A stretch of DNA of 59,393 nucleotides, counting the filler, from Stramenopiles sp. TOSAG23-3 (taxonomy: Eukaryota), in NCBI GenBank assembly GCA_900128585.1. It is 6 parts of 6 records of this genome, joined end to end, with 100 filler letters (N's around TTAATTAATTAA, not from the genome) between each part and the next. Parts side by side here need not be neighbours in the genome. Positions count along the whole stretch, not along the records: positions 35,746 to 53,421 come from LT642442.1; 5 more parts are not named here. One strand, given 5' to 3'. Shown in pieces: positions 1-59,393 of this stretch. Position 1 is the stretch's first letter; each line of letters begins with the position of its first letter. Made by a program: the position numbers and the translations under genes. Below the pieces are notes generated by a model. That model was not told where the DNA came from. It saw only the letters and a program-made list of their open reading frames with translations, and made no database searches.

Positions 1-71
<71 letters not shown>

Positions 72-141
72 AGAAAGAAGAAAGAACAAGAACAAGAACA
101 AGAACAAGAACAAGAACAAGAAGATGAAAGAAGAAGAAGAA
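1..141. repeat. compound purine microsatellite (AAAG)n / (ACAAGA)n / (AAG)n
   Basis: Tandem units read directly from the sequence. Confidence 0.95.
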
Positions 142-467
142 GATCCTCCTAACACAATTTTAAAATATTATTAAATAATATTTTTTTTTTTTTAATAAAT
201 AATAATATTCATAATAAGAAAGAAGAATTTTTTATAATAATTTGATATTTTTATTTATTTCTAGTGATGTACTTCAAATTGTAATTGAATGAACCAATTA
301 GTAATTTAGGGTATAGGAATTTTATGTGTATGTACCTAGAACAATTAGAGAAGCGAGAAGCTATCATTGGATTCATCATTTTTCGTACAGTGTATTGTTT
401 CTTTTTATTGTTGGACAGGAGTAGTACGGGCGGAAGGTGACCGACCGACGGACGGACCAAGACCCCG

Positions 468-3179
468 ATGGCCGAAGCGACAGTGAACGGCGCCCCCCCG
501 GGCTTGGCGAAGGCCCCGTCGTCGTCTGCGGGCGGCGCGAACGGTGCGGCGGCGAGCGTCGAGGGGGAAGGCCCCGCCGCCCCTGCCCCTGCCCCTGCCC
601 CCCCCGCCGCGCCGGCTGGGGACAAGGCCAAGAAGGGGGCCAAGCGAGGCCCAAAGCCGAAGGGCACCGCTGCCGCGGCCCTGCCGAGCTCCATCGGTGC
701 CACTGCCGCAGTCCCGTACGAGCAGGCGACCCCGTCGGGGAAAAAGTACTACGGCGTCGCCTTCATGTACAAGGTCGCCCGCTGGCGGGCCACGCTGTAC
801 GTGAGGGCCGGGAAGACGAAGCACCTGGGCCTGTACAAGAACGCCCTGGACGCGGCGAAGGCGTACGACGCCGCGGCGCGCTCGGAGTTCGGGTCCAACT
901 ACGCACAGGTGAACTTTGACAAAGAGGGGCGGCAGACCTCCCTTGTCCACTTCGCGTACGGGGGGCTGAACGGAGAGCACCAGACGCACGGAGCGCCGGA
1001 ACTAGACACCAGTTGGCCGCGGGAAGGGGACGATTTTCAAGTAGACATGGCGAAGGTCCCGAAGCGGGGCGAGGCCGCCGCCGCGAAGTCCGGGGGGCTG
1101 GGGACGTGGCACCCGCACCCCATCCGAACGGACGACGACGAGGAGAACGCCGCCCCCGTGGACACCCACTACGGATCGCTGCACCCGGACCCGCTCAGCA
1201 AGGAACTGGCGAGGGATCTGAACAAATCATGGAAGCCGAAGGAAAAGGCGGAGTTCGAGCGTGCAATGAACGAGCTGGACAAGGACTTTCATTTGATCAG
1301 CAAACGGATAGGGACAAAGTCGTACCGCGAGTGCGTGCGCTACTACTACTGCGTGTGGAAAATGATGCGGGCGTGCCAGAAGTGGAAGAAGGGCCGGGAC
1401 GAGCTGATGATTAAGTTTCAGCAAGAGGAGCAAAAGCGGGCCACAGAGATCCAACGCTCCTCTACGCCAGGGCGCGGCCGTTCGGACACGCACGGGGGCG
1501 CGGGCCACGGCGCTGGGGACAACGGGGGCGGCGAGCACACGGGGCGGAAAGGCGGCGCCGGTGGCCAGAACGGGAGGAAGTCCGGGAGCGGGCGGAAGTC
1601 GAAGCAAGCGGAGGCCGCGGAAGTGGAGCGGTACTGCATATGCCGCGGGCCCGGGGTGGGGATGATGGTGTCTTGTGAGAAGTGCGAGGGCTGGTTCCAC
1701 GGTGCATGCGTGGGGCTGGGCATCGACCAAGGCACGCTGAAGGATGACGACGAGTTCGAGTGCGGAAACTGCACCGAGAACGGGTTCCCATCGTTCAAGA
1801 CTGGTGGAATGGTCAAGTCCTTGGCGAACGAGGTTACCTTCATCTGGGACTCCAAAGCCAAGCAGGCGCTGGCCAAAGAGAAGTGCCCGAAAGTCCGCGA
1901 CCTTGTTCGTTTTTTGCAGGCCCACCCAGACTATAGACCCTACTACGGTGACAGCGACGAGGACGAGGAGGAGCTCGACGGCGCGGACCACGGCACGTCT
2001 AGGGAGAGCCCTGGCGACGAAGAGGACGAGGACGGCGCGAAAGGGAACGGGAAGCGAGCCGCGGGGCCGAAGTATGAATTGCTGTACAAGTGCCCCCCGT
2101 ACGTTCGAAAAGAGGCGAAGGGGAAGAAGAAGGCCCGGGCCGCGGCCAGGATTGCAAAGCTCTGCAGGAGCGCGGGCCAGTGGCTCGAGTACGAGTCTGA
2201 ATCGTCGGACGACGCCGAAGAATCGAGCGAAGAGGACTCGAGCGGCGACTCGGACGGGAGCAGCGAGGACGACGAGGAGGACGACGAGGACATGGAAGAG
2301 GACGACGATTCGGACGTCGACAGCGACGGGAACGAGTACGCGCGGGCGATGGCGCTGCACGGGGGCATCGACGAGGAACTGTATCAAGAGTTTAGCGCCG
2401 CGAGCGGGTCCCGGGGAGACTTTTTGAACCCGGACCGGCTGGACAATGGCCTGGGCGACGGGCGCGAGCTGCCCCCTTCCTTTCCGGCCGCGGACGGCTC
2501 CTCCGTTTTTTCGGGCCGGTTTCTACCGTCTGCCATGATGGAGCGAGGGGCCATGGAGAACGGCGCGGCGCCGTCGAGCAAGAAGCGCAAGCGCGGCTCC
2601 GGGGAGCCTGTGCCGATCGTGCCGCACGGCACGTTGCCGACGGGGGCCTACCCGTGGATGCGAATGGCGCCGTGGAATGGCCGCAGAATGGGCCAAAAGA
2701 ATAGTAAAGTTGCGAAAGCCCTCCGGAGTGAGACGTCGCAGCGCATCAAGACCCTCATCGAGCGCATCCAGGCTCATCGCACTGCCATGGCGGTGGCAAG
2801 CGGTCCGCTCCTTCAGCGCCGAAAGCGGATGGAGCGGCTGCATGGTAAGCCGCGCCTGAAACGCTTAAAAACGGGCAGCGACAACGCCCGGGTGTTCACC
2901 CCGAAACAGTTCCAAACGCTGATGTGGCAAACGTGGGTGACGAACAACTTCATCAAGAAGAAAGTGGCCCCGCCCCCCTACGCCATGCATGAGGCTGCCG
3001 GGGCGGGTGGTCAGTTTCGATGGTCGGGCCTGCGGTGCCGCTCCATCGGTTTGATCGACGGGGCGATCGTGGCCGCATCCCCCAGGCACTTTGAAGTCTA
3101 CAAGTCGCAAATCGGTGACCTGCCGTTGAATTCGTTCAACATGCCGCCCTGTGATGTGAGGGAACTGTACAAGAAATAG
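468..3179 (+). CDS. AP2-domain, SANT and PHD-finger chromatin/transcription regulator
   Basis: 903-aa ORF. AP2-like KYYGV...WRATL...KHLGLYKNALDAAKAYDAAARSEFG...VNF; SANT WKPKEKAEFERAM...KDFHLISKRIGTKSYRECVRYYY; PHD YCIC...CEKCEGWFHGAC...CGNC; long acidic tract; NLS-like KKRKR. Confidence 0.9.
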   Translation: MAEATVNGAPPGLAKAPSSSAGGANGAAASVEGEGPAAPAPAPAPPAAPAGDKAKKGAKRGPKPKGTAAAALPSSIGATAAVPYEQATPSGKKYYGVAFMYKVARWRATLYVRAGKTKHLGLYKNALDAAKAYDAAARSEFGSNYAQVNFDKEGRQTSLVHFAYGGLNGEHQTHGAPELDTSWPREGDDFQVDMAKVPKRGEAAAAKSGGLGTWHPHPIRTDDDEENAAPVDTHYGSLHPDPLSKELARDLNKSWKPKEKAEFERAMNELDKDFHLISKRIGTKSYRECVRYYYCVWKMMRACQKWKKGRDELMIKFQQEEQKRATEIQRSSTPGRGRSDTHGGAGHGAGDNGGGEHTGRKGGAGGQNGRKSGSGRKSKQAEAAEVERYCICRGPGVGMMVSCEKCEGWFHGACVGLGIDQGTLKDDDEFECGNCTENGFPSFKTGGMVKSLANEVTFIWDSKAKQALAKEKCPKVRDLVRFLQAHPDYRPYYGDSDEDEEELDGADHGTSRESPGDEEDEDGAKGNGKRAAGPKYELLYKCPPYVRKEAKGKKKARAAARIAKLCRSAGQWLEYESESSDDAEESSEEDSSGDSDGSSEDDEEDDEDMEEDDDSDVDSDGNEYARAMALHGGIDEELYQEFSAASGSRGDFLNPDRLDNGLGDGRELPPSFPAADGSSVFSGRFLPSAMMERGAMENGAAPSSKKRKRGSGEPVPIVPHGTLPTGAYPWMRMAPWNGRRMGQKNSKVAKALRSETSQRIKTLIERIQAHRTAMAVASGPLLQRRKRMERLHGKPRLKRLKTGSDNARVFTPKQFQTLMWQTWVTNNFIKKKVAPPPYAMHEAAGAGGQFRWSGLRCRSIGLIDGAIVAASPRHFEVYKSQIGDLPLNSFNMPPCDVRELYKK

Positions 3180-3316
3180 AGAGAGGGGGGGGGGTTCTTT
3201 CACCAAAACCCCACGAAGCGACAAATTTTCTCTTCGTCCGTCCAATTTTAGAGAGTGGAGCTTTAAACATTTTTAAAAAAGATTTGAGCTTAATATTTCA
3301 CACATGTATTTATCTC

Positions 3317-4060
3317 TCACGAATTCGATTTCGAGAACATTTTCGCGAAGAATTTCGCAAACTCGTCTTTATAATTAATTCCTTTGACGGCCTCCTTGTC
3401 CAAGGCGAGGGCTTCCTTGGTCGCTTCTGAGTCTGGTTTTTGTTCGACCATTTCTTCGGTTTTCTTCTCTACTTCTTTCGATGCTTCCTGGTCCTTTTGT
3501 TCTACTTCGTGTGCTACCTTCACGTCTTCCGACGCAATGCTTGGATCGGTTGTGGGCAAGCTCATGATGCTGCTGTTGCTGAAAACGCCCGTCGCGCTTG
3601 TTGCGTCGACCGTGGGTGGACGAAGCTCGCTGGCGTGGACAGAGGACGCGTTCTCGCCGTCGTTCGGGATTCTTTTCTTTAGCGCACGGTGAAGGGACTC
3701 CCAATCGTGCTTGCTCTCCTCAGGCTCCTGCTTGGCGCCGTCGTTGCTGGGGCTCTTCTTGCCATTCAACTTGTCCATCATTTCCTTCACTTCTTTGGTC
3801 AGCCGGTCCACGGTGCCGTTTAACTTTAAATTCCCCTGGCGTTCGTCCCTCAATCGCGTTTCCAGGATGTCCGTAAGGGACGCATTCGTAGCATTTGGCA
3901 AGGCAATGCTCAAAAAGCCTTTTCCCATTCCCCGGAGCAAGCTCTGGCGCCGGGAGAGCCCAGAGGGGGTACTACCCTTCTGTTGGACCCCGTGAGCAAA
4001 GTTTCCCGTGCCACACAAACCCAAAAAGACGACAACCACCGAAAGTAACGTTCGATCCAT
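3317..4060 (-). CDS. hypothetical secreted protein (signal peptide, coiled-coil/low-complexity body)
   Basis: ORF 3317-4195. The ATG at 4060 gives MDRTLLSVVVVFLGLCGTGNFAHG, a signal-peptide-like start. Several N-x-S/T sites. Confidence 0.7.
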   Translation of the reverse strand: MDRTLLSVVVVFLGLCGTGNFAHGVQQKGSTPSGLSRRQSLLRGMGKGFLSIALPNATNASLTDILETRLRDERQGNLKLNGTVDRLTKEVKEMMDKLNGKKSPSNDGAKQEPEESKHDWESLHRALKKRIPNDGENASSVHASELRPPTVDATSATGVFSNSSIMSLPTTDPSIASEDVKVAHEVEQKDQEASKEVEKKTEEMVEQKPDSEATKEALALDKEAVKGINYKDEFAKFFAKMFSKSNS

Positions 4061-4352
4061 GATGGCAAGATGAATTTGGAAGAAACAAAGAGACAAGAAC
4101 AACAGCAAGCAATTGTTGCGTTCAAATTGCAGTTTGCCTCGATTTGGCGTTCTCTTCGTTTTGTAAAGACACTTGCTTTCATTTAACTCTTTCATTTTTA
4201 AATCTCATGATTTCTTTATTATTAGTAGTATCTTCATGTTCATAATTTTTATACATAATAAAATAATTATGTACAGATAGATGTTATTTCTATGTTATTA
4301 TTATACGAGGTTTTATTAATTTAAATGATGTACTAAGTGGACTAAGTAAGTA

Positions 4353-4428
4353 CAGCCTTCAGCCTTCATATTCAGCCTTCATATTCAGCCTTCATATTCA
4401 GCCTTCATTCAGCCTTCATATTCAGCCT
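4353..4428. repeat. 13-bp minisatellite (TTCAGCCTTCATA), about 5 copies, some truncated
   Basis: Read directly; lies in the divergent spacer between the genes starting at 4060(-) and 5211(+). Confidence 0.9.
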
Positions 4429-5210
4429 CCCTCCCCTTTTTTTTATTATTAATTTGTTTCATCTTTTTTATATAAACAAACCTCATTTTAAAAGAAATAT
4501 AAATAGATTCATTCACATTTAATTATAATTATAATTATAGGAAGAAGGTCGATCTACTATATTAAATAATAAAATAATACAGTAATAAAATAATAATAAT
4601 AATAATAAAAGATACGAGGATACGAGGACTAGCTGTAACGAATTAGACTAAAAATAGAATGAAATAATCCACCAATATAGATAAAGATAAATACATAGAA
4701 CTGACTACGTAAATACGTACACTTTAAAATGTAATAATTAAAATAGTAGATGAAGTAATGTATGTATTTTATATAGCATTATAATAGCATTTAGATGAAT
4801 GAATGTCGCCATTTAAACTTCTTCTTTTTCTTATTATAAATATAGACTTTATAGATTTAATTTAATTTAATTTTTAAATCCAGCCTCTCCGCCTCTCCGA
4901 TGATTTAGACTACAGTGAGATACAGAGAGAGGAGAGGAGGAATAATTAATAACCGACCTTTATATTAACGATTTATAATATAAATATAGATATAATTAGA
5001 GTGATTGAGTTGGAATCAATTGGAACAAGACAGAATAGAAGAACAAGAAAGATGAAACGATTTATTTGATTCCCAATTGGGTTTTGTACTACTTAATTAA
5101 GAAGAAGACAGGAAAGGGAAAACGAAAGAAAGGAAGGAAGGAACGTTTGTTCTCTACCACTACAGCCACCACCACCACCACCAATACGTACGGCGTAACG
5201 GACCATCATC

Positions 5211-6920
5211 ATGTCGTTTCCATGGATGACGAATACACAAATTCAGCAATCGACTGGGCTGACCCCGTACAAAGACCATTCGCCGCATATGCGGATGGCC
5301 CCGCAGAGGCCGCAGGCCAAGAGTGGGATACACGAACCGAAGGGGGCCAAGCGGTGGGCGGAGTGGGAGCGCCAGAAGAAGCAAGGGATGCAAAATGTGC
5401 CCGGCGGAGACGCCGTCCTCGCGGCCGCCCCAACCTCCACTGCGGAAAGTAGGCTGCTGCCCGCGGGGCGGGCGAAAATTCTGCACGTCGGAAAGTTCGG
5501 GAAAAGTCCAAAACTTAAGCAGACGCGTGTGCCCCACCGGGAGAACGAAAACCCCGTTCTTCTTGCGTACCCCAAACCCGGGGACAAACCTTACAAAACG
5601 CCGTCGCTGTCGACCCGTGTGGGGGTGTACGGCACGGAGCAGCTCCCAAAGGAGCCCAAGACGGTCCTGCACAACCCTCGGTACGATCCCATCAACCACA
5701 AGTACGACGGAAACATCATGGCGGCCGCCAAAGCGTCCCCCATGTACCACCGCGAAGGCAGCCGCCGATTGGACGGCCGCATCGTGCCGGGAAATCTGAG
5801 CAAAAAGGCCCCGTACAGCCATCACCGGGACGCCACTGGTAACATTCTAAACAACCACGTGTCCGCTGAAGCGGAAATTGCTGGGCTGAGGCTGAACAGT
5901 TGGAAGTTTGAGAAAAACGCCATCAACGCGCGGCGGGACGCGTGCATGAGCTCGCGCCTGGTGCAGGAAGTGCTGGACCGAGGGGCGCCGGTGAACAACG
6001 AGGCCGCGCACGGCATCGTCGCCCGTGGCCTCGGCGGGCGGAAGGACATCAACGACACGGCGGTGAGCAACGACGGCCCGGACTGGATGATCGATCAAGC
6101 CCGAAGGGCAAACCCTGCCGGGGGGGTGCACAATCTAGGCTTCGGGCCATCGAAAGAAGGGTTTCAAAGTCGCATAGAGATGGAGTTTGGCACGGTGTCG
6201 GACAACGCCGTGTCTGCGGATGGGCCAAACTGGATGGTAGAAGCTACGCGGCGCATTGACCCAGACACGGTGCTGCACCGAAGCAAGAAGCCAGAGGGCG
6301 TCCGGTCGACATTTTTTGACGATAGAGGGAACCAAATTAGCGATGCGACCGTGTCTGCCGATGCACCAAAGTTCCTCACGGACGCGAACCGGCGGATCGA
6401 CGAGGCGAACCTGGTGATGCCCCAAGAAAACCGCATACCGTGGCACAACCGAAAGGTTCAGCAGGCGACAGGGCCGCACCCCAGTGAACAGACGGAGACG
6501 ACGTCTGACTTTCCAGCTCGCCCAACTAGAAAAATAGATTATCCGAACGCCGCGGGGCACGCGAATTCAATGGATGCTCCCCAGTTCATGGTGTCAACCG
6601 GTGTGCGGGCAAGGAACATGGCCAAAGAGAAAGGGATAACAATTACTCAAAAGGTTGGACGGCGGGACCGACCCAATTGGTGCAATAGAATCGTTATGGG
6701 GGGGGACCGCGGGCGCATTCCCCTTCTGAGCCAGAAAGATGGGGTCGATGAATACGTGGCCGGCTACACCATGGCCGATGTAAAGGTGTCGGCCGACGGG
6801 AAACAAAAGAGTGGAAACACCAGGCCAGCGCGCACAGCGTCGAGAGACTCCAGGTCCAAACAGGACTTGGAGGATGGTTGGAATTCAGGAAGCAAAGGAT
6901 ATGGAAAAGGGTTTCCATAA
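5211..6920 (+). CDS. hypothetical protein with internal ~48-aa repeats
   Basis: 569-aa ORF in a GC-rich block flanked by AT-rich spacers; repeats D-x-[AT]-V-S-x-D-[GA]-P-x-[WF]-[ML]-x4-R-R. Confidence 0.8.
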   Translation: MSFPWMTNTQIQQSTGLTPYKDHSPHMRMAPQRPQAKSGIHEPKGAKRWAEWERQKKQGMQNVPGGDAVLAAAPTSTAESRLLPAGRAKILHVGKFGKSPKLKQTRVPHRENENPVLLAYPKPGDKPYKTPSLSTRVGVYGTEQLPKEPKTVLHNPRYDPINHKYDGNIMAAAKASPMYHREGSRRLDGRIVPGNLSKKAPYSHHRDATGNILNNHVSAEAEIAGLRLNSWKFEKNAINARRDACMSSRLVQEVLDRGAPVNNEAAHGIVARGLGGRKDINDTAVSNDGPDWMIDQARRANPAGGVHNLGFGPSKEGFQSRIEMEFGTVSDNAVSADGPNWMVEATRRIDPDTVLHRSKKPEGVRSTFFDDRGNQISDATVSADAPKFLTDANRRIDEANLVMPQENRIPWHNRKVQQATGPHPSEQTETTSDFPARPTRKIDYPNAAGHANSMDAPQFMVSTGVRARNMAKEKGITITQKVGRRDRPNWCNRIVMGGDRGRIPLLSQKDGVDEYVAGYTMADVKVSADGKQKSGNTRPARTASRDSRSKQDLEDGWNSGSKGYGKGFP

Positions 6921-7401
6921 ATGTTTTTAAAGAAACAAACAAACCATATACACGGTAGGATAAATAATTTATACATCCCTACTTTATTCAACGAGTCAAA
7001 TCACGAGTATTTATTTATTTATTATTTCTATTATGATAAGGTGTATACTATCGTAAGCTTACTATTCTCTTTTATCATAAAGTAATAGAATATCATCATC
7101 AGTTATTTTTTTATTATAAATAATATTATTGATAAGATGATTGTGTGGCAGTTATATATATTTTTTTAATATTATATATCCTATAGACTAATAAGTAGAC
7201 CACTCACTTCGTTTGTATTACACATTACGAATTACAAAACGAAAACGTAATGCGACGACTCGACTTTTATATTATAGAATACAATTTGTCATGAAACAAT
7301 GCAGGTGAAAAGATGTCGTTGGAGGTTTTTTTTTTAACCGGTCAACTTCATGAAGGACCTTGTTAATTAATTTCTCGGCCTTATCAGTTAGCCCTTAAAC
7401 G

Positions 7402-9201
7402 ATGTCGGAGGATTTCAATTGTGACAGTTTGTACTGCCTCCCGCCTGACTTTGTGAACCGTGCATTTTACTACAATCGAGAAAACCAAAGGTACGAGTCC
7501 GTGCTGGATGAAGATGTCATGGTGGACATGCGGAAAGACCCCTTTCATGTTTCGATGGGACAGTACGACATGAGCCCAAAGGATATCAAGCTGTTTGAGG
7601 AATTGACCGGCACTCGAACAAGTTTTTACACAAAATTCAAGAAACCGTTTCGAAAACTCTTGTTTGCTATCAGCACCTTTGTTGTGATGGAGCACGACAA
7701 CGAAATCCTCGCAAGATACGGGGACCCAGCCGATTCGTTCTTTATTGTTCTGCAAGGGAAGTTGGATTGTGTGATAAACGACAACCAAGGGGCGGCCGGC
7801 TCGGCCACGGATATCCTTACCACCGTGAAAGCAAAAAAGAAAAAGCAGTTTAGTTCAGAACGTGCTCTCAACTCTTCGAAACAAAAACGAAAAGTGGTCC
7901 GGGGCCAACGGCTGCTGCTAGAAAACGGGAAAAGGATGCGGCACCGGGAGCTAGAGATCAACGGCATTGTGGTGGGGACGTTCAAAGTCGGTGACTCGTT
8001 CGGGGAGACTGCGTTGGTGGGGACGAACTTTTTAACGCGTCGGGCGTCTGTTGTCTCGGGTGAAGGAACCAAGAACTGCCCGTGCGTTCTTATTCGGATT
8101 GCATCGAAAGATTACGAAAGGGTGAAGAAAGAAATAGAGCGACTAGAGAAGGAGGAAATGAGCCGGTTTCTTCACAGGGCAGATTTTTTGTCGCACTGGA
8201 GTCGTGATAGAATTGCGGCGTTGGTCAATGGGGCCCAGCTTTGTACATACCCAAGAAACTCTGTTGTAGAAAAGCCCGGAGACCTAGTGTCTTTTTGGGT
8301 TGTAAAATCCGGCACCGTTCGACGGTTGAAGCGCGTCAAAATTGAAGGGGAAAGCACGATCATGGAGATTCTGAATGCGTGCCGAGGGGACATCATTGGG
8401 GGCGCAGAACTGCTGCACTCTATATCTTACTGCACTGGGGTCTTGCTGACGTCCAAAACAATCCCGACTGAACTGATTAAACTAAGCATAGTGGCTTTTC
8501 AAATGATTACTGCCGACGTAGTCGCTTGCCAAAAGCTGAAAGACCTAGTGGGCTACAACAATTTTTTGAAATTCTTCCGTATAAAGGAGTACCATGAGCG
8601 TGAAAATGGAAAGAATCACTTGCGGCGGATTGCAGTTCCAAAACCATCAGCAGTCACGAAGGAAAAAGTAGACAGCGAAAATTGGGCAACGTTCTGTGAC
8701 AACATTTTCTTGTCGATTCCTTCACCACTGTCAACCGTCGAAATTAATGACCGCGTCCGGGAAAACGAGTACTACCACAACGCTCTGAAATACCTGGATA
8801 AGAAAATTGACGTACAGGCCACTTCTGCCTCCAAAGAAGGACTTCGAATATTCGCAGCAAGGCGGAAGGACGAGAAAGTAAACCGGCAGAGACGGGAAAT
8901 GTTTCAAACGGTCGCTAAAGGGAACCTTAAAGATCAACTCAGGAAGGCCAGGCGTGCCGCCCGTTCGGTGAAAACGAACGAGATAGACTTGAACAGTGAA
9001 ACCAGTGACAACGGTGAATGTTCGGACGACGATTTCATCGATGAATCTGCAGGGGGAAAATTGGAGTGTTCAGGTATGTTGGCACGCCCAAAATTGCATC
9101 CCAAGTCAATATGGTCTGGTGCCCCCCAAAATTCTCCAAGAAATAAAAGGTTGAAAAAGAACCTTCCTTTCAGAATGCTGAAAAAGGGGTCAATGCATTA
9201 A
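7402..9201 (+). CDS. tandem cyclic-nucleotide-binding-domain protein
   Basis: 599-aa ORF. CNB1 GDPADSFFIVLQG...GDSFGETAL...RRASV; CNB2 PGDLVSFWVVKSG...GDIIGG (degenerate). Confidence 0.85.
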   Translation: MSEDFNCDSLYCLPPDFVNRAFYYNRENQRYESVLDEDVMVDMRKDPFHVSMGQYDMSPKDIKLFEELTGTRTSFYTKFKKPFRKLLFAISTFVVMEHDNEILARYGDPADSFFIVLQGKLDCVINDNQGAAGSATDILTTVKAKKKKQFSSERALNSSKQKRKVVRGQRLLLENGKRMRHRELEINGIVVGTFKVGDSFGETALVGTNFLTRRASVVSGEGTKNCPCVLIRIASKDYERVKKEIERLEKEEMSRFLHRADFLSHWSRDRIAALVNGAQLCTYPRNSVVEKPGDLVSFWVVKSGTVRRLKRVKIEGESTIMEILNACRGDIIGGAELLHSISYCTGVLLTSKTIPTELIKLSIVAFQMITADVVACQKLKDLVGYNNFLKFFRIKEYHERENGKNHLRRIAVPKPSAVTKEKVDSENWATFCDNIFLSIPSPLSTVEINDRVRENEYYHNALKYLDKKIDVQATSASKEGLRIFAARRKDEKVNRQRREMFQTVAKGNLKDQLRKARRAARSVKTNEIDLNSETSDNGECSDDDFIDESAGGKLECSGMLARPKLHPKSIWSGAPQNSPRNKRLKKNLPFRMLKKGSMH

Positions 9202-9302
9202 CCCAGTCTTCTATTTAAAAAAATCTGCGCCCTGGCGTATCTAAATAGCGAACCAACAAGCGCTGTCCGCCTTTGCGGTGCTAAGTGTTAAAGAAAAAAA
9301 CG

Positions 9303-9557
9303 TTAAATTTTTATTGTGTTTTGTTTTATCTCCTGCTCACGTTTCATTTTTGACAGCTCACTATGCTCTCCTCCAGAAGTTTCAGAGCCACCCGGTGGAT
9401 TATCTGCCGTGTCAAGAACTAGACTTTTTAAAATTGTCCGCAAACGAATCAGCTCTTTCTTTCCCGCCTCTAAATCGGTGATATCAGAAGCGTCCAAAGG
9501 TTTCGCCTGCTCTTCGACCAAGTCAATGTGCTCCGATATAGACGCACCCCCTCCCAT
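9303..9557 (-). CDS. small putative N-myristoylated protein
   Basis: 84-aa ORF beginning MGGGAS (MGxxxS), preceded by an A/T-rich leader; helical segment KPLDASDITDLEAGKKELIRLR. Confidence 0.65.
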   Translation of the reverse strand: MGGGASISEHIDLVEEQAKPLDASDITDLEAGKKELIRLRTILKSLVLDTADNPPGGSETSGGEHSELSKMKREQEIKQNTIKI

Positions 9558-10298
9558 TATTTAAATTATCTAGAACAATTTCGCCACAAAATAGTTTCCT
9601 GGCTCAACCAGCCGCGTTTCTTTTTACTCGCTCCAAGGTACCTATTAGCTTTTCGGTATGATTATGAGCGATTATAGGATGAAAAAAATATTACTATGTG
9701 TTACAAAGTAAAGTGAGCAAATAATTTCTACCCACGACGGGGTATTACAAAAAAAGTAAGACCATTTCTCTTCTTCTTTGTTCAAGAAGAGTCAAGAGCA
9801 GTACGCAGTACACATCGTCTAGGGAAACGGAGGAAGAGGAAAAAAAGACAAAGAAGAACGACAGTCGTCTCTCTTTTTATTATTTATTATCGAGAAGAAC
9901 TGCTGCTGTATGCTGTGTTCCTGGATGTAATATTTATTACTGTATTATGAAGTATACATTTATGGAGTTCAGAGAGTGCGTTGACTATTCGTCTTATTAT
10001 TCTTTCTTTCTTTCTTTCTTCATCATCTTTTTTTTTGTCCGTTCTATTTCTTTTTCTTTCTTTTATTATTATTATTATATTTATTATTGTTATAATATTT
10101 GAGTGGTACAAGTCAGTCGCTGAGGTTGTCGTCATTTTTTATAATAGAACGCCGCCGTCTTCTGTTTCGAGGGCGATCCTTCCGTTCCATTCGAAAAAGC
10201 CAATCATTTTCCAATTTAACTTCTCTTTCATCAGCATAGTATTTTTCTTACCTTCGTCCAGGTAGTTGGCTCCTTCCGCAGCTTCCTCCGAAAGTACA

Positions 10299-13187
10299 AT
10301 GGCACTGCAACAGCGCCAGGAAAGAAACCGGGTAAGCTTTGAAAAAAAAAACTTTCGGGTGCTAATCTTCGAGCCCGATGAACTTTCTCAAGGGAGGTTG
10401 GTGCACTACTTGAAAGGAATAAAAATAAATGGGGTTGCCCGGTTTAGTCGAGTAGAGTGTGCTTCAACTGTGAGAGCTGCTGAAGCTGTAGTAAGAAATG
10501 CTCGTATTACGGAACCTATCCATTTGGTGCTTGTCATGTTTGAGCACCCAACCCTGGAGGAGCTAGACCTGGTAAAGAAATTACAGCCCTGCACAGACTT
10601 TCCCGTTGTTGCACTATATGCGCCAGGAGCCTACGAGATTTTAAAAGAGAGCATTGATGAAGCGACAAAGTATGGATTGTACGACAGTTTTGAGGCGGCC
10701 TACTCGCTTATGGATCTCGGGGCGAAAAATTACGAGAAACAGTTTTCCTCTATAAACGCTGCGTACACGCCGATAACCTTCACAAGTGCTAAGAACGTCG
10801 ACAACGACTTGGGGGAACGAATTCTCCGGATCCTGTACCGGGTACACGTGGCCCAGAGGGAGTTTGACGTCGTTTTTGGCGATAGGGGGCGTCAGCAGAC
10901 TAAGTTGCAAATTCTTAAGCAGGAAACAGAAGAAGCAGAGGCGAAGAAAAACAGCGTACTGGGTAGAAAGAAGAAAAAGGCGTTTCCAGCGAAAGTTCTC
11001 GTTAAGAAAAAAAAGGTGACTAAGAAACGAGCAGATAGCATCGTAAAGGCTGTATTTGGCAGCGCAAACCCCGACATTAAGGAAAAAATTAAAGGAAAGA
11101 TGAAGATGCTCAGACTAAGTAGCTGGCATAAACGTTTTGGTCGAAGAGACAGCCAAGAAATGGGGGCTACGAAGAAAAAAGGCATAACAAATAGCCTGAA
11201 ACGAAAAATCCGAAGGAAGTCGATAGTCGCCAAAGTGACCTTACAGAAGAGAGAGCCCACCGAAGCTCCCAGAGACGTGCTACAAGAAACATTTTTGGAA
11301 ATTTCAGTGTCACAAGCTCGACGCTCATATAGTGACAGTCACCTTCACGATGGTTTGGATTGTATGAAAGATAGAAACTATCGACGCGCGGTGCATTTGT
11401 TTTCCACGGCACTGGTAAAAGACCCTGATCATTTCAACTGCAGGTTTTTCAGGGCAGTGGCTTACGGGATCGTCGGTCGCTACCGATGGGGGAGAGCAGA
11501 TATGATACTCTGCTTGAATAAAGAGCCCGAAAATTTAGTGTGCCGTTACAACCTTGCACTGTTGAGCTTGAACTGTCATATGCACAGGAGAGCTGCAAGG
11601 CACTTGAAAATAGCAGGAGAAATGGTCGAGACACTGAAAGAGCAGCGAAAAGACGTAGACCCAGCCGTCAGGGACGCAATTTGGAAGCTGCGAGGGTTGG
11701 TAAACAGGCGGCGTGGTGCTTACAACGAGGCCCGAAAGGATTATGTTTCTTTGTACCATGTAAATGAACACGAGGACCTCGCTCACTATCACGAAGACGA
11801 AATATTATACAGGACGAAGATGACTTCGACGCTGACAAAACGGGATGAAAACTCATTCTCGGCACTGCTGTCGTCTCTCCAAAGCGCTGTCTTAACGGAA
11901 GGAGAATTTCGCACGAGAGATGAACTTCAAATTATCGCAATTTTTTTGCATAAATTTCATTTCTACACCAAGCTTAGCGCAGCGTCCCAAAGGCTATTTT
12001 GTAAAGTAATACAGTACGAGGTTTTCGAGCCTGGAAATTGTATTTACAAGGCTGGAGACCCGTCCGATGGATTTCACATTGTGATGTCTGGTAGCGTCAC
12101 GCAGAAGTTGCCCATGGGCAGCAAGGGGCTTGAACATGTTGTGAACCACTTCTTCTCGGGGGACACGTTCGGTGCACTTGAAACCCTGGACCAAAAATCG
12201 CGCATCAACAGTGTGTACGTCAGGGAAGCCGCGGAATTGTTGTGGGTCAACCGAATACATTTTGAGTCGATTGGGCTCGACAAAGTCTTTTCAAATACCA
12301 TAGAATATAAGAAAAAAATCATCAAAGACAGTGGCATATTTGCCCACGCAGACATTCCGGAATCGTTTTATGACGATTGTGCCAAAGCTTCGATCTTCAA
12401 GAGCTACGATCCGGGGACTGCGATTGTTAAGCAGGGGAGAAAGCCGAGCAGTCTCTTTTTCATTGTTCAAGGGATTGCAAAAATTGTGCAAAAAGCTGAT
12501 GAAAGCGAAGAATTTGAGTACCAGAAGCGAAAGTTGCAAGAGGAGTATTCTCACTTTGAGCAGAACTACAACTACCACCATAAAACGAGAGACACCCACC
12601 TGAAAGAAAGCGGAAGTTTGCTCGTCAAAACAAACGTCGAAAAGAAAATTGAAAAGAAGGGCCAGCAGCTGCAGAACGTCACCAAGCGGGTTCGGCAACT
12701 GAAAGATGCGGAGCGGACGAGAAGGATGAAAGCTGCGGGGGGGAATATCTGGGGGGGTCTGGCACTTCTCTCGAACAAGAAAAAGGAGGAGGAGAAGAAG
12801 CCTGATAAAGAGTGTGAAATTGGCAAGCTTATGCCTCCTTCCTTTTTCGGCCACACTGCCATACTTTCCAGCCAGGAAGTGGAGCGGGCTAATATCATCG
12901 CGGAAACGCGAGTGATAACCCTACGACTGTATGCTTCACACCTGGACTTTACTTATTTCACAGGTAAATTTTTAAAAAGGCTTATGATGAGGACACCAGT
13001 AAAAGTTTTGGGGTTCAACTCCTTGGTAAAACGGTGTAAATTCGAGGCTGGGTGGGAGAAAATGCAGAAAAATATGATATTGGAAATCCCGAAAGGAAAA
13101 TGGGATTTAAAAAATGCTACTGTACAATCAGTAGCCGGTGGAAAATTTGCTGTACTCCCAAAACCGAAACGGCATGGCGTCATCTAG
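10299..13187 (+). CDS. receiver-like / TPR / tandem cyclic-nucleotide-binding-domain protein
   Basis: First ATG at 10299. N-terminal FRVLIFEPD...IHLVLVM...PVVALYA receiver-like pattern; TPR helices (A..LFSTAL..DP...RA.AY); CNB1 AGDPSDGFHIVMSG...GDTFG; CNB2 QGRKPSSLFFIVQG...SFFG. Confidence 0.85.
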   Translation: MALQQRQERNRVSFEKKNFRVLIFEPDELSQGRLVHYLKGIKINGVARFSRVECASTVRAAEAVVRNARITEPIHLVLVMFEHPTLEELDLVKKLQPCTDFPVVALYAPGAYEILKESIDEATKYGLYDSFEAAYSLMDLGAKNYEKQFSSINAAYTPITFTSAKNVDNDLGERILRILYRVHVAQREFDVVFGDRGRQQTKLQILKQETEEAEAKKNSVLGRKKKKAFPAKVLVKKKKVTKKRADSIVKAVFGSANPDIKEKIKGKMKMLRLSSWHKRFGRRDSQEMGATKKKGITNSLKRKIRRKSIVAKVTLQKREPTEAPRDVLQETFLEISVSQARRSYSDSHLHDGLDCMKDRNYRRAVHLFSTALVKDPDHFNCRFFRAVAYGIVGRYRWGRADMILCLNKEPENLVCRYNLALLSLNCHMHRRAARHLKIAGEMVETLKEQRKDVDPAVRDAIWKLRGLVNRRRGAYNEARKDYVSLYHVNEHEDLAHYHEDEILYRTKMTSTLTKRDENSFSALLSSLQSAVLTEGEFRTRDELQIIAIFLHKFHFYTKLSAASQRLFCKVIQYEVFEPGNCIYKAGDPSDGFHIVMSGSVTQKLPMGSKGLEHVVNHFFSGDTFGALETLDQKSRINSVYVREAAELLWVNRIHFESIGLDKVFSNTIEYKKKIIKDSGIFAHADIPESFYDDCAKASIFKSYDPGTAIVKQGRKPSSLFFIVQGIAKIVQKADESEEFEYQKRKLQEEYSHFEQNYNYHHKTRDTHLKESGSLLVKTNVEKKIEKKGQQLQNVTKRVRQLKDAERTRRMKAAGGNIWGGLALLSNKKKEEEKKPDKECEIGKLMPPSFFGHTAILSSQEVERANIIAETRVITLRLYASHLDFTYFTGKFLKRLMMRTPVKVLGFNSLVKRCKFEAGWEKMQKNMILEIPKGKWDLKNATVQSVAGGKFAVLPKPKRHGVI

Positions 13188-13360
13188 AAGCCTGGACATC
13201 GTTTTAGAGGTGTACGTTCCGTTCCGTGCCTTATTTTTGAAATTGCATTTTTTAAGTGAGTGCGCACTAAATAACATGTGTTTTGAATAACATCCTATTA
13301 TTGGAATACGACCTTCTTTCTAAAAATTAAAAAAAATAATTAATTGTTTTGGCAGCGCTT

Positions 13361-14032
13361 CTACGACGGGGAATTGTCGTAAGAAACTTTGGACAGTGCC
13401 TTCTTTACATTTGGGAACCCCGTCTTGGGAGTTGATTCAGTATGCACATTTAAGAGTTCTTCGTCGCACTTTCCTTCCGAAGGTGCTTTTGAATCCATAT
13501 GTTCGCCTCCACATCTCATTTGGCACCCCATGGAGCATAAATGAAACTCCCTCCAACGGGTTGTATGCTCTTCTATTTTCACACTTTTATCGCAACGCCC
13601 AGCGCAGAGGTCATAGTTTGCGTTGGACCTCATGCAGCACCCGTGCGTGCACACGAAATGATCGTGTGCAATCTTCTTTTTCGTTTTGGCTGAACTCAAA
13701 AACAGATCGAGTTTCCCGTCTGTGTGTCGCCTTGAAGAAATTCCTCTCACCACATTCAGCACATAAGCCTCGCAGCGGTCGCTGCAATATTGAAGGCTAA
13801 CGCACTCACCCGTCTTGTTGTTCCAAATACTACCAAGAATACTCGAGTGTTCGACTGCAATTGGTGGCACAACTTCCGAGTCTGAGATCCGGGGATCGTG
13901 GGCAGCTCTTAACTTTGCCCCGACTACTGAGTCAATCATGCATTGACTAATAAGACAGTACAGTAAAACGCAAACAATACAACGTGGAACAAGCCTGCCT
14001 TTGGACAAGGTTCCCACGGAGGCAGCCCACAT
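13361..14032 (-). CDS. hypothetical cysteine-rich secreted or membrane-anchored protein
   Basis: ATG at 14032; hydrophobic CIVCVLLYCLISQCMI; two C-x3-C...C-x2-GC-x2-R modules (CSDRC...CTHGCCMR; CAGRC...CSMGCQMRC). Confidence 0.65.
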   Translation of the reverse strand: MWAASVGTLSKGRLVPRCIVCVLLYCLISQCMIDSVVGAKLRAAHDPRISDSEVVPPIAVEHSSILGSIWNNKTGECVSLQYCSDRCEAYVLNVVRGISSRRHTDGKLDLFLSSAKTKKKIAHDHFVCTHGCCMRSNANYDLCAGRCDKSVKIEEHTTRWREFHLCSMGCQMRCGGEHMDSKAPSEGKCDEELLNVHTESTPKTGFPNVKKALSKVSYDNSPS

Positions 14033-14412
14033 CGTGCACCTTTTCCCCTGTGAACACAATACTTTTCCGAGCTGTCGCTTTTAGACAATATGCAGCCCTG
14101 GCTTCTCCAAGCAGGAGAATGTTTTCCGTTTTAAGATTTTACGTTAAATTCTAGTCAGTACTGACAAGCGATGCCGTAGTGGGGAACGTCGTTTGCTGTA
14201 AAACTTCAGCACGAAGAAGTTATTATTTTTAGAGCAGGAGGCACCGAAGCACCCCCCCCCTTTTTCTAAAAATATAATATATTAATACTCGTTTCTCCAC
14301 CAATTTCATTCATCATCCATCTTGCTTAATAATAAAAAAATAAACTCATGCTATTCCTATGCTATTTTTTCGTAATTTTTCTTGGATGTTTAATTATTAA
14401 TTATGGCTTATT

Positions 14413-14510
14413 GAAGAAGAAGAAGAAGAAGAAGAAGAAGAAGAAGAAGAAGAAGAAGAAGAAGAAGAAGAAGAAGAAGAAGAAAAAAGAAAAAGAAGAA
14501 GAAGAAGAAG
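14413..14510. repeat. (AAG)n microsatellite
   Basis: Read directly. Confidence 0.95.
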
Positions 14511-14670
14511 AGAAAAAACACCGATGATGATAAAAAAGTGTGATGAATTGACCACCTCACAGTATTACATTTTTTTTATACAAATTCTACCTCTGCTTCT
14601 CTTTTTATAACTGTTTAGACCATTTAGGACGTTGAATGCGAGAAAATACGTCCTCTTGATTAATAAATAA

Positions 14671-15339
14671 ATGAAAGAAAGTTGCTATGTAGTGAAAGAC
14701 TCTGATGGGGGGAACCAGGACGAGTCTCGAGGCACGAAAGGGTCGTCCAATGGAGATGCGCTTGTCCGTGCAGCAGAGGACGGCAACATAGGAGCCCTGA
14801 AGATTTTGCTGCAAGATCCAGTCGGTACCCCAAAAAGGAGTCAGAGTGAAGCGGGTGAAGCGTTGGTAGTTGCTTCGCGTAAAGGAGACATCGGTGCAGT
14901 GAGTTTGATATTACAAGAAAGAAAGAACGTGGATTGTATAAACCACCAGAATAAATATGGGAGGACGGCAATGCATTATGCCTCACAAGAAGGGCATACA
15001 CAAGTAGTGAATTTGCTTTTACAGCAATCCAACGTAGATATAAATCATGAAGATGGTGATGGCATGACACCGTTGCACGATGCAGCATATCGTGGACACA
15101 TTGAAGTCGTGAAATTATTACTGGAACAGCCATCGATCGATGTGAATGTTAGAAACAAGAAAGGCATCACGCCCTTGTGGTATGCGTCAAGCAGGGACGG
15201 ACAAGTGGAAATAGTGAATTTGTTAAAAGCCAGTGGGGGGTTGATGGAAATACGAAGAGCAAGTGGTAAGAATTGTGTATGTGCCAGGCGTACTCGTAGG
15301 AGAGATGGCCGAGGATCGATCCGTTGTGCCATTAGTTAA
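14671..15339 (+). CDS. ankyrin-repeat protein with C-terminal CaaX (CAIS)
   Basis: GRTAMHYASQEGH, GMTPLHDAAYRGH and GITPLWYAS repeats; basic tail ending RCAIS*. Confidence 0.92.
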   Translation: MKESCYVVKDSDGGNQDESRGTKGSSNGDALVRAAEDGNIGALKILLQDPVGTPKRSQSEAGEALVVASRKGDIGAVSLILQERKNVDCINHQNKYGRTAMHYASQEGHTQVVNLLLQQSNVDINHEDGDGMTPLHDAAYRGHIEVVKLLLEQPSIDVNVRNKKGITPLWYASSRDGQVEIVNLLKASGGLMEIRRASGKNCVCARRTRRRDGRGSIRCAIS

Positions 15340-15523
15340 TATTATTTATTACTATATATTTTGGTTTTTTTATTTTTTATGAAAATTCTTAAAAAACAAT
15401 AATCGTGATCTACGATAAATTTCAATTACATAAATAATAACAGCCAATTTTTTGTTTTTATCGTAATCTTATGTGTTGCGCGTTGCATTCATTTCTTGCC
15501 CGGCACCACTCCACCTCGGCACA

Positions 15524-16897
15524 TCACATAATTGTGCACGGAGGTGGGCCGGCGCCGTAACAGACCTCGACCCCAGGTTTGTTCAGTAACGTTCGCAGCC
15601 GATAGCTGTCCCACTCCTTAAGGCCCAAGCGAGCTTTCACGGATGATTTTCCGAACAAAAAAATTTCGTACAAGGCCAATTGAAGTCGAAAATCTATATT
15701 AGGGTCGCAGATAAAGCGTTTCTTTCTACAATAATCCAGTGCGTCACACAAACGCCAGGTTTCGTTGAACATCAAAAATGCCAACATGATCGATGTGCTT
15801 CTAGACATCCCGGCACGGCAGTGTACCAGGGCTTTTCCGCCCGATCGTTTGCACTTTAGCAAGAACCTGTTGGTGTCTGCAAAATTTTTCATGATGTCTA
15901 CCCCCTCTGCGTCGTTCAGGTTGACGTTCATGTACCTCATGGGCCTCCCGTTTATGGATTCCCCTTCAAAAAAGTTGTTAATATCTGTCGTGGCGTTGAT
16001 AACCCATGATATTCCTAAGTCTTCGAACGTGCTGCGATCCCTGGCATCGTGCCTATCGCCAAGGTATAGCCAGTTAAATATTGGCGACGGGGCCTCAAAA
16101 GTCGCCTCTTGGTAGGCACAGCAGCGAATGTAAGAGTCCCACGCAGTGGGCCCGGGCGGGCTGGCCGAGGCGTTGTAGTATACCGGGTTCACAATAATGG
16201 TATCCCCACGCTCGATCGTCGCCTCCGCTTTGGACCACGTGAGGGGCAGAACATACTGCGGCTCCAGGCCAATTTCCAGCTGTCGCTCCATGTCGTTTTG
16301 ACTGTTTTTCCGTCTTAAATGTGACAGCTTCTTCGTCGCCTTCTCCATCTTGGCTTTGTCCCGTCTGCTTTTGGAACTTCGTCTACCGTGGCCCTCGCCA
16401 TGGTGGTTGTTCTCCGTCCAACTATCACTCTTTTTCTTCAGCCTACCGGCCTGTTTTTTCTCCGCAATGTCCCACGTCGACACGCGATCCCTGGAGTAGT
16501 CAGGGTAGATGTACTTGGAGCCTTTTTCGTCCTTGGCAACGCGCGGGGCCCTGGCAAGTCGCCCTTTGCTAAATTCAAACATTTTCCCAACCGTGTCCTG
16601 GTTCGTGGGGGACAGGTCGAAGCTATTGCTTCGTTTCCTGATTATCCTTCCATCGTGATCTTTCGTGAACTTTTTGTTCAACGAAGATTGCAGCGAGTCA
16701 TAACTTCCGACGCGGCGAAGTCCCCGTGGGCGTGGGGGAATCTGGTGGCGATGAGTGCTCGTATCGAAATTGGGCAAGTTCGAGCTCGAGGTTCTTTTCC
16801 GCCTTTTGTGGGCACTCTCTAAACTAAAGTTTTGCGCTTGCCGCGTGACCCGGTCCAACTCTTCCTTTAAGCGGCGCGAACGCTCCCTGGAAGACAT
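15524..16897 (-). CDS. dual-specificity protein phosphatase with C-terminal CaaX (CTIM)
   Basis: PSPIFNWLYLG; catalytic ALVHCRAGMSRS; PNIDFRLQL; long basic disordered N-terminus. Confidence 0.93.
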   Translation of the reverse strand: MSSRERSRRLKEELDRVTRQAQNFSLESAHKRRKRTSSSNLPNFDTSTHRHQIPPRPRGLRRVGSYDSLQSSLNKKFTKDHDGRIIRKRSNSFDLSPTNQDTVGKMFEFSKGRLARAPRVAKDEKGSKYIYPDYSRDRVSTWDIAEKKQAGRLKKKSDSWTENNHHGEGHGRRSSKSRRDKAKMEKATKKLSHLRRKNSQNDMERQLEIGLEPQYVLPLTWSKAEATIERGDTIIVNPVYYNASASPPGPTAWDSYIRCCAYQEATFEAPSPIFNWLYLGDRHDARDRSTFEDLGISWVINATTDINNFFEGESINGRPMRYMNVNLNDAEGVDIMKNFADTNRFLLKCKRSGGKALVHCRAGMSRSTSIMLAFLMFNETWRLCDALDYCRKKRFICDPNIDFRLQLALYEIFLFGKSSVKARLGLKEWDSYRLRTLLNKPGVEVCYGAGPPPCTIM

Positions 16898-17712
16898 GGT
16901 GCCCTTTCGATCGCAAGCGCGTGGTTTGTTTGCCTCTAAAACAATTCAAAATTCACGCAGTGTCGTCAAGAATTAAAAATACTACTACTGCAGTATGGGC
17001 ATTCTGGTTCCCTCGGAGAAAACGTAAGGCCTGTGGGAGGGGGCAACGGTTGTTGCGATCGTGCAGTGCGTCGTGCGCCGTGGACGGTGTCCGTCTCTCT
17101 GTTTGAAAAGTCACGAAAGCTAGCTGGTTGGTTCCTAACTCGCCCCAACGTTTTGATTAGAACATCAGTATGCACTTGTTTATATATATTGATGAAACAG
17201 ATTGAATCCTACCTTAACTAATCTAATCCTCTCTCTCTCTCTCTTCTTCTTCTTAACGTGCGTTTATACATTCAATAAATTGTTGTATTTATAAATAATA
17301 CTTTATTTATTTTTAATAATAAATACTTTTATAATTGATATTTATTAGTCGTCTAATATTAAAAAACCCATTTTTATTTTTTAAGCTCACACCACACCAC
17401 TGCTGTGTTGTGTCCTTCTTCCTCCTTCCTCCATTCTTTCTTTTTATCAATCACTTTTTTGTCGTTAATTAAACTTTCATTATTTTCCCTGTTGTCGTTC
17501 TTTTTCTGGCTTCGTAGCTTAGTCTAATTATTAATAATTAAAATCTAATACAAAAACGATCCGTACGAGGTAGTTGTTGGTTGAATAAATATAATACTAG
17601 ACTATTCATTCAACGTAAAAAAATAAAATTGATTGTGTGTATTAATATTAATAATATTTTACTTATTATACAGTAATAAAAATAAAAAATAATATTTAAT
17701 AATATTTTACTC

Positions 17713-17713
17713 T

Positions 17714-17788
<75 letters not shown>
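17713..17788. repeat. (TTTC)n microsatellite running into a contig end
   Basis: Read directly. Confidence 0.95.
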
Positions 17789-17888
17789 NNNNNNNNNNNN
17801 NNNNNNNNNNNNNNNNNNNNNNNNNNNNNNNNTTAATTAATTAANNNNNNNNNNNNNNNNNNNNNNNNNNNNNNNNNNNNNNNNNNNN
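17789..17888. other. artificial contig linker N44-TTAATTAATTAA-N44
   Basis: Exactly 100 nt, with stops in all six frames; identical structure five times in the window. Confidence 0.95.
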
Positions 17889-17964
17889 TTTCCACCTCCT
17901 CTCTAGGCTATAGATTTTAAGGGGCGCGGGGCAACGCCCCTTTTTTTCTTGTCTCGAAACCAAA

Positions 17965-18004
17965 AAACAAGAAAATTGGCTGTTATTTATTATAAGTAAT
18001 TAAA
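17965..18004 (+). repeat. dispersed non-coding element AAACAA[G/A]AAAATTGGCTGTTATTTA...GTAATTAAA (other copies 15424-15457 -, 19152-19185 +, 55382-55400 +)
   Basis: Near-identical copies found by eye at four intergenic positions. Confidence 0.75.
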
Positions 18005-18137
18005 TTTAGCGTCCTCATACCCTAATCCTAACTTGGTTCTGTAGTCACCTATAAAATAAATCCACTAAAATCGGACCCTCTCCGGTGATTTGGAGGTTCT
18101 TAAGAATCTAAGAATCTTAGTTTTCATCCAAAAACAT

Positions 18138-18996
18138 CTACACCACTGCAAAGCTTGGAACATCTGCAATCCCACAAGTATTGTTTCCCATAGCCAAGTA
18201 TATGAAACCGTTTTGGCCCCAATTTGTTGCCCAGCTGTTCCTGACTATCCAGTACGCACCATTGTCTCCTGAAGCTTTCGCCCCTTTCTTGGCGTCGTAG
18301 CCACTGTACCCAACGAGTTGGACACAATGGTCCAAACTTCCATGGTCATGGCCGCCACATGCTTTTCCCGACATCACTCCATTTTTGTAATATTGCCACA
18401 CATGGGCATTCGCACAAATCGCCAGCGGGCCGTGTGTCCCAATGTATTGAGCAACTTTATCTTCGTCCTGGTCGTTGCAATCGTCCCATGGCAGATCGCA
18501 AGGCTTTGTGGCATACGAAAAATTTGAAATTTTTCCGCCTACAATTTGCATGTCCTTTTTGCAGGTCCCGGAGGTGCCTGTACTGCCACTAACGTATGGG
18601 TACTTGCTCTCGGATGTCAGCCCCCCATTTGCTGCAATGAATCTGTAACCACTCCCGCCCCCTGCGTATGTTCCGGCACAGCCATAAGCCTCCCTACTGT
18701 CGCAATCCACTAGCTGTTGCACGGACAGCTCCTGCGGCGAAGACCACCCTGACTTTCCAGACAGAAACCAGTCAGACTCGACTTGCTCAACCGTGGAAAA
18801 TGCCCAACAGCTACCGCACTGGCCTTGGTTGCGAACCGCAGTGGTGGCATTGCCGAACCAGTTTACATAGCGCGGGGCGCTTGAATGTAGCGGTTGATTC
18901 TGAATAGGAACATAGTTCCTGGTTTTCAGCAGCTCCTTCAGTTTTGCATTTCTGAGCAAGAAGGTCGACTTGAATTCGCTTGGCGACAGGTCAGAA
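18138..18996 (-). CDS. papain-family (C1A) cysteine protease, 5' end missing at gap
   Basis: QGQCGSCWAFS, LSVQQLVDC, DHCVQLVGY, YWIVRNSW. The end of the prodomain (FSDLSPSEF) is in frame just upstream of the listed ORF start; the rest is presumably in or beyond the N gap. Confidence 0.93.
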
Positions 18997-19072
18997 AAAA
19001 GTTGGAGAGCTACGTATACAAACTGGATAGGTACGCCGCACTGGCTGAGGTCGAGGGTGCTGAATAATCATC

Positions 19073-19145
19073 NNNNNNNNNNNNNNNNNNNNNNNNNNNN
19101 NNNNNNNNNNNNNNNNNNNNNNNNNNNNNNNNNNNNNNNNNNNNN
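19073..19145. other. sequence gap (plain N run)
   Basis: Run of N without the TTAA linker. Confidence 0.95.
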
Positions 19146-19553
19146 AAAATAAAACAAAAAATTGGCTGTTATTTAAGTAATTAAAACCTCGAATGTTTAG
19201 TAGAGTTCAGTTCGCACTACATTAGTCTAATTTTAATTACTTAATATAAAGATATTTATTCAAAATCGTCTTCTAATTTTTTCATTATGGATTCTTCTTT
19301 GCATTTTTTAAATTTATATTTTTAACACACACGATCAAATTCTACAAGGAGTGAGTAATAGGCCACTTGTAAATTATTTAATATTATACCTGTTAATTAA
19401 AAAATCAAGATAGGATTAGGGATGGATTTGTGATTTAAAATGAGAGTCTTAAAACATACTAATCATATAAATATTTTTAAACACGTTCAAGATTTGTTAC
19501 ATAAGAGCATATATAATTTGTTTTTTTTATACCCTGTTATATATCATCTACGT

Positions 19554-21383
19554 CTATGAATGTATTGATTTTATGTTCTGCGGCAACCTTAGTGTCATGT
19601 CTTCGCCTATTTGCCACGCCACTCCCACAGAACGTTTCAAATTAACCACAGCGTGTTTCCAGCCTGAAGGTATGAATAGAGTGTCCCCCGGCCTTTGGAT
19701 CACTTCAAGGGGGGGTATAGGTAATTCCAGGTAAATTCTATTCATCCACTCCCTCATGTCCATTGCTCCGGGTCCGTGGTACGCGCCCGGGGGAAGTAAA
19801 AACCACTTCTTTAACCCATGCAACAGCACATTTGCTGCCGCACTATGTTCGTGAAAGTATGTATAGGTCCCGGCACTGCCCAAGTAAAATAAGGGAGAGT
19901 CATCGTCCTGCTGGTCGTTCTTTTGAAATGCAAACCTGTCGATGGGAAAGAACTTTTCTATTTTCTTTCGGAGCTGCTTCACAAGCCTTGAATTTTTCAC
20001 GGCCCCGAAAATATAGTCCATCCGCGTTGTGTTCTTCCCACGTTTCAAACGCTCCATGTAGTCCGACACAGTTATCCGTTCCTGGAAGTAAAGTGCCTTC
20101 GCCTTCGCCGCCACGTCGCAATCCACCCTCATGTTCCTGCAATCTTCTACCCATTGGCGTGGAACAATATCGGCCGATGCGCTGACAGAGACGACGCTCG
20201 TGCCGATCATTTTGGGCAACCGTTTGAAATGCCACATGTTTCGTAATTGTGTCTTGATCAGGTTTTTAAGAATTACGGGCTTCCCAACGTCGCAAAACAT
20301 TGCCCAAAATTTCAACGGCGACCGAATCGTCTTTCTCTCTATATCATATCGTTCGAACTGTATGTTTGGGAACAAACCCTCCATCAATTCTGTGTCAAAA
20401 TTTTCTTTCACTGCCCGCGAGGAGATTTTTTCTGGTTTCCCAAACAGTACCGTTCGTGCGTACGACGCCATGTACGAAGTTACATCGTCGCATTTCCCCG
20501 GTGGGACAGAGTTGTCGCACATTAACTTTAGCATTCTACGGTGGACCCCGATAGCAAATGCAACATGCTCCTTCTTCGAGTCGTTTGGGGCGTTGGCTTC
20601 GAGTATGTAAGCTACATTGCGCATTAGGTCTACCCTGGAGATGTCCGCCTTGCCTCGGCCAATCGCAATGTCGGCAAAAGGCTTTGCCGTTTCGTACCAC
20701 CGGAAATCCACAAGCTGCCTCAGAAACGTGTCCAGATCGTCGTCTGATAAATGGTCACGAACGGGTTCGGAAGTGTTTACGGCTTTCATAAGCAAAGCCT
20801 TGGCTTGTGCAATTTTTCCCTCTGCGTGGTACACCCATACTCGTTGAAGCAGTGCTGTGATATACCTCAATTGACCATCTACCCCGGTAAGGGTAGGATC
20901 CGGAAGGTCAGACTCTAAAATATACGCCTTTTGTGCCTTGACACGTTCCAACAACTTGGTCAACAGGTAAATGGAATCGCTGAATTTTCCGGAATTTGCT
21001 AGGCGCTGAGCAATCCCAGTGGCACGTTGCGCGGAAAGCTTTTGCAAATCGTCCTCGTTGCTCGCAAGCGCCACATCTAATGATTCATGCGCAAGAGAAT
21101 TTGAACGGAGAAAAAAACCGCAATCGCCTAACGTTACCTGTTTCAGTGAAGGTTCGTGGACGTGCACGATGTCTCTTACACACCCCCGCGACACAACGTT
21201 TGGGTGCAAAAATATTCTCTGTTTTATCGAACGAATGTCCGTTGCGTCTATCGAGTATGGAAGTACGATTGATACGTGACCGCCTGAATCCGTACTGCTG
21301 GGGAATAAAATATCCACACGGCTTGACGAGGCCATGGCAAATAAAGCTGCAGAAAAGCTCGTGCAGAGTAATAACCCAACCAT
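19554..21383 (-). CDS. JmjC/cupin-like 2-oxoglutarate oxygenase-fold protein with signal peptide (JMJD8-like)
   Basis: GKPVILKN; GTYTYFHEH...LLHGLKKWFLLPP; QRPGDTLFIPSGWKHAVVN. The ATG at 21383 gives a hydrophobic leader MVGLLLCTSFSAALFAMA. Confidence 0.85.
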   Translation of the reverse strand: MVGLLLCTSFSAALFAMASSSRVDILFPSSTDSGGHVSIVLPYSIDATDIRSIKQRIFLHPNVVSRGCVRDIVHVHEPSLKQVTLGDCGFFLRSNSLAHESLDVALASNEDDLQKLSAQRATGIAQRLANSGKFSDSIYLLTKLLERVKAQKAYILESDLPDPTLTGVDGQLRYITALLQRVWVYHAEGKIAQAKALLMKAVNTSEPVRDHLSDDDLDTFLRQLVDFRWYETAKPFADIAIGRGKADISRVDLMRNVAYILEANAPNDSKKEHVAFAIGVHRRMLKLMCDNSVPPGKCDDVTSYMASYARTVLFGKPEKISSRAVKENFDTELMEGLFPNIQFERYDIERKTIRSPLKFWAMFCDVGKPVILKNLIKTQLRNMWHFKRLPKMIGTSVVSVSASADIVPRQWVEDCRNMRVDCDVAAKAKALYFQERITVSDYMERLKRGKNTTRMDYIFGAVKNSRLVKQLRKKIEKFFPIDRFAFQKNDQQDDDSPLFYLGSAGTYTYFHEHSAAANVLLHGLKKWFLLPPGAYHGPGAMDMREWMNRIYLELPIPPLEVIQRPGDTLFIPSGWKHAVVNLKRSVGVAWQIGEDMTLRLPQNIKSIHS

Positions 21384-21932
21384 TCTTTCTCCGTGCAAAC
21401 ACACCTTTCCCTTTTTTTCATTCGGTTTGTGAATGGACGTTTCACATGGCTGCGATTTTCTTCTTGAGAATAAATGCAAACCATTTCACTGTGAAATGAG
21501 AACATGTTGACTAGGACGCACGCCTGACATGAATCTAATCGTTACTCTCTACTCGTTAACTATTATTTTTAATTATATTTTTTCTACCCTCTTTGGTGGT
21601 GGTGGTGTATGTGGTGTATTAATATATAATAGTAAAATAAAAATACTAGACTATACACACACAGGATTTAATAAACATTTTTGCCTTTATTATAAAAAAT
21701 AATACAATTGGTAACAGCAGCAGCCAAATTGGTTTTGTTTCAATTTCCTTCACCATACCACTTTCTACTGCACTTATAAATACCAAGTACAAAGACAAAC
21801 CGAACAATCAATTTAAGAATACTCTTTTTAGTCTTCGATGGAATTATTAATGGAACAATTGTACTTTCAAAATTTATTATCGTACATATAAAAGACTCCA
21901 AAACGGGCAAACAAACCCGAAGGTTGGTGTCC

Positions 21933-22460
21933 TTACGAGTTCGAAACAGCGAGGTCGATAGAATCCACGAGCTGTTTTAGTTTCTCCCACTGTTCTCTAG
22001 TAAGCGATATCCCTTTCCTTCCAGGAGCCCATTCGCCGCCGTCTTTTTGATAATACTCTCGGATGTCCACTAATGTCTTGCCTCTGAACTCACGTACCGA
22101 TACCTTTTTGGTCTTCGATAATTGAAACTCCCTTTGCACTTCTTCTTTAGGGGCATTTTTCACGGCAGCTGCGGCTGCAGCAGCTGCAGCCTGCTCCTTC
22201 AACATTTTTTTGAGCGCAGCTATTTCCGCCGCTTGCTTATCCACCAGTCCACTCGCGGCCGGCTGATTTATGACTGCCTCGGATCCTCCACCGGCAGGCG
22301 CCGCCGCCGGTGCCCCGCCCTCCTGTTTACGAATCTTAGAAGCCTGTTGAAAACCAGAATATGGGAGATCGTGCTTTTTTGACTTTGACGCTCGGTCATT
22401 TGTAGCGACCGCAGCAGAGGCTTCAGGAGCCTCCTCGAACGGGTCCTGCCAGTCGTCCAT
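21933..22460 (-). CDS. SUB1: transcriptional coactivator p15 (PC4/Sub1)
   Basis: KKVSVREFRGKTLVDIREYY...PGRKGISLTREQWEKL is the PC4 ssDNA-binding core. Confidence 0.93.
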   Translation of the reverse strand: MDDWQDPFEEAPEASAAVATNDRASKSKKHDLPYSGFQQASKIRKQEGGAPAAAPAGGGSEAVINQPAASGLVDKQAAEIAALKKMLKEQAAAAAAAAAVKNAPKEEVQREFQLSKTKKVSVREFRGKTLVDIREYYQKDGGEWAPGRKGISLTREQWEKLKQLVDSIDLAVSNS

Positions 22461-23084
22461 TATTCAAACTATACCAAGGTAAAACGTGTGCTGCGTGCGT
22501 TGCTAAATGAAGCTAACTTCACTGTGCGTATCTTCCAGTTGCTTTTGATTGCAAAGACTTTTTTTTCTTCTTTCGCTTTCTTCTTTCCCCCTTTCTTTTA
22601 TTGTGCAAGGATATGTTATATCTTTTCGACCCCTGGGTCAGACTTAAATTCTTTTTATGCTTCTTATTTGTACGTACAGTATAAATAGATACAGATGTAT
22701 GTATTTTAAAGTGGGAAATAACAAATTCAATTCACCATACTCTTCTTCTTCTTCGTCTCCTCGCTCCCTCTCCCTCCCTCCGTCGCCCCCTCCTAATGTC
22801 ATTATATAATTACTTCTTTATTAGATTTAAGATTTATTTACAACTTCGATTTCTTCTATTTCCAATAATTTAAGGATTATTATATAATAATAAAGAAAGA
22901 TGCTGTTCCTATGTTATTTTGTTGTTGAAAATTATTTTTTCCTGCATTCAATAGTGTGTCCATCTATACACTGGACACCATTGTAAAAATACTAATATAT
23001 TTCATACTATGTGAGTACTTGGTGCATGTTCGATACCTTAGTTAATTTAATATTCACAGCTACTCCACATAAAGCTGAATTCAA

Positions 23085-25403
23085 TTACGACACTGGCAAC
23101 GATGCCAACAGCATTTGCGGAAGCGCCATTTCTCCATGGTGCCCATATGTACTGTTTGTTGTTGCTTTCACGTACAATGGCACCCCCGACACAAGCGGTG
23201 GTTTCTCAAAACCTTCGCGATCTCCCCACAAGCATATGCGTTGAGCAATGTACCCAGCCTCGTCAAATTTATCCGCTTTGTTGCCCTTGCCGTGGTACGG
23301 GGTTTCTTTGCATATCAATTCTCCCGTTTTGTTGTTCCAAATTTCCAAGCTCAGGCAAGTCGGTGCGTGGCAATGGTAGTGAGCTGCAACAAAATGAAGG
23401 TCGGTTCCACCAGGGACTATGGTCCCTTCAATTTCATGAATGCAATCTTTCGTAGGTGTCCCAGGCTTGCAACGCGGCACATCATACTCTCCCGTGTCGC
23501 CACCAATGCTCCATGTGATATCCCTTGCCACTGTGTGCGCTTTGAATTCTTGAAAGTACAACCGAAATTTCATGTAGTACTCTAAGGGTTGATCCTGCCA
23601 CGGGATCTCTTGGTCCGCGTCTAACAAATGCCAACCATGGTGGCAGGTACTCAGACCGCCCTCGTACGTGCGAATATCACAGGTTGGATTTCGGGAAGAA
23701 AAAATGGTTTCGCTTGGCACACATCGAAATGGGAACCCGATGACTTCGCCTGTTGGGAGGTACTCCAACGTGCCGGTTCCGTGGCCAAAGGGTGCTGCGG
23801 GGATGGAGCACAAACAAACGTTCTCATCGTTCGTCGGCCATAGCGTTATCACACCAACAGTCTTTGTCTTGTGGTACGACAACGCCGGTGAACTTCCGAC
23901 TGCACTGATTAAATCGATCTTCAACTGCTTTGCATGAAACGTGTGATGCTGTGGCGTAATGCCTTTCAGCCCTCGTGTCAGTTGCACCGTCCGGACGCCG
24001 TTCGAAACTTTCGAGGAAATAATTGAGAGCGAGTTTGAAATTTCTACGCCCGGCAAATGATTTCCCATGACACGTTCGCTTACTTGGCCTTTTCCATCGA
24101 CAATGATCGCATAGGGTGCATTTGCCATGGAAGTCGCGTCGAACCCGACGCCAAACCATACGCCTGCGGGACCGCTGAGAGTCATTTGCACTTGCGGTTC
24201 TTGGGCGTTGGCGCTGGAAACGGATAGGGTGAGGTCTGCCCCACCACTCTTCATGAAACTTGCACTTCCGATTATATCGCTTATTCCAGAACCACAGCAG
24301 ACGTTGCTGTCGTTGTTGTCATTAAACGTCACGGAGGCATGTGTGTTGTTCACTCTTGAAACTGTGCAGCCGGGAGGAACCGAAGAGGCGGACACTGCCG
24401 CCGTGGCAATGTTTAGCCCTTGTAAACTTGGCAACTGTTTCGCGTGCTCAAAACAATCTGCGGCATTGTCCAATGCAATTTTGCAGCGTGTCTGGCCCGC
24501 TGTTGGCGGCGTGCAATTGTAAATTTCGGGGGCAACCGAGTCGTTCCACCCACCGCCAGTGATGTGCTTGCGGATTCGGGTGGTCCTTGGGCACTCCAGG
24601 AGGCCAGAGTAGATAGCGTCCGGTCCGGACGTGGGCGCCAATGAATTTTTCGGTGCCGGCCCCGGGACAAAGGGCGATCCTGTTAAGTTCATCTCGTCGC
24701 GGTTCCACGTGTCGATTTGCATCGGTGTGAACGACAAATGCGTTGGGCTATCGACAACTTGCGCAAATGGTGGCAAAAGCCCTTTGTATGTTTTTCGAAA
24801 TTCACCACCGTTCGAATAGCCCCACGCCAGGCTTGTGGGCAATCCACTTTTCGACGGTGTGTGCTCCACTGGCAATTTAACCCACCCTGGCTCTTCGCCT
24901 GGGTGCATAGTTTCCGGCCGGCGCGAGTCCCGCTTGACCCGCTCCATTCGGCTGCCCTTGCCCAGCAGTTGTCCGCCGTAATGGTGGTTATAGGCAATAT
25001 TGATGGGAACAGAAATGTCTTCATTTGGCAGCCGGCGGACTTGGTCCGCTTCTACGCCGACGACTGCAACGCCTTTGTCGTCGAACCGTTTGACCAGCTC
25101 CGGAGGGAGCTGAATGTCTGGCAGTGATTTCCAAAAAACCTCCGAATAGGTTGATTTGATCGGCCCGAAGTAAAACTCAATGTGCTCTACCCCACCGGGG
25201 TAGTCTTTCCACTGCGTCGACCACGTCGCATGGGCACTTTGTTTTGGCGTTTTCTGCAATTTGTACCCACCCGTATTTAAATTATCGACCGTTTTGTTGA
25301 CGTGGCGAATGTTCCCCTCTTTTAGCGGTATGAATCCCCTGGCAAGTGGAAGAACGACGAGGGCAAACACGCAAATAACAGAAGTGACACTGAAATGCGT
25401 CAT
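23085..25403 (-). CDS. secreted copper-monooxygenase-like (Nod19-like) protein with internal DOMON domain
   Basis: Signal peptide from ATG 25403; His motifs YNHHY, CHHGWH, AHYHCH, HHGEM; DOMON-like LSGPAGVWFGVGF...M...RTVQLTR...YH. Confidence 0.75.
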   Translation of the reverse strand: MTHFSVTSVICVFALVVLPLARGFIPLKEGNIRHVNKTVDNLNTGGYKLQKTPKQSAHATWSTQWKDYPGGVEHIEFYFGPIKSTYSEVFWKSLPDIQLPPELVKRFDDKGVAVVGVEADQVRRLPNEDISVPINIAYNHHYGGQLLGKGSRMERVKRDSRRPETMHPGEEPGWVKLPVEHTPSKSGLPTSLAWGYSNGGEFRKTYKGLLPPFAQVVDSPTHLSFTPMQIDTWNRDEMNLTGSPFVPGPAPKNSLAPTSGPDAIYSGLLECPRTTRIRKHITGGGWNDSVAPEIYNCTPPTAGQTRCKIALDNAADCFEHAKQLPSLQGLNIATAAVSASSVPPGCTVSRVNNTHASVTFNDNNDSNVCCGSGISDIIGSASFMKSGGADLTLSVSSANAQEPQVQMTLSGPAGVWFGVGFDATSMANAPYAIIVDGKGQVSERVMGNHLPGVEISNSLSIISSKVSNGVRTVQLTRGLKGITPQHHTFHAKQLKIDLISAVGSSPALSYHKTKTVGVITLWPTNDENVCLCSIPAAPFGHGTGTLEYLPTGEVIGFPFRCVPSETIFSSRNPTCDIRTYEGGLSTCHHGWHLLDADQEIPWQDQPLEYYMKFRLYFQEFKAHTVARDITWSIGGDTGEYDVPRCKPGTPTKDCIHEIEGTIVPGGTDLHFVAAHYHCHAPTCLSLEIWNNKTGELICKETPYHGKGNKADKFDEAGYIAQRICLWGDREGFEKPPLVSGVPLYVKATTNSTYGHHGEMALPQMLLASLPVS

Positions 25404-25971
25404 TGTTGCGCGCGCACACACGACGACGGGAAGATGAACGAACGGTGGAACGAATGAGGATGGAAATATGTGAGAAAAGAAAATAGACGACTATGTATTT
25501 GTGGATCATTCAACTAAACGAACGTTTGTAATTGAAGCGAGCTATGGCTGCTGCTAGTTTGTTGAAGTACCGTAGTCATAAAGTTAGCAATTTGTTTTTT
25601 TCCACAGCACAGCAGTAGGAAGCACAGCAGGGGAGAGAAGGGAACGAGAAGGAGCGAGAGAACATTTAAATATAATAAAATTAAATAAGTATACATTTAT
25701 TGTATTCTTATATGTTTTCAACTCTATCAACCTATTCATTTGTTGTTGTTGTTACAGTATTATACTGGTACCTGGGTACTGGGTACCAAGTACGAGGAAT
25801 ACCATCATCATCATCCTCCTAACTTTTTTTTGAAACAAATAATAAATAAAAATTAAAAATATTTCAATGCGTTTGTCTACATATATACACAAGTGCAGTG
25901 TTCTCTCTCTATTTATCACCACACTTCATTTTCCTTGGGAAAACATGATTAACCCCATCTCTCTTTAATAT

Positions 25972-26829
25972 TTACACACAGCCGAAGAAGACGCTTAAAT
26001 TTTTAATCAACTGGCCCTTTCCGCGTTGAAGTGCAAGCTCTCTCGCAAGCGCATGGACGGGGTTGGGGTCCTCAGACGACGGGCTACAGTTCGCAACGAT
26101 CCGTGCGGCTTCCTGCTCTTGTGCGAGCTTCAGACGGTCGTCGTCACTGATTACACTGGATTTTTTGTCAAACGAGAGGCTGCTAACGTTTATCGGGAAT
26201 GGTAAACCACCGCTACGCCGGGTGGACTCCTCGCTTGTTTTCATAAATTCATATTTTCGCAAGTGCATCATGTACAGTTCTTTCTCCAAATTGCGAATCG
26301 TTTCGGACAATGCTTGGCAGCGCAGGCTTTGCTTGTTGTACCGCTTTTCCCAGTCGCCCTTTTCCTCGACGGCTTTGGCCAGCTGCTTCAAGGACTCTCG
26401 GTTTGTGTTTGAGAACTTTTTCCCTAGGTTGATCTTCTCCTTTGTCACCTTCTCCAGCCGTTCTTCCAAGTCATGGTGAATGCGTTCGTACGAAAGCACT
26501 TGTTCCGACGTTCTTCGCAGCTGGTGCTGGAGGGAAGAGACCTCCACTTTGTAATGCTCTAAATCTTCTTTGAAGTTGTCGTTTTGGCACCGTTCGAAAA
26601 AGGTCCTTTCCTCCTGGCTAATATAGCTTCCGGGCTTTTGGGTCTTCCGGTCGAAATCGTCTTCGCGAGGGGGGGAGGGGCGCACGGATTCGATGTGGTG
26701 CGGTGTGCGAACCGGAACATAATTATCCTGGACAAAAGACTGGTCGTATACACTGGACAAAATTGAGCTGCTATCTGTGTTTATTATCATCAGGTGGTTC
26801 CCTCGGTTTAAGCTCTCAGCCTTCAACAT
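25972..26829 (-). CDS. hypothetical coiled-coil protein
   Basis: 285-aa ORF with a heptad-rich E/K/L central region. Confidence 0.8.
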   Translation of the reverse strand: MLKAESLNRGNHLMIINTDSSSILSSVYDQSFVQDNYVPVRTPHHIESVRPSPPREDDFDRKTQKPGSYISQEERTFFERCQNDNFKEDLEHYKVEVSSLQHQLRRTSEQVLSYERIHHDLEERLEKVTKEKINLGKKFSNTNRESLKQLAKAVEEKGDWEKRYNKQSLRCQALSETIRNLEKELYMMHLRKYEFMKTSEESTRRSGGLPFPINVSSLSFDKKSSVISDDDRLKLAQEQEAARIVANCSPSSEDPNPVHALARELALQRGKGQLIKNLSVFFGCV

Positions 26830-27534
26830 CGTTCTAACAAATGAAGTGAAGGTTTGCGAGAAGGAAAATTGCTGCTAGAGTTTAAATTGTTTCTACCTAC
26901 AAGAACAGGAAACAAAACCCTAAAATTTGCGAAGAAGCACACTTCACTCCGCAGACGCCTTTCCAGCTACTACTAATCCAACAGCGACACCCAAACACAA
27001 AACGAAAACAAAACGGCAAGAAAAAAATCTACGTGGTTGTTTTTGTGTTGGCTAGCACCTGTTTTATTTTTATTTATATTTGAATTTGTATATATACCCG
27101 GATTTACACATTACAAACTATACTTGATTTTGTGTCAAAAAAAAGAAAACCAAACGGAAGTGGTTTTCATTGCATGCACATAGTCATCATCGAAGAAGAA
27201 TAAATAATATGATGATTAAAAAAAAATAATAAAAAATATACACTAACTACTACTGAAATACTGTTGTACAACAGAAGAAGAGAATGAATCTTTTTTTCTC
27301 CTCCTCCTACCTGTTGTCTGGTACTTAATGGTGCGTGTTCGTTTTTTCCATTTTTTTTTTAAAGAAGAAGAAGTAAAAAAAAGTAGTATTATGATGCTCT
27401 GATTATATTACCTATAATAAAAATAAAATAAATAAAAAATAGACTTCTTTTCTTCTTATTATTCTATTTCTTATAATAAATAATAATAAAAAAAAAATAG
27501 AAGAATAAAAGATTAAATATATAAATATAACGGC

Positions 27535-27572
27535 AGAGGAGAAGAGGAGAAGAGGAGAAGAGGAGAAGAGAG
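27535..27572. repeat. (AGAGGAGA)n tandem repeat, about 4.5 copies
   Basis: Read directly. Confidence 0.9.
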
Positions 27573-28410
27573 TGAATAAAATAACAAAAAGAAAATATTC
27601 TTCACATAAATACGTAAGAGCGTAGAAGAGAGACTACGACGTTCTACTACCTTGGTACGTAGAAGACGACTGACTATTCAACTACCTGGAAGGTAATTAA
27701 TTTGATATTATTACTACGTATGATGTGTACGAGAGCGTAAGTAATAAAGTGTAAAAAGAGGCAGAGATAATATATTGTACATTGTATTAATAACTCTTTT
27801 TTACGAAGAAAGTTCTTCAATTTTATTCCTATTTTAGAATTAAGTAAAAAAGTAATATTAAATTAATATGCTCTGATTTTAAATTGTATTATTATTAAAT
27901 AGTCTAAATAATAGACACACTACCTCGTACTATTAAATCCTTCATTTTGTTTCTCCAGCATCCAGCACAGCTCTTTTCTCTAAATAAGAAGATCTATAAA
28001 AATAAAAGAATGAAAATGAAATTCTATTTATCATTTTTACCCTACATTTATCTCTAATGGATTTTTTAACCCACCGACCGCCGATCCTCCCTGAAATTTG
28101 AATATAATATATAAATACTAATTATTTATATATTGGAATAGTAATTTGAACAAAAGTTAGCAAAGTTTTTCTTGTTCATTTCAAAATACATTCATTTATG
28201 TACTCGATATGTATATATGTACATACTCAGAATGTGAGGGAAAACATTTTTCTTCTGTTTTCAAATTGACCTTCCGTACCCCCCTCTCTCTCTTTCCAAG
28301 TGACTGATTGTTCGCCCGATTGAAGCACCCCGTTCGACCGCTGTGTGCGTTTGCCGTTTCTCCCTCGGTCGCTCGCTGGACCAGTGAGCAAACTTGAGGG
28401 GCAGGTAGGC

Positions 28411-30499
28411 ATGGACGTTAAAGGGCCCGCTGCGCCGTCGCTGGTAACCCTTCCCGATGTACTTTTACTCCGTGTCGTATCTTTCAATACGTACGAAGCG
28501 ATAGACAACCTGCTCAAGGCGTGCAAGCGCTCCATGCAATTTTTCTGTTCTACCGAGGTGGACCATATGCTTTTTCGTCCGCTAGCGTTTCGGACAGTCC
28601 CGAACGTTATTTTTTCAGCGTACAGCATGAACATGCCGGTGGGCGTTCGTTGCTGGCGAAACATGATAAGGCGCTGCTGCTCTCTCGGCACAGTGACGTT
28701 TGAGCAAGCGGAGCAGAGCGACAAAGCGGTCCTTTCAGAGAAGAAAGAGAGCCGGTCGACGTTTACCTTTTTAATTGACAACGACAGGGAATGCGTCTAC
28801 CGTGTCGGTGGGCACTACTTTTTTACAGTCCACGAACTGGGAATAGATGAGTTCGGTCTAGAGCCCGAGTCGACCCTCATTGGGCAGCTGGGAAAGTGGC
28901 GGAGGATAAAACCGTACGGGGTTGCGCCGAACCCGCTGCGCTACTTTAGTATGAGAAATGTGCCCTGGTTCAAGAGCTTTGATATACCGTGCGCTCCTTT
29001 GTTTCGGATCGGGGGGAGCGATGCCTCATTCCCCTACAGCGAGTACAACGACGTATACATCATGCTCCCGTTCCCAGGAAAACCAGACGCCAGCCAAAAC
29101 ACCATCTTCAAAAAAGACGTTATTCTGATGGAAAAGGTTTTGGTAAAGAAAGTTTTGCAAGCTGCGCCTGAAAGCGCCAAAGCAGGCGCCGGGGAAAAGG
29201 CACAGGACCTCCCATCGAGCGAGCCTCCCGCACCGGGCACGCCGGCCTCCGCGCAGCTCCAGACGGTCACCACGGCCGTCCCCAGCCATATGATCGACAT
29301 AAAACTTTTGACCCACAAGAAAACCCACAGTACGACGAGCCTTAAATGGAGGTGGATACGCCCCCAAGTGGTAGGGGCAAAGCCGCCGGCCCGGCGCAGC
29401 CACTCCTGCACGTATGTTCAAGGATCACAAGCCCACCGACTGATCGTGTACGGGGGCGGGACTTCCTCCAACGGCACCGCGAACATGTCCGACCTGTGGG
29501 TCCTCGACACATTTTTACCGACTACCCAAGGCCAGTACATAAAACTTCGGGACGGGCCGCAACCAACCGCGTACGATGCCGCAAAAACGGACGAACTAAC
29601 CGTGCAGTGGAGCAAGCCCGTAACCCGCGGCCTCCCGAGTCTCGGCAGATTCGGGCACGTGGCGTACTTTTACTCGCCAAATGGCAACTACCTGACCGAC
29701 TCCTCCCACAACAACCACGCCAAAGGAAAGGCTTTGGTCGTGTACGGGGGAATGCGATTTGGTGGCTCGTTGGGCCTGTTCGATTTGTGGAGGTTCAGCA
29801 TTGCGGACGTGGACGCAAACGTTCTCCAGCTAGAAGGAGAGGAAATGAACGTGCCTGGGGTGACCCCGGCGGCAGATCTGAAAGGGCACAGCAGCACGTA
29901 CATTGGCCGAAATTTGCTGATTGTGGGAGGAAGCAGCCATGAAGAGAATGCGCGAGAGCGTAGGAGTGCCGCGAGAACGCTGCCGGTGGTGGAAACAATG
30001 GGCGAGAGGAAGGACGTGCTTCCCGACAAAGACGAATTAAAAGAATTGCTGAGCCTCGATGGCAGTGGTGCGAACACATACCAAGTCTACGCGGTGGCAT
30101 CATTGCTGCCGACAATTACAACGACGAGCGATTCAAGCGGGAGCCCTGCAGCCCCCCCCCCCGTCCCCATGCTCCCGCGCGCCCGCAGAAATGCTGCAAC
30201 TGCCCCCCCTGTGGCAGGCGGGGAAACCTGAAACCGAAGAGCCAGCACCCTCGGGGAGCCCCGGCGATAGCAGCGTGGACAAGAAGAAATTGAAAATTTA
30301 CGTCCTCGATGCGGTGAAAATGTCCTGGTCGGTCCCCAAAATTAAAGGGGTGCTTCCAGGGAACCGCATTAGCCATGGCGCAGAGCTGTGGGGGACCACC
30401 GTGGTCCTTACGGGTGGGTTCGACACCATGGACGATGGCGAAATTGACCGGCAGACCAGGCTTGTCAAGACGGATGCCGAGAGAATAATTTTGGGGTAA
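28411..30499 (+). CDS. F-box / Kelch-repeat protein, split over two reading frames (28411-30231 and ~30160-30499)
   Basis: F-box-like LVTLPDVLLLRVVSF...LLKACKR; Kelch PPARRSHSC...LIVYGG, GRFGHVA...VVYGG, LKGHSS...LLIVGG. The downstream +1 frame continues with IYVLD...WS...RISHGA...VVLTGG. Confidence 0.8.
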
Positions 30500-30658
30500 A
30501 GGCACGCGCGCGCGTGTATTGGGCAGGGAGAGTGTTTTACGAACTTCGCTCTAAAAACAATGCGCTAATGACATGAACTAAAAATCCCGCTTCGCGGTAT
30601 TACATTACTACCTACACATTATAAATGTTTAAAGTTTTGTACACTTTGTCCCCACCAA

Positions 30659-31666
30659 TCACTGGGCGACTTTACTCCCTCCACTTACCACGCGACTATC
30701 AGGATTCAGGGCAAAGAACGTGTCGATGGTTTTGGTGCGGCACCACGGTGGTTTCATTATGTAATAAAGCCACCCATCCCCCGGCTTTGTTCCCCAATCT
30801 TCGATAACCCTTTGGAGCTGAAACCGTTGGACGGACGCATTTGTCGCTGCCAAAACATTCATGTACGCCTTCAAGCCCCGCTCACTGTCTACGGTGTCGA
30901 TGTCAAACCGTACAGCGATCTGATCGTCCTCCGTGGCGATGACATCGAACTTGTAATCCGCCCAATCCTGCTGTATAATTAGCTGCAACTTTTTCAGGCA
31001 TTCCGGCATCAAGGTACGCGTTGGCTGCTCAAAAACGCGCCCCTTCCCCGACGGTAAAAATGGACCACTCAACACCTTTGCGTCTTCGATCCACTTTGCC
31101 CGCAGTTTTTGGTCCTTTGCACTCTCAAAATCGTCCCCCATGTAAGGAAAGCGGTACTCCTTATTCTCGAACACGTCCTCGTACTTCAGACGTTTTGTGT
31201 TGCCGGCGCACACAAAGTCTCTCCCGCCAATCTCGAGGCGTTTCGCCTCTCCTTCCAAACGATCCTTTGTTTTTAATTCGTCGGCTAAACTATATCTAGA
31301 CGGGACGTAGTCGAACGTGGAAAACACCCCATTTTTTGTTACCTTTTGCCTCTCCTCTAAAGGCTGCACAATGGAACGCCGGTTGGCGTCAATTTTTGCA
31401 GCCATCGCCCGGTTGGTCGCTGAAGGCCGGATTCGCGTGGGCAAGTCCCGTACCATAACGAAGCTTGTGACGGAAAATGCCTGCTGGATATACTCTTGTT
31501 CCCTATTGGAATAGTCGGGCAAAATTGCAGCAAAATTTGGCATCTGATGATGGTCTAACTCGGCACTAAACCCGTCCAAAAGACCAGACCCACCGACACC
31601 AGAGTCCTGCGACAGGTCTGCATTCACTCTCTCGAAGCCGGGCAGCTTGTCCCCATCAAAAGACAT
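30659..31666 (-). CDS. conserved-looking hypothetical protein
   Basis: ORF 30659-31696, first ATG 31666; globular composition; no family recognised. Confidence 0.8.
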   Translation of the reverse strand: MSFDGDKLPGFERVNADLSQDSGVGGSGLLDGFSAELDHHQMPNFAAILPDYSNREQEYIQQAFSVTSFVMVRDLPTRIRPSATNRAMAAKIDANRRSIVQPLEERQKVTKNGVFSTFDYVPSRYSLADELKTKDRLEGEAKRLEIGGRDFVCAGNTKRLKYEDVFENKEYRFPYMGDDFESAKDQKLRAKWIEDAKVLSGPFLPSGKGRVFEQPTRTLMPECLKKLQLIIQQDWADYKFDVIATEDDQIAVRFDIDTVDSERGLKAYMNVLAATNASVQRFQLQRVIEDWGTKPGDGWLYYIMKPPWCRTKTIDTFFALNPDSRVVSGGSKVAQ

Positions 31667-32205
31667 TTTCCTTGCGCACAACCTAGACAAATGCAATTGG
31701 TTCTACTCTTTAAATGATCTCTATGATGGTGCTAAAGAATTGATACAAACCCCAAACATCGGGGACATTTATCATTCGTACTTCAAGTTTATGTATAGAA
31801 GCACTTTCTACAAATGTGGAAACCTGTGTGAGGAGAGAAGAGGGAAGCAAGAAGAAAGAAGAAAAAAAAAACGAAAAAAATAAGAGATAGAATACACACC
31901 AAAACATAAGGTAATTAGTTCTATCATGGATGAATAATCTTGTTTTATCGATGTACTTCTTTTCATACTTAATAATATATGACGAGTTGATACATAGTTA
32001 CTCTATATATTTATGACGTACCTTAATTGTTGAGACTGATGCTTTTCCACTTTTTTAATATTATTAATAACCACACAGCATCAACAGATGCGAAACGTTC
32101 AACGGTTTGATTTTATTCTTGTATATTTATTTTTTTTTAAATAATAATTATGTCATAGGGGAGATATCGTGCAACATAACTATTATTAGTAGCGTACAGT
32201 ATTAT

Positions 32206-35200
32206 TTAAATTTTCCTTTGCATCTCAATGGAGGCTTTTCGTTCACGATCAAGCATTGGGTTTGAATTGCTACTACCCCTTGGGCGAGGCTTTACATCAG
32301 CACCTTCCCATGAATTTCGCAATCGTTTCGACCCGCCCGCGCTATCGTCCGTTGCTGTCGACGCATTGTGTTTGACTACCAAGGCAGCAATTGCCGCCCC
32401 CACAACCAGGCCCATGCAGAGGGCCAATGGCCAAATGATTGTGGGTTTCTGGTGCCACGCCATGTCGCTTACGGCCCCGCCCTTGTCGTTGGCAGCCATC
32501 AGCATTGGGGGCTCTAGTCCACAACTGGTTGGGTGAGATCCTACAAAGTTGCGTACAAAAAATACAGAGCTGTCACTGCATAGCTCCGTGGGGTACTTGG
32601 AATCGGATTCACTTGCCAAGCCGTAGTCAGCAAAAGTCTTTTCCGGGAGCGACGGACACTTCTTCACCAGAGCCTTGCAATCGTTGAACGTCATCTTTGT
32701 TGGATTGCCATACGTGTTGCAAGGGCACATGTGAATTGCACAGAGTTGCTCGCGGTTCGCCTCAATGCAATCGGGCGTTGACTCTCCCTTCATGCCGTCC
32801 AAAGACGACGTAATAAAGCGATCGATCTCTCCCACGTTTTTCCATATGTCGGTATTTACATGAACGAACTTTCCTTTCCGCTCTGGGCAAGAAATCAATT
32901 CCGAAGACTTGTCGACCGCAACGCATTTGGTATGCTCGTAGTTCGCGGCTGATTCTGCGGAGAAAAGGGAGGGAAGCTGTGCGAGCTGCCACGGCGAGTC
33001 CTCCAGGGATATCCCAGCGTGCGATCCCCCCATTGCAGACGTATCGGAGCACAACTCTTCCGCGTTGCCTGCCCCCATGCACGGTGTGAACATGTCAAGG
33101 CAAGACTGGAACGAGATGGGGGCAATCCGGTTGCTCGACATGTTCAAAACGGCCGGGAACGATATTCTGCAGAGTAACTCTGCCATCGCAGCACTGCATG
33201 GGTAGCCCATGCTTGTGTAGTCTTTCATAACCGACGCAATAGAATTGTCCAACGATTGCAACTTTGTTGCATCGTTTGGCGCGCACACATGCTGGTCTGT
33301 ACGCCCTTGACATATTTTTAAGCCGCCCTTAATGTTGGCGTTTGTGGCGGTGTCAATAGCTGCCCCATGGCCACAAACAGCTGGCTGGGGGTACTGGCCT
33401 CGCGAGACCGTCGTTACCCCACCCTTGTCGCTGATGAACGCCTGGCCATCGACCACGTACAAAAGTTCCGTTCCACAATCCTCCCCTGTCCATGAGAGTT
33501 CGCAAATGCACTGAAAGTTTCCTTGTGTGTTGTTCACGCAGAAACCTTTCCCCGAACAATCGGAAGGGCAATTTGTGTTTCGGCCTCTGCTTTGCAAGTA
33601 CAAACGAGGGTTGGTCAAGTTGCTGTCGCGGATACTATCGCTGGCTGTGCTGGTCGTCAGCGCCCTGCCCCTTTTCCGCTCCTCAAAGTGCGCGAGCAGG
33701 CGACGGCTCCTCGAGGACTTGCTCCACGAAGAGACGATACATTTTGGAAACCCGCGAATGGCAAACGTCTTTTGAAACAAAGCCATTGGCGCGAACGTTT
33801 TCTTGTAAATTGTTTTCTTAAACAACTCTACATCAACCTCCAAGTTCAACTCAACGTTAATTGAAGGCGTCACCGAAAGTCCCAGGGCACAGCCGCCCGT
33901 ATCCCCTTCCGAGGCTACACAGGTGGGGTGTTTGTCCTTCAATGGCTTGAAGTCACAGCTGGCCTTGGGCAAGGCGGCAGTCAGGCCAACATCCACCGCG
34001 GGTGTGATAGTCACTGCGGCCTGCCCCACATGGTGCAGCTTTAACGTTGGGACAACGTTCGCGTACAGGTACAAATCGGCTTTGACCGTTCCACCAGCGC
34101 TGTCAAAATTCAGATCAAGGGTGTGGGAATGAATTGGTTTCCAACCTTCCGAGTGACTGTACTGTTTGCCAAACCGAATATGGCCTTGGCCAATTGCGGT
34201 TATATGGGGCGTGTCACCAGTCTCAGCAACTGTGAAGTGAAGCCCAAGGTCAACGTCCAAGTCCAGCGAGACCGTGATAGGGACCGGTCCCAGGGTGAAT
34301 GTTACACGAAACAGTTCCGAACCAAACACCTTTTGAAGTTTCTTTACGTCAACAGCAGGCCCAGGGTTGGTCATTGCCAACTTGAGCTCCACGTCCCCGA
34401 AGACTTCCGTTACTACCGATTCCAGTTTGTAGTGCTCCACCTCCACCTCCACCTTGTAGCCTGCATCTGCATAAAAATAACAGGACGAACAGGCTGTTTC
34501 CCCATGAATTGGCAGTGATTTTGCGGCTTCTCCCGTCTCCTTGTTGTAGTTCCAATTTATACCAAAGTTTTTTTCCCACGTTTTCGACGCCTTTCCCGTT
34601 GCAAGGACCTTGATGGTGCCAATGATGGGTTTAATAATTTTCTTCTTTATCCACTTCTTTCCTTTCTTAAGCCACTTCTTCAATTTTAATCGCCTTCCGC
34701 CGTGTGGTCCTCTTGCAGTGTCTTCACGAGACGTAAGCAGTCTCCTTGAACTGGCGGCGGCTGGCGCGGACGTAAAGTTGTCCTTATGCAGAATGTGGGA
34801 CGAGTACATTTTCATGGACAACGTTTTGAAAAAATCGGAAAATTTTGCGTCCTTGGTGGTCAGGACGACAGTTGCGGTGCCATCGCTGTCGGAGCTGACT
34901 GTCGGGTTAGCCACCAACTCGCGGTAGTACACCCCGGCGTCTCCGGGGCACTCGAAGTGCTCTTTGGTGGTCGTAAACTTCCAGCCAATCCCCCATGTGC
35001 TTACTACAGAAACTGCCGAAGCCTCCACTGCCAACGTTATTGTTGTCTCCGAACAAGCCGTGACTTGAAATCCATGGTCGTAGTGAGGATGGATCGTCTC
35101 GTTGTGTTTTACGGCATCGTATTCAAAGTGAGTCACCCGTCCTAGCCCTGTTCGCAGGTGAACTTTATGCTTAAAGTGGTGGGGGTCATTCGCCGCATCT

Positions 35201-35316
35201 ACGGGCTCTACCCGTTTCGTAAACTCTTCGTACAAGTTGTCGCTGGCAACCGCCGAGGACAATGAGGACAATACCACCAGCGCGACAATGAACACTACAG
35301 CTTCCCAACGCGCCAT
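32206..35316 (-). CDS. type I membrane protein: beta-rich ectodomain, EGF-like domain, two Frizzled/CRD-like Cys-rich domains
   Basis: Signal peptide from ATG 35316; EGF CPSDCSGKGFC...CICELSWTGEDC; CSAAMAELLCRISFP and CIEANREQLCAIHMCPC; TM IIWPLALCMGLVVGAAIAALVV. Confidence 0.85.
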   Translation of the reverse strand: MARWEAVVFIVALVVLSSLSSAVASDNLYEEFTKRVEPVDAANDPHHFKHKVHLRTGLGRVTHFEYDAVKHNETIHPHYDHGFQVTACSETTITLAVEASAVSVVSTWGIGWKFTTTKEHFECPGDAGVYYRELVANPTVSSDSDGTATVVLTTKDAKFSDFFKTLSMKMYSSHILHKDNFTSAPAAASSRRLLTSREDTARGPHGGRRLKLKKWLKKGKKWIKKKIIKPIIGTIKVLATGKASKTWEKNFGINWNYNKETGEAAKSLPIHGETACSSCYFYADAGYKVEVEVEHYKLESVVTEVFGDVELKLAMTNPGPAVDVKKLQKVFGSELFRVTFTLGPVPITVSLDLDVDLGLHFTVAETGDTPHITAIGQGHIRFGKQYSHSEGWKPIHSHTLDLNFDSAGGTVKADLYLYANVVPTLKLHHVGQAAVTITPAVDVGLTAALPKASCDFKPLKDKHPTCVASEGDTGGCALGLSVTPSINVELNLEVDVELFKKTIYKKTFAPMALFQKTFAIRGFPKCIVSSWSKSSRSRRLLAHFEERKRGRALTTSTASDSIRDSNLTNPRLYLQSRGRNTNCPSDCSGKGFCVNNTQGNFQCICELSWTGEDCGTELLYVVDGQAFISDKGGVTTVSRGQYPQPAVCGHGAAIDTATNANIKGGLKICQGRTDQHVCAPNDATKLQSLDNSIASVMKDYTSMGYPCSAAMAELLCRISFPAVLNMSSNRIAPISFQSCLDMFTPCMGAGNAEELCSDTSAMGGSHAGISLEDSPWQLAQLPSLFSAESAANYEHTKCVAVDKSSELISCPERKGKFVHVNTDIWKNVGEIDRFITSSLDGMKGESTPDCIEANREQLCAIHMCPCNTYGNPTKMTFNDCKALVKKCPSLPEKTFADYGLASESDSKYPTELCSDSSVFFVRNFVGSHPTSCGLEPPMLMAANDKGGAVSDMAWHQKPTIIWPLALCMGLVVGAAIAALVVKHNASTATDDSAGGSKRLRNSWEGADVKPRPRGSSNSNPMLDRERKASIEMQRKI

Positions 35317-35521
35317 ATTAGTACAGAGAGAAAGTTCACAACTAAAAACTGTTTGTGCTTTAAATCGTTCCACACAGTCACAGGATAAAATTTGAAAACG
35401 TGGCCCACACTGCTATTCTTAATTGCATACATGATGTAAATTAAGAACAAGAGCATCCTTGTTGAATTTTACAATCTAAATGAAATATGTCGTCTGTGAA
35501 AAAAAAAGGGTCTCCTTTTTT

Positions 35522-35801
35522 TTCTTCTTCCTACTCCTCCTTCTTCTTCTTCTTCTTCTTCTCTCTTCTCTCTTCTCTCTTCTCTCTTCTTCTCTCTTCT
35601 TTCTTCTTCTTCTTCTTCTTCTTCTTCTTCTTCTTCTTCTTCTTCNNNNNNNNNNNNNNNNNNNNNNNNNNNNNNNNNNNNNNNNNNNNTTAATTAATTA
35701 ANNNNNNNNNNNNNNNNNNNNNNNNNNNNNNNNNNNNNNNNNNNNTTCTTCTTCTTCTTCTTCTTCTTCTTCTTCTTCTTCTTCTTCTTTCTTCTTCTTC
35801 T

Positions 35802-35848
<47 letters not shown>
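35522..35848. repeat. (CTT)n pyrimidine microsatellite on both sides of a contig linker
   Basis: Read directly. Confidence 0.9.
35646..35745. other. artificial contig linker N44-TTAATTAATTAA-N44
   Basis: Same 100-nt structure. Confidence 0.95.
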
Positions 35849-36241
35849 ATCATAATACCACCGTTCATTCACCGCTCGTTCACCACCACAACAGAGAACA
35901 GAGACGACGATGATCGATTTATAATAGACTACCGTACCTTATTATTTATTTTTTAAATAATTTAATAATAATAAAAAATTAATAATTAGTAATTATTAAT
36001 AGTAGTAGTAGATTATTTTATTCTCTCATCATCATCATTCACGACGACCAAACCAACGGAGGCGGCTCGGCTCGGCTTGATGATGAAATAAATGAGAATG
36101 TGCTATATGAGCCTCATTAAGATATAGGTACCGGTACAAATGCCATGATCGAACACGATAAACGACTCTGGGAAATATTCAGCTACTGATGTTCAAAGTT
36201 TTCGGTGAAACCTTGTATTTTATTTCCTCGTTGAACATAAA

Positions 36242-39200
36242 ATGGGTAGGAGAGAACCGAATAGGTGCCCTCGCAAAACCGAACTTGCTGTGAATATTTT
36301 ATGTTCCCTCTTATTCTGCGTGGGCGCAGCGGGTTCGCTTCCAAACCTCGATGGTTTTGCCTCTTCCAATGTAGAGAAGGACCCTCTTGTTGTCGTGGAG
36401 CGAATTGAGTCTACGGGGATACCTCCACCCCAATCAGGGCGCCCAGTACGCGAAGAAGTCACTGAGCTACCCCAGACCGCGCCAATCACGCGGGTGGTGG
36501 AACCGCAATCTGTAACGAAAAAAATTAAGAAAAGCAACTCCACAAAAATAAAAGGTTTAACGCGAATGGAGGGTTTGGAAGAAGAAATTCAAGTGATAGG
36601 TTGGACTCAGCCGAAACGAAAGTACCTTGGTATTGGAAACACAATGACCGTGGAATTTCTTTGGACTATAACCCGAATAGACTTTAACTCGACCACCGCA
36701 CTTGAAATGATTTACTTGGACCAACGCGTGTGTAAATTAAGGCAGGCAAAATTTTCCAATCTTCGCCGTTGCATTTATATGCAAAGCTGCAAAATAGGTG
36801 ACCATGATGTCAGAACGTCCCTCATTTTAACAGAGAAAGGGAACTACCAAATTCATTACACGGTATCCGAGGGAGACAAAGCTTGGCAGGCAGAAGATAA
36901 CAAAGGCTTAATGTTTTCATGTGTCTTTGTGGAAGGAGTTCATAATTTTACCCTGGTAAAAGGTCTTGGTGTTGGGGTCTTAGCCACAAAACCAAAAGGC
37001 AGCAAGGCCACGGTGATTAAACCCGAGTACAAAAAGAAGGTAATTGTTGGTGATGCGGTTACCATTGAGGCAGAGCTTGACCGTGACGGGTTACACATCG
37101 TCCCCGACTATTGCCGAGTGAACACGGAACCAGAAATAAAGGCCATCGATTTAGGCCGCGGACTGTACACCATAGATTATGTCGTCAAGGCTGGAAATCC
37201 CGATAGGCCGCAGGGGCAGCTGCCTTTCCATTGTACCTTTGAGGACGATGGGGGTAACAATGTGACAATCGGCCCTTTGAAACTGAACTCTTGGTTCGTC
37301 ATTAACGCAAATCCCCCGGAGCTGTCCCACGTAGCTGTGCTGTCGCCGAGACAGAAGACGGCTCGCATTGGTGCTGTCATAAAGGTGGTGATAATGACTA
37401 AAAGGCGTTTGCAAGGCCTGTCCATTGGGCAAAAATGTACGTTGAACGCTATAGACGTCCGCAAATCTGCCAATGTTTCCTCTGGAAGGGTTACAATTGA
37501 ACTCAACGTAACAGCAGGGCAAGCTGATTGGTTCGCCGGGAAGCTGCCAATCGATTGTTTGATCCTGGATAGCGATGGGAACACGATTCGCGCGACCCAC
37601 TTTACGGATGGAAACATGTTATCCGGTGATGCGCATACTCCAAGGCTGAGCGATTATTTTCCTGGGCTTGTGCTAACAGTTGGCTTTGCGATTGTTTGCA
37701 TTTCTTCTAACCAAGTTGCAGCGTATTTTCCTAGTGTAGGCATGCCACTAATCACGGGTTATTTGGCAACGGGCATTATCGCTGGACCTGAAATCCTAGG
37801 GCTTATTCCGGACCGTTCCATCCGCCAACTACGATTTATTGACGAAGTGTCTCTCGCGGTAATTGCGTTGACTGCGGGGCAAAAACTGTACTTACCGACA
37901 ATGCGCAGTAGATTAAAAAGCATTGGGTGGGTAATGCTTGGGTTGGTACTGTTTGAATATGCAATAGGTACTGCAACAATATTTGCGATGCACCCGTACA
38001 TTCACTTTATGAAGCATATGGACTCAAACCAGATAACTGCCGTCGCTTTGATGGCTGGGGCCCTGGTGTGTGCCCGCTCCCCAGCATCGGCCGTTGCAAT
38101 TGTGAAAGAAGTTGGCGCTGAAGGGCCATTTACCAGCACGGTGTTGGGGGTTACAGTGATATCTGACGTCGTTGTCATCGGTCTGTTTGCTTTGACAAGT
38201 TTGTTTTCAAACAGTTTACTTGCAAATCGATCAGAGTCTCAAAATGTAGTTTACATCTTTATCGCACAAATAATTGCAAGTTCACTACTTGGTTACATTC
38301 TCTCCGCCGCCCTTCGTGGGGTCCTGAAGGCGTTTGACAACATTCAGACAAAAATGGACCAGAACGGATACGGGAAGGCTGTTCCAGTTGCGCTTAGATC
38401 GGGTTTAGTAACATTTTTTGGGTTTTCTACGTTTGTTATTGCACATATGGTTGATCCGTATCTTCAGCCACTGATTGTTTGCATGGTCAGTGGTTTCATT
38501 ATAGCGAATTATTCGGGTCACCGGAAATCACTAAAAAAATCACTGGAACTGGTCACTCCAACTGTTTACGTCGCTTTTTTCACTTTGGCGGGAGCGGCAC
38601 TCAATTTAAAATCTTTGGCTCAAACAATAGTGATCTCTTCTGTCATATTTGGAGGGCGCATTGTTGGAATTCTATTTGGTGCATCGTTCGGCGGGTGGAT
38701 GTCCGGCGAGCCCGTCAAAGAAAACGGCCTTTCATGGATGGCATACATAACTCAAGCCGGTGTTACGCTAGGTCTGGCAAAAAAAATTCATCTTGAGAAC
38801 AGGGTGTGGGGAGGCGGTTTTGCTACTGTAATCATAGCTTGTGTTGTGCTTAACCAAGTATCTGGGCCACCGCTCTTTCGGCTTGTGATGCAATGGGTTG
38901 GGGAAGCAGGAAGCATGGAACGCTCCGCATCTAAAATTCGTTGGCCAAAGACTGTCCCTGGCAGGGCCGATGCGCGCTTGAACAAACGCGTTCTGTTGTT
39001 AGGAGAGAAAAATGCAAGCATAGTGTCGGACATTCAGTCGCTGCTTGTGGAAGGTCGGCGTGCACATTCACGTGTTGTAAGTGGCGTGGAAGTTTTGGCA
39101 ATTTTGCGGACCTTGAACCCTTCATTATACGATGAGATTGTTGCTTCGGTTGATGACAACAATACGGGTGAAGATATAGAAACCGAACCGTTGTTGGCTG

Positions 39201-39430
39201 ACCAAAATGGATTGAGGGTGGAGCGCGAGGCTTTGTTCGAACTAATGGCGGGAAGCGACGCTATTGTTGTGGCGATGGGCTCTTGCAGCGGTAAAATAGC
39301 CACGTTTTTGACGAGCCACGAGCATAGAAAGAGAGCGCAGCCGTCACTGTTCTATTTGAAGGACCATTCAACTGCACTGGAACTGACTGATAATGTCAAA
39401 TCGTACCTCCTCGGGAAAAAGCTGGTCTAA
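36242..39430 (+). CDS. CPA-family (CPA2-like) cation/H+ antiporter with large N-terminal repeat ectodomain
   Basis: MPLITGYLATGIIAGPEILGLI, ARSPASAVAIVKE, TVISDVVVI, FFTLAGAALNL, QAGVTLGLA; roughly a dozen hydrophobic segments; signal-peptide-like N-terminus. Confidence 0.9.
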   Translation: MGRREPNRCPRKTELAVNILCSLLFCVGAAGSLPNLDGFASSNVEKDPLVVVERIESTGIPPPQSGRPVREEVTELPQTAPITRVVEPQSVTKKIKKSNSTKIKGLTRMEGLEEEIQVIGWTQPKRKYLGIGNTMTVEFLWTITRIDFNSTTALEMIYLDQRVCKLRQAKFSNLRRCIYMQSCKIGDHDVRTSLILTEKGNYQIHYTVSEGDKAWQAEDNKGLMFSCVFVEGVHNFTLVKGLGVGVLATKPKGSKATVIKPEYKKKVIVGDAVTIEAELDRDGLHIVPDYCRVNTEPEIKAIDLGRGLYTIDYVVKAGNPDRPQGQLPFHCTFEDDGGNNVTIGPLKLNSWFVINANPPELSHVAVLSPRQKTARIGAVIKVVIMTKRRLQGLSIGQKCTLNAIDVRKSANVSSGRVTIELNVTAGQADWFAGKLPIDCLILDSDGNTIRATHFTDGNMLSGDAHTPRLSDYFPGLVLTVGFAIVCISSNQVAAYFPSVGMPLITGYLATGIIAGPEILGLIPDRSIRQLRFIDEVSLAVIALTAGQKLYLPTMRSRLKSIGWVMLGLVLFEYAIGTATIFAMHPYIHFMKHMDSNQITAVALMAGALVCARSPASAVAIVKEVGAEGPFTSTVLGVTVISDVVVIGLFALTSLFSNSLLANRSESQNVVYIFIAQIIASSLLGYILSAALRGVLKAFDNIQTKMDQNGYGKAVPVALRSGLVTFFGFSTFVIAHMVDPYLQPLIVCMVSGFIIANYSGHRKSLKKSLELVTPTVYVAFFTLAGAALNLKSLAQTIVISSVIFGGRIVGILFGASFGGWMSGEPVKENGLSWMAYITQAGVTLGLAKKIHLENRVWGGGFATVIIACVVLNQVSGPPLFRLVMQWVGEAGSMERSASKIRWPKTVPGRADARLNKRVLLLGEKNASIVSDIQSLLVEGRRAHSRVVSGVEVLAILRTLNPSLYDEIVASVDDNNTGEDIETEPLLADQNGLRVEREALFELMAGSDAIVVAMGSCSGKIATFLTSHEHRKRAQPSLFYLKDHSTALELTDNVKSYLLGKKLV

Positions 39431-39542
39431 TATAAAAACAAGATAATATTTTTTTTTTTCCTTTTCTCGCACAATAGTTATCATACACATTTTTTATCAT
39501 ATCGTTTATCATTAACTTTTCATGCATTAAATTATGATAATC

Positions 39543-40868
39543 TCAAAGATCAACATGATTTAACACTTTCAAAAGGTTGGGAAACACCGGAGGAACTTCA
39601 TCGGCATTTGTGCAGTGATCTTTGCAGATTTTTGACTGTACATAGTTCTGTTCGGGAACACATTCAACACCAATACTAGGGTCGTCTGCATTTACATGAC
39701 GACACGCCTTTGGCAAATGATTTAACGCACGGAATAATTCTTCTGCAATTACATCGGTGGAAGCCTGTACGACGTTTTTACAGCTACCTCTGATAATTAG
39801 TTTTTCTTTTGAAAGTTTGCTACTCCAACGCCTTCTATCAAGGGCTTTTTTTAAGCTTATGGGTTTCTTTCGGTGTTTGAGCACCCATTTATCCTTTTTT
39901 TTGCTTCTAAACACCTTGTAAAAATCACTCCAGCGTGGGGGCAACAGTGGTGGTGGGACTCCCATCATCCTTGCCCCAGAAGCAGAGGATGCGTCTACTG
40001 GGCCGTCGCAGACGCGCTCGACAATTTGGCCCAAATCTGCCTCACTGCGCAGTGCTCTTCCACCCGGGGTTTCTCTTGCTCGTTTCAGTGTACCATAAAC
40101 AAGCGCTACGCAGCTAGGACATTTCAAAGCATCCTTCGCTGCCTTGATTTCCGCTTTATCCTCGTCTGGAAGCATAAGCTCTGGCTCCTGCATTTCCTTC
40201 ATCAGCAAAGTGCTCATTGAACCGTCTTTGTCCATCTTTTGAAACATTTCTCTCATGGAATCTTCTGTGTCTTTGGCAGTATCTCCTTTGCCCACTTGCC
40301 CACTGCTTTGATGACCTTCTTTCTTCTGTCGCTTTCTCCCCGCCCTCGCTTTCTTGGAGGAATCATACTTGGCTCCTGCTCCGACACTGCACATATCCGT
40401 CTTATCTACACAAAGGGTTTTTGCGGAGTCGTCGGGGGGAAACTTTCCTCGAATGCTATGCCAAATAGTTTCGGAAAGTTCCATACTTATTTCTTCGCTG
40501 ACAGTTTCGCAAACCTGTTTAACAAACAGGGCTGCCTGCACCATTTCGGTGCTAAATCCGGCTTCAAGCCTCTCCTTTTCTGGGCTATGTTCAACTGTTA
40601 CAGAACGTCCTTCTCCCTGGATTGTGTAGTTCTGTACCACACCCAGGCAGGCTGCTTCAGTCGAGTCCAGTATGCCTTCCTCGCCATCTTTATTCAAGTC
40701 GTGCCGTAGAACTTCAAGGTGCAACTCTCGGGCAAGAGCTTTACAGACACCACATTTAGCAAACAAAAACGTCTCGCTATTGGAACGGTGGTTCCCCAGC
40801 ACACTTGTAAAAGCGAAGTATAGCGCCCCGATAAACAGGAAGAACCGGCACGGCCGTTGGCGCACCAT
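39543..40868 (-). CDS. canopy/MSAP-like protein with two saposin-like domains, probably ER-luminal
   Basis: Signal peptide; KCGVCKAL...EAAC...KQVCE...LC...C and KCPSCVAL...ERVC...SCK...IC...C; C-terminal HVDL. Confidence 0.75.
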   Translation of the reverse strand: MVRQRPCRFFLFIGALYFAFTSVLGNHRSNSETFLFAKCGVCKALARELHLEVLRHDLNKDGEEGILDSTEAACLGVVQNYTIQGEGRSVTVEHSPEKERLEAGFSTEMVQAALFVKQVCETVSEEISMELSETIWHSIRGKFPPDDSAKTLCVDKTDMCSVGAGAKYDSSKKARAGRKRQKKEGHQSSGQVGKGDTAKDTEDSMREMFQKMDKDGSMSTLLMKEMQEPELMLPDEDKAEIKAAKDALKCPSCVALVYGTLKRARETPGGRALRSEADLGQIVERVCDGPVDASSASGARMMGVPPPLLPPRWSDFYKVFRSKKKDKWVLKHRKKPISLKKALDRRRWSSKLSKEKLIIRGSCKNVVQASTDVIAEELFRALNHLPKACRHVNADDPSIGVECVPEQNYVQSKICKDHCTNADEVPPVFPNLLKVLNHVDL

Positions 40869-42234
40869 GAAAGACTACTACTACAAACAAACAAAAAATG
40901 TCTGTTAAAAGAGTTTTTTCTCCACGTATTTCCTCTTATTTGTACAAATTAATCAACTGCTGCGCCATACTCCCAGGAAGATGCACGAATATCGACCTTT
41001 TATAAACTTTAAATCAATAGTTTCGTATGTTCGTGTCCGCTAGACGACACAGCTTTTCCCACTCCCACCAACCGAGAAGAAGAGGAGGATGGATGATTGA
41101 TGATTGACGTCGTGATCGGATGGATGGGTGGGTGGGGGAGAAAGAAAGAAGATGAAGAAGAAAGCTTCTTCGATAAGTACCTAATTGATTCGATAATACA
41201 TTTATATTATTACATTTTAAGGGATTACGAGGATTAGTTGTCCTTCGGTGGTGAGTTGTACTCTGTACATTGTAGTATACAAAAAGCCCAAATAAAAATA
41301 ACAAACAAACTCTATGGTCTGTGGATGTTGTAAAAACTGAATTAAAAGGCGGTTAAGCTATATATTATTAAGGCGGTTAATTAAAATGAGACCACAATAC
41401 GAACAAATCACATGGTGGACTGTGCTGTGGTGCTGGAATATTTTATTATTGTCTTTGATTAATTATTTCATTTTATTACCTGATCCCCTCCCTCCTCCCC
41501 TCTGCACTCCCCCTAGTGGGCCACCTAGAAGAAGTTCGTACACCATAAGAAAAAAAAAGAACGAAAATAATAGAAGAAGACGACTCGACAAATTCAAAAA
41601 ACAAATGACAGGGAAACACCATCCTTCCTCCCACTCATTTGCTACTTATTATATAGGCAGAGAGGGCAGAAACAAAAAAATAAAAATATTGTTATATACT
41701 AAATAAAGTGTAAAAATAAAGCCATAATATTGGAATAAAATATAACATTCGTACCTATTTGTATGTAATTACAATCGTACATCATATCCATAAAAAATAA
41801 ACGACAAAACAAAAGGTACATAACACAGCAGAGGAAATAAACAAAAACTTCATGAGTATATTAAGATAGGAATAGTATTGAAAAAGACAGGACCACCGAA
41901 ACAATTGTATTTTTTACAAGTATCAATACTCATATACTTCTCCCCCTGTTTGTCATTTGTTTGTATGTGGTGTCGTAAAAATAATAATAATAATTGTTTG
42001 TCCCCTTCTTCCTTCTACTTGCTTGGTGGTAAAATCAACAAAATGATAATCGAAATGTGAGTGTGTTCCCAACACAAAAATCTTTTGTGTAGAAGAAGAA
42101 AGGTTCTTCGTTCAGATTTGAAATTGAAAAATGGTTCCAAACGCACGCACAATATTTATGTCAATAAAGCGATCCGGGTAAATTATCATACTGTACCACC
42201 TAATATTGTTTTCCCTCCGCACGGTTGTTCTACA

Positions 42235-45200
42235 ATGACGTCCCTTGCTGTGCGGACCCCTCCCCGTTTAGTTCGAAACTCGTCTCACTATTTTTTAGGT
42301 AGCAACGGGCGGGCACGAGCAGAGCACCGCGGAGAACGAGCTAGATCGTTCAGTTTCGACGAGGAGGTCAAGGTACGAAATGATGAAATATACCATGCTT
42401 CACCAGAACGCACGGGCTCGAAGGAAACGCTGTCCCCGAGACAGAGTCACAGCCCTATGAAGCGGAGTCATAGCGTGGCACAAATGGGTCGCACCACTAG
42501 GAATAGAACCAACCGCCAACCGTCGTTTCCAGGGATATATGTGGATAGCAGTTTCAGAGAAGGCGCGCATAAACCGGGTGTACAGAATAGGAACAAGGTT
42601 CCTGCCAGTGCAAGGCTTGCCGAAGCGGACAAAGAAAACAGAGCAAATCGAACTGGGAACAACTCTAATTTTGAAACGGAAGACACCGCGGACTACGTTG
42701 TTGACGCTCTGTCCAGGGCGCGGAAAAAGAAAGCTGGGGGGCAACTGATGGTGCGTTGGATATTAGATAGGGACTGCCAGATTTGCTTTTCGTGCCACGA
42801 AGACTTTAGTGTAGTCCGGCGGAAACACCATTGCCGCGCGTGCGGCGGTGTCTTCTGCGGCACGTGTTCCCGGTGGAAAAAAGTCCTGCCGCACTTGGGT
42901 TATACAGACAAAGAAACGAGGGTATGTAAATGGTGCTACGAAGACCAGCATCTTGCAGAAAAGTGCGCTGGTGTCAAAACCTTAGCCAATGGTGGCGGCG
43001 ACAAAGAAAATTTGCACGATGGGGAGAATAGGCCCATTTTTTTCACAAAGGTTGCACCGAAGTGGGTCGATGATTCAATTTCGGACCATTGCCAGCAGTG
43101 CGCAAAGGATTTTGGACAATTCGTAAGACGTCATCATTGTCGTGGTTGTGGAGCTTTGACTTGCCACGCTTGTACAATAAGAAAAATAAGCATGCCCGAG
43201 TATGGCTACCTGACCCCGGTCAGGGCATGTGTCACGTGCTCGTCTCCGAAAATATTGTCCACATCGATTGTAAAGACATCAGGGGGTTCTATGGAAATTA
43301 CCGGTAGAAATTTAGGAGCTGTCGCTGAGACCATCAGCATCGAGGTTGGTTCCAGCGCGACCATATGTGAAGACGTAGAAGTTTTGATCCCTGGGCACAA
43401 AATTCGCTGTTCTGTTCCACCAGGAACGGGTAAGCAGAATCAAATTAACGTAACCGTATGCCGCCTGACGGGGGCCAGCGTTTATTGTTACGCCGAACCA
43501 GTTGTTGCAGCAACTACAGAGGTTTACACACGCGGGGGCGAGCTGACCGTAACTGGCGACAATTTTGGGTCTGAACGAGAATTACTTCTGGTGGAATGGT
43601 TTAATAGCAGCACTAACAATTGGTCCGAAGCTACGGGCGTTGAGATATTGGTACCGCACAGAATTTTTAAATGTAATGTCGGAGCCGGTGCTGGCAAGCA
43701 TGCGCTCTTAAGAGTGTCAGTTTCAAGCCAAAGCTCGAGAGGGACATTTTCTTACATGCCGCCCCAAATTGTGGAAACATCCCCAGTCTCAGGCGCCGGT
43801 GGCAAAATTGATATTGTAGGATTGAATTTTGGCGCGAAAGCAGAGGTTATGTCCGTGAGAGTCGGGCAGTTGGAGTGCTCAGATATTAAGATAGTTGTGC
43901 CCCACACGAAAGTTTCTTGTATCGTTCCACGCTGTCCCAACGACCAGGATGATGCCCAATTCAAGGAAGGGCAGAGCGATGGGGGCAGATTCTCTTACCA
44001 TTCTCGCAGACAGAGGCAACGCTCCAACAGCGGTGACACAGAGTGCCAATTAATTGTGAAGGTGGAAGGGCAGGAAGGTGCAGGTAAAGTATACTACGTG
44101 AACGAGAAACAAGTAGCGGCTGTAAAACTCGCCAAAAACGTGTCCAAAAGACAAAACATGTCAACGAGGCCATCGGGCATGCCCGCGGCGAACGATAGAC
44201 GACGGCATGTATTGGAAAAAGCCCCATGGTTACCGAGCGAGAATGTAATTAAATGTATGCTGTGCGAGGGTGCATTCGGGTGGCTAAACCGAAAGCACCA
44301 CTGTCGTAATTGCGGAATAGTTGTTTGCCGGGTCTGCAGTTCAAACAACCAATACGTCGCAGCTTACAGAAGCATGCAAAGGGTGTGCAAAAAGTGTTTC
44401 AGGGCAATTTTATCCGACCGTGAAGAAATGGAGGTCCTTCATGCAGAAATGGAACATGTGCATGCATTGCAATCGGTGGAAGTGGGAAAACAGGTGCAGT
44501 TGCAGCAACAGTTAAGTCTCCTAAGACTGCAATCGGCGGACGGAAATATGCCTGAAATAGAGCGTCTAGAAGCACTATTGAGAGAACAAGAACGGCGTGC
44601 GGACGGGAAGCAAAGGCGATACGATCAATTGCACGCACGCCTAAGGCACTTGCAGTTGATCGTTGATGGAGGATCTTCTGAAAAAATGCGATCCCAAAGG
44701 AGCAGAAAGCTATCCGATTCCGTTCCCAGATTTAGCCCCACGAACGGGACAAACCACCAATCAGCGTTCGTTTCGACGGCAGGGGGGGGCGTGGGCGAAG
44801 TGTCCCAGAACGACCAAAAACGTGCTTCCGTCTCGAGCCCTTCGGCTTCTCCGGAAAGTAACCTCGCACCCCAACGCGTGATGTCACGAAAATCGTCCCG
44901 AGCGTCGCCCCCAATACCGCTCCCTTTGCCGCGGGAAGTCATTGCTGTCGCAAAGGAGGAGGCTGAAAATTCGGCAAGTGAAGTGCTGGAGAGTTCTGGT
45001 CTTTTGCGTGGGCGTGCACTGTCGGACTACTCACTGTGTAATTACAGCCAATCGCCGGTAAGGTCATGGGTGGGGGCCGCTAAGCCTACTTTGAGGCAGG
45101 GTGATACGGGAAGAAAACGTGGGACGCCAGTGTGGATCAAACGGATGCGTCCAAGTGGAAGCGTTGCAAATGGGGGAAGTTCAAGGGGGTCGTTCGTGTC

Positions 45201-47151
45201 AGCTTCGTCCTCTTTGATCGTTGCTAAATTCAGAGGCAACAAGTGCGTTTTGAAAGAGCTGCCGATGACAGACGAAAAGATTAGGAAGAAAATTGAGAGA
45301 GAGGTGGCTGTTCGCGGAATGTTTCGCGCCCCGTTGCACCCTGGGGTTGCACCTCTTGACGCAGTATTTTATGACAATTCGACTGCAAGAATGTACATGC
45401 ACTACAAGCTGGATGAAGTAGGAACCATGGCGGATTGGTTGGAAGCTGCAACACCGGCGTCGTGGGACATTCAAAGTGTGTTCCAACAAATATTTGCTGC
45501 GTTAGCTTACGTGCACAGCCACCAAATAGCCCACCAAAACATAAATTTAGAATCAGTCTACATAGGAATTGTAGGAGATGCTTCAGGTGAACTTGCGCGA
45601 CCTTTCATTAGCGATTTTACGGACGCAGTCGTGGTCCTGTCTGGAGGGCATGCTCTTAAGAACGACGGACACCAATCCATGAAAAAAAGCAGGGGAAACG
45701 TAGAGAGTGGGAATGGAGCGAGTTTTTTGGCACCTGAAATTATAGCAGGCGGAGAGCCCACTTTTGCAAGCGATTTGTGGTCCGTAGGAGTAATGCTGTA
45801 CAAGGCAACGTTTGGAACCGACCAGCAGCCCGTACCCTTAGGTGGACACCATGCTCCCATCCCTGAGACTAAAAATCCGCGATTGCGAGAACTTTTGGCT
45901 TCCATTTTGCAGGTGGAACCAAAAAATCGTATGTCCGCCCAGGCTTGTACAGCCCATCCATACTTCACTGTTTCGTTTGCGAGGGAAATTCATGAAAGTG
46001 GAAACATAATTTCTACGGAGGAGAAGATCAATACCTTCCGTTCCCATCTGTCTACTTTACCGAGACCGGACGCGGTGCAATTCTTGCGCCTTAGAAGGTC
46101 GCATCTTGTCTACGACGTATTGGACCGTTTCAAATCCTTCTCGGTTGGCAATTTGCAGAAACGGTTGATTGTTATGTACGAGAACGAGCCCGGGGTTGAT
46201 GCCGGGGGTCTCACAAAAGATATGTTTTGTCGCTTTTTTGACGGCCTAATGTCTTCGAATCTTGGCTTCTTCGAGTGCTGTAGTGAAGCGTCCGCAGGGA
46301 AACGATCTAAGGGAAGGGTCTACCTGCCTTGTGGAAAAGCCAATGCTGCAAGCGATGCGGCTTTTGAAGCGCTCGGAAAGCTCTTGGCAAAAGTTATTTT
46401 TGACGGTCAAACTATTTGCGCCCCGTTTCCGGAGAGCTTTTTTAAGTGCCTACTCGGTTTGCCTGTTTCCTTTCGGGACCTGGAGGAATATGACCCAGAA
46501 TTATACCACCAACTCTATGCAAACATACTGAATAAGAGTCTGACCCCTGAGTATTCCCAAGCCCTTTCTCTGGACTTTTATGGACTTATAGAAAACGGAG
46601 AAGATAGAGTTGTCACGGAAAGTAATAAACGAGAATACTTGCGGCTTACTGCAAAACAGAAGCTGATAGGAGAGCGAGCGAAACAGTTTGAGATGCTAAA
46701 ACGCGGATTTAATGTATTTCGGTTTGAAAACCACCTGAAACGCTTCAATGCAGCTGATCTTCTGATGCTGGTATCGGGCCCCTCCGAAATAACCGCCGAA
46801 ATGGTCATACAAAACATCGACTTTTCTCACGGGAACTGGAGAAATAGTAAGACCCTTGAGCACATCCAGCAATACATTTTTTCACTCGATCGATCGAAAA
46901 TAAAAAGGTTCTTACAGTTTGCCACAGGCAGTCCAAATTTACCTCTGGGTGGCCTTGGGCAGGACTGCGAGGGAGATCAACCTTCAATGGGGAAAATTAC
47001 ATTCACAAGATTGCCAAAGAGTACGAGGTTACCGGAGGCGCACACATGTTTCAATTGCATTGATCTAAGCGATTATCAAGATTATAATTTGCTGAGAAGA
47101 AGTTTTGACATAGCAATTGAGAATTATGCCGAAACGTTTGATTTGCTTTGA
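42235..47151 (+). CDS. HECT E3 ubiquitin ligase with three FYVE fingers, three IPT/TIG domains and a kinase-like domain
   Basis: First ATG 42235. RKHHCR/RRHHCR three times; GG-x-[ML]-x-[IV]-x-G-x-N-[FL]-G three times; CVLKE/FLAPE/SDLWSVG; EPGVDAGGL, RFLQFATG, LPEAHTCFN. Confidence 0.93.
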   Translation: MTSLAVRTPPRLVRNSSHYFLGSNGRARAEHRGERARSFSFDEEVKVRNDEIYHASPERTGSKETLSPRQSHSPMKRSHSVAQMGRTTRNRTNRQPSFPGIYVDSSFREGAHKPGVQNRNKVPASARLAEADKENRANRTGNNSNFETEDTADYVVDALSRARKKKAGGQLMVRWILDRDCQICFSCHEDFSVVRRKHHCRACGGVFCGTCSRWKKVLPHLGYTDKETRVCKWCYEDQHLAEKCAGVKTLANGGGDKENLHDGENRPIFFTKVAPKWVDDSISDHCQQCAKDFGQFVRRHHCRGCGALTCHACTIRKISMPEYGYLTPVRACVTCSSPKILSTSIVKTSGGSMEITGRNLGAVAETISIEVGSSATICEDVEVLIPGHKIRCSVPPGTGKQNQINVTVCRLTGASVYCYAEPVVAATTEVYTRGGELTVTGDNFGSERELLLVEWFNSSTNNWSEATGVEILVPHRIFKCNVGAGAGKHALLRVSVSSQSSRGTFSYMPPQIVETSPVSGAGGKIDIVGLNFGAKAEVMSVRVGQLECSDIKIVVPHTKVSCIVPRCPNDQDDAQFKEGQSDGGRFSYHSRRQRQRSNSGDTECQLIVKVEGQEGAGKVYYVNEKQVAAVKLAKNVSKRQNMSTRPSGMPAANDRRRHVLEKAPWLPSENVIKCMLCEGAFGWLNRKHHCRNCGIVVCRVCSSNNQYVAAYRSMQRVCKKCFRAILSDREEMEVLHAEMEHVHALQSVEVGKQVQLQQQLSLLRLQSADGNMPEIERLEALLREQERRADGKQRRYDQLHARLRHLQLIVDGGSSEKMRSQRSRKLSDSVPRFSPTNGTNHQSAFVSTAGGGVGEVSQNDQKRASVSSPSASPESNLAPQRVMSRKSSRASPPIPLPLPREVIAVAKEEAENSASEVLESSGLLRGRALSDYSLCNYSQSPVRSWVGAAKPTLRQGDTGRKRGTPVWIKRMRPSGSVANGGSSRGSFVSASSSLIVAKFRGNKCVLKELPMTDEKIRKKIEREVAVRGMFRAPLHPGVAPLDAVFYDNSTARMYMHYKLDEVGTMADWLEAATPASWDIQSVFQQIFAALAYVHSHQIAHQNINLESVYIGIVGDASGELARPFISDFTDAVVVLSGGHALKNDGHQSMKKSRGNVESGNGASFLAPEIIAGGEPTFASDLWSVGVMLYKATFGTDQQPVPLGGHHAPIPETKNPRLRELLASILQVEPKNRMSAQACTAHPYFTVSFAREIHESGNIISTEEKINTFRSHLSTLPRPDAVQFLRLRRSHLVYDVLDRFKSFSVGNLQKRLIVMYENEPGVDAGGLTKDMFCRFFDGLMSSNLGFFECCSEASAGKRSKGRVYLPCGKANAASDAAFEALGKLLAKVIFDGQTICAPFPESFFKCLLGLPVSFRDLEEYDPELYHQLYANILNKSLTPEYSQALSLDFYGLIENGEDRVVTESNKREYLRLTAKQKLIGERAKQFEMLKRGFNVFRFENHLKRFNAADLLMLVSGPSEITAEMVIQNIDFSHGNWRNSKTLEHIQQYIFSLDRSKIKRFLQFATGSPNLPLGGLGQDCEGDQPSMGKITFTRLPKSTRLPEAHTCFNCIDLSDYQDYNLLRRSFDIAIENYAETFDLL

Positions 47152-47699
47152 CGACTTTAATTGAGCAGTTTGGATGCTGTGATCATGTAAAAAAACGGAT
47201 CCGTTGCAGTTTTCTTTATTAGTGCTATACCAATATATTAGACGACTATAGTTTAACAATATTTTCTTTGCTGTGGATAACAAATAAATAATTTGGAGCC
47301 TATCGCCTCCTTCTATTTCAAAAAAAATATCTATTAGTTGCCTTGGTACAGGACTACTATAAAATACCGGAGGTACCATACAGCAGGAATAATACTGAAT
47401 GAACAAACGAAAAACTTCTCATTTAGTACGCTCCGGTCCGGTCGGGAACCTGTATTATACCGGGTACAGTGAGTAGTAGAATTCAAATTGTTTTATTAAT
47501 TGTAGTATTTTTTTATGCTGGCTATTACCGGTAACTTATTACAAATCACCACGGCAAACCAGAAATCGCCGGGTACAGATCGAATAGTTTTTATCACATT
47601 TATAACCGTGCCTGAAAAATCGAGCAGCCACCACACCGACCGTTTATAACCCAACACTCGATTAATTCGTACTTTCGACCGACGGTGGAACACAACCGC

Positions 47700-48401
47700 A
47701 TGGCTCTTAATTGGCGGTTTCACCAAGACGATGAGGGGCTGGGAAGTTTGTGGAAATATCGCTGTGAAATATGTACTTTGCGGTGTCCTTGTCCCCATGT
47801 TCCTAGGTATCGCCTTGCGGAAATGAACAAAAAACGAGTCAGTCAGTACCCTTTAAATGCGGATGCTGAAATATGCCATGAATTTTTCCGGACGAAATAC
47901 TGTACAAGTTACGAAGTCCGTGGCTGGTGCCATTTTGCTCATCCAGTCCCTAACTTAGTAATGCCGGTCAGACGGTGCGACGTATGCACGAAGAAAATTA
48001 CGAAAAAGTATTGCTATCTACACCGGCCACCAATCGGCGAATCGGTTGGCGATGACGACAAAGCAGTGTTAACAATCGGCAGTGACGTGAAGGAAAAATT
48101 TAAACCGGGTGAAATCGTTGGGTATAACAGCGCACTTGAAAGGTCTATTATTTATGGCATTGTTGCATATACTGAAGAAAATAAAAGGGTCTACGATGTC
48201 GCAGTTACAGCGACTGGTTCAAGGTTCATATCTGCTACTCATAATAAACTTTTTCGCATCCATGGCAATGTAAGTAAAGGATGGGAGAAAATCAAAAGGA
48301 TAGCAGCTTTTTTAGCCAAAAAGAGAAAAACATCTAAAAAGAAAAAAAAAGAAGAAAGTTCGGGGCCAGTCGATTGGAGCAAAATGTTTGGAAAATTTTA
48401 A
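47700..48401 (+). CDS. small zinc-finger protein (CCCH-like plus two C2-C-H motifs)
   Basis: First ATG 47700; CHEFFRTKYC...CHFAH; CEICTLRCPCPH; CDVCTKK...CYLH. Confidence 0.75.
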   Translation: MALNWRFHQDDEGLGSLWKYRCEICTLRCPCPHVPRYRLAEMNKKRVSQYPLNADAEICHEFFRTKYCTSYEVRGWCHFAHPVPNLVMPVRRCDVCTKKITKKYCYLHRPPIGESVGDDDKAVLTIGSDVKEKFKPGEIVGYNSALERSIIYGIVAYTEENKRVYDVAVTATGSRFISATHNKLFRIHGNVSKGWEKIKRIAAFLAKKRKTSKKKKKEESSGPVDWSKMFGKF

Positions 48402-48628
48402 AAGATACTTTTACTATTATACGTATTGACTACTGAAATTTCTTCCGATTCATCCCGACTCTTAAAATAAAAAAATGTACATTAAGAACGTTAATGTCTT
48501 GTTTTTTTTAAAATAAGAAAGGATATTTTAGTTCTCCGTATTATTTTACTTCTCGTTCAAAGTTTTTTTTTGATAAGATATCTTCGCACCACGTCTACGA
48601 TAAACGGGCGGGGCGCCCACTCTAATAT

Positions 48629-51118
48629 TTAGTAGCTTTTCAATTTCAATACTTGCACAGACAAACGCTTTTTTTCCGCCTCCAATTTTTGTGCCTGCTG
48701 CACAACGTCTGCTAAATGGTACTCTTTTTCTTGCAGCAATTGGCTCTCTTCCTGTAACTTGTTTCTCAAAGTTTTGATCAACTTTTCTTTCAACATTAGA
48801 TCAACGCCATATATTTTCTTCTCTACCTCCTCAACAGCGGTTCTCTCGCTAAGCAGTTTTTTTACTTCTAAGTCTTTCGGGTGCACTGTCCTCTCGACAT
48901 ACGAAGTTCTTCTATTCCTCTTTGTTCTCGCAGCAAGGACACGAATTTCCATGGCATGTGATAGATCTGCCCCTGCGCTGTTTTCAGTTCCTCCTTTTTT
49001 CTGTTCACCTTCTTTCTTGTGTTTCTCGTAGGTATCAAAGTTCGTCACAAAGCTTTCAATGAGAAAACCGGTCAATATAGGAACGAAAATCATGGTCATG
49101 ATAATACGAAAAGAAAAAAAGAAAATTTCAACCAGCACACTATAGTTGGGGCCAATGATCTTGTCCGAAGCCGCCATTACCATATTCCATGATGAAATCG
49201 TGAACATCTGAAACAGGGTAAGCATAGCGTTTAGCCCAGTTTCAAAGTTGAGCTGTTCAGCAAACGGGTACCAAGGTGTGCCAACCGCCTTTGCCTTGTT
49301 CTTCACATTCACGTAGTTGTGCAGAAGAGATTGGGACACAACAGCAAAGATGTAGACGGGCACAAACAAGATGAAGAATAGTTTCACCAATGAATTCCCA
49401 AGTTTTATTACAGTAAATAGGAGACCGTGCAATGTTTCACTGAGCCACAAAAACTTTAGGACCCTTAAAGTTCTTAGGGCAAGAGCAATGTTGTATAAAG
49501 TACCGCCCGAATCGCCTTTACCGGGGTTCAGCAGTTCGTAAAGCCACTCCCACGTAAAGAATATAATACCAGCAGCAACGCAGGTGAAATCCAAAACGTG
49601 CTCTCCATATGAGATGTACTTTGCCCAACCCATCGCGATGGATTTTAACGAGACCTCCACTGTGAACGCAAACAGTATGCACACACCCAGGGTTTCCCAA
49701 AACGCGTCCATGGCGTGGTTTTCGCCGGATGAGTTTGAAACGGACATGTAAAGCTGTACGATCGACAGAATCACCAGCATGTCCACGAATGCGTGTACTA
49801 CTTGGATTTTACAGCCCCAAACGACAATGTTGCAGTTTAGGTACCTTCGCATGCGTTTTTGAACCTTCTCCCAGTCTGTTAGCTCATGGTGATCATGAAG
49901 CTCGAGATGCTTTAAAGCCGACTTCGCATGTTTCGCCATGTTCGTCAATTCCTTGAAAGCATCAAATTCGACGTAGCCGTTTCCGGGCACGAGGGAAAAT
50001 TCAGAGTCACAGGCGTGAAATATTGTGTCAGCAACTTTTGGATGAGGAGATCCTTTCAGATCTGCAAAGACAATCCTCCACGTAGCTTGTGATACACGGC
50101 CATTAACTGCGATAATATCAAACGCAGCAACCAGAGCCTTGTGCGACCTATCCATGCTTGCAAAAAACTCTTTTTTCTGGTGTGCTTTGTACGATCTGTA
50201 GGCAGTCGCTAGAGTAATTTTTTGAAAAATCATAGTCGTTATGATCACAAAAAATATAAAGAAGATCGAAGCAAAGTTACCTGATGATGCATTTAAAGGT
50301 TCCATAACCCCAAGAACAGTTCCAGGTGCCGTTAAAATTAAGAGCATCGTGTGCATGCCATTTTGTGGAGACTCAAATTCTTTTGAATCGAACAAAACAA
50401 ACCCGATGAAGCCGAAAAACATGACGTCGCAAGCAATTAGAAACAATACCCTTACTATCCGAGTGGCCGCAAACAAGCATCCAACCAGAACAATTCGTAA
50501 GTTTGGCACACGAAAGACAAGCAGTAATGGCCTGGCAAACCTTGAGAACCTTAGTGAGTTCCCATCGTAGAATACAATAAAGATTAGAAACACAAGAAGA
50601 TCTACCAATTGAAAAAAGATGAGTAAGGCTCTTCCTTTTGTCCAAATTTCCGGCCCAGTCTTCGTGCCGTTTTCTTCAGTTGACCCCGACTCAAGTCTCC
50701 AAAACAGTAGAACATCGTAAAAGAAACATAGCAAAAATGCTGCCTCTGCCCCACATGAGACCTCTTTCTGGCCTTTAAACATAGAATCTGGAACAAGACC
50801 TTCAACCATGTATACAACGATTGACAGAACGTACAGTTTTTCCCACGCCGAACCGTGTAAGAATTTATGAGTCTCCAAGTCCTCGTGCCTCACGCCGTGC
50901 GCAATGCCTTGGCCGCTGAAGCTGTCCATGATATATAATGTCGCTTTGTCAACGTCATGGTCACTCAGGTTTGGCTTGCAATCGAAAGTCCCATCGTTCT
51001 TTTGCTCGCCTTTGATTAGTATATCATGAGAATCAGAACTCTTCTGAATCGTACTGGACGGGGACAGAAGTGGGACTTTCAATCTCTTTTCTTCAGGGTT
51101 TTGTGTATGACGGGACAT
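48629..51118 (-). CDS. two-pore channel (TPC family)
   Basis: Two 6-TM repeats with S4 motifs LRFSRFARPLL and LRTLRVLKFL; LNFETGLNAMLTLF...W pore; EF-hand-like linker; N-terminal PLL dileucine; C-terminal coiled coil. First ATG 51118. Confidence 0.88.
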   Translation of the reverse strand: MSRHTQNPEEKRLKVPLLSPSSTIQKSSDSHDILIKGEQKNDGTFDCKPNLSDHDVDKATLYIMDSFSGQGIAHGVRHEDLETHKFLHGSAWEKLYVLSIVVYMVEGLVPDSMFKGQKEVSCGAEAAFLLCFFYDVLLFWRLESGSTEENGTKTGPEIWTKGRALLIFFQLVDLLVFLIFIVFYDGNSLRFSRFARPLLLVFRVPNLRIVLVGCLFAATRIVRVLFLIACDVMFFGFIGFVLFDSKEFESPQNGMHTMLLILTAPGTVLGVMEPLNASSGNFASIFFIFFVIITTMIFQKITLATAYRSYKAHQKKEFFASMDRSHKALVAAFDIIAVNGRVSQATWRIVFADLKGSPHPKVADTIFHACDSEFSLVPGNGYVEFDAFKELTNMAKHAKSALKHLELHDHHELTDWEKVQKRMRRYLNCNIVVWGCKIQVVHAFVDMLVILSIVQLYMSVSNSSGENHAMDAFWETLGVCILFAFTVEVSLKSIAMGWAKYISYGEHVLDFTCVAAGIIFFTWEWLYELLNPGKGDSGGTLYNIALALRTLRVLKFLWLSETLHGLLFTVIKLGNSLVKLFFILFVPVYIFAVVSQSLLHNYVNVKNKAKAVGTPWYPFAEQLNFETGLNAMLTLFQMFTISSWNMVMAASDKIIGPNYSVLVEIFFFSFRIIMTMIFVPILTGFLIESFVTNFDTYEKHKKEGEQKKGGTENSAGADLSHAMEIRVLAARTKRNRRTSYVERTVHPKDLEVKKLLSERTAVEEVEKKIYGVDLMLKEKLIKTLRNKLQEESQLLQEKEYHLADVVQQAQKLEAEKKRLSVQVLKLKSY

Positions 51119-52065
51119 TGGCCAATGTAGATTTTGAGATAGCTGCGGATACAATACTTTCTCTATGGTTTGCGGTGCATATATATTGCATAACTCTCCA
51201 AACGATACACACGGTTTTATGGGACACCGACAGACGAAAAGCGGCAGGCACGCTCATGCTTTTTTCTCCCTCCCTCCACAACATGCAAGTAGTCGCAGCA
51301 AAAAATACTGCACCTTCTCTCTCCTCCTCCTCTTCTTCCTCATCGATCATCATCATATTTTTTTTTAACTTCTTCTGGCAATATTTTAAATAGACCTACT
51401 GTGTTAGTCCTACAGTATATTACTAATATAAAATAATATCTATTTTTTATCAACAAGCCACACCACACACCACCGTATATCAATATATAAAAACCAAGAA
51501 AAAAAAAATAATAACAGTTTTTCTTCCTTCTCCTTCTCCTTCCTCCTCCTTACTCCTTTCTCCTTTCATGTTTTGCGATAAAATAATTCAATGTTTTTTT
51601 GTATTTGTAATAATGTCCTATATAAATTGGTATAGTGAAAATAAAATAGCAAGCACTTTTTTTGGTTAAAATAATTAGTGTTTTCGTTATTTTACCTGTT
51701 ATTCAATGCTATTTTGTGTAACACTAACTCCCTGCTAGTTTTTTAATAATAATAATAAAATGATGAAAAAAAGTTCACACGTGTGAACACAAAACACACC
51801 ACACACACATATTTTACAACATAGTCCTATTAATAATAATAAAAAATATTGGAGTTCTCTATATATTCGGGCTACTTTTTCTCTTCGTCTGGGCAGTGAA
51901 CCAAGTAGAGATAAAAACTATTTCTGTACTTACCAAATGGTCGTAAATTGCACACCCTTATCCATACGTTTATGCTTCTCTGACTGCGAGATAAATACAA
52001 CAGAACTAGAATTTTAAGCAGGAAACGTGTCTGTGGAATGTGAATCGTACAACAATTTGCGCAAT

Positions 52066-52911
52066 ATGAGGGAACAGTTGTTGCAGCGAACTGTGGCCCG
52101 GTTGACCAGCTACGCCGGGGTTGGTTTGCATAGTGGAAAGCCTGTCTCTCTCAAGATATATCCAGCGGATGTGGATACTGGGATTAAATTTGTGTCCCCT
52201 TCCGGTACCGTGACAGCAAATTACCGGAACGTTGTTGACACTACATTATGCACTGTTCTAGGTTTGGGTAAATTTCGTTTGGCGATGGTTGAACACCTTT
52301 TGGCGGCGTTTTCAATATGCGATATACACAACGCAATAGTTTCAGTGTCTGCACAAGAGCTTCCAATATTGGATGGTAGTGCAGCACCTTACTGCAGTAA
52401 TATTGCTGGAACAGAGTGCCAGCCACCAACACCATTGCGGAAAATAAAAATACTGAAGCCTGTACAAGCAGTGCATGGCGATAGTTCGGCGTCACTTTTA
52501 CCGTCGGAAGATGGTTTTTCAATCAGTGTGGACGTGGATTTTTCCCCAAAATTGCCGAGGCAGCGGTTGCGTTACTCGAAAGAAGAGTTTCTGGAGCACG
52601 TCTCTTCTGCTCGAACATTTACATTCGAGTCCTGGATCAGCGACATGAGGGCGGCAGGGATGGCCCTAGGAGGTAGCTATGAAAATGCACTTGTCTTCGA
52701 CGATAACGGCGACATTGTCAATCCTCCTGTGCGGTTTCCCGATGAATGGGCAAGGCACAAATTGTTGGATTGCATTGGGGACTTGTCGTTGGTTGGTGCA
52801 CCAATCGAAGGGCATTATGTTGCTCATAAGCCAGGGCACACGATCAATTTTCATTTGGTGAAACAAATCTTTGACAGTCCACCGAACACAGTAGCCATAC
52901 TTGAGTCGTGA
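52066..52911 (+). CDS. lpxC: UDP-3-O-acyl-N-acetylglucosamine deacetylase
   Basis: QRT...GVGLHSG, VEHLLAA, ELPILDGSA, ARTF, RHKLLDCIGDL, GHTIN: the zinc-ligand and catalytic motifs are present. First ATG 52066. Confidence 0.95.
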   Translation: MREQLLQRTVARLTSYAGVGLHSGKPVSLKIYPADVDTGIKFVSPSGTVTANYRNVVDTTLCTVLGLGKFRLAMVEHLLAAFSICDIHNAIVSVSAQELPILDGSAAPYCSNIAGTECQPPTPLRKIKILKPVQAVHGDSSASLLPSEDGFSISVDVDFSPKLPRQRLRYSKEEFLEHVSSARTFTFESWISDMRAAGMALGGSYENALVFDDNGDIVNPPVRFPDEWARHKLLDCIGDLSLVGAPIEGHYVAHKPGHTINFHLVKQIFDSPPNTVAILES

Positions 52912-53241
52912 TACAATATTTATAAATAATTCGTGTTAAGGGTTCTGGTGGTACTACGAGTTATTTATTATATATTAGAATTTAAAAAAAATTATATAGA
53001 GTTTGCTTTAAGACGACTCTTCTCATTTATACTTGGTACCTACCAAGTAAAAGAAGAATTTTTTTTTTCATTTCTTACACAGCACACGTTGCAGCTCGTT
53101 GTTTACGTTCTTTTATTTCATAGTTATTATATTTTCACAAATAAACCTTTGCGTTTATTTTTGTTTATATGTTGGTTCCATATGATTATTATTTTTTACG
53201 TTTTTTTTTTTTTTAATGTTGCAGTAATTTTTTTAATTGTA

Positions 53242-53420
53242 CCACCGTAATTACCACCACAACTATTGTTTGTCGAGATCGATTTCTTTTGTTGACGTTT
53301 CGTATCATTTAAATTGTTTCAATTATACCATGGCCACCGCAATTGTCACCACCCTGTTCAGGGTTAGGTTTACCGCAACCGCAATTACCACCACCACCAT
53401 TGTTTGTAGAGATCGATTCT
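53242..53420. repeat. imperfect ~45-bp direct repeat (AATTACCACCAC...ATTGTTTGT[C/A]GAGATCGATT), 2 copies
   Basis: Copies at about 53249-53284 and 53383-53418, next to a contig end. Confidence 0.7.
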
Positions 53421-53421
53421 T

Positions 53422-53521
53422 NNNNNNNNNNNNNNNNNNNNNNNNNNNNNNNNNNNNNNNNNNNNTTAATTAATTAANNNNNNNNNNNNNNNNNNNNNNN
53501 NNNNNNNNNNNNNNNNNNNNN
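53422..53521. other. artificial contig linker N44-TTAATTAATTAA-N44
   Basis: Same 100-nt structure. Confidence 0.95.
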
Positions 53522-53745
53522 TATTATTCACAAAAATTGTACGCTGCCAGTTGTGGCCTTGCTTCTGGCCGCATTGCGTACATAAGTTGTCCAATATGCA
53601 AGATTTTGCACGTAGTTTTCAGGTAAATCAAACTTGCATACCATCATTTTGCAAGTAAGAGGTTTCGATCCTTACCTATATAAGTGACCGTGCTTTTTCA
53701 AGTCGTCGTTGATCTAGTGCAGAGCAAGGTCGACTAAAACATAAA

Positions 53746-55206
53746 ATGGGACGCCACCGTAATCGACTTCAACGTAATCGACTTCAACGTCGACGTCACA
53801 TGAATGATGACCATGACGTTGGCGATGGAATGACGATTGATGGGGGAGATTGTGAGGCGGCCATTACTTATTGTGTGCGTGGTCCCCTACCCCCTGGGTG
53901 GTATATTGATCGTGTATGCTGCTTTTGTTCTCTCGCGAAATCCACTGCCGAGGAACGTTGCCAGTCTAGTACAACTACGTATTCTGTTCAAGTTCAAATA
54001 CTTCCGGTTGCAGCAATAACTAACATTGACGAAACCGGGGTCACCCCGGTATTTTCCGGTACTTTCCTCCCACTAATGATTCGTGGCGACCCGGAGAATG
54101 GGAGAGACTATCCCGTGAACGTAGTGGAAGAAAGCCCAAGCCGCTTGGTCATCCGTTTTCCCGACAGTATTGACGTTCGAAAAATCAATATCAGCGTTAT
54201 GTTAGTCGCAGTTCAATCATATGCCCGGACGAAAGCAAACATGTTTGTAGAGAATTTCAACGAGCAATTGCCAACAGTGGATTCAATTTCCGTTGATCAA
54301 GAAATATGCCCGGACAGGGATAAAAGAGAAGGAGAAGACAGAATGAAAAACAGCTGGGCAGCGCCAGACGGGATCGAACTGTTACCTCTGGCGACTTCCA
54401 TCGCCCAGCAACCGGAGAACGAAACGCCGCCAAAACCAATCCTTGTTCGCATGGACACGTTCGTATCTAGGTGCCAAGCACGCGGCTGGTCCATGGGCCT
54501 ACATCGGCCTGGTCCAAATTATTTGTGGAGTATGACAATTGGACGTCATACCCCAATGGCGTACTGCGTTTCTTACAAGGTCGAAGACTTCCAAGCGTTA
54601 CAATCGGCCCACCCAGATGAATTCGTGACACCCGCCGACGGAAACGGCGTTTGCTTCAGCATCTCTCCTAAACATCCCAATCACCCTGACACTTTTCCTG
54701 TGTTTCTAAGGTGTGGACGTTTAAAAGAAAACCTTCATGGCCGAAAAGCACAGTTTAGAATTCTTGATGAGAGCAATCGTGTGATAAAAGAGACAAGAGA
54801 ATTTGTGTTGAAGTACTCTGAGATCGATCAGTGGGGCTTTCCTAAAGCATTTTGGCTAAATACGTTACCGAACTCTTTCTCCATACAAGCTTCCGTCAAG
54901 TTTCCTTCAATTAAAGATTACTTTGAATTTTATAACGTGAACGTTACCCGACCGGAAATAGAGATAGAGATGGATGTTGTAGAAACACCCTTTACCAAGA
55001 GCGCCTCGCAGACGTCTCGATGTTATTTTCGATTTTCCTGTTTATGGTGGTTTGTTTGTCTGGTTTCTTTCTGTATCCTCCTCGGCATCTTTATGACCTT
55101 GTATTATGAGGACGACGGGTGTAGAGACCTCAAGGATTACCGGGCATGTAAAGCTGACACTAATTGTTCGTGGAGTGCTAGTTCTGGGAAGTGTAGGGGT
55201 GCCTGA
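53746..55206 (+). CDS. hypothetical membrane-anchored protein with possible MATH-like domain
   Basis: 486-aa ORF; FPVFLRC...KAQFRILD...WGFPKAF; TM CLWWFVCLVSFCILLGIFMTLYY; short Cys-rich tail. Confidence 0.7.
   Translation: MGRHRNRLQRNRLQRRRHMNDDHDVGDGMTIDGGDCEAAITYCVRGPLPPGWYIDRVCCFCSLAKSTAEERCQSSTTTYSVQVQILPVAAITNIDETGVTPVFSGTFLPLMIRGDPENGRDYPVNVVEESPSRLVIRFPDSIDVRKINISVMLVAVQSYARTKANMFVENFNEQLPTVDSISVDQEICPDRDKREGEDRMKNSWAAPDGIELLPLATSIAQQPENETPPKPILVRMDTFVSRCQARGWSMGLHRPGPNYLWSMTIGRHTPMAYCVSYKVEDFQALQSAHPDEFVTPADGNGVCFSISPKHPNHPDTFPVFLRCGRLKENLHGRKAQFRILDESNRVIKETREFVLKYSEIDQWGFPKAFWLNTLPNSFSIQASVKFPSIKDYFEFYNVNVTRPEIEIEMDVVETPFTKSASQTSRCYFRFSCLWWFVCLVSFCILLGIFMTLYYEDDGCRDLKDYRACKADTNCSWSASSGKCRGA
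53758..53790 (+). repeat. 15-bp tandem duplication CGTAATCGACTTCAA x2 (encodes RNRLQ x2)
   Basis: Read directly. Confidence 0.9.
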
Positions 55207-55412
55207 CCTATAAACCCTATTAATCAATATATAAACAACAACCAGCTTGTTGGTCGATTTAAAACGGTACACCACTACGAAATCGTACAAAACATTGAAC
55301 ATTAAACATTTATTATAAAACGAATGCATCACAATGGAGGAACCCAACAACCCTCGCCCCCAACCCAGGGTGGAAAATATTAAAAACTGGCTGTTATTTA
55401 TAGTATTTGATA

Positions 55413-55512
55413 NNNNNNNNNNNNNNNNNNNNNNNNNNNNNNNNNNNNNNNNNNNNTTAATTAATTAANNNNNNNNNNNNNNNNNNNNNNNNNNNNNNNN
55501 NNNNNNNNNNNN
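55413..55512. other. artificial contig linker N44-TTAATTAATTAA-N44
   Basis: Same 100-nt structure. Confidence 0.95.
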
Positions 55513-55670
55513 AACTTAAATGTTAAAATAATAAAAACAAAAAAGTATCCATCAAATTTTCGTTTCGTTTTGTTTTCTTTTGTAGAAATTTAAATAGATA
55601 CAGTCAAGGAAATACACCATTTGGGTTTAGAAAAGTTAGGTATAAAACGGTCCAGATAAGTAAAAGCAGT

Positions 55671-57403
55671 ATGGGAATTTGCGCGAGCAAGGAAACTCTT
55701 CATGACACTGGCGCATTTAGCGCCGACGCGGGTGGTGCCAACACGGTGGGTGGCGACGCGGCAGCGGCTATGTTAGGCGTAAACACTTTGGCGTCAAAAA
55801 TTGATTTGTACATCTCGTGCACAAACCTCAAAAACAAGGATGTGGGTTCGAAAAGTGACCCGTTTGCGGTCGTCCTTATGCACCGCCTTCAAAAGAATGG
55901 CCAGTACGCTTGGGAGGAGCTCGGGCGAACGGAGATTATTATGAACCAGCTGAAGAATGTAGAGTTTGTCACTCCTATAAAGTGCGTCTACCACTTTGAA
56001 GAATCTCAAAAAATCAAAGTAAAAATTTACGATTGCGACTTGGAGAAAAAAAACACAAAGTCATCGGACATAAACTTGAACAAGAATAGCCACGTCGATG
56101 TCCTGGGAGAGTCTTCCACAATCGAGCTCGCTCAGATAATAAACGGCTACCCGATTGCGGGGCAATGGACGGGTAACTTGACTGGTGGTCGGGGATCCCT
56201 TACCATAAAATCGGAAGAGATGGCCGACCAGAACCAGGTCATTACCATGCAATGGCGGGGGGTAAAGCTGGCCAACAAAGATGGCGTGTTTGGAAAGAGC
56301 GACCCTTTTCTGAAACTTGCAAGGTGCCAAGAACTCGGCAACCCACTTCCCTGTTACAAGACCGAGGTCATCATGAACGATTTGAACCCGAAGTGGGCCC
56401 CTATCAAGGTATCCACGTCGGCGTTGTCCAACGGCGACCCGTACCGACAAATTGCGTTTTCCGTGTACGATTACGACAGGGACGGCGGGCACGATCTCAT
56501 TGGCACCGCAAAAACCTCCGTCAGCGAATTGGACGCAGGGAAATGCCTTCCGCTGACGTCGAAGAGTGGCAAACACTCCGGCGACCTTCTGCTGGACTCC
56601 TTTTCAATAGTGACGAAGCCTAGCTTTATGCAGTACATCATGGGCGGGTGCCAGCTTAACTTTATGGTTGCGATAGACTTTACGGCGAGCAATGGCCATC
56701 CTCTTGATCCGAACAGTCTGCACTTTATGAACCCTCAAGGCAATGATTACGTCCGGGCCATTCACGCCGTGGGAGACGTGATTGAATTCTACGACTCGGA
56801 CAAAGCGTTCCCTGTCTGGGGCTTTGGGGGTCGGCCCCAAGCCGGAGCGCCGGTCAGCCACTGTTTCAGTATCGTTCCGGGTGGAGGGGAAGCCCAAGGC
56901 GTTGCGGGCATTGTAGAAGCGTACCAAAACTGCATTTCTACCGTCCAGCTGTCTGGCCCCACAATATTCTCGCAAGTCGTTAAAACGGCAGCTGCCATGG
57001 CGACGTCAAGCCCCCAGGATGGTTCACACTATCACGTCTTGCTTATGATTACGGACGGGGAGATTACTGACATGGATCGGACAGTTGCCGCCATCTGTGA
57101 ATCGTCCCATTTGAACCTTAGCATATTGATCATTGGTGTTGGAAACGCAAACTTTGACAAGATGGACCGCCTCGATGGTGACGACGGACACATGCGTCAC
57201 CCGCTGTCAGGACAATTGGCTGCCAGGGATATAGTCCAATTTGTCCCTATGCGCAACTTCGCTCGCACTGACTCTGCCCGCTTAACCAAAGAGCTGTTGG
57301 CAGAACTCCCCGCACAAGTTTGCGGCTGGATGGAGAAGAGAGGAATCTTGCCCAGGCCACCGGTCCAAGCAGTTGCCCCTGCGGTTGTCGCAGGACAGCC
57401 ACA
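55671..57403 (+). CDS. copine (C2-C2-vWA), 3' end truncated at contig end
   Basis: KSDPF twice; VAIDFTASNG, YDSDKAFPVWGFG, LSGPTIF, LMITDG, IIGVG, RDIVQFVP; N-terminal MGICAS acylation motif. Confidence 0.96.
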
Positions 57404-57503
57404 NNNNNNNNNNNNNNNNNNNNNNNNNNNNNNNNNNNNNNNNNNNNTTAATTAATTAANNNNNNNNNNNNNNNNNNNNNNNNNNNNNNNNNNNNNNNNN
57501 NNN
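57404..57503. other. artificial contig linker N44-TTAATTAATTAA-N44
   Basis: Same 100-nt structure. Confidence 0.95.
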
Positions 57504-57504
57504 T

Positions 57505-59393
57505 ACAGAAAATGCTTCGCTGCACAGTTCCCTAGAGAGCTGCACCATATGCGGGGCAGGAAAGTACCTACATGATTTTGCGGCCAACCGTGACCAGCAT
57601 GACCAGGAAAGCGACTGTAAGGGCTGCGGTGAGGCGAAATACCTAGAAGATGACGCTTTCGACGCTACCCACCACGTAAGTGAATCAAATTGTTCAACCT
57701 GCCATGAGGGCACGTATAATGACCAAATCGCTCAGCAACTGTGTAAAGTATGCCCTGCGGGGAAATACAATCATTTCAACAATTCGGACACGGCAAATCA
57801 TGATGTCGAGCAGGACTGCGAGAGCTGTGATATTGCAAAATTTCTATATGACGACCGAGAAACCGCGGCATCCCACGACTCAGAAGATGACTGTGAAATT
57901 TGCCCTGCTGGATCGTGGAATGATGACAAAGGCCAACAATTGTGCAAAGCTTGTTTGGCCGGGACGTACTTGGGTGATGCAGGGACGTCCATACAAATGC
58001 ACGATTCTTCAGACGATTGTGAAATTTGTCGTAAGTAAGCTCTTCTTTTCATTACTCTTCGTCGTTCTCTGCTAACACACATTTCATTTTGAATCGTTAA
58101 AGCCGAGGGTCGGTATTTGGCAGACTCTACGAACATATCTAAGCATGTCGATCTAAACAGCTGTACGATATGCCCAGGGGGGTCCTACATGGTAGAGACG
58201 GAAGAAACAGAGCGGGAGAAAAAACGGATAACGCACGACAGCGTGGAAGACTGCACGATCTGTCCCTCCGGTAAAATAAACACTGATCCTGGTCTAGATG
58301 TTGACAAACACAACAGTTTGGACGACTGCGTACAATGCGGTGTTGGTACATACCTTGCGGACGATGGTTACGATTATCTACTGCATGATAATGATACAGA
58401 TTGTACGCAATGTCCCAGAGGGAAAATTTCACAGGCCCTTGGGGCGACTAGTGATTGTGAATGTTTGAAATGCGATGCTGGGCTATTTTCGAACGTGCGT
58501 GGGGCAACCGAATGCAAAACATGTGAAGCGATGACGTACCAAGAAGAATCTGGCGGTCAGATTTGCAAGGATTGTGCGGAAGGCACCGAGTCTCTGCCAG
58601 GCTCAGTCATATGCAGTACTTGGGACACGTTTGTGGGGCTTCCGTATCTACCACAAATGATTGAAGATAATTTGTTCTCGTACGAACTCAGTTTAACCAA
58701 AGCTCCTATTTCGGCGACAGTGGTAATGAACCTGAGCAGCTCCAATGAACAGTGCCAGGTACCTCCGTTGCAATATACGTTTGATGAAAGCAACTGGAAC
58801 CAAAAGATTGAGATTGTCGTTTCCATTTTGAATGGCGCCGTATCAACATCGAAAGGCAGCGAACTTGAACCAGGGTGCAGAATTCGTCACCACGTATACA
58901 GTGCCGATGAAATATATAGTAATCGTACCCACGAAGACGTCAATATACGACTGTTCTCAAAAGGCTGCGGCATTGGAGAATATCGTGGGAAATGGCCCAG
59001 AAAAACCGAGAACGAATGTATCTGCAGTGTAAGATTTTACAAGCCGCCTTCCACCGACTGTTTGGACTGCGTCGAAGGCATGGTCTGTAACTCGGCAGGT
59101 GTTGAAACTCCCGAAGTAGCGCCTGGTTACTGGAGACACACACCGGAATCTCACGATTTTGAAACGTACAAGCTGTATGAATGCCTTTTACCGTCGTCCT
59201 GCACTGGCGGCAACAGAACACAGGGGCGTTGTGCTGCCGGGTATGCAGATGATAGCGCGCTCTGCGCCGTCTGCGCGGACGGTTACGTCATGCAACAAGG
59301 CTTATGCAGTTACTGCCCAGAATATAAACCGAGTGCCCCTACTATGCCTACCGGCGATCTGTTAATAGCTGGAATAATTTCCTTGCTGCTGTT
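57505..59393 (+). CDS. partial large Cys-rich repeat surface protein (CxxCxxGxY repeats); exons 57505-58030 and 58103->59393
   Basis: Manual translation: TENASLHSSLESCTICGAGKYLHD...DCEIC/PEGRYLAD...PGYWR...LCAVCADGY...LLIAGIISLLL. Open at both ends and absent from the ORF track. Confidence 0.88.
58031..58102 (+). other. 72-nt spliceosomal intron
   Basis: GTAAGT donor, GCTAAC branch site at 58071, AAG acceptor. It contains an in-frame TAA, and its removal restores the repeat (CEIC-P-EGRY). Confidence 0.88.

What the first reader, a model, noticed from the sequence alone, without database searches (positions are those of the whole stretch)
42235..47151. FYVE-FYVE-IPTx3-FYVE-coiled coil-pseudokinase-HECT: a one-chain endosomal ubiquitination module
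Seen in one uninterrupted ORF: three FYVE fingers with intact R[RK]HHCR (~42760, ~43060, ~44230); three IPT/TIG repeats between FYVE2 and FYVE3 with no signal peptide or TM; a coiled coil; a kinase fold; and a HECT domain with its catalytic Cys (HTCFN, 47041-47055). The kinase keeps the beta3 Lys (CVLK), alphaC Glu, APE and DLWS, but HRDLKxxN reads HQNINLES (45532) and DFG reads DFT (45613). Established: FYVE binds PI3P, and loss of the catalytic Asp defines pseudokinases. Inference: a PI3P-targeted E3 whose pseudokinase, directly abutting the HECT N-lobe, acts as a nucleotide-sensing or allosteric switch, perhaps on phagosomes. I know no characterised protein with this architecture.
Basis: partly seen in the sequence, partly recalled or inferred. 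Interest (0 to 1): 0.76.

Follow-up and report, generated by a model that had tools for sequence, protein, structure and literature searches.

The report
PI3P-targeted pseudokinase-HECT ubiquitin ligase
A marine single-celled eukaryote encodes a ubiquitin ligase with three lipid-binding fingers and a dead kinase domain, a new variant of a kinase-ligase fusion recently characterised in Leishmania.

Summary
One uninterrupted + strand gene (ATG 42235, stop 47151; 1638 aa) encodes FYVE-FYVE-IPTx3-FYVE, two long helices, a kinase fold and a C-terminal HECT domain. Every motif sits at the stated coordinates. It is not a misassembly. A 4962-nt metatranscriptome contig is colinear with 42264-47225, and five other 1696-aa copies and seven full or partial relatives share the architecture.

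The kinase lacks the HRD Asp and the catalytic-loop Lys in 11 of 11 and 9 of 9 subfamily sequences. Its glycine-rich loop is replaced by a disordered insert. Yet it is as conserved as the HECT domain, so it is a maintained pseudokinase.

"No characterised protein" is only partly right. The kinase-HECT core is an old, widespread protist cassette (38 of 38 sampled relatives; 33 of 38 keep the Asp). Its Leishmania member TKUL was characterised in 2025 as a ligase controlled by an allosteric, autophosphorylating kinase. The FYVE-IPT targeting module and the dead kinase are new. Verdict: a real, new variant of a known kind. PI3P targeting, allosteric control and any phagosome role remain inferred.

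The parts
42235..47151 (+). Whole coding sequence, 1638 aa plus stop. Residue numbers in this report count from the GTG at 42061, so Met59 is the start.
   Evidence: ORF and translation. First ATG and upstream in-frame stop. N-termini of P0003 and P0004 align to Met59.
42264..47225 (+). Stretch covered by a single 4962-nt metatranscriptome contig (run X1), with no gap and no joint. It marks the approximate transcript extent.
   Evidence: table 8. Contigs of X2 and X6 end at 47218 and 47191. Contigs cannot prove strand or ends.
42235..42735 (+). N-terminal Ser/Arg-rich region with no Pfam family (aa 59-225).
   Evidence: No Pfam hit (piece 4). 15-43% identity to relatives.
42736..42948 (+). FYVE finger 1 (aa 226-296), with WILD, RKHHCR and RVC.
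   Evidence: 57-87% identity to relatives.
43042..43248 (+). FYVE finger 2 (aa 328-396), with WVDD, RRHHCR and RAC.
43249..44100 (+). Three tandem IPT/TIG Ig-like domains (aa 397-480, 481-568, 569-680). The third carries a disordered insert at about aa 628-657.
   Evidence: Each repeat passes the Pfam cut-off alone. AlphaFold2 block-mean pLDDT is 76-94, mostly 83 or more. The best Foldseek match is plexin A1 IPT3-IPT6, 5l7n, E 3e-11, then MET IPT.
44206..44409 (+). FYVE finger 3 (aa 716-783), with WLPS (WxPD in the deeper branch), RKHHCR and RVC.
44416..44667 (+). Two long helices (aa 786-824 and 830-869), a helical hairpin or coiled coil.
   Evidence: AlphaFold2. Heptad test. 71-84% identity in the near branch and 27-34% in the deeper branch.
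44668..44973 (+). Low-complexity linker. It contains a G8 run at 44782-44789.
   Evidence: 19-40% identity. G8 run. Copies with one more G are split into 933-aa and 783-aa products.
44974..45978 (+). Pseudokinase domain (aa 972-1306). The catalytic loop reads HQNINLES at 45532-45555, and DFG reads DFT at 45613-45621. The beta3 Lys (CVLK, 45244-45255), the alphaC Glu and APE are kept.
   Evidence: Pfam Pkinase 4.9e-19. Motif tables. Kinase fold Z 24.3 to Wee1 5vc4, rmsd 2.7 over 242 residues. The best solved kinase by sequence is 9gmp_A, E 1.4e-14.
45046..45198 (+). Disordered low-complexity insert (aa 996-1046) at the place of the glycine-rich loop, between strand beta1 and strands beta2/beta3.
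   Evidence: pLDDT under 50 for model residues 37-87. The insert is variable in length and sequence in all relatives.
45982..47148 (+). HECT domain, both lobes (aa 1308-1696). The catalytic Cys1663 is at 47047-47049, and Phe is at -4 from the C-terminus.
   Evidence: Pfam 9.7e-56. ITCH 3tug_A E 6e-40 from aa 1308. HUWE1~Ub 6xz1_A Z 37.7, rmsd 3.0 over 364 residues. Cys and Phe kept in 9 of 9.

Best explanation
The gene encodes a cytosolic HECT-type ubiquitin ligase of the kinase-HECT (TKUL-like) family.

Targeting. Its N-terminal targeting module has been replaced by three FYVE fingers that flank a rigid array of three IPT/TIG domains. Inferred: the three FYVE fingers, possibly doubled by the helical region if it dimerises, give avid binding to PI3P-rich membranes (endosomal, vacuolar, autophagic or phagosomal). 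The HECT domain then ubiquitinates membrane-associated proteins there.

Kinase fold. It is fused back to back with the HECT N-lobe and is catalytically dead. The catalytic Asp and Lys are gone, the Asn is mostly gone, and the glycine-rich loop is replaced by a disordered insert. Even so, it is kept under the same constraint as the ligase.

Mechanism (inferred by homology). In the characterised Leishmania relative, autophosphorylation by the kinase is required for ligase activity. Here I propose that the fold is retained as the non-catalytic regulatory partner of the HECT domain. The switch can no longer be thrown in cis. It is either locked, or thrown in trans by another kinase acting on the long Ser/Thr-bearing activation segment.

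My odds:
- real single gene: 0.97
- active HECT ligase: 0.85
- kinase catalytically dead: 0.85
- PI3P-membrane targeting: 0.75
- pseudokinase acts mainly as a regulator of the HECT domain: 0.45
For: Shown here:
- Architecture and motifs.
- One colinear RNA-library contig covers 42264-47225 with 0 gaps and 0 joints.
- Of 13 members of the 90% cluster, 5 are full 1696-aa copies from other assemblies.
- Of 107 hits, only 8 (P0002-P0009) carry FYVE+TIG+Pkinase+HECT. They are 42-100% identical to the window protein.
- HRD Asp is present in 0 of 9 aligned subfamily sequences, plus 0 of 2 further fragments. It is present in 33 of 38 sampled remoter kinase-HECT proteins. The catalytic-loop Lys is 0 of 9 against 33 of 38. 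The Asn is 4 of 9 against 33 of 38.
- The residue replacing the Asp varies (N, N, R, R, C, C, C, T, S), so it has no conserved chemistry.
- Against the deeper branch, the pseudokinase is 51-53% identical, the HECT domain 48-51%, and the linkers 10-34%.
- WxxD, R(R/K)HHCR and RVC are kept in the three FYVE fingers of the relatives.
- HECT Cys is kept in 9 of 9 and Phe at -4 in 9 of 9.
- The kinase-HECT model has pLDDT 83.7 and pTM 0.67. Both folds are confirmed against solved structures.
- The spacing from the end of the kinase (HPYF) to the HECT DAGG motif is 76-94 residues in 46 of 47 sequences.
- One BLASTP alignment runs through kinase and HECT to P0176: 26% identity, E 2e-56. The kinase domain of P0176 matches PDB 9gmp_A almost residue for residue (E 3e-182).

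From papers, passages only:
- TKUL's 'integrated regulatory kinase domain' allows allosteric inhibition of the ligase (PMC13196369).
- The FYVE-plus-RING ligase Pib1 sits on endosome and vacuole membranes, presumably through PI3P (PMC7055007).
Against: - Nothing was tested at the bench. PI3P binding is read from motifs only.
- FYVE3 has Ser instead of the WxxD Asp in 4 of 8 sequences, and FYVE2 has RAC instead of RVC in the near branch.
- The FYVE fingers are modelled only at pLDDT 57-76 from an 8-sequence alignment.
- The beta3 Lys (8 of 9), alphaC Glu (9 of 9) and DFG Asp (9 of 9) are kept. Nucleotide binding or a trace of activity is therefore not excluded.
- The relative placement of the kinase and HECT domains was not tested. 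No per-pair error map is returned by the fold tool, and the complex job never ran.
- I could not read the TKUL paper itself. I do not know which surfaces and phosphosites make its switch. The transfer of mechanism rests on 26% identity.
- The 38 remoter relatives were picked by me from the 150 best of 8923 hits because they spanned both domains. They are a sample, not a census.
- The organism and its cell biology are unknown.
Confidence: 0.6

Rival explanations
1. Substrate receptor. The pseudokinase is mainly the substrate-docking module of the ligase. Its C-lobe and activation segment hold the protein that the HECT domain ubiquitinates, as free-standing Tribbles pseudokinases do for the COP1 ligase (recalled knowledge). 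It does not act as an on/off regulator.
For: The C-lobe substrate-side elements are invariant in the subfamily: APE, DxW..G and the YKATFG stretch. The ATP-side elements have decayed. Subfamily-specific invariant residues cluster in alphaC-beta4, alphaD-alphaE and alphaF-alphaG. A Tribbles 2 chain (7upm_A) appears among the PDB sequence hits, but only for the last 84 residues and at E 1.6e-7.
Against: The only characterised relative uses the kinase as a regulator of the ligase. The IPT array and the N-terminal region are equally plausible substrate binders. No test here separates docking from regulation, and the two roles are not exclusive.
Confidence: 0.25
2. Nucleotide sensor. The pseudokinase still binds ATP or another nucleotide without turning it over. 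Occupancy changes the HECT domain's activity.
For: The beta3 Lys is kept in 8 of 9, the alphaC Glu in 9 of 9 and the DFG Asp in 9 of 9. TKUL's ligase is inhibited by an ATP-site kinase inhibitor (passage), so pocket occupancy can be coupled to the HECT domain in this family.
Against: The glycine-rich loop that clamps the phosphates is replaced by a disordered, non-conserved insert of 30-100 residues. One orthologue has lost the beta3 Lys (P0003, CVLN). The Mg-binding Asn is kept in only 4 of 9.
Confidence: 0.15
3. Still an active, atypical kinase. A catalytic residue has moved, for instance to the invariant Asp or Glu of the subfamily-specific G-I-x-G-D-A-x-G-E hairpin. The TKUL-type autophosphorylation switch still works.
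For: The subfamily has a hairpin between the catalytic loop and DFG that is 7 residues longer than usual: 27 residues in 9 of 9, against a median of 20. It carries invariant acidic residues. Kinases with displaced catalytic residues exist (recalled).
Against: Three catalytic-loop residues are lost together, and the replacement of the Asp is chemically random across orthologues. There is no glycine-rich loop. The hairpin lies at the beta7-beta8 position, which in kinase folds is not next to the gamma-phosphate (established fold knowledge; not measured on the model).
Confidence: 0.08
4. Artefact. Two or more genes have been fused by misassembly or read-through, or the gene is decaying.
For: Other assemblies hold the same locus as 933-aa and 783-aa products, and one gene model of 796 aa has a different C-terminus.
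Against: The split is explained by one extra G in the G8 run at 44782-44789. The window, five other 1696-aa copies and RNA-library contigs of X1 and X2 spanning that run without a gap all have the open form. Six full-length relatives and one N-terminally truncated one (P0005), at 42-65% identity, keep the whole chain in one frame. All catalytic and structural domains are conserved well above the linkers.
Confidence: 0.03

Closest known systems
Leishmania mexicana TKUL (HECT12, LmxM.34.4000; L. major LmjF35.4000), a TPR-kinase-HECT ligase. Fokkens et al., Mol Cell 2025 (not held; known to me only through passages in PMC13196369 and bioRxiv 10.64898/2026.05.08.723729, and through PDB 9gmp).
   Same: The kinase fold is fused directly to a HECT domain. 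It is colinear over both domains: one BLASTP alignment gives 26% identity, E 2e-56 to P0176. The kinase domain of P0176 is near-identical to 9gmp_A. 9gmp_A is the best solved kinase for the window's domain (E 1.4e-14, next best 1.7e-9). Helix-rich sequence lies upstream of the kinase (by eye). The kinase fold acts as a regulator of the ligase in TKUL.
   Different: TKUL has TPR repeats at the N-terminus, an intact HGDLKPSN catalytic loop and DFG, and needs autophosphorylation. The window protein has FYVE-FYVE-IPTx3-FYVE instead, and no catalytic Asp or Lys. It has an insert in place of the glycine-rich loop and a longer hairpin before DFG. The two lie in different, well-supported clades: TPR clade 100/99, FYVE-IPT clade 100/100.
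[quoted passage not shown] 2013, PMC3673628, passage).
   Same: They share the same cassette. 38 of 38 sampled relatives carry Pkinase plus HECT. Named members come from Tieghemostelium, Pharyngomonas, Spironema, Phytomonas and Anaeramoeba.
   Different: Their N-terminal modules are RCC1, TPR, ankyrin, LRR+filamin, Kelch, RanBP zinc finger or beta-helix. 0 of 38 have FYVE or TIG. 33 of 38 keep the catalytic Asp.
Yeast Pib1, a FYVE-RING ubiquitin ligase of endosome and vacuole membranes (PMC7055007, passages).
   Same: A FYVE-mediated, presumably PI3P-dependent, placement of an E3 ligase on endolysosomal membranes. This is what the window protein most likely works like at its targeting end.
   Different: Pib1 has one FYVE finger and a RING domain, which forms no thioester. 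It has no IPT, kinase fold or HECT. There is no sequence relationship outside the FYVE finger.
NEDD4-family, HUWE1 and UBR5 HECT domains.
   Same: The bilobal HECT fold: ITCH E 6e-40 and HUWE1 7e-36; 6xz1_A Z 37.7. The catalytic Cys and the Phe at -4 are present.
   Different: About 21-28% identity only. The window protein has no C2, WW, UBA or WWE modules. Its kinase fold sits where those ligases carry their own regulatory linkers.
Tribbles pseudokinases working with the COP1 ligase (recalled knowledge, not tested here).
   Same: A catalytically dead kinase fold that serves a ubiquitin ligase.
   Different: Tribbles is a separate polypeptide that binds a RING ligase through a C-terminal tail. 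Here the fold is fused in cis to a HECT domain and descends from the kinase-HECT family, not from Tribbles.

Membership tests
HECT E3 ubiquitin ligases (PF00632) | HECT domain by profile and by fold | tested here: met
   Pfam 9.7e-56, 190 bits against a cut-off of 23.9. 6xz1_A Z 37.7, rmsd 3.0 over 364 residues.
HECT E3 ubiquitin ligases (PF00632) | Catalytic Cys in the C-lobe and Phe at -4 (the importance of the Phe is recalled) | tested here: met
   Cys1663 in HTCFN. Cys kept in 9 of 9 and Phe at -4 in 9 of 9 subfamily sequences.
HECT E3 ubiquitin ligases (PF00632) | Forms a ubiquitin thioester and transfers ubiquitin | not testable with these tools
   Needs an E1/E2/ubiquitin assay with a Cys1663 mutant as control.
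PI3P-binding FYVE fingers (PF01363) | WxxD, R(R/K)HHCR and RVC motifs plus eight zinc-binding Cys | tested here: met
   All three fingers carry R(R/K)HHCR and 8 Cys. Deviations: FYVE3 has WLPS in 4 of 8 sequences, and FYVE2 has RAC in the near branch.
PI3P-binding FYVE fingers (PF01363) | Binds PI3P and localises to PI3P membranes | not testable with these tools
   Needs a liposome or localisation assay.
IPT/TIG domains (PF01833) | Three Ig-like IPT repeats | tested here: met
   29.3, 21.3 and 29.8 bits against a cut-off of 20.9. Plexin A1 IPT3-6 is the best fold match, E 3e-11.
Catalytically competent eukaryotic protein kinases (PF00069) | Kinase fold | tested here: met
   Pfam 4.9e-19. Wee1 5vc4 Z 24.3 and CDK2 Z 24.2 over model residues 26-347.
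Catalytically competent eukaryotic protein kinases (PF00069) | HRD catalytic Asp and the catalytic-loop Lys and Asn | tested here: not met
   Asp in 0 of 11, Lys in 0 of 9, Asn in 4 of 9 subfamily sequences. The window reads HQNINLES.
Catalytically competent eukaryotic protein kinases (PF00069) | Glycine-rich GxGxxG loop | tested here: not met
   No GxGxxG match in the protein (regex gave none). A disordered insert lies between beta1 and beta2. The loop is also degenerate in the wider family.
Catalytically competent eukaryotic protein kinases (PF00069) | beta3 Lys, alphaC Glu and DFG Asp | tested here: met
   Kept in 8 of 9, 9 of 9 and 9 of 9. The window reads DFT, so the Gly is lost.
Kinase-HECT (TKUL-like) ligases | Kinase fold followed at once by a HECT domain, homologous to TKUL over both | tested here: met
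   One alignment to P0176 over query 99-737, E 2e-56. P0176 matches 9gmp_A. The gap between the folds is about 10 residues or fewer. The kinase-to-HECT spacing is 76-94 residues in 46 of 47 sequences.
Kinase-HECT (TKUL-like) ligases | TPR repeats at the N-terminus (the T of TKUL) | tested here: not met
   No TPR in Pfam. The protein lies outside the TPR clade.
Kinase-HECT (TKUL-like) ligases | Active kinase whose autophosphorylation switches the ligase on | tested here: not met
   By motif only: the catalytic Asp and Lys are absent. Biochemistry was not testable here.
Pib1-like FYVE ligases | FYVE finger together with a RING domain | tested here: not met
   No RING family among the Pfam hits. 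The ligase domain is HECT.

The most novel reading that the evidence does not exclude
This would be the first natural 'dead-kinase' version of the kinase-HECT switch. The autophosphorylation step of TKUL-type ligases has been handed to an outside kinase acting on the long activation segment, or to a bound ligand. The ligase then fires only where two signals meet: PI3P, read by three FYVE fingers, and a trans-acting kinase signal. That makes it a coincidence detector for ubiquitination on endosomal, autophagic or phagosomal membranes of marine protists. The cytosolic IPT array would act as the cargo-binding arm. The family also shows the mirror case, with a live kinase and a Cys-less HECT (P0166, P0173). 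This suggests that the two folds form an obligate structural pair in which either partner can become the regulator.
Probability: 0.2. Interest if true: 0.7.

Novelty: new variant of a known kind. Interest (0 to 1): 0.5.

Why it matters
HECT ligases have no active-site pocket, and how they are switched is an active question. The 2025 TKUL work showed that a fused kinase can be the switch.

This protein and its relatives are a conserved natural experiment on that finding. The ligase and the kinase fold are both kept, but kinase chemistry is lost. That separates the structural coupling from the phosphotransfer.

It would also be the first FYVE-targeted HECT ligase. FYVE-RING ligases are known; my searches found no described FYVE-HECT ligase.

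On the practical side, public annotation calls full copies 'serine/threonine protein kinase'. Some assemblies split the gene at a G-run. Both mislead.

The limits are plain. The organism is unidentified and uncultured as far as I can tell. Every functional statement is inferred.

Tried and rejected
Complex prediction
The queue was full, and one search gave no usable answer. It never ran, so the kinase-HECT interface is untested.

Searches for context
- Whole-genome search: no genome is held for this window.
- Earlier findings of this scan: nothing.
- Naming the organism: the copine neighbour has its best named relatives at 46% in animals. The Atlas look-up of the LpxC neighbour gave only bacterial clusters. 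Neither places the lineage.
- Viral origin: a scan of viral contigs gave 17 loci, all matching FYVE fingers only, with matches of about 140-440 nt in giant-virus bins. None had the pseudokinase or the full chain. Rejected.
- FYVE-IPT module in other proteins: a search with aa 220-780 gave 5 hits. Only P0417 (523 aa, 61% identical) carries FYVE plus TIG, and it is probably a fragment of a subfamily member. Only proteins of 308-982 aa were searched.

Literature
- The phrases 'kinase-HECT', 'HECT-kinase', 'Pkinase-HECT' and 'kinase and HECT' occur in 0 papers.
- 'HECT' plus 'pseudokinase' gave 213 papers. Of the 20 listed, none is about a fused protein (listing only).
- The Dictyostelium kinome paper has no 'HECT'.
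- A Dictyostelium ubiquitin review describes five HECT ligases, none with a kinase (passages).
- Leishmania HECT2 is UBE3C-like and is not the kinase fusion.
- The Mol Cell TKUL paper is not held. No supplements were consulted.

Other points
- The Atlas lead to a Pkinase+HECT cluster labelled mostly Streptophyta (score 0.90) was not followed up.
- Stretches without cover in runs X6 and X12 carry no meaning.
- A grouping of the FYVE-IPT clade with the RanBP-zinc-finger proteins appeared in the quick tree (88). It did not hold in the careful tree, so I make no claim that the dead kinase predates that split.


Full report
WHAT IS THERE

The + strand frame is open from 42061 to the stop at 47149-47151. 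An in-frame stop lies just upstream, and the first ATG is at 42235. The N-termini of relatives P0003 and P0004 align there. Residue numbers below count from 42061.

Pfam finds HECT (9.7e-56), FYVE (4e-48, three stretches), Pkinase (4.9e-19) and TIG (1.5e-14). When the IPT region is cut in three, each piece passes Pfam's own cut-off: 29.3, 21.3 and 29.8 bits against 20.9. The approximate FYVE coordinates are the WxxD starts, and the R(R/K)HHCR motifs lie 60 nt further on.

No 19-residue window exceeds a Kyte-Doolittle mean of 1.16.

AlphaFold2 on aa 220-880 (8-sequence alignment, mean pLDDT 69) models the IPT array at block-mean pLDDT mostly 83-94. It gives two long helices at 786-824 and 830-869. 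Their heptad pattern is moderate: shuffles reach the observed value 339 and 32 times in 2000. The best fold matches of that model are plexin A1 IPT3-IPT6 and the MET IPT domains.

IS IT ONE GENE?

Yes, on four lines of evidence.

- The stretch is held by marine metatranscriptome runs of several studies. In run X1 a single 4962-nt contig is colinear with 42264-47225, with one base difference, no gap and no joint. Contigs of X2 and X6 end at 47218 and 47191, that is 40-75 nt past the stop. Contigs cannot prove strand or ends, and DNA can contaminate RNA libraries. Even so, a contig that starts 29 nt after the ATG and stops just after the stop codon looks like a transcript.
- The 90% cluster of this protein has 13 members, and 5 of them are full 1696-aa copies from other assemblies.
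- Two 933-aa members and one 783-aa member are the two halves of the same frame. The 933-aa form leaves the frame exactly at the G8 run at 44782-44789, in the way one extra G would cause. The X1 and X2 contigs cross that run without a gap.
- Seven relatives at 42-65% identity keep the chain in one frame, one of them (P0005) cut at its N-terminus.

The window itself is eukaryotic and gene-dense with long open frames. It holds PHD, cNMP-binding, dual-specificity phosphatase, papain, JmjC, Kelch, ion channel, LpxC and copine genes. I could not name the lineage.

THE KINASE FOLD IS DEAD, AND KEPT

I aligned the window's kinase-HECT part with 8 subfamily sequences and 38 remoter kinase-HECT proteins (alignment A2). 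The subfamily and the remoter proteins compare as follows.

| Position | Subfamily | Remoter proteins |
|---|---|---|
| HRD Asp | 0 of 9 (N, N, R, R, C, C, C, T, S) | 33 of 38 |
| Catalytic-loop Lys | 0 of 9 | 33 of 38 |
| Catalytic-loop Asn | 4 of 9 | 33 of 38 |
| beta3 Lys | 8 of 9 | 36 of 38 |
| alphaC Glu | 9 of 9 | 34 of 38 |
| DFG Asp | 9 of 9 | 33 of 38 |

Two further subfamily fragments read HRS and HRC, so 11 of 11 lack the Asp.

The glycine-rich loop is degenerate in the whole family. In the subfamily its place, between strand beta1 and strands beta2/beta3, is taken by a low-complexity insert of roughly 30-100 residues. That insert is modelled as disordered, with pLDDT under 50 for model residues 37-87.

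The subfamily also has a hairpin between the catalytic loop and DFG that is 7 residues longer: 27 residues in 9 of 9, against a median of 20. It has an invariant G-I-x-G-D-A-x-G-E pattern.

Despite this decay the domain is conserved like the ligase. Against the deeper branch (P0006-P0009) it is 51-53% identical, the HECT domain 48-51%, the FYVE fingers 57-65%, and the linkers 10-34%. A fold that has lost its chemistry yet evolves as slowly as the enzyme next to it is a maintained pseudokinase.

THE LIGASE LOOKS LIVE

- The catalytic Cys (HTCFN) is kept in 9 of 9, and the Phe four residues from the C-terminus in 9 of 9.
- The closest solved HECT domains by sequence are ITCH (6e-40), HUWE1 and the NEDD4 family.
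- The AlphaFold2 model of aa 960-1696 (47-sequence alignment, pLDDT 83.7, pTM 0.67) matches HUWE1~ubiquitin 6xz1_A at Z 37.7, rmsd 3.0 over 364 residues.
- Its other half matches Wee1 and CDK2 at Z 24.
- The kinase alignment ends at model residue 347 and the HECT alignment starts at 351-357. HECT structures align by sequence from aa 1308. The two folds are therefore joined with essentially no linker.
- Across all 47 sequences the spacing from the kinase's last motif to the HECT DAGG motif is 76-94 residues in 46.

THE CORE IS A KNOWN, OLD CASSETTE

A full HMMER search with aa 960-1696 gave 8923 hits at E up to 0.001, and 185 at 1e-30 or better. Many of the best 150 align in one stretch through both domains at 25-35% identity. 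I took 38 of those 150.

- All 38 carry Pkinase and HECT.
- Their N-terminal modules differ: RCC1, TPR, ankyrin, LRR plus filamin, Kelch, RanBP zinc finger and beta-helix.
- None has FYVE or TIG.
- Named members come from a dictyostelid, two heteroloboseans or kinetoplastids, a hemimastigote and a metamonad. The cassette therefore spans eukaryotic supergroups.

It has been seen before. The trypanosomatid kinome paper of 2005 noted LmjF35.4000 with TPR, kinase and HECT (PMC1266030, passage). [quoted passage not shown]

One member is now characterised.

[quoted passage not shown] It cites Fokkens et al., Mol Cell 2025 (PMC13196369, passages).
- I could not obtain the primary paper.
- The best solved kinase for the window's domain is 9gmp_A (E 1.4e-14; next best AMPK 1.7e-9).
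- That chain is almost identical to residues 725-1004 of P0176, a TPR-kinase-HECT protein in my alignment (E 3e-182).
- The window's core aligns to P0176 in one piece over both domains, at 26% identity and E 2e-56.

In a maximum-likelihood tree of the core (47 rows, LG+G4, midpoint root for drawing only):

- The FYVE-IPT sequences form a clade (100/100).
- Its sister is the Spironema protein P0155 (100/99), which also lacks the Asp.
- The TPR/TKUL clade is separate (100/99).
- Other Asp losses lie elsewhere.

The dead kinase is therefore a derived state that arose more than once in this family.

WHAT IS NEW HERE

The FYVE-FYVE-IPTx3-FYVE module is confined to this small clade. Of 107 hits to the full protein, only 8 have the whole set of families. 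A search with the module alone found only one FYVE+TIG protein, probably a fragment of the same clade. Viral contigs gave FYVE fingers only.

My literature searches found no FYVE-HECT ligase and no kinase-dead kinase-HECT ligase. The library lacks most subscription papers.

HOW IT MOST LIKELY WORKS

Shown: the parts, their conservation and their homology.

Inferred, step by step:

1. The three FYVE fingers have intact R(R/K)HHCR, WxxD-type and RVC motifs and hydrophobic residues just before the basic motif. They bind PI3P with avidity and place the protein on endosomal, vacuolar or autophagic membranes. The FYVE-RING ligase Pib1 is placed on endosomes and the vacuole in this way (PMC7055007, passages).
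2. The HECT domain ubiquitinates proteins there.
3. The pseudokinase is the relic of a TKUL-type switch. It stays as the non-catalytic partner of the HECT N-lobe and is either locked or operated in trans. Its activation segment is long (42-82 residues) and carries 6-28 Ser/Thr/Tyr.
4. The IPT array is a rigid spacer or a binding arm. Nothing here says which.

The rivals are a substrate-docking role, a nucleotide sensor, a still-active atypical kinase, and an artefact. They are weighed in their own sections.

VERDICT

The pseudokinase call and the allosteric idea stand up well, and the latter now has a published precedent. For the same reason the claim of no characterised relative falls for the core. 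Nucleotide sensing is doubtful, and phagosomes are a guess.

This is a new variant of a known kind. It is of moderate interest as a natural separation of kinase fold from kinase chemistry in a kinase-switched HECT ligase, and as the first candidate FYVE-targeted HECT ligase.

Noticed in passing
window 44782-44789: A run of eight G lies inside the low-complexity linker of the gene. Other public assemblies of the same locus give 933-aa and 783-aa products. The 933-aa form leaves the frame here as one extra G would cause. This is either a homopolymer sequencing error or a real frameshift allele.
   Followed up: yes
relatives P0166 (Anaeramoeba ignava KAJ5075310.1) and P0173, alignment A2: These show the mirror image of the finding. 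They are LRR-filamin-kinase-HECT proteins with an intact kinase catalytic loop (HEDLKPEN, HRDLKPEN). Ser or Thr stands in place of the HECT catalytic Cys. They look like a live kinase fused to a dead HECT.
   Followed up: partly
window 45559-45612 (aa 1167-1184): A subfamily-specific hairpin lies between the catalytic loop and DFG. It is 7 residues longer than in the rest of the family and has an invariant G-I-x-G-D-A-x-G-E...P pattern. Its role is unexplained.
   Followed up: partly
cluster member P0112 (796 aa): A gene model of the same locus from a eukaryote protein collection starts inside the second long helix. It ends with an unrelated 34-residue tail after the conserved HGNWRN. This points to another indel or a wrongly predicted intron in that assembly.
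   Followed up: no
window 52027-52911 (+): A complete LpxC (UDP-3-O-acyl-GlcNAc deacetylase, Pfam 6.7e-82) sits among eukaryotic genes. The nearest Atlas clusters are all bacterial. It may be a lipid A pathway gene of organellar or transferred origin.
   Followed up: partly
window 7402-9201 and 10266-13187 (+): Two neighbouring long ORFs on the same strand both carry cyclic-nucleotide-binding domains. They may be paralogues or exons of one gene.
   Followed up: no
window 1-4000: G+C is 57-58% here, against 38-52% in the rest of the window. Several long overlapping ORFs lie on both strands around a PHD-finger gene.
   Followed up: no
loci L001-L017 (IMG/VR giant-virus bins): FYVE fingers 31-49% identical to those of this protein occur on contigs binned as giant viruses. 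They match the FYVE fingers only, with nothing of the kinase or HECT part.
   Followed up: no
sequences upstream of the kinase in the remoter kinase-HECT proteins: By eye, many remoter relatives have a charged, heptad-like helical stretch and an H/Y-P-E-L motif in the 50-90 residues before the kinase. The conserved cassette may therefore be coiled coil-kinase-HECT. This was not quantified.
   Followed up: no
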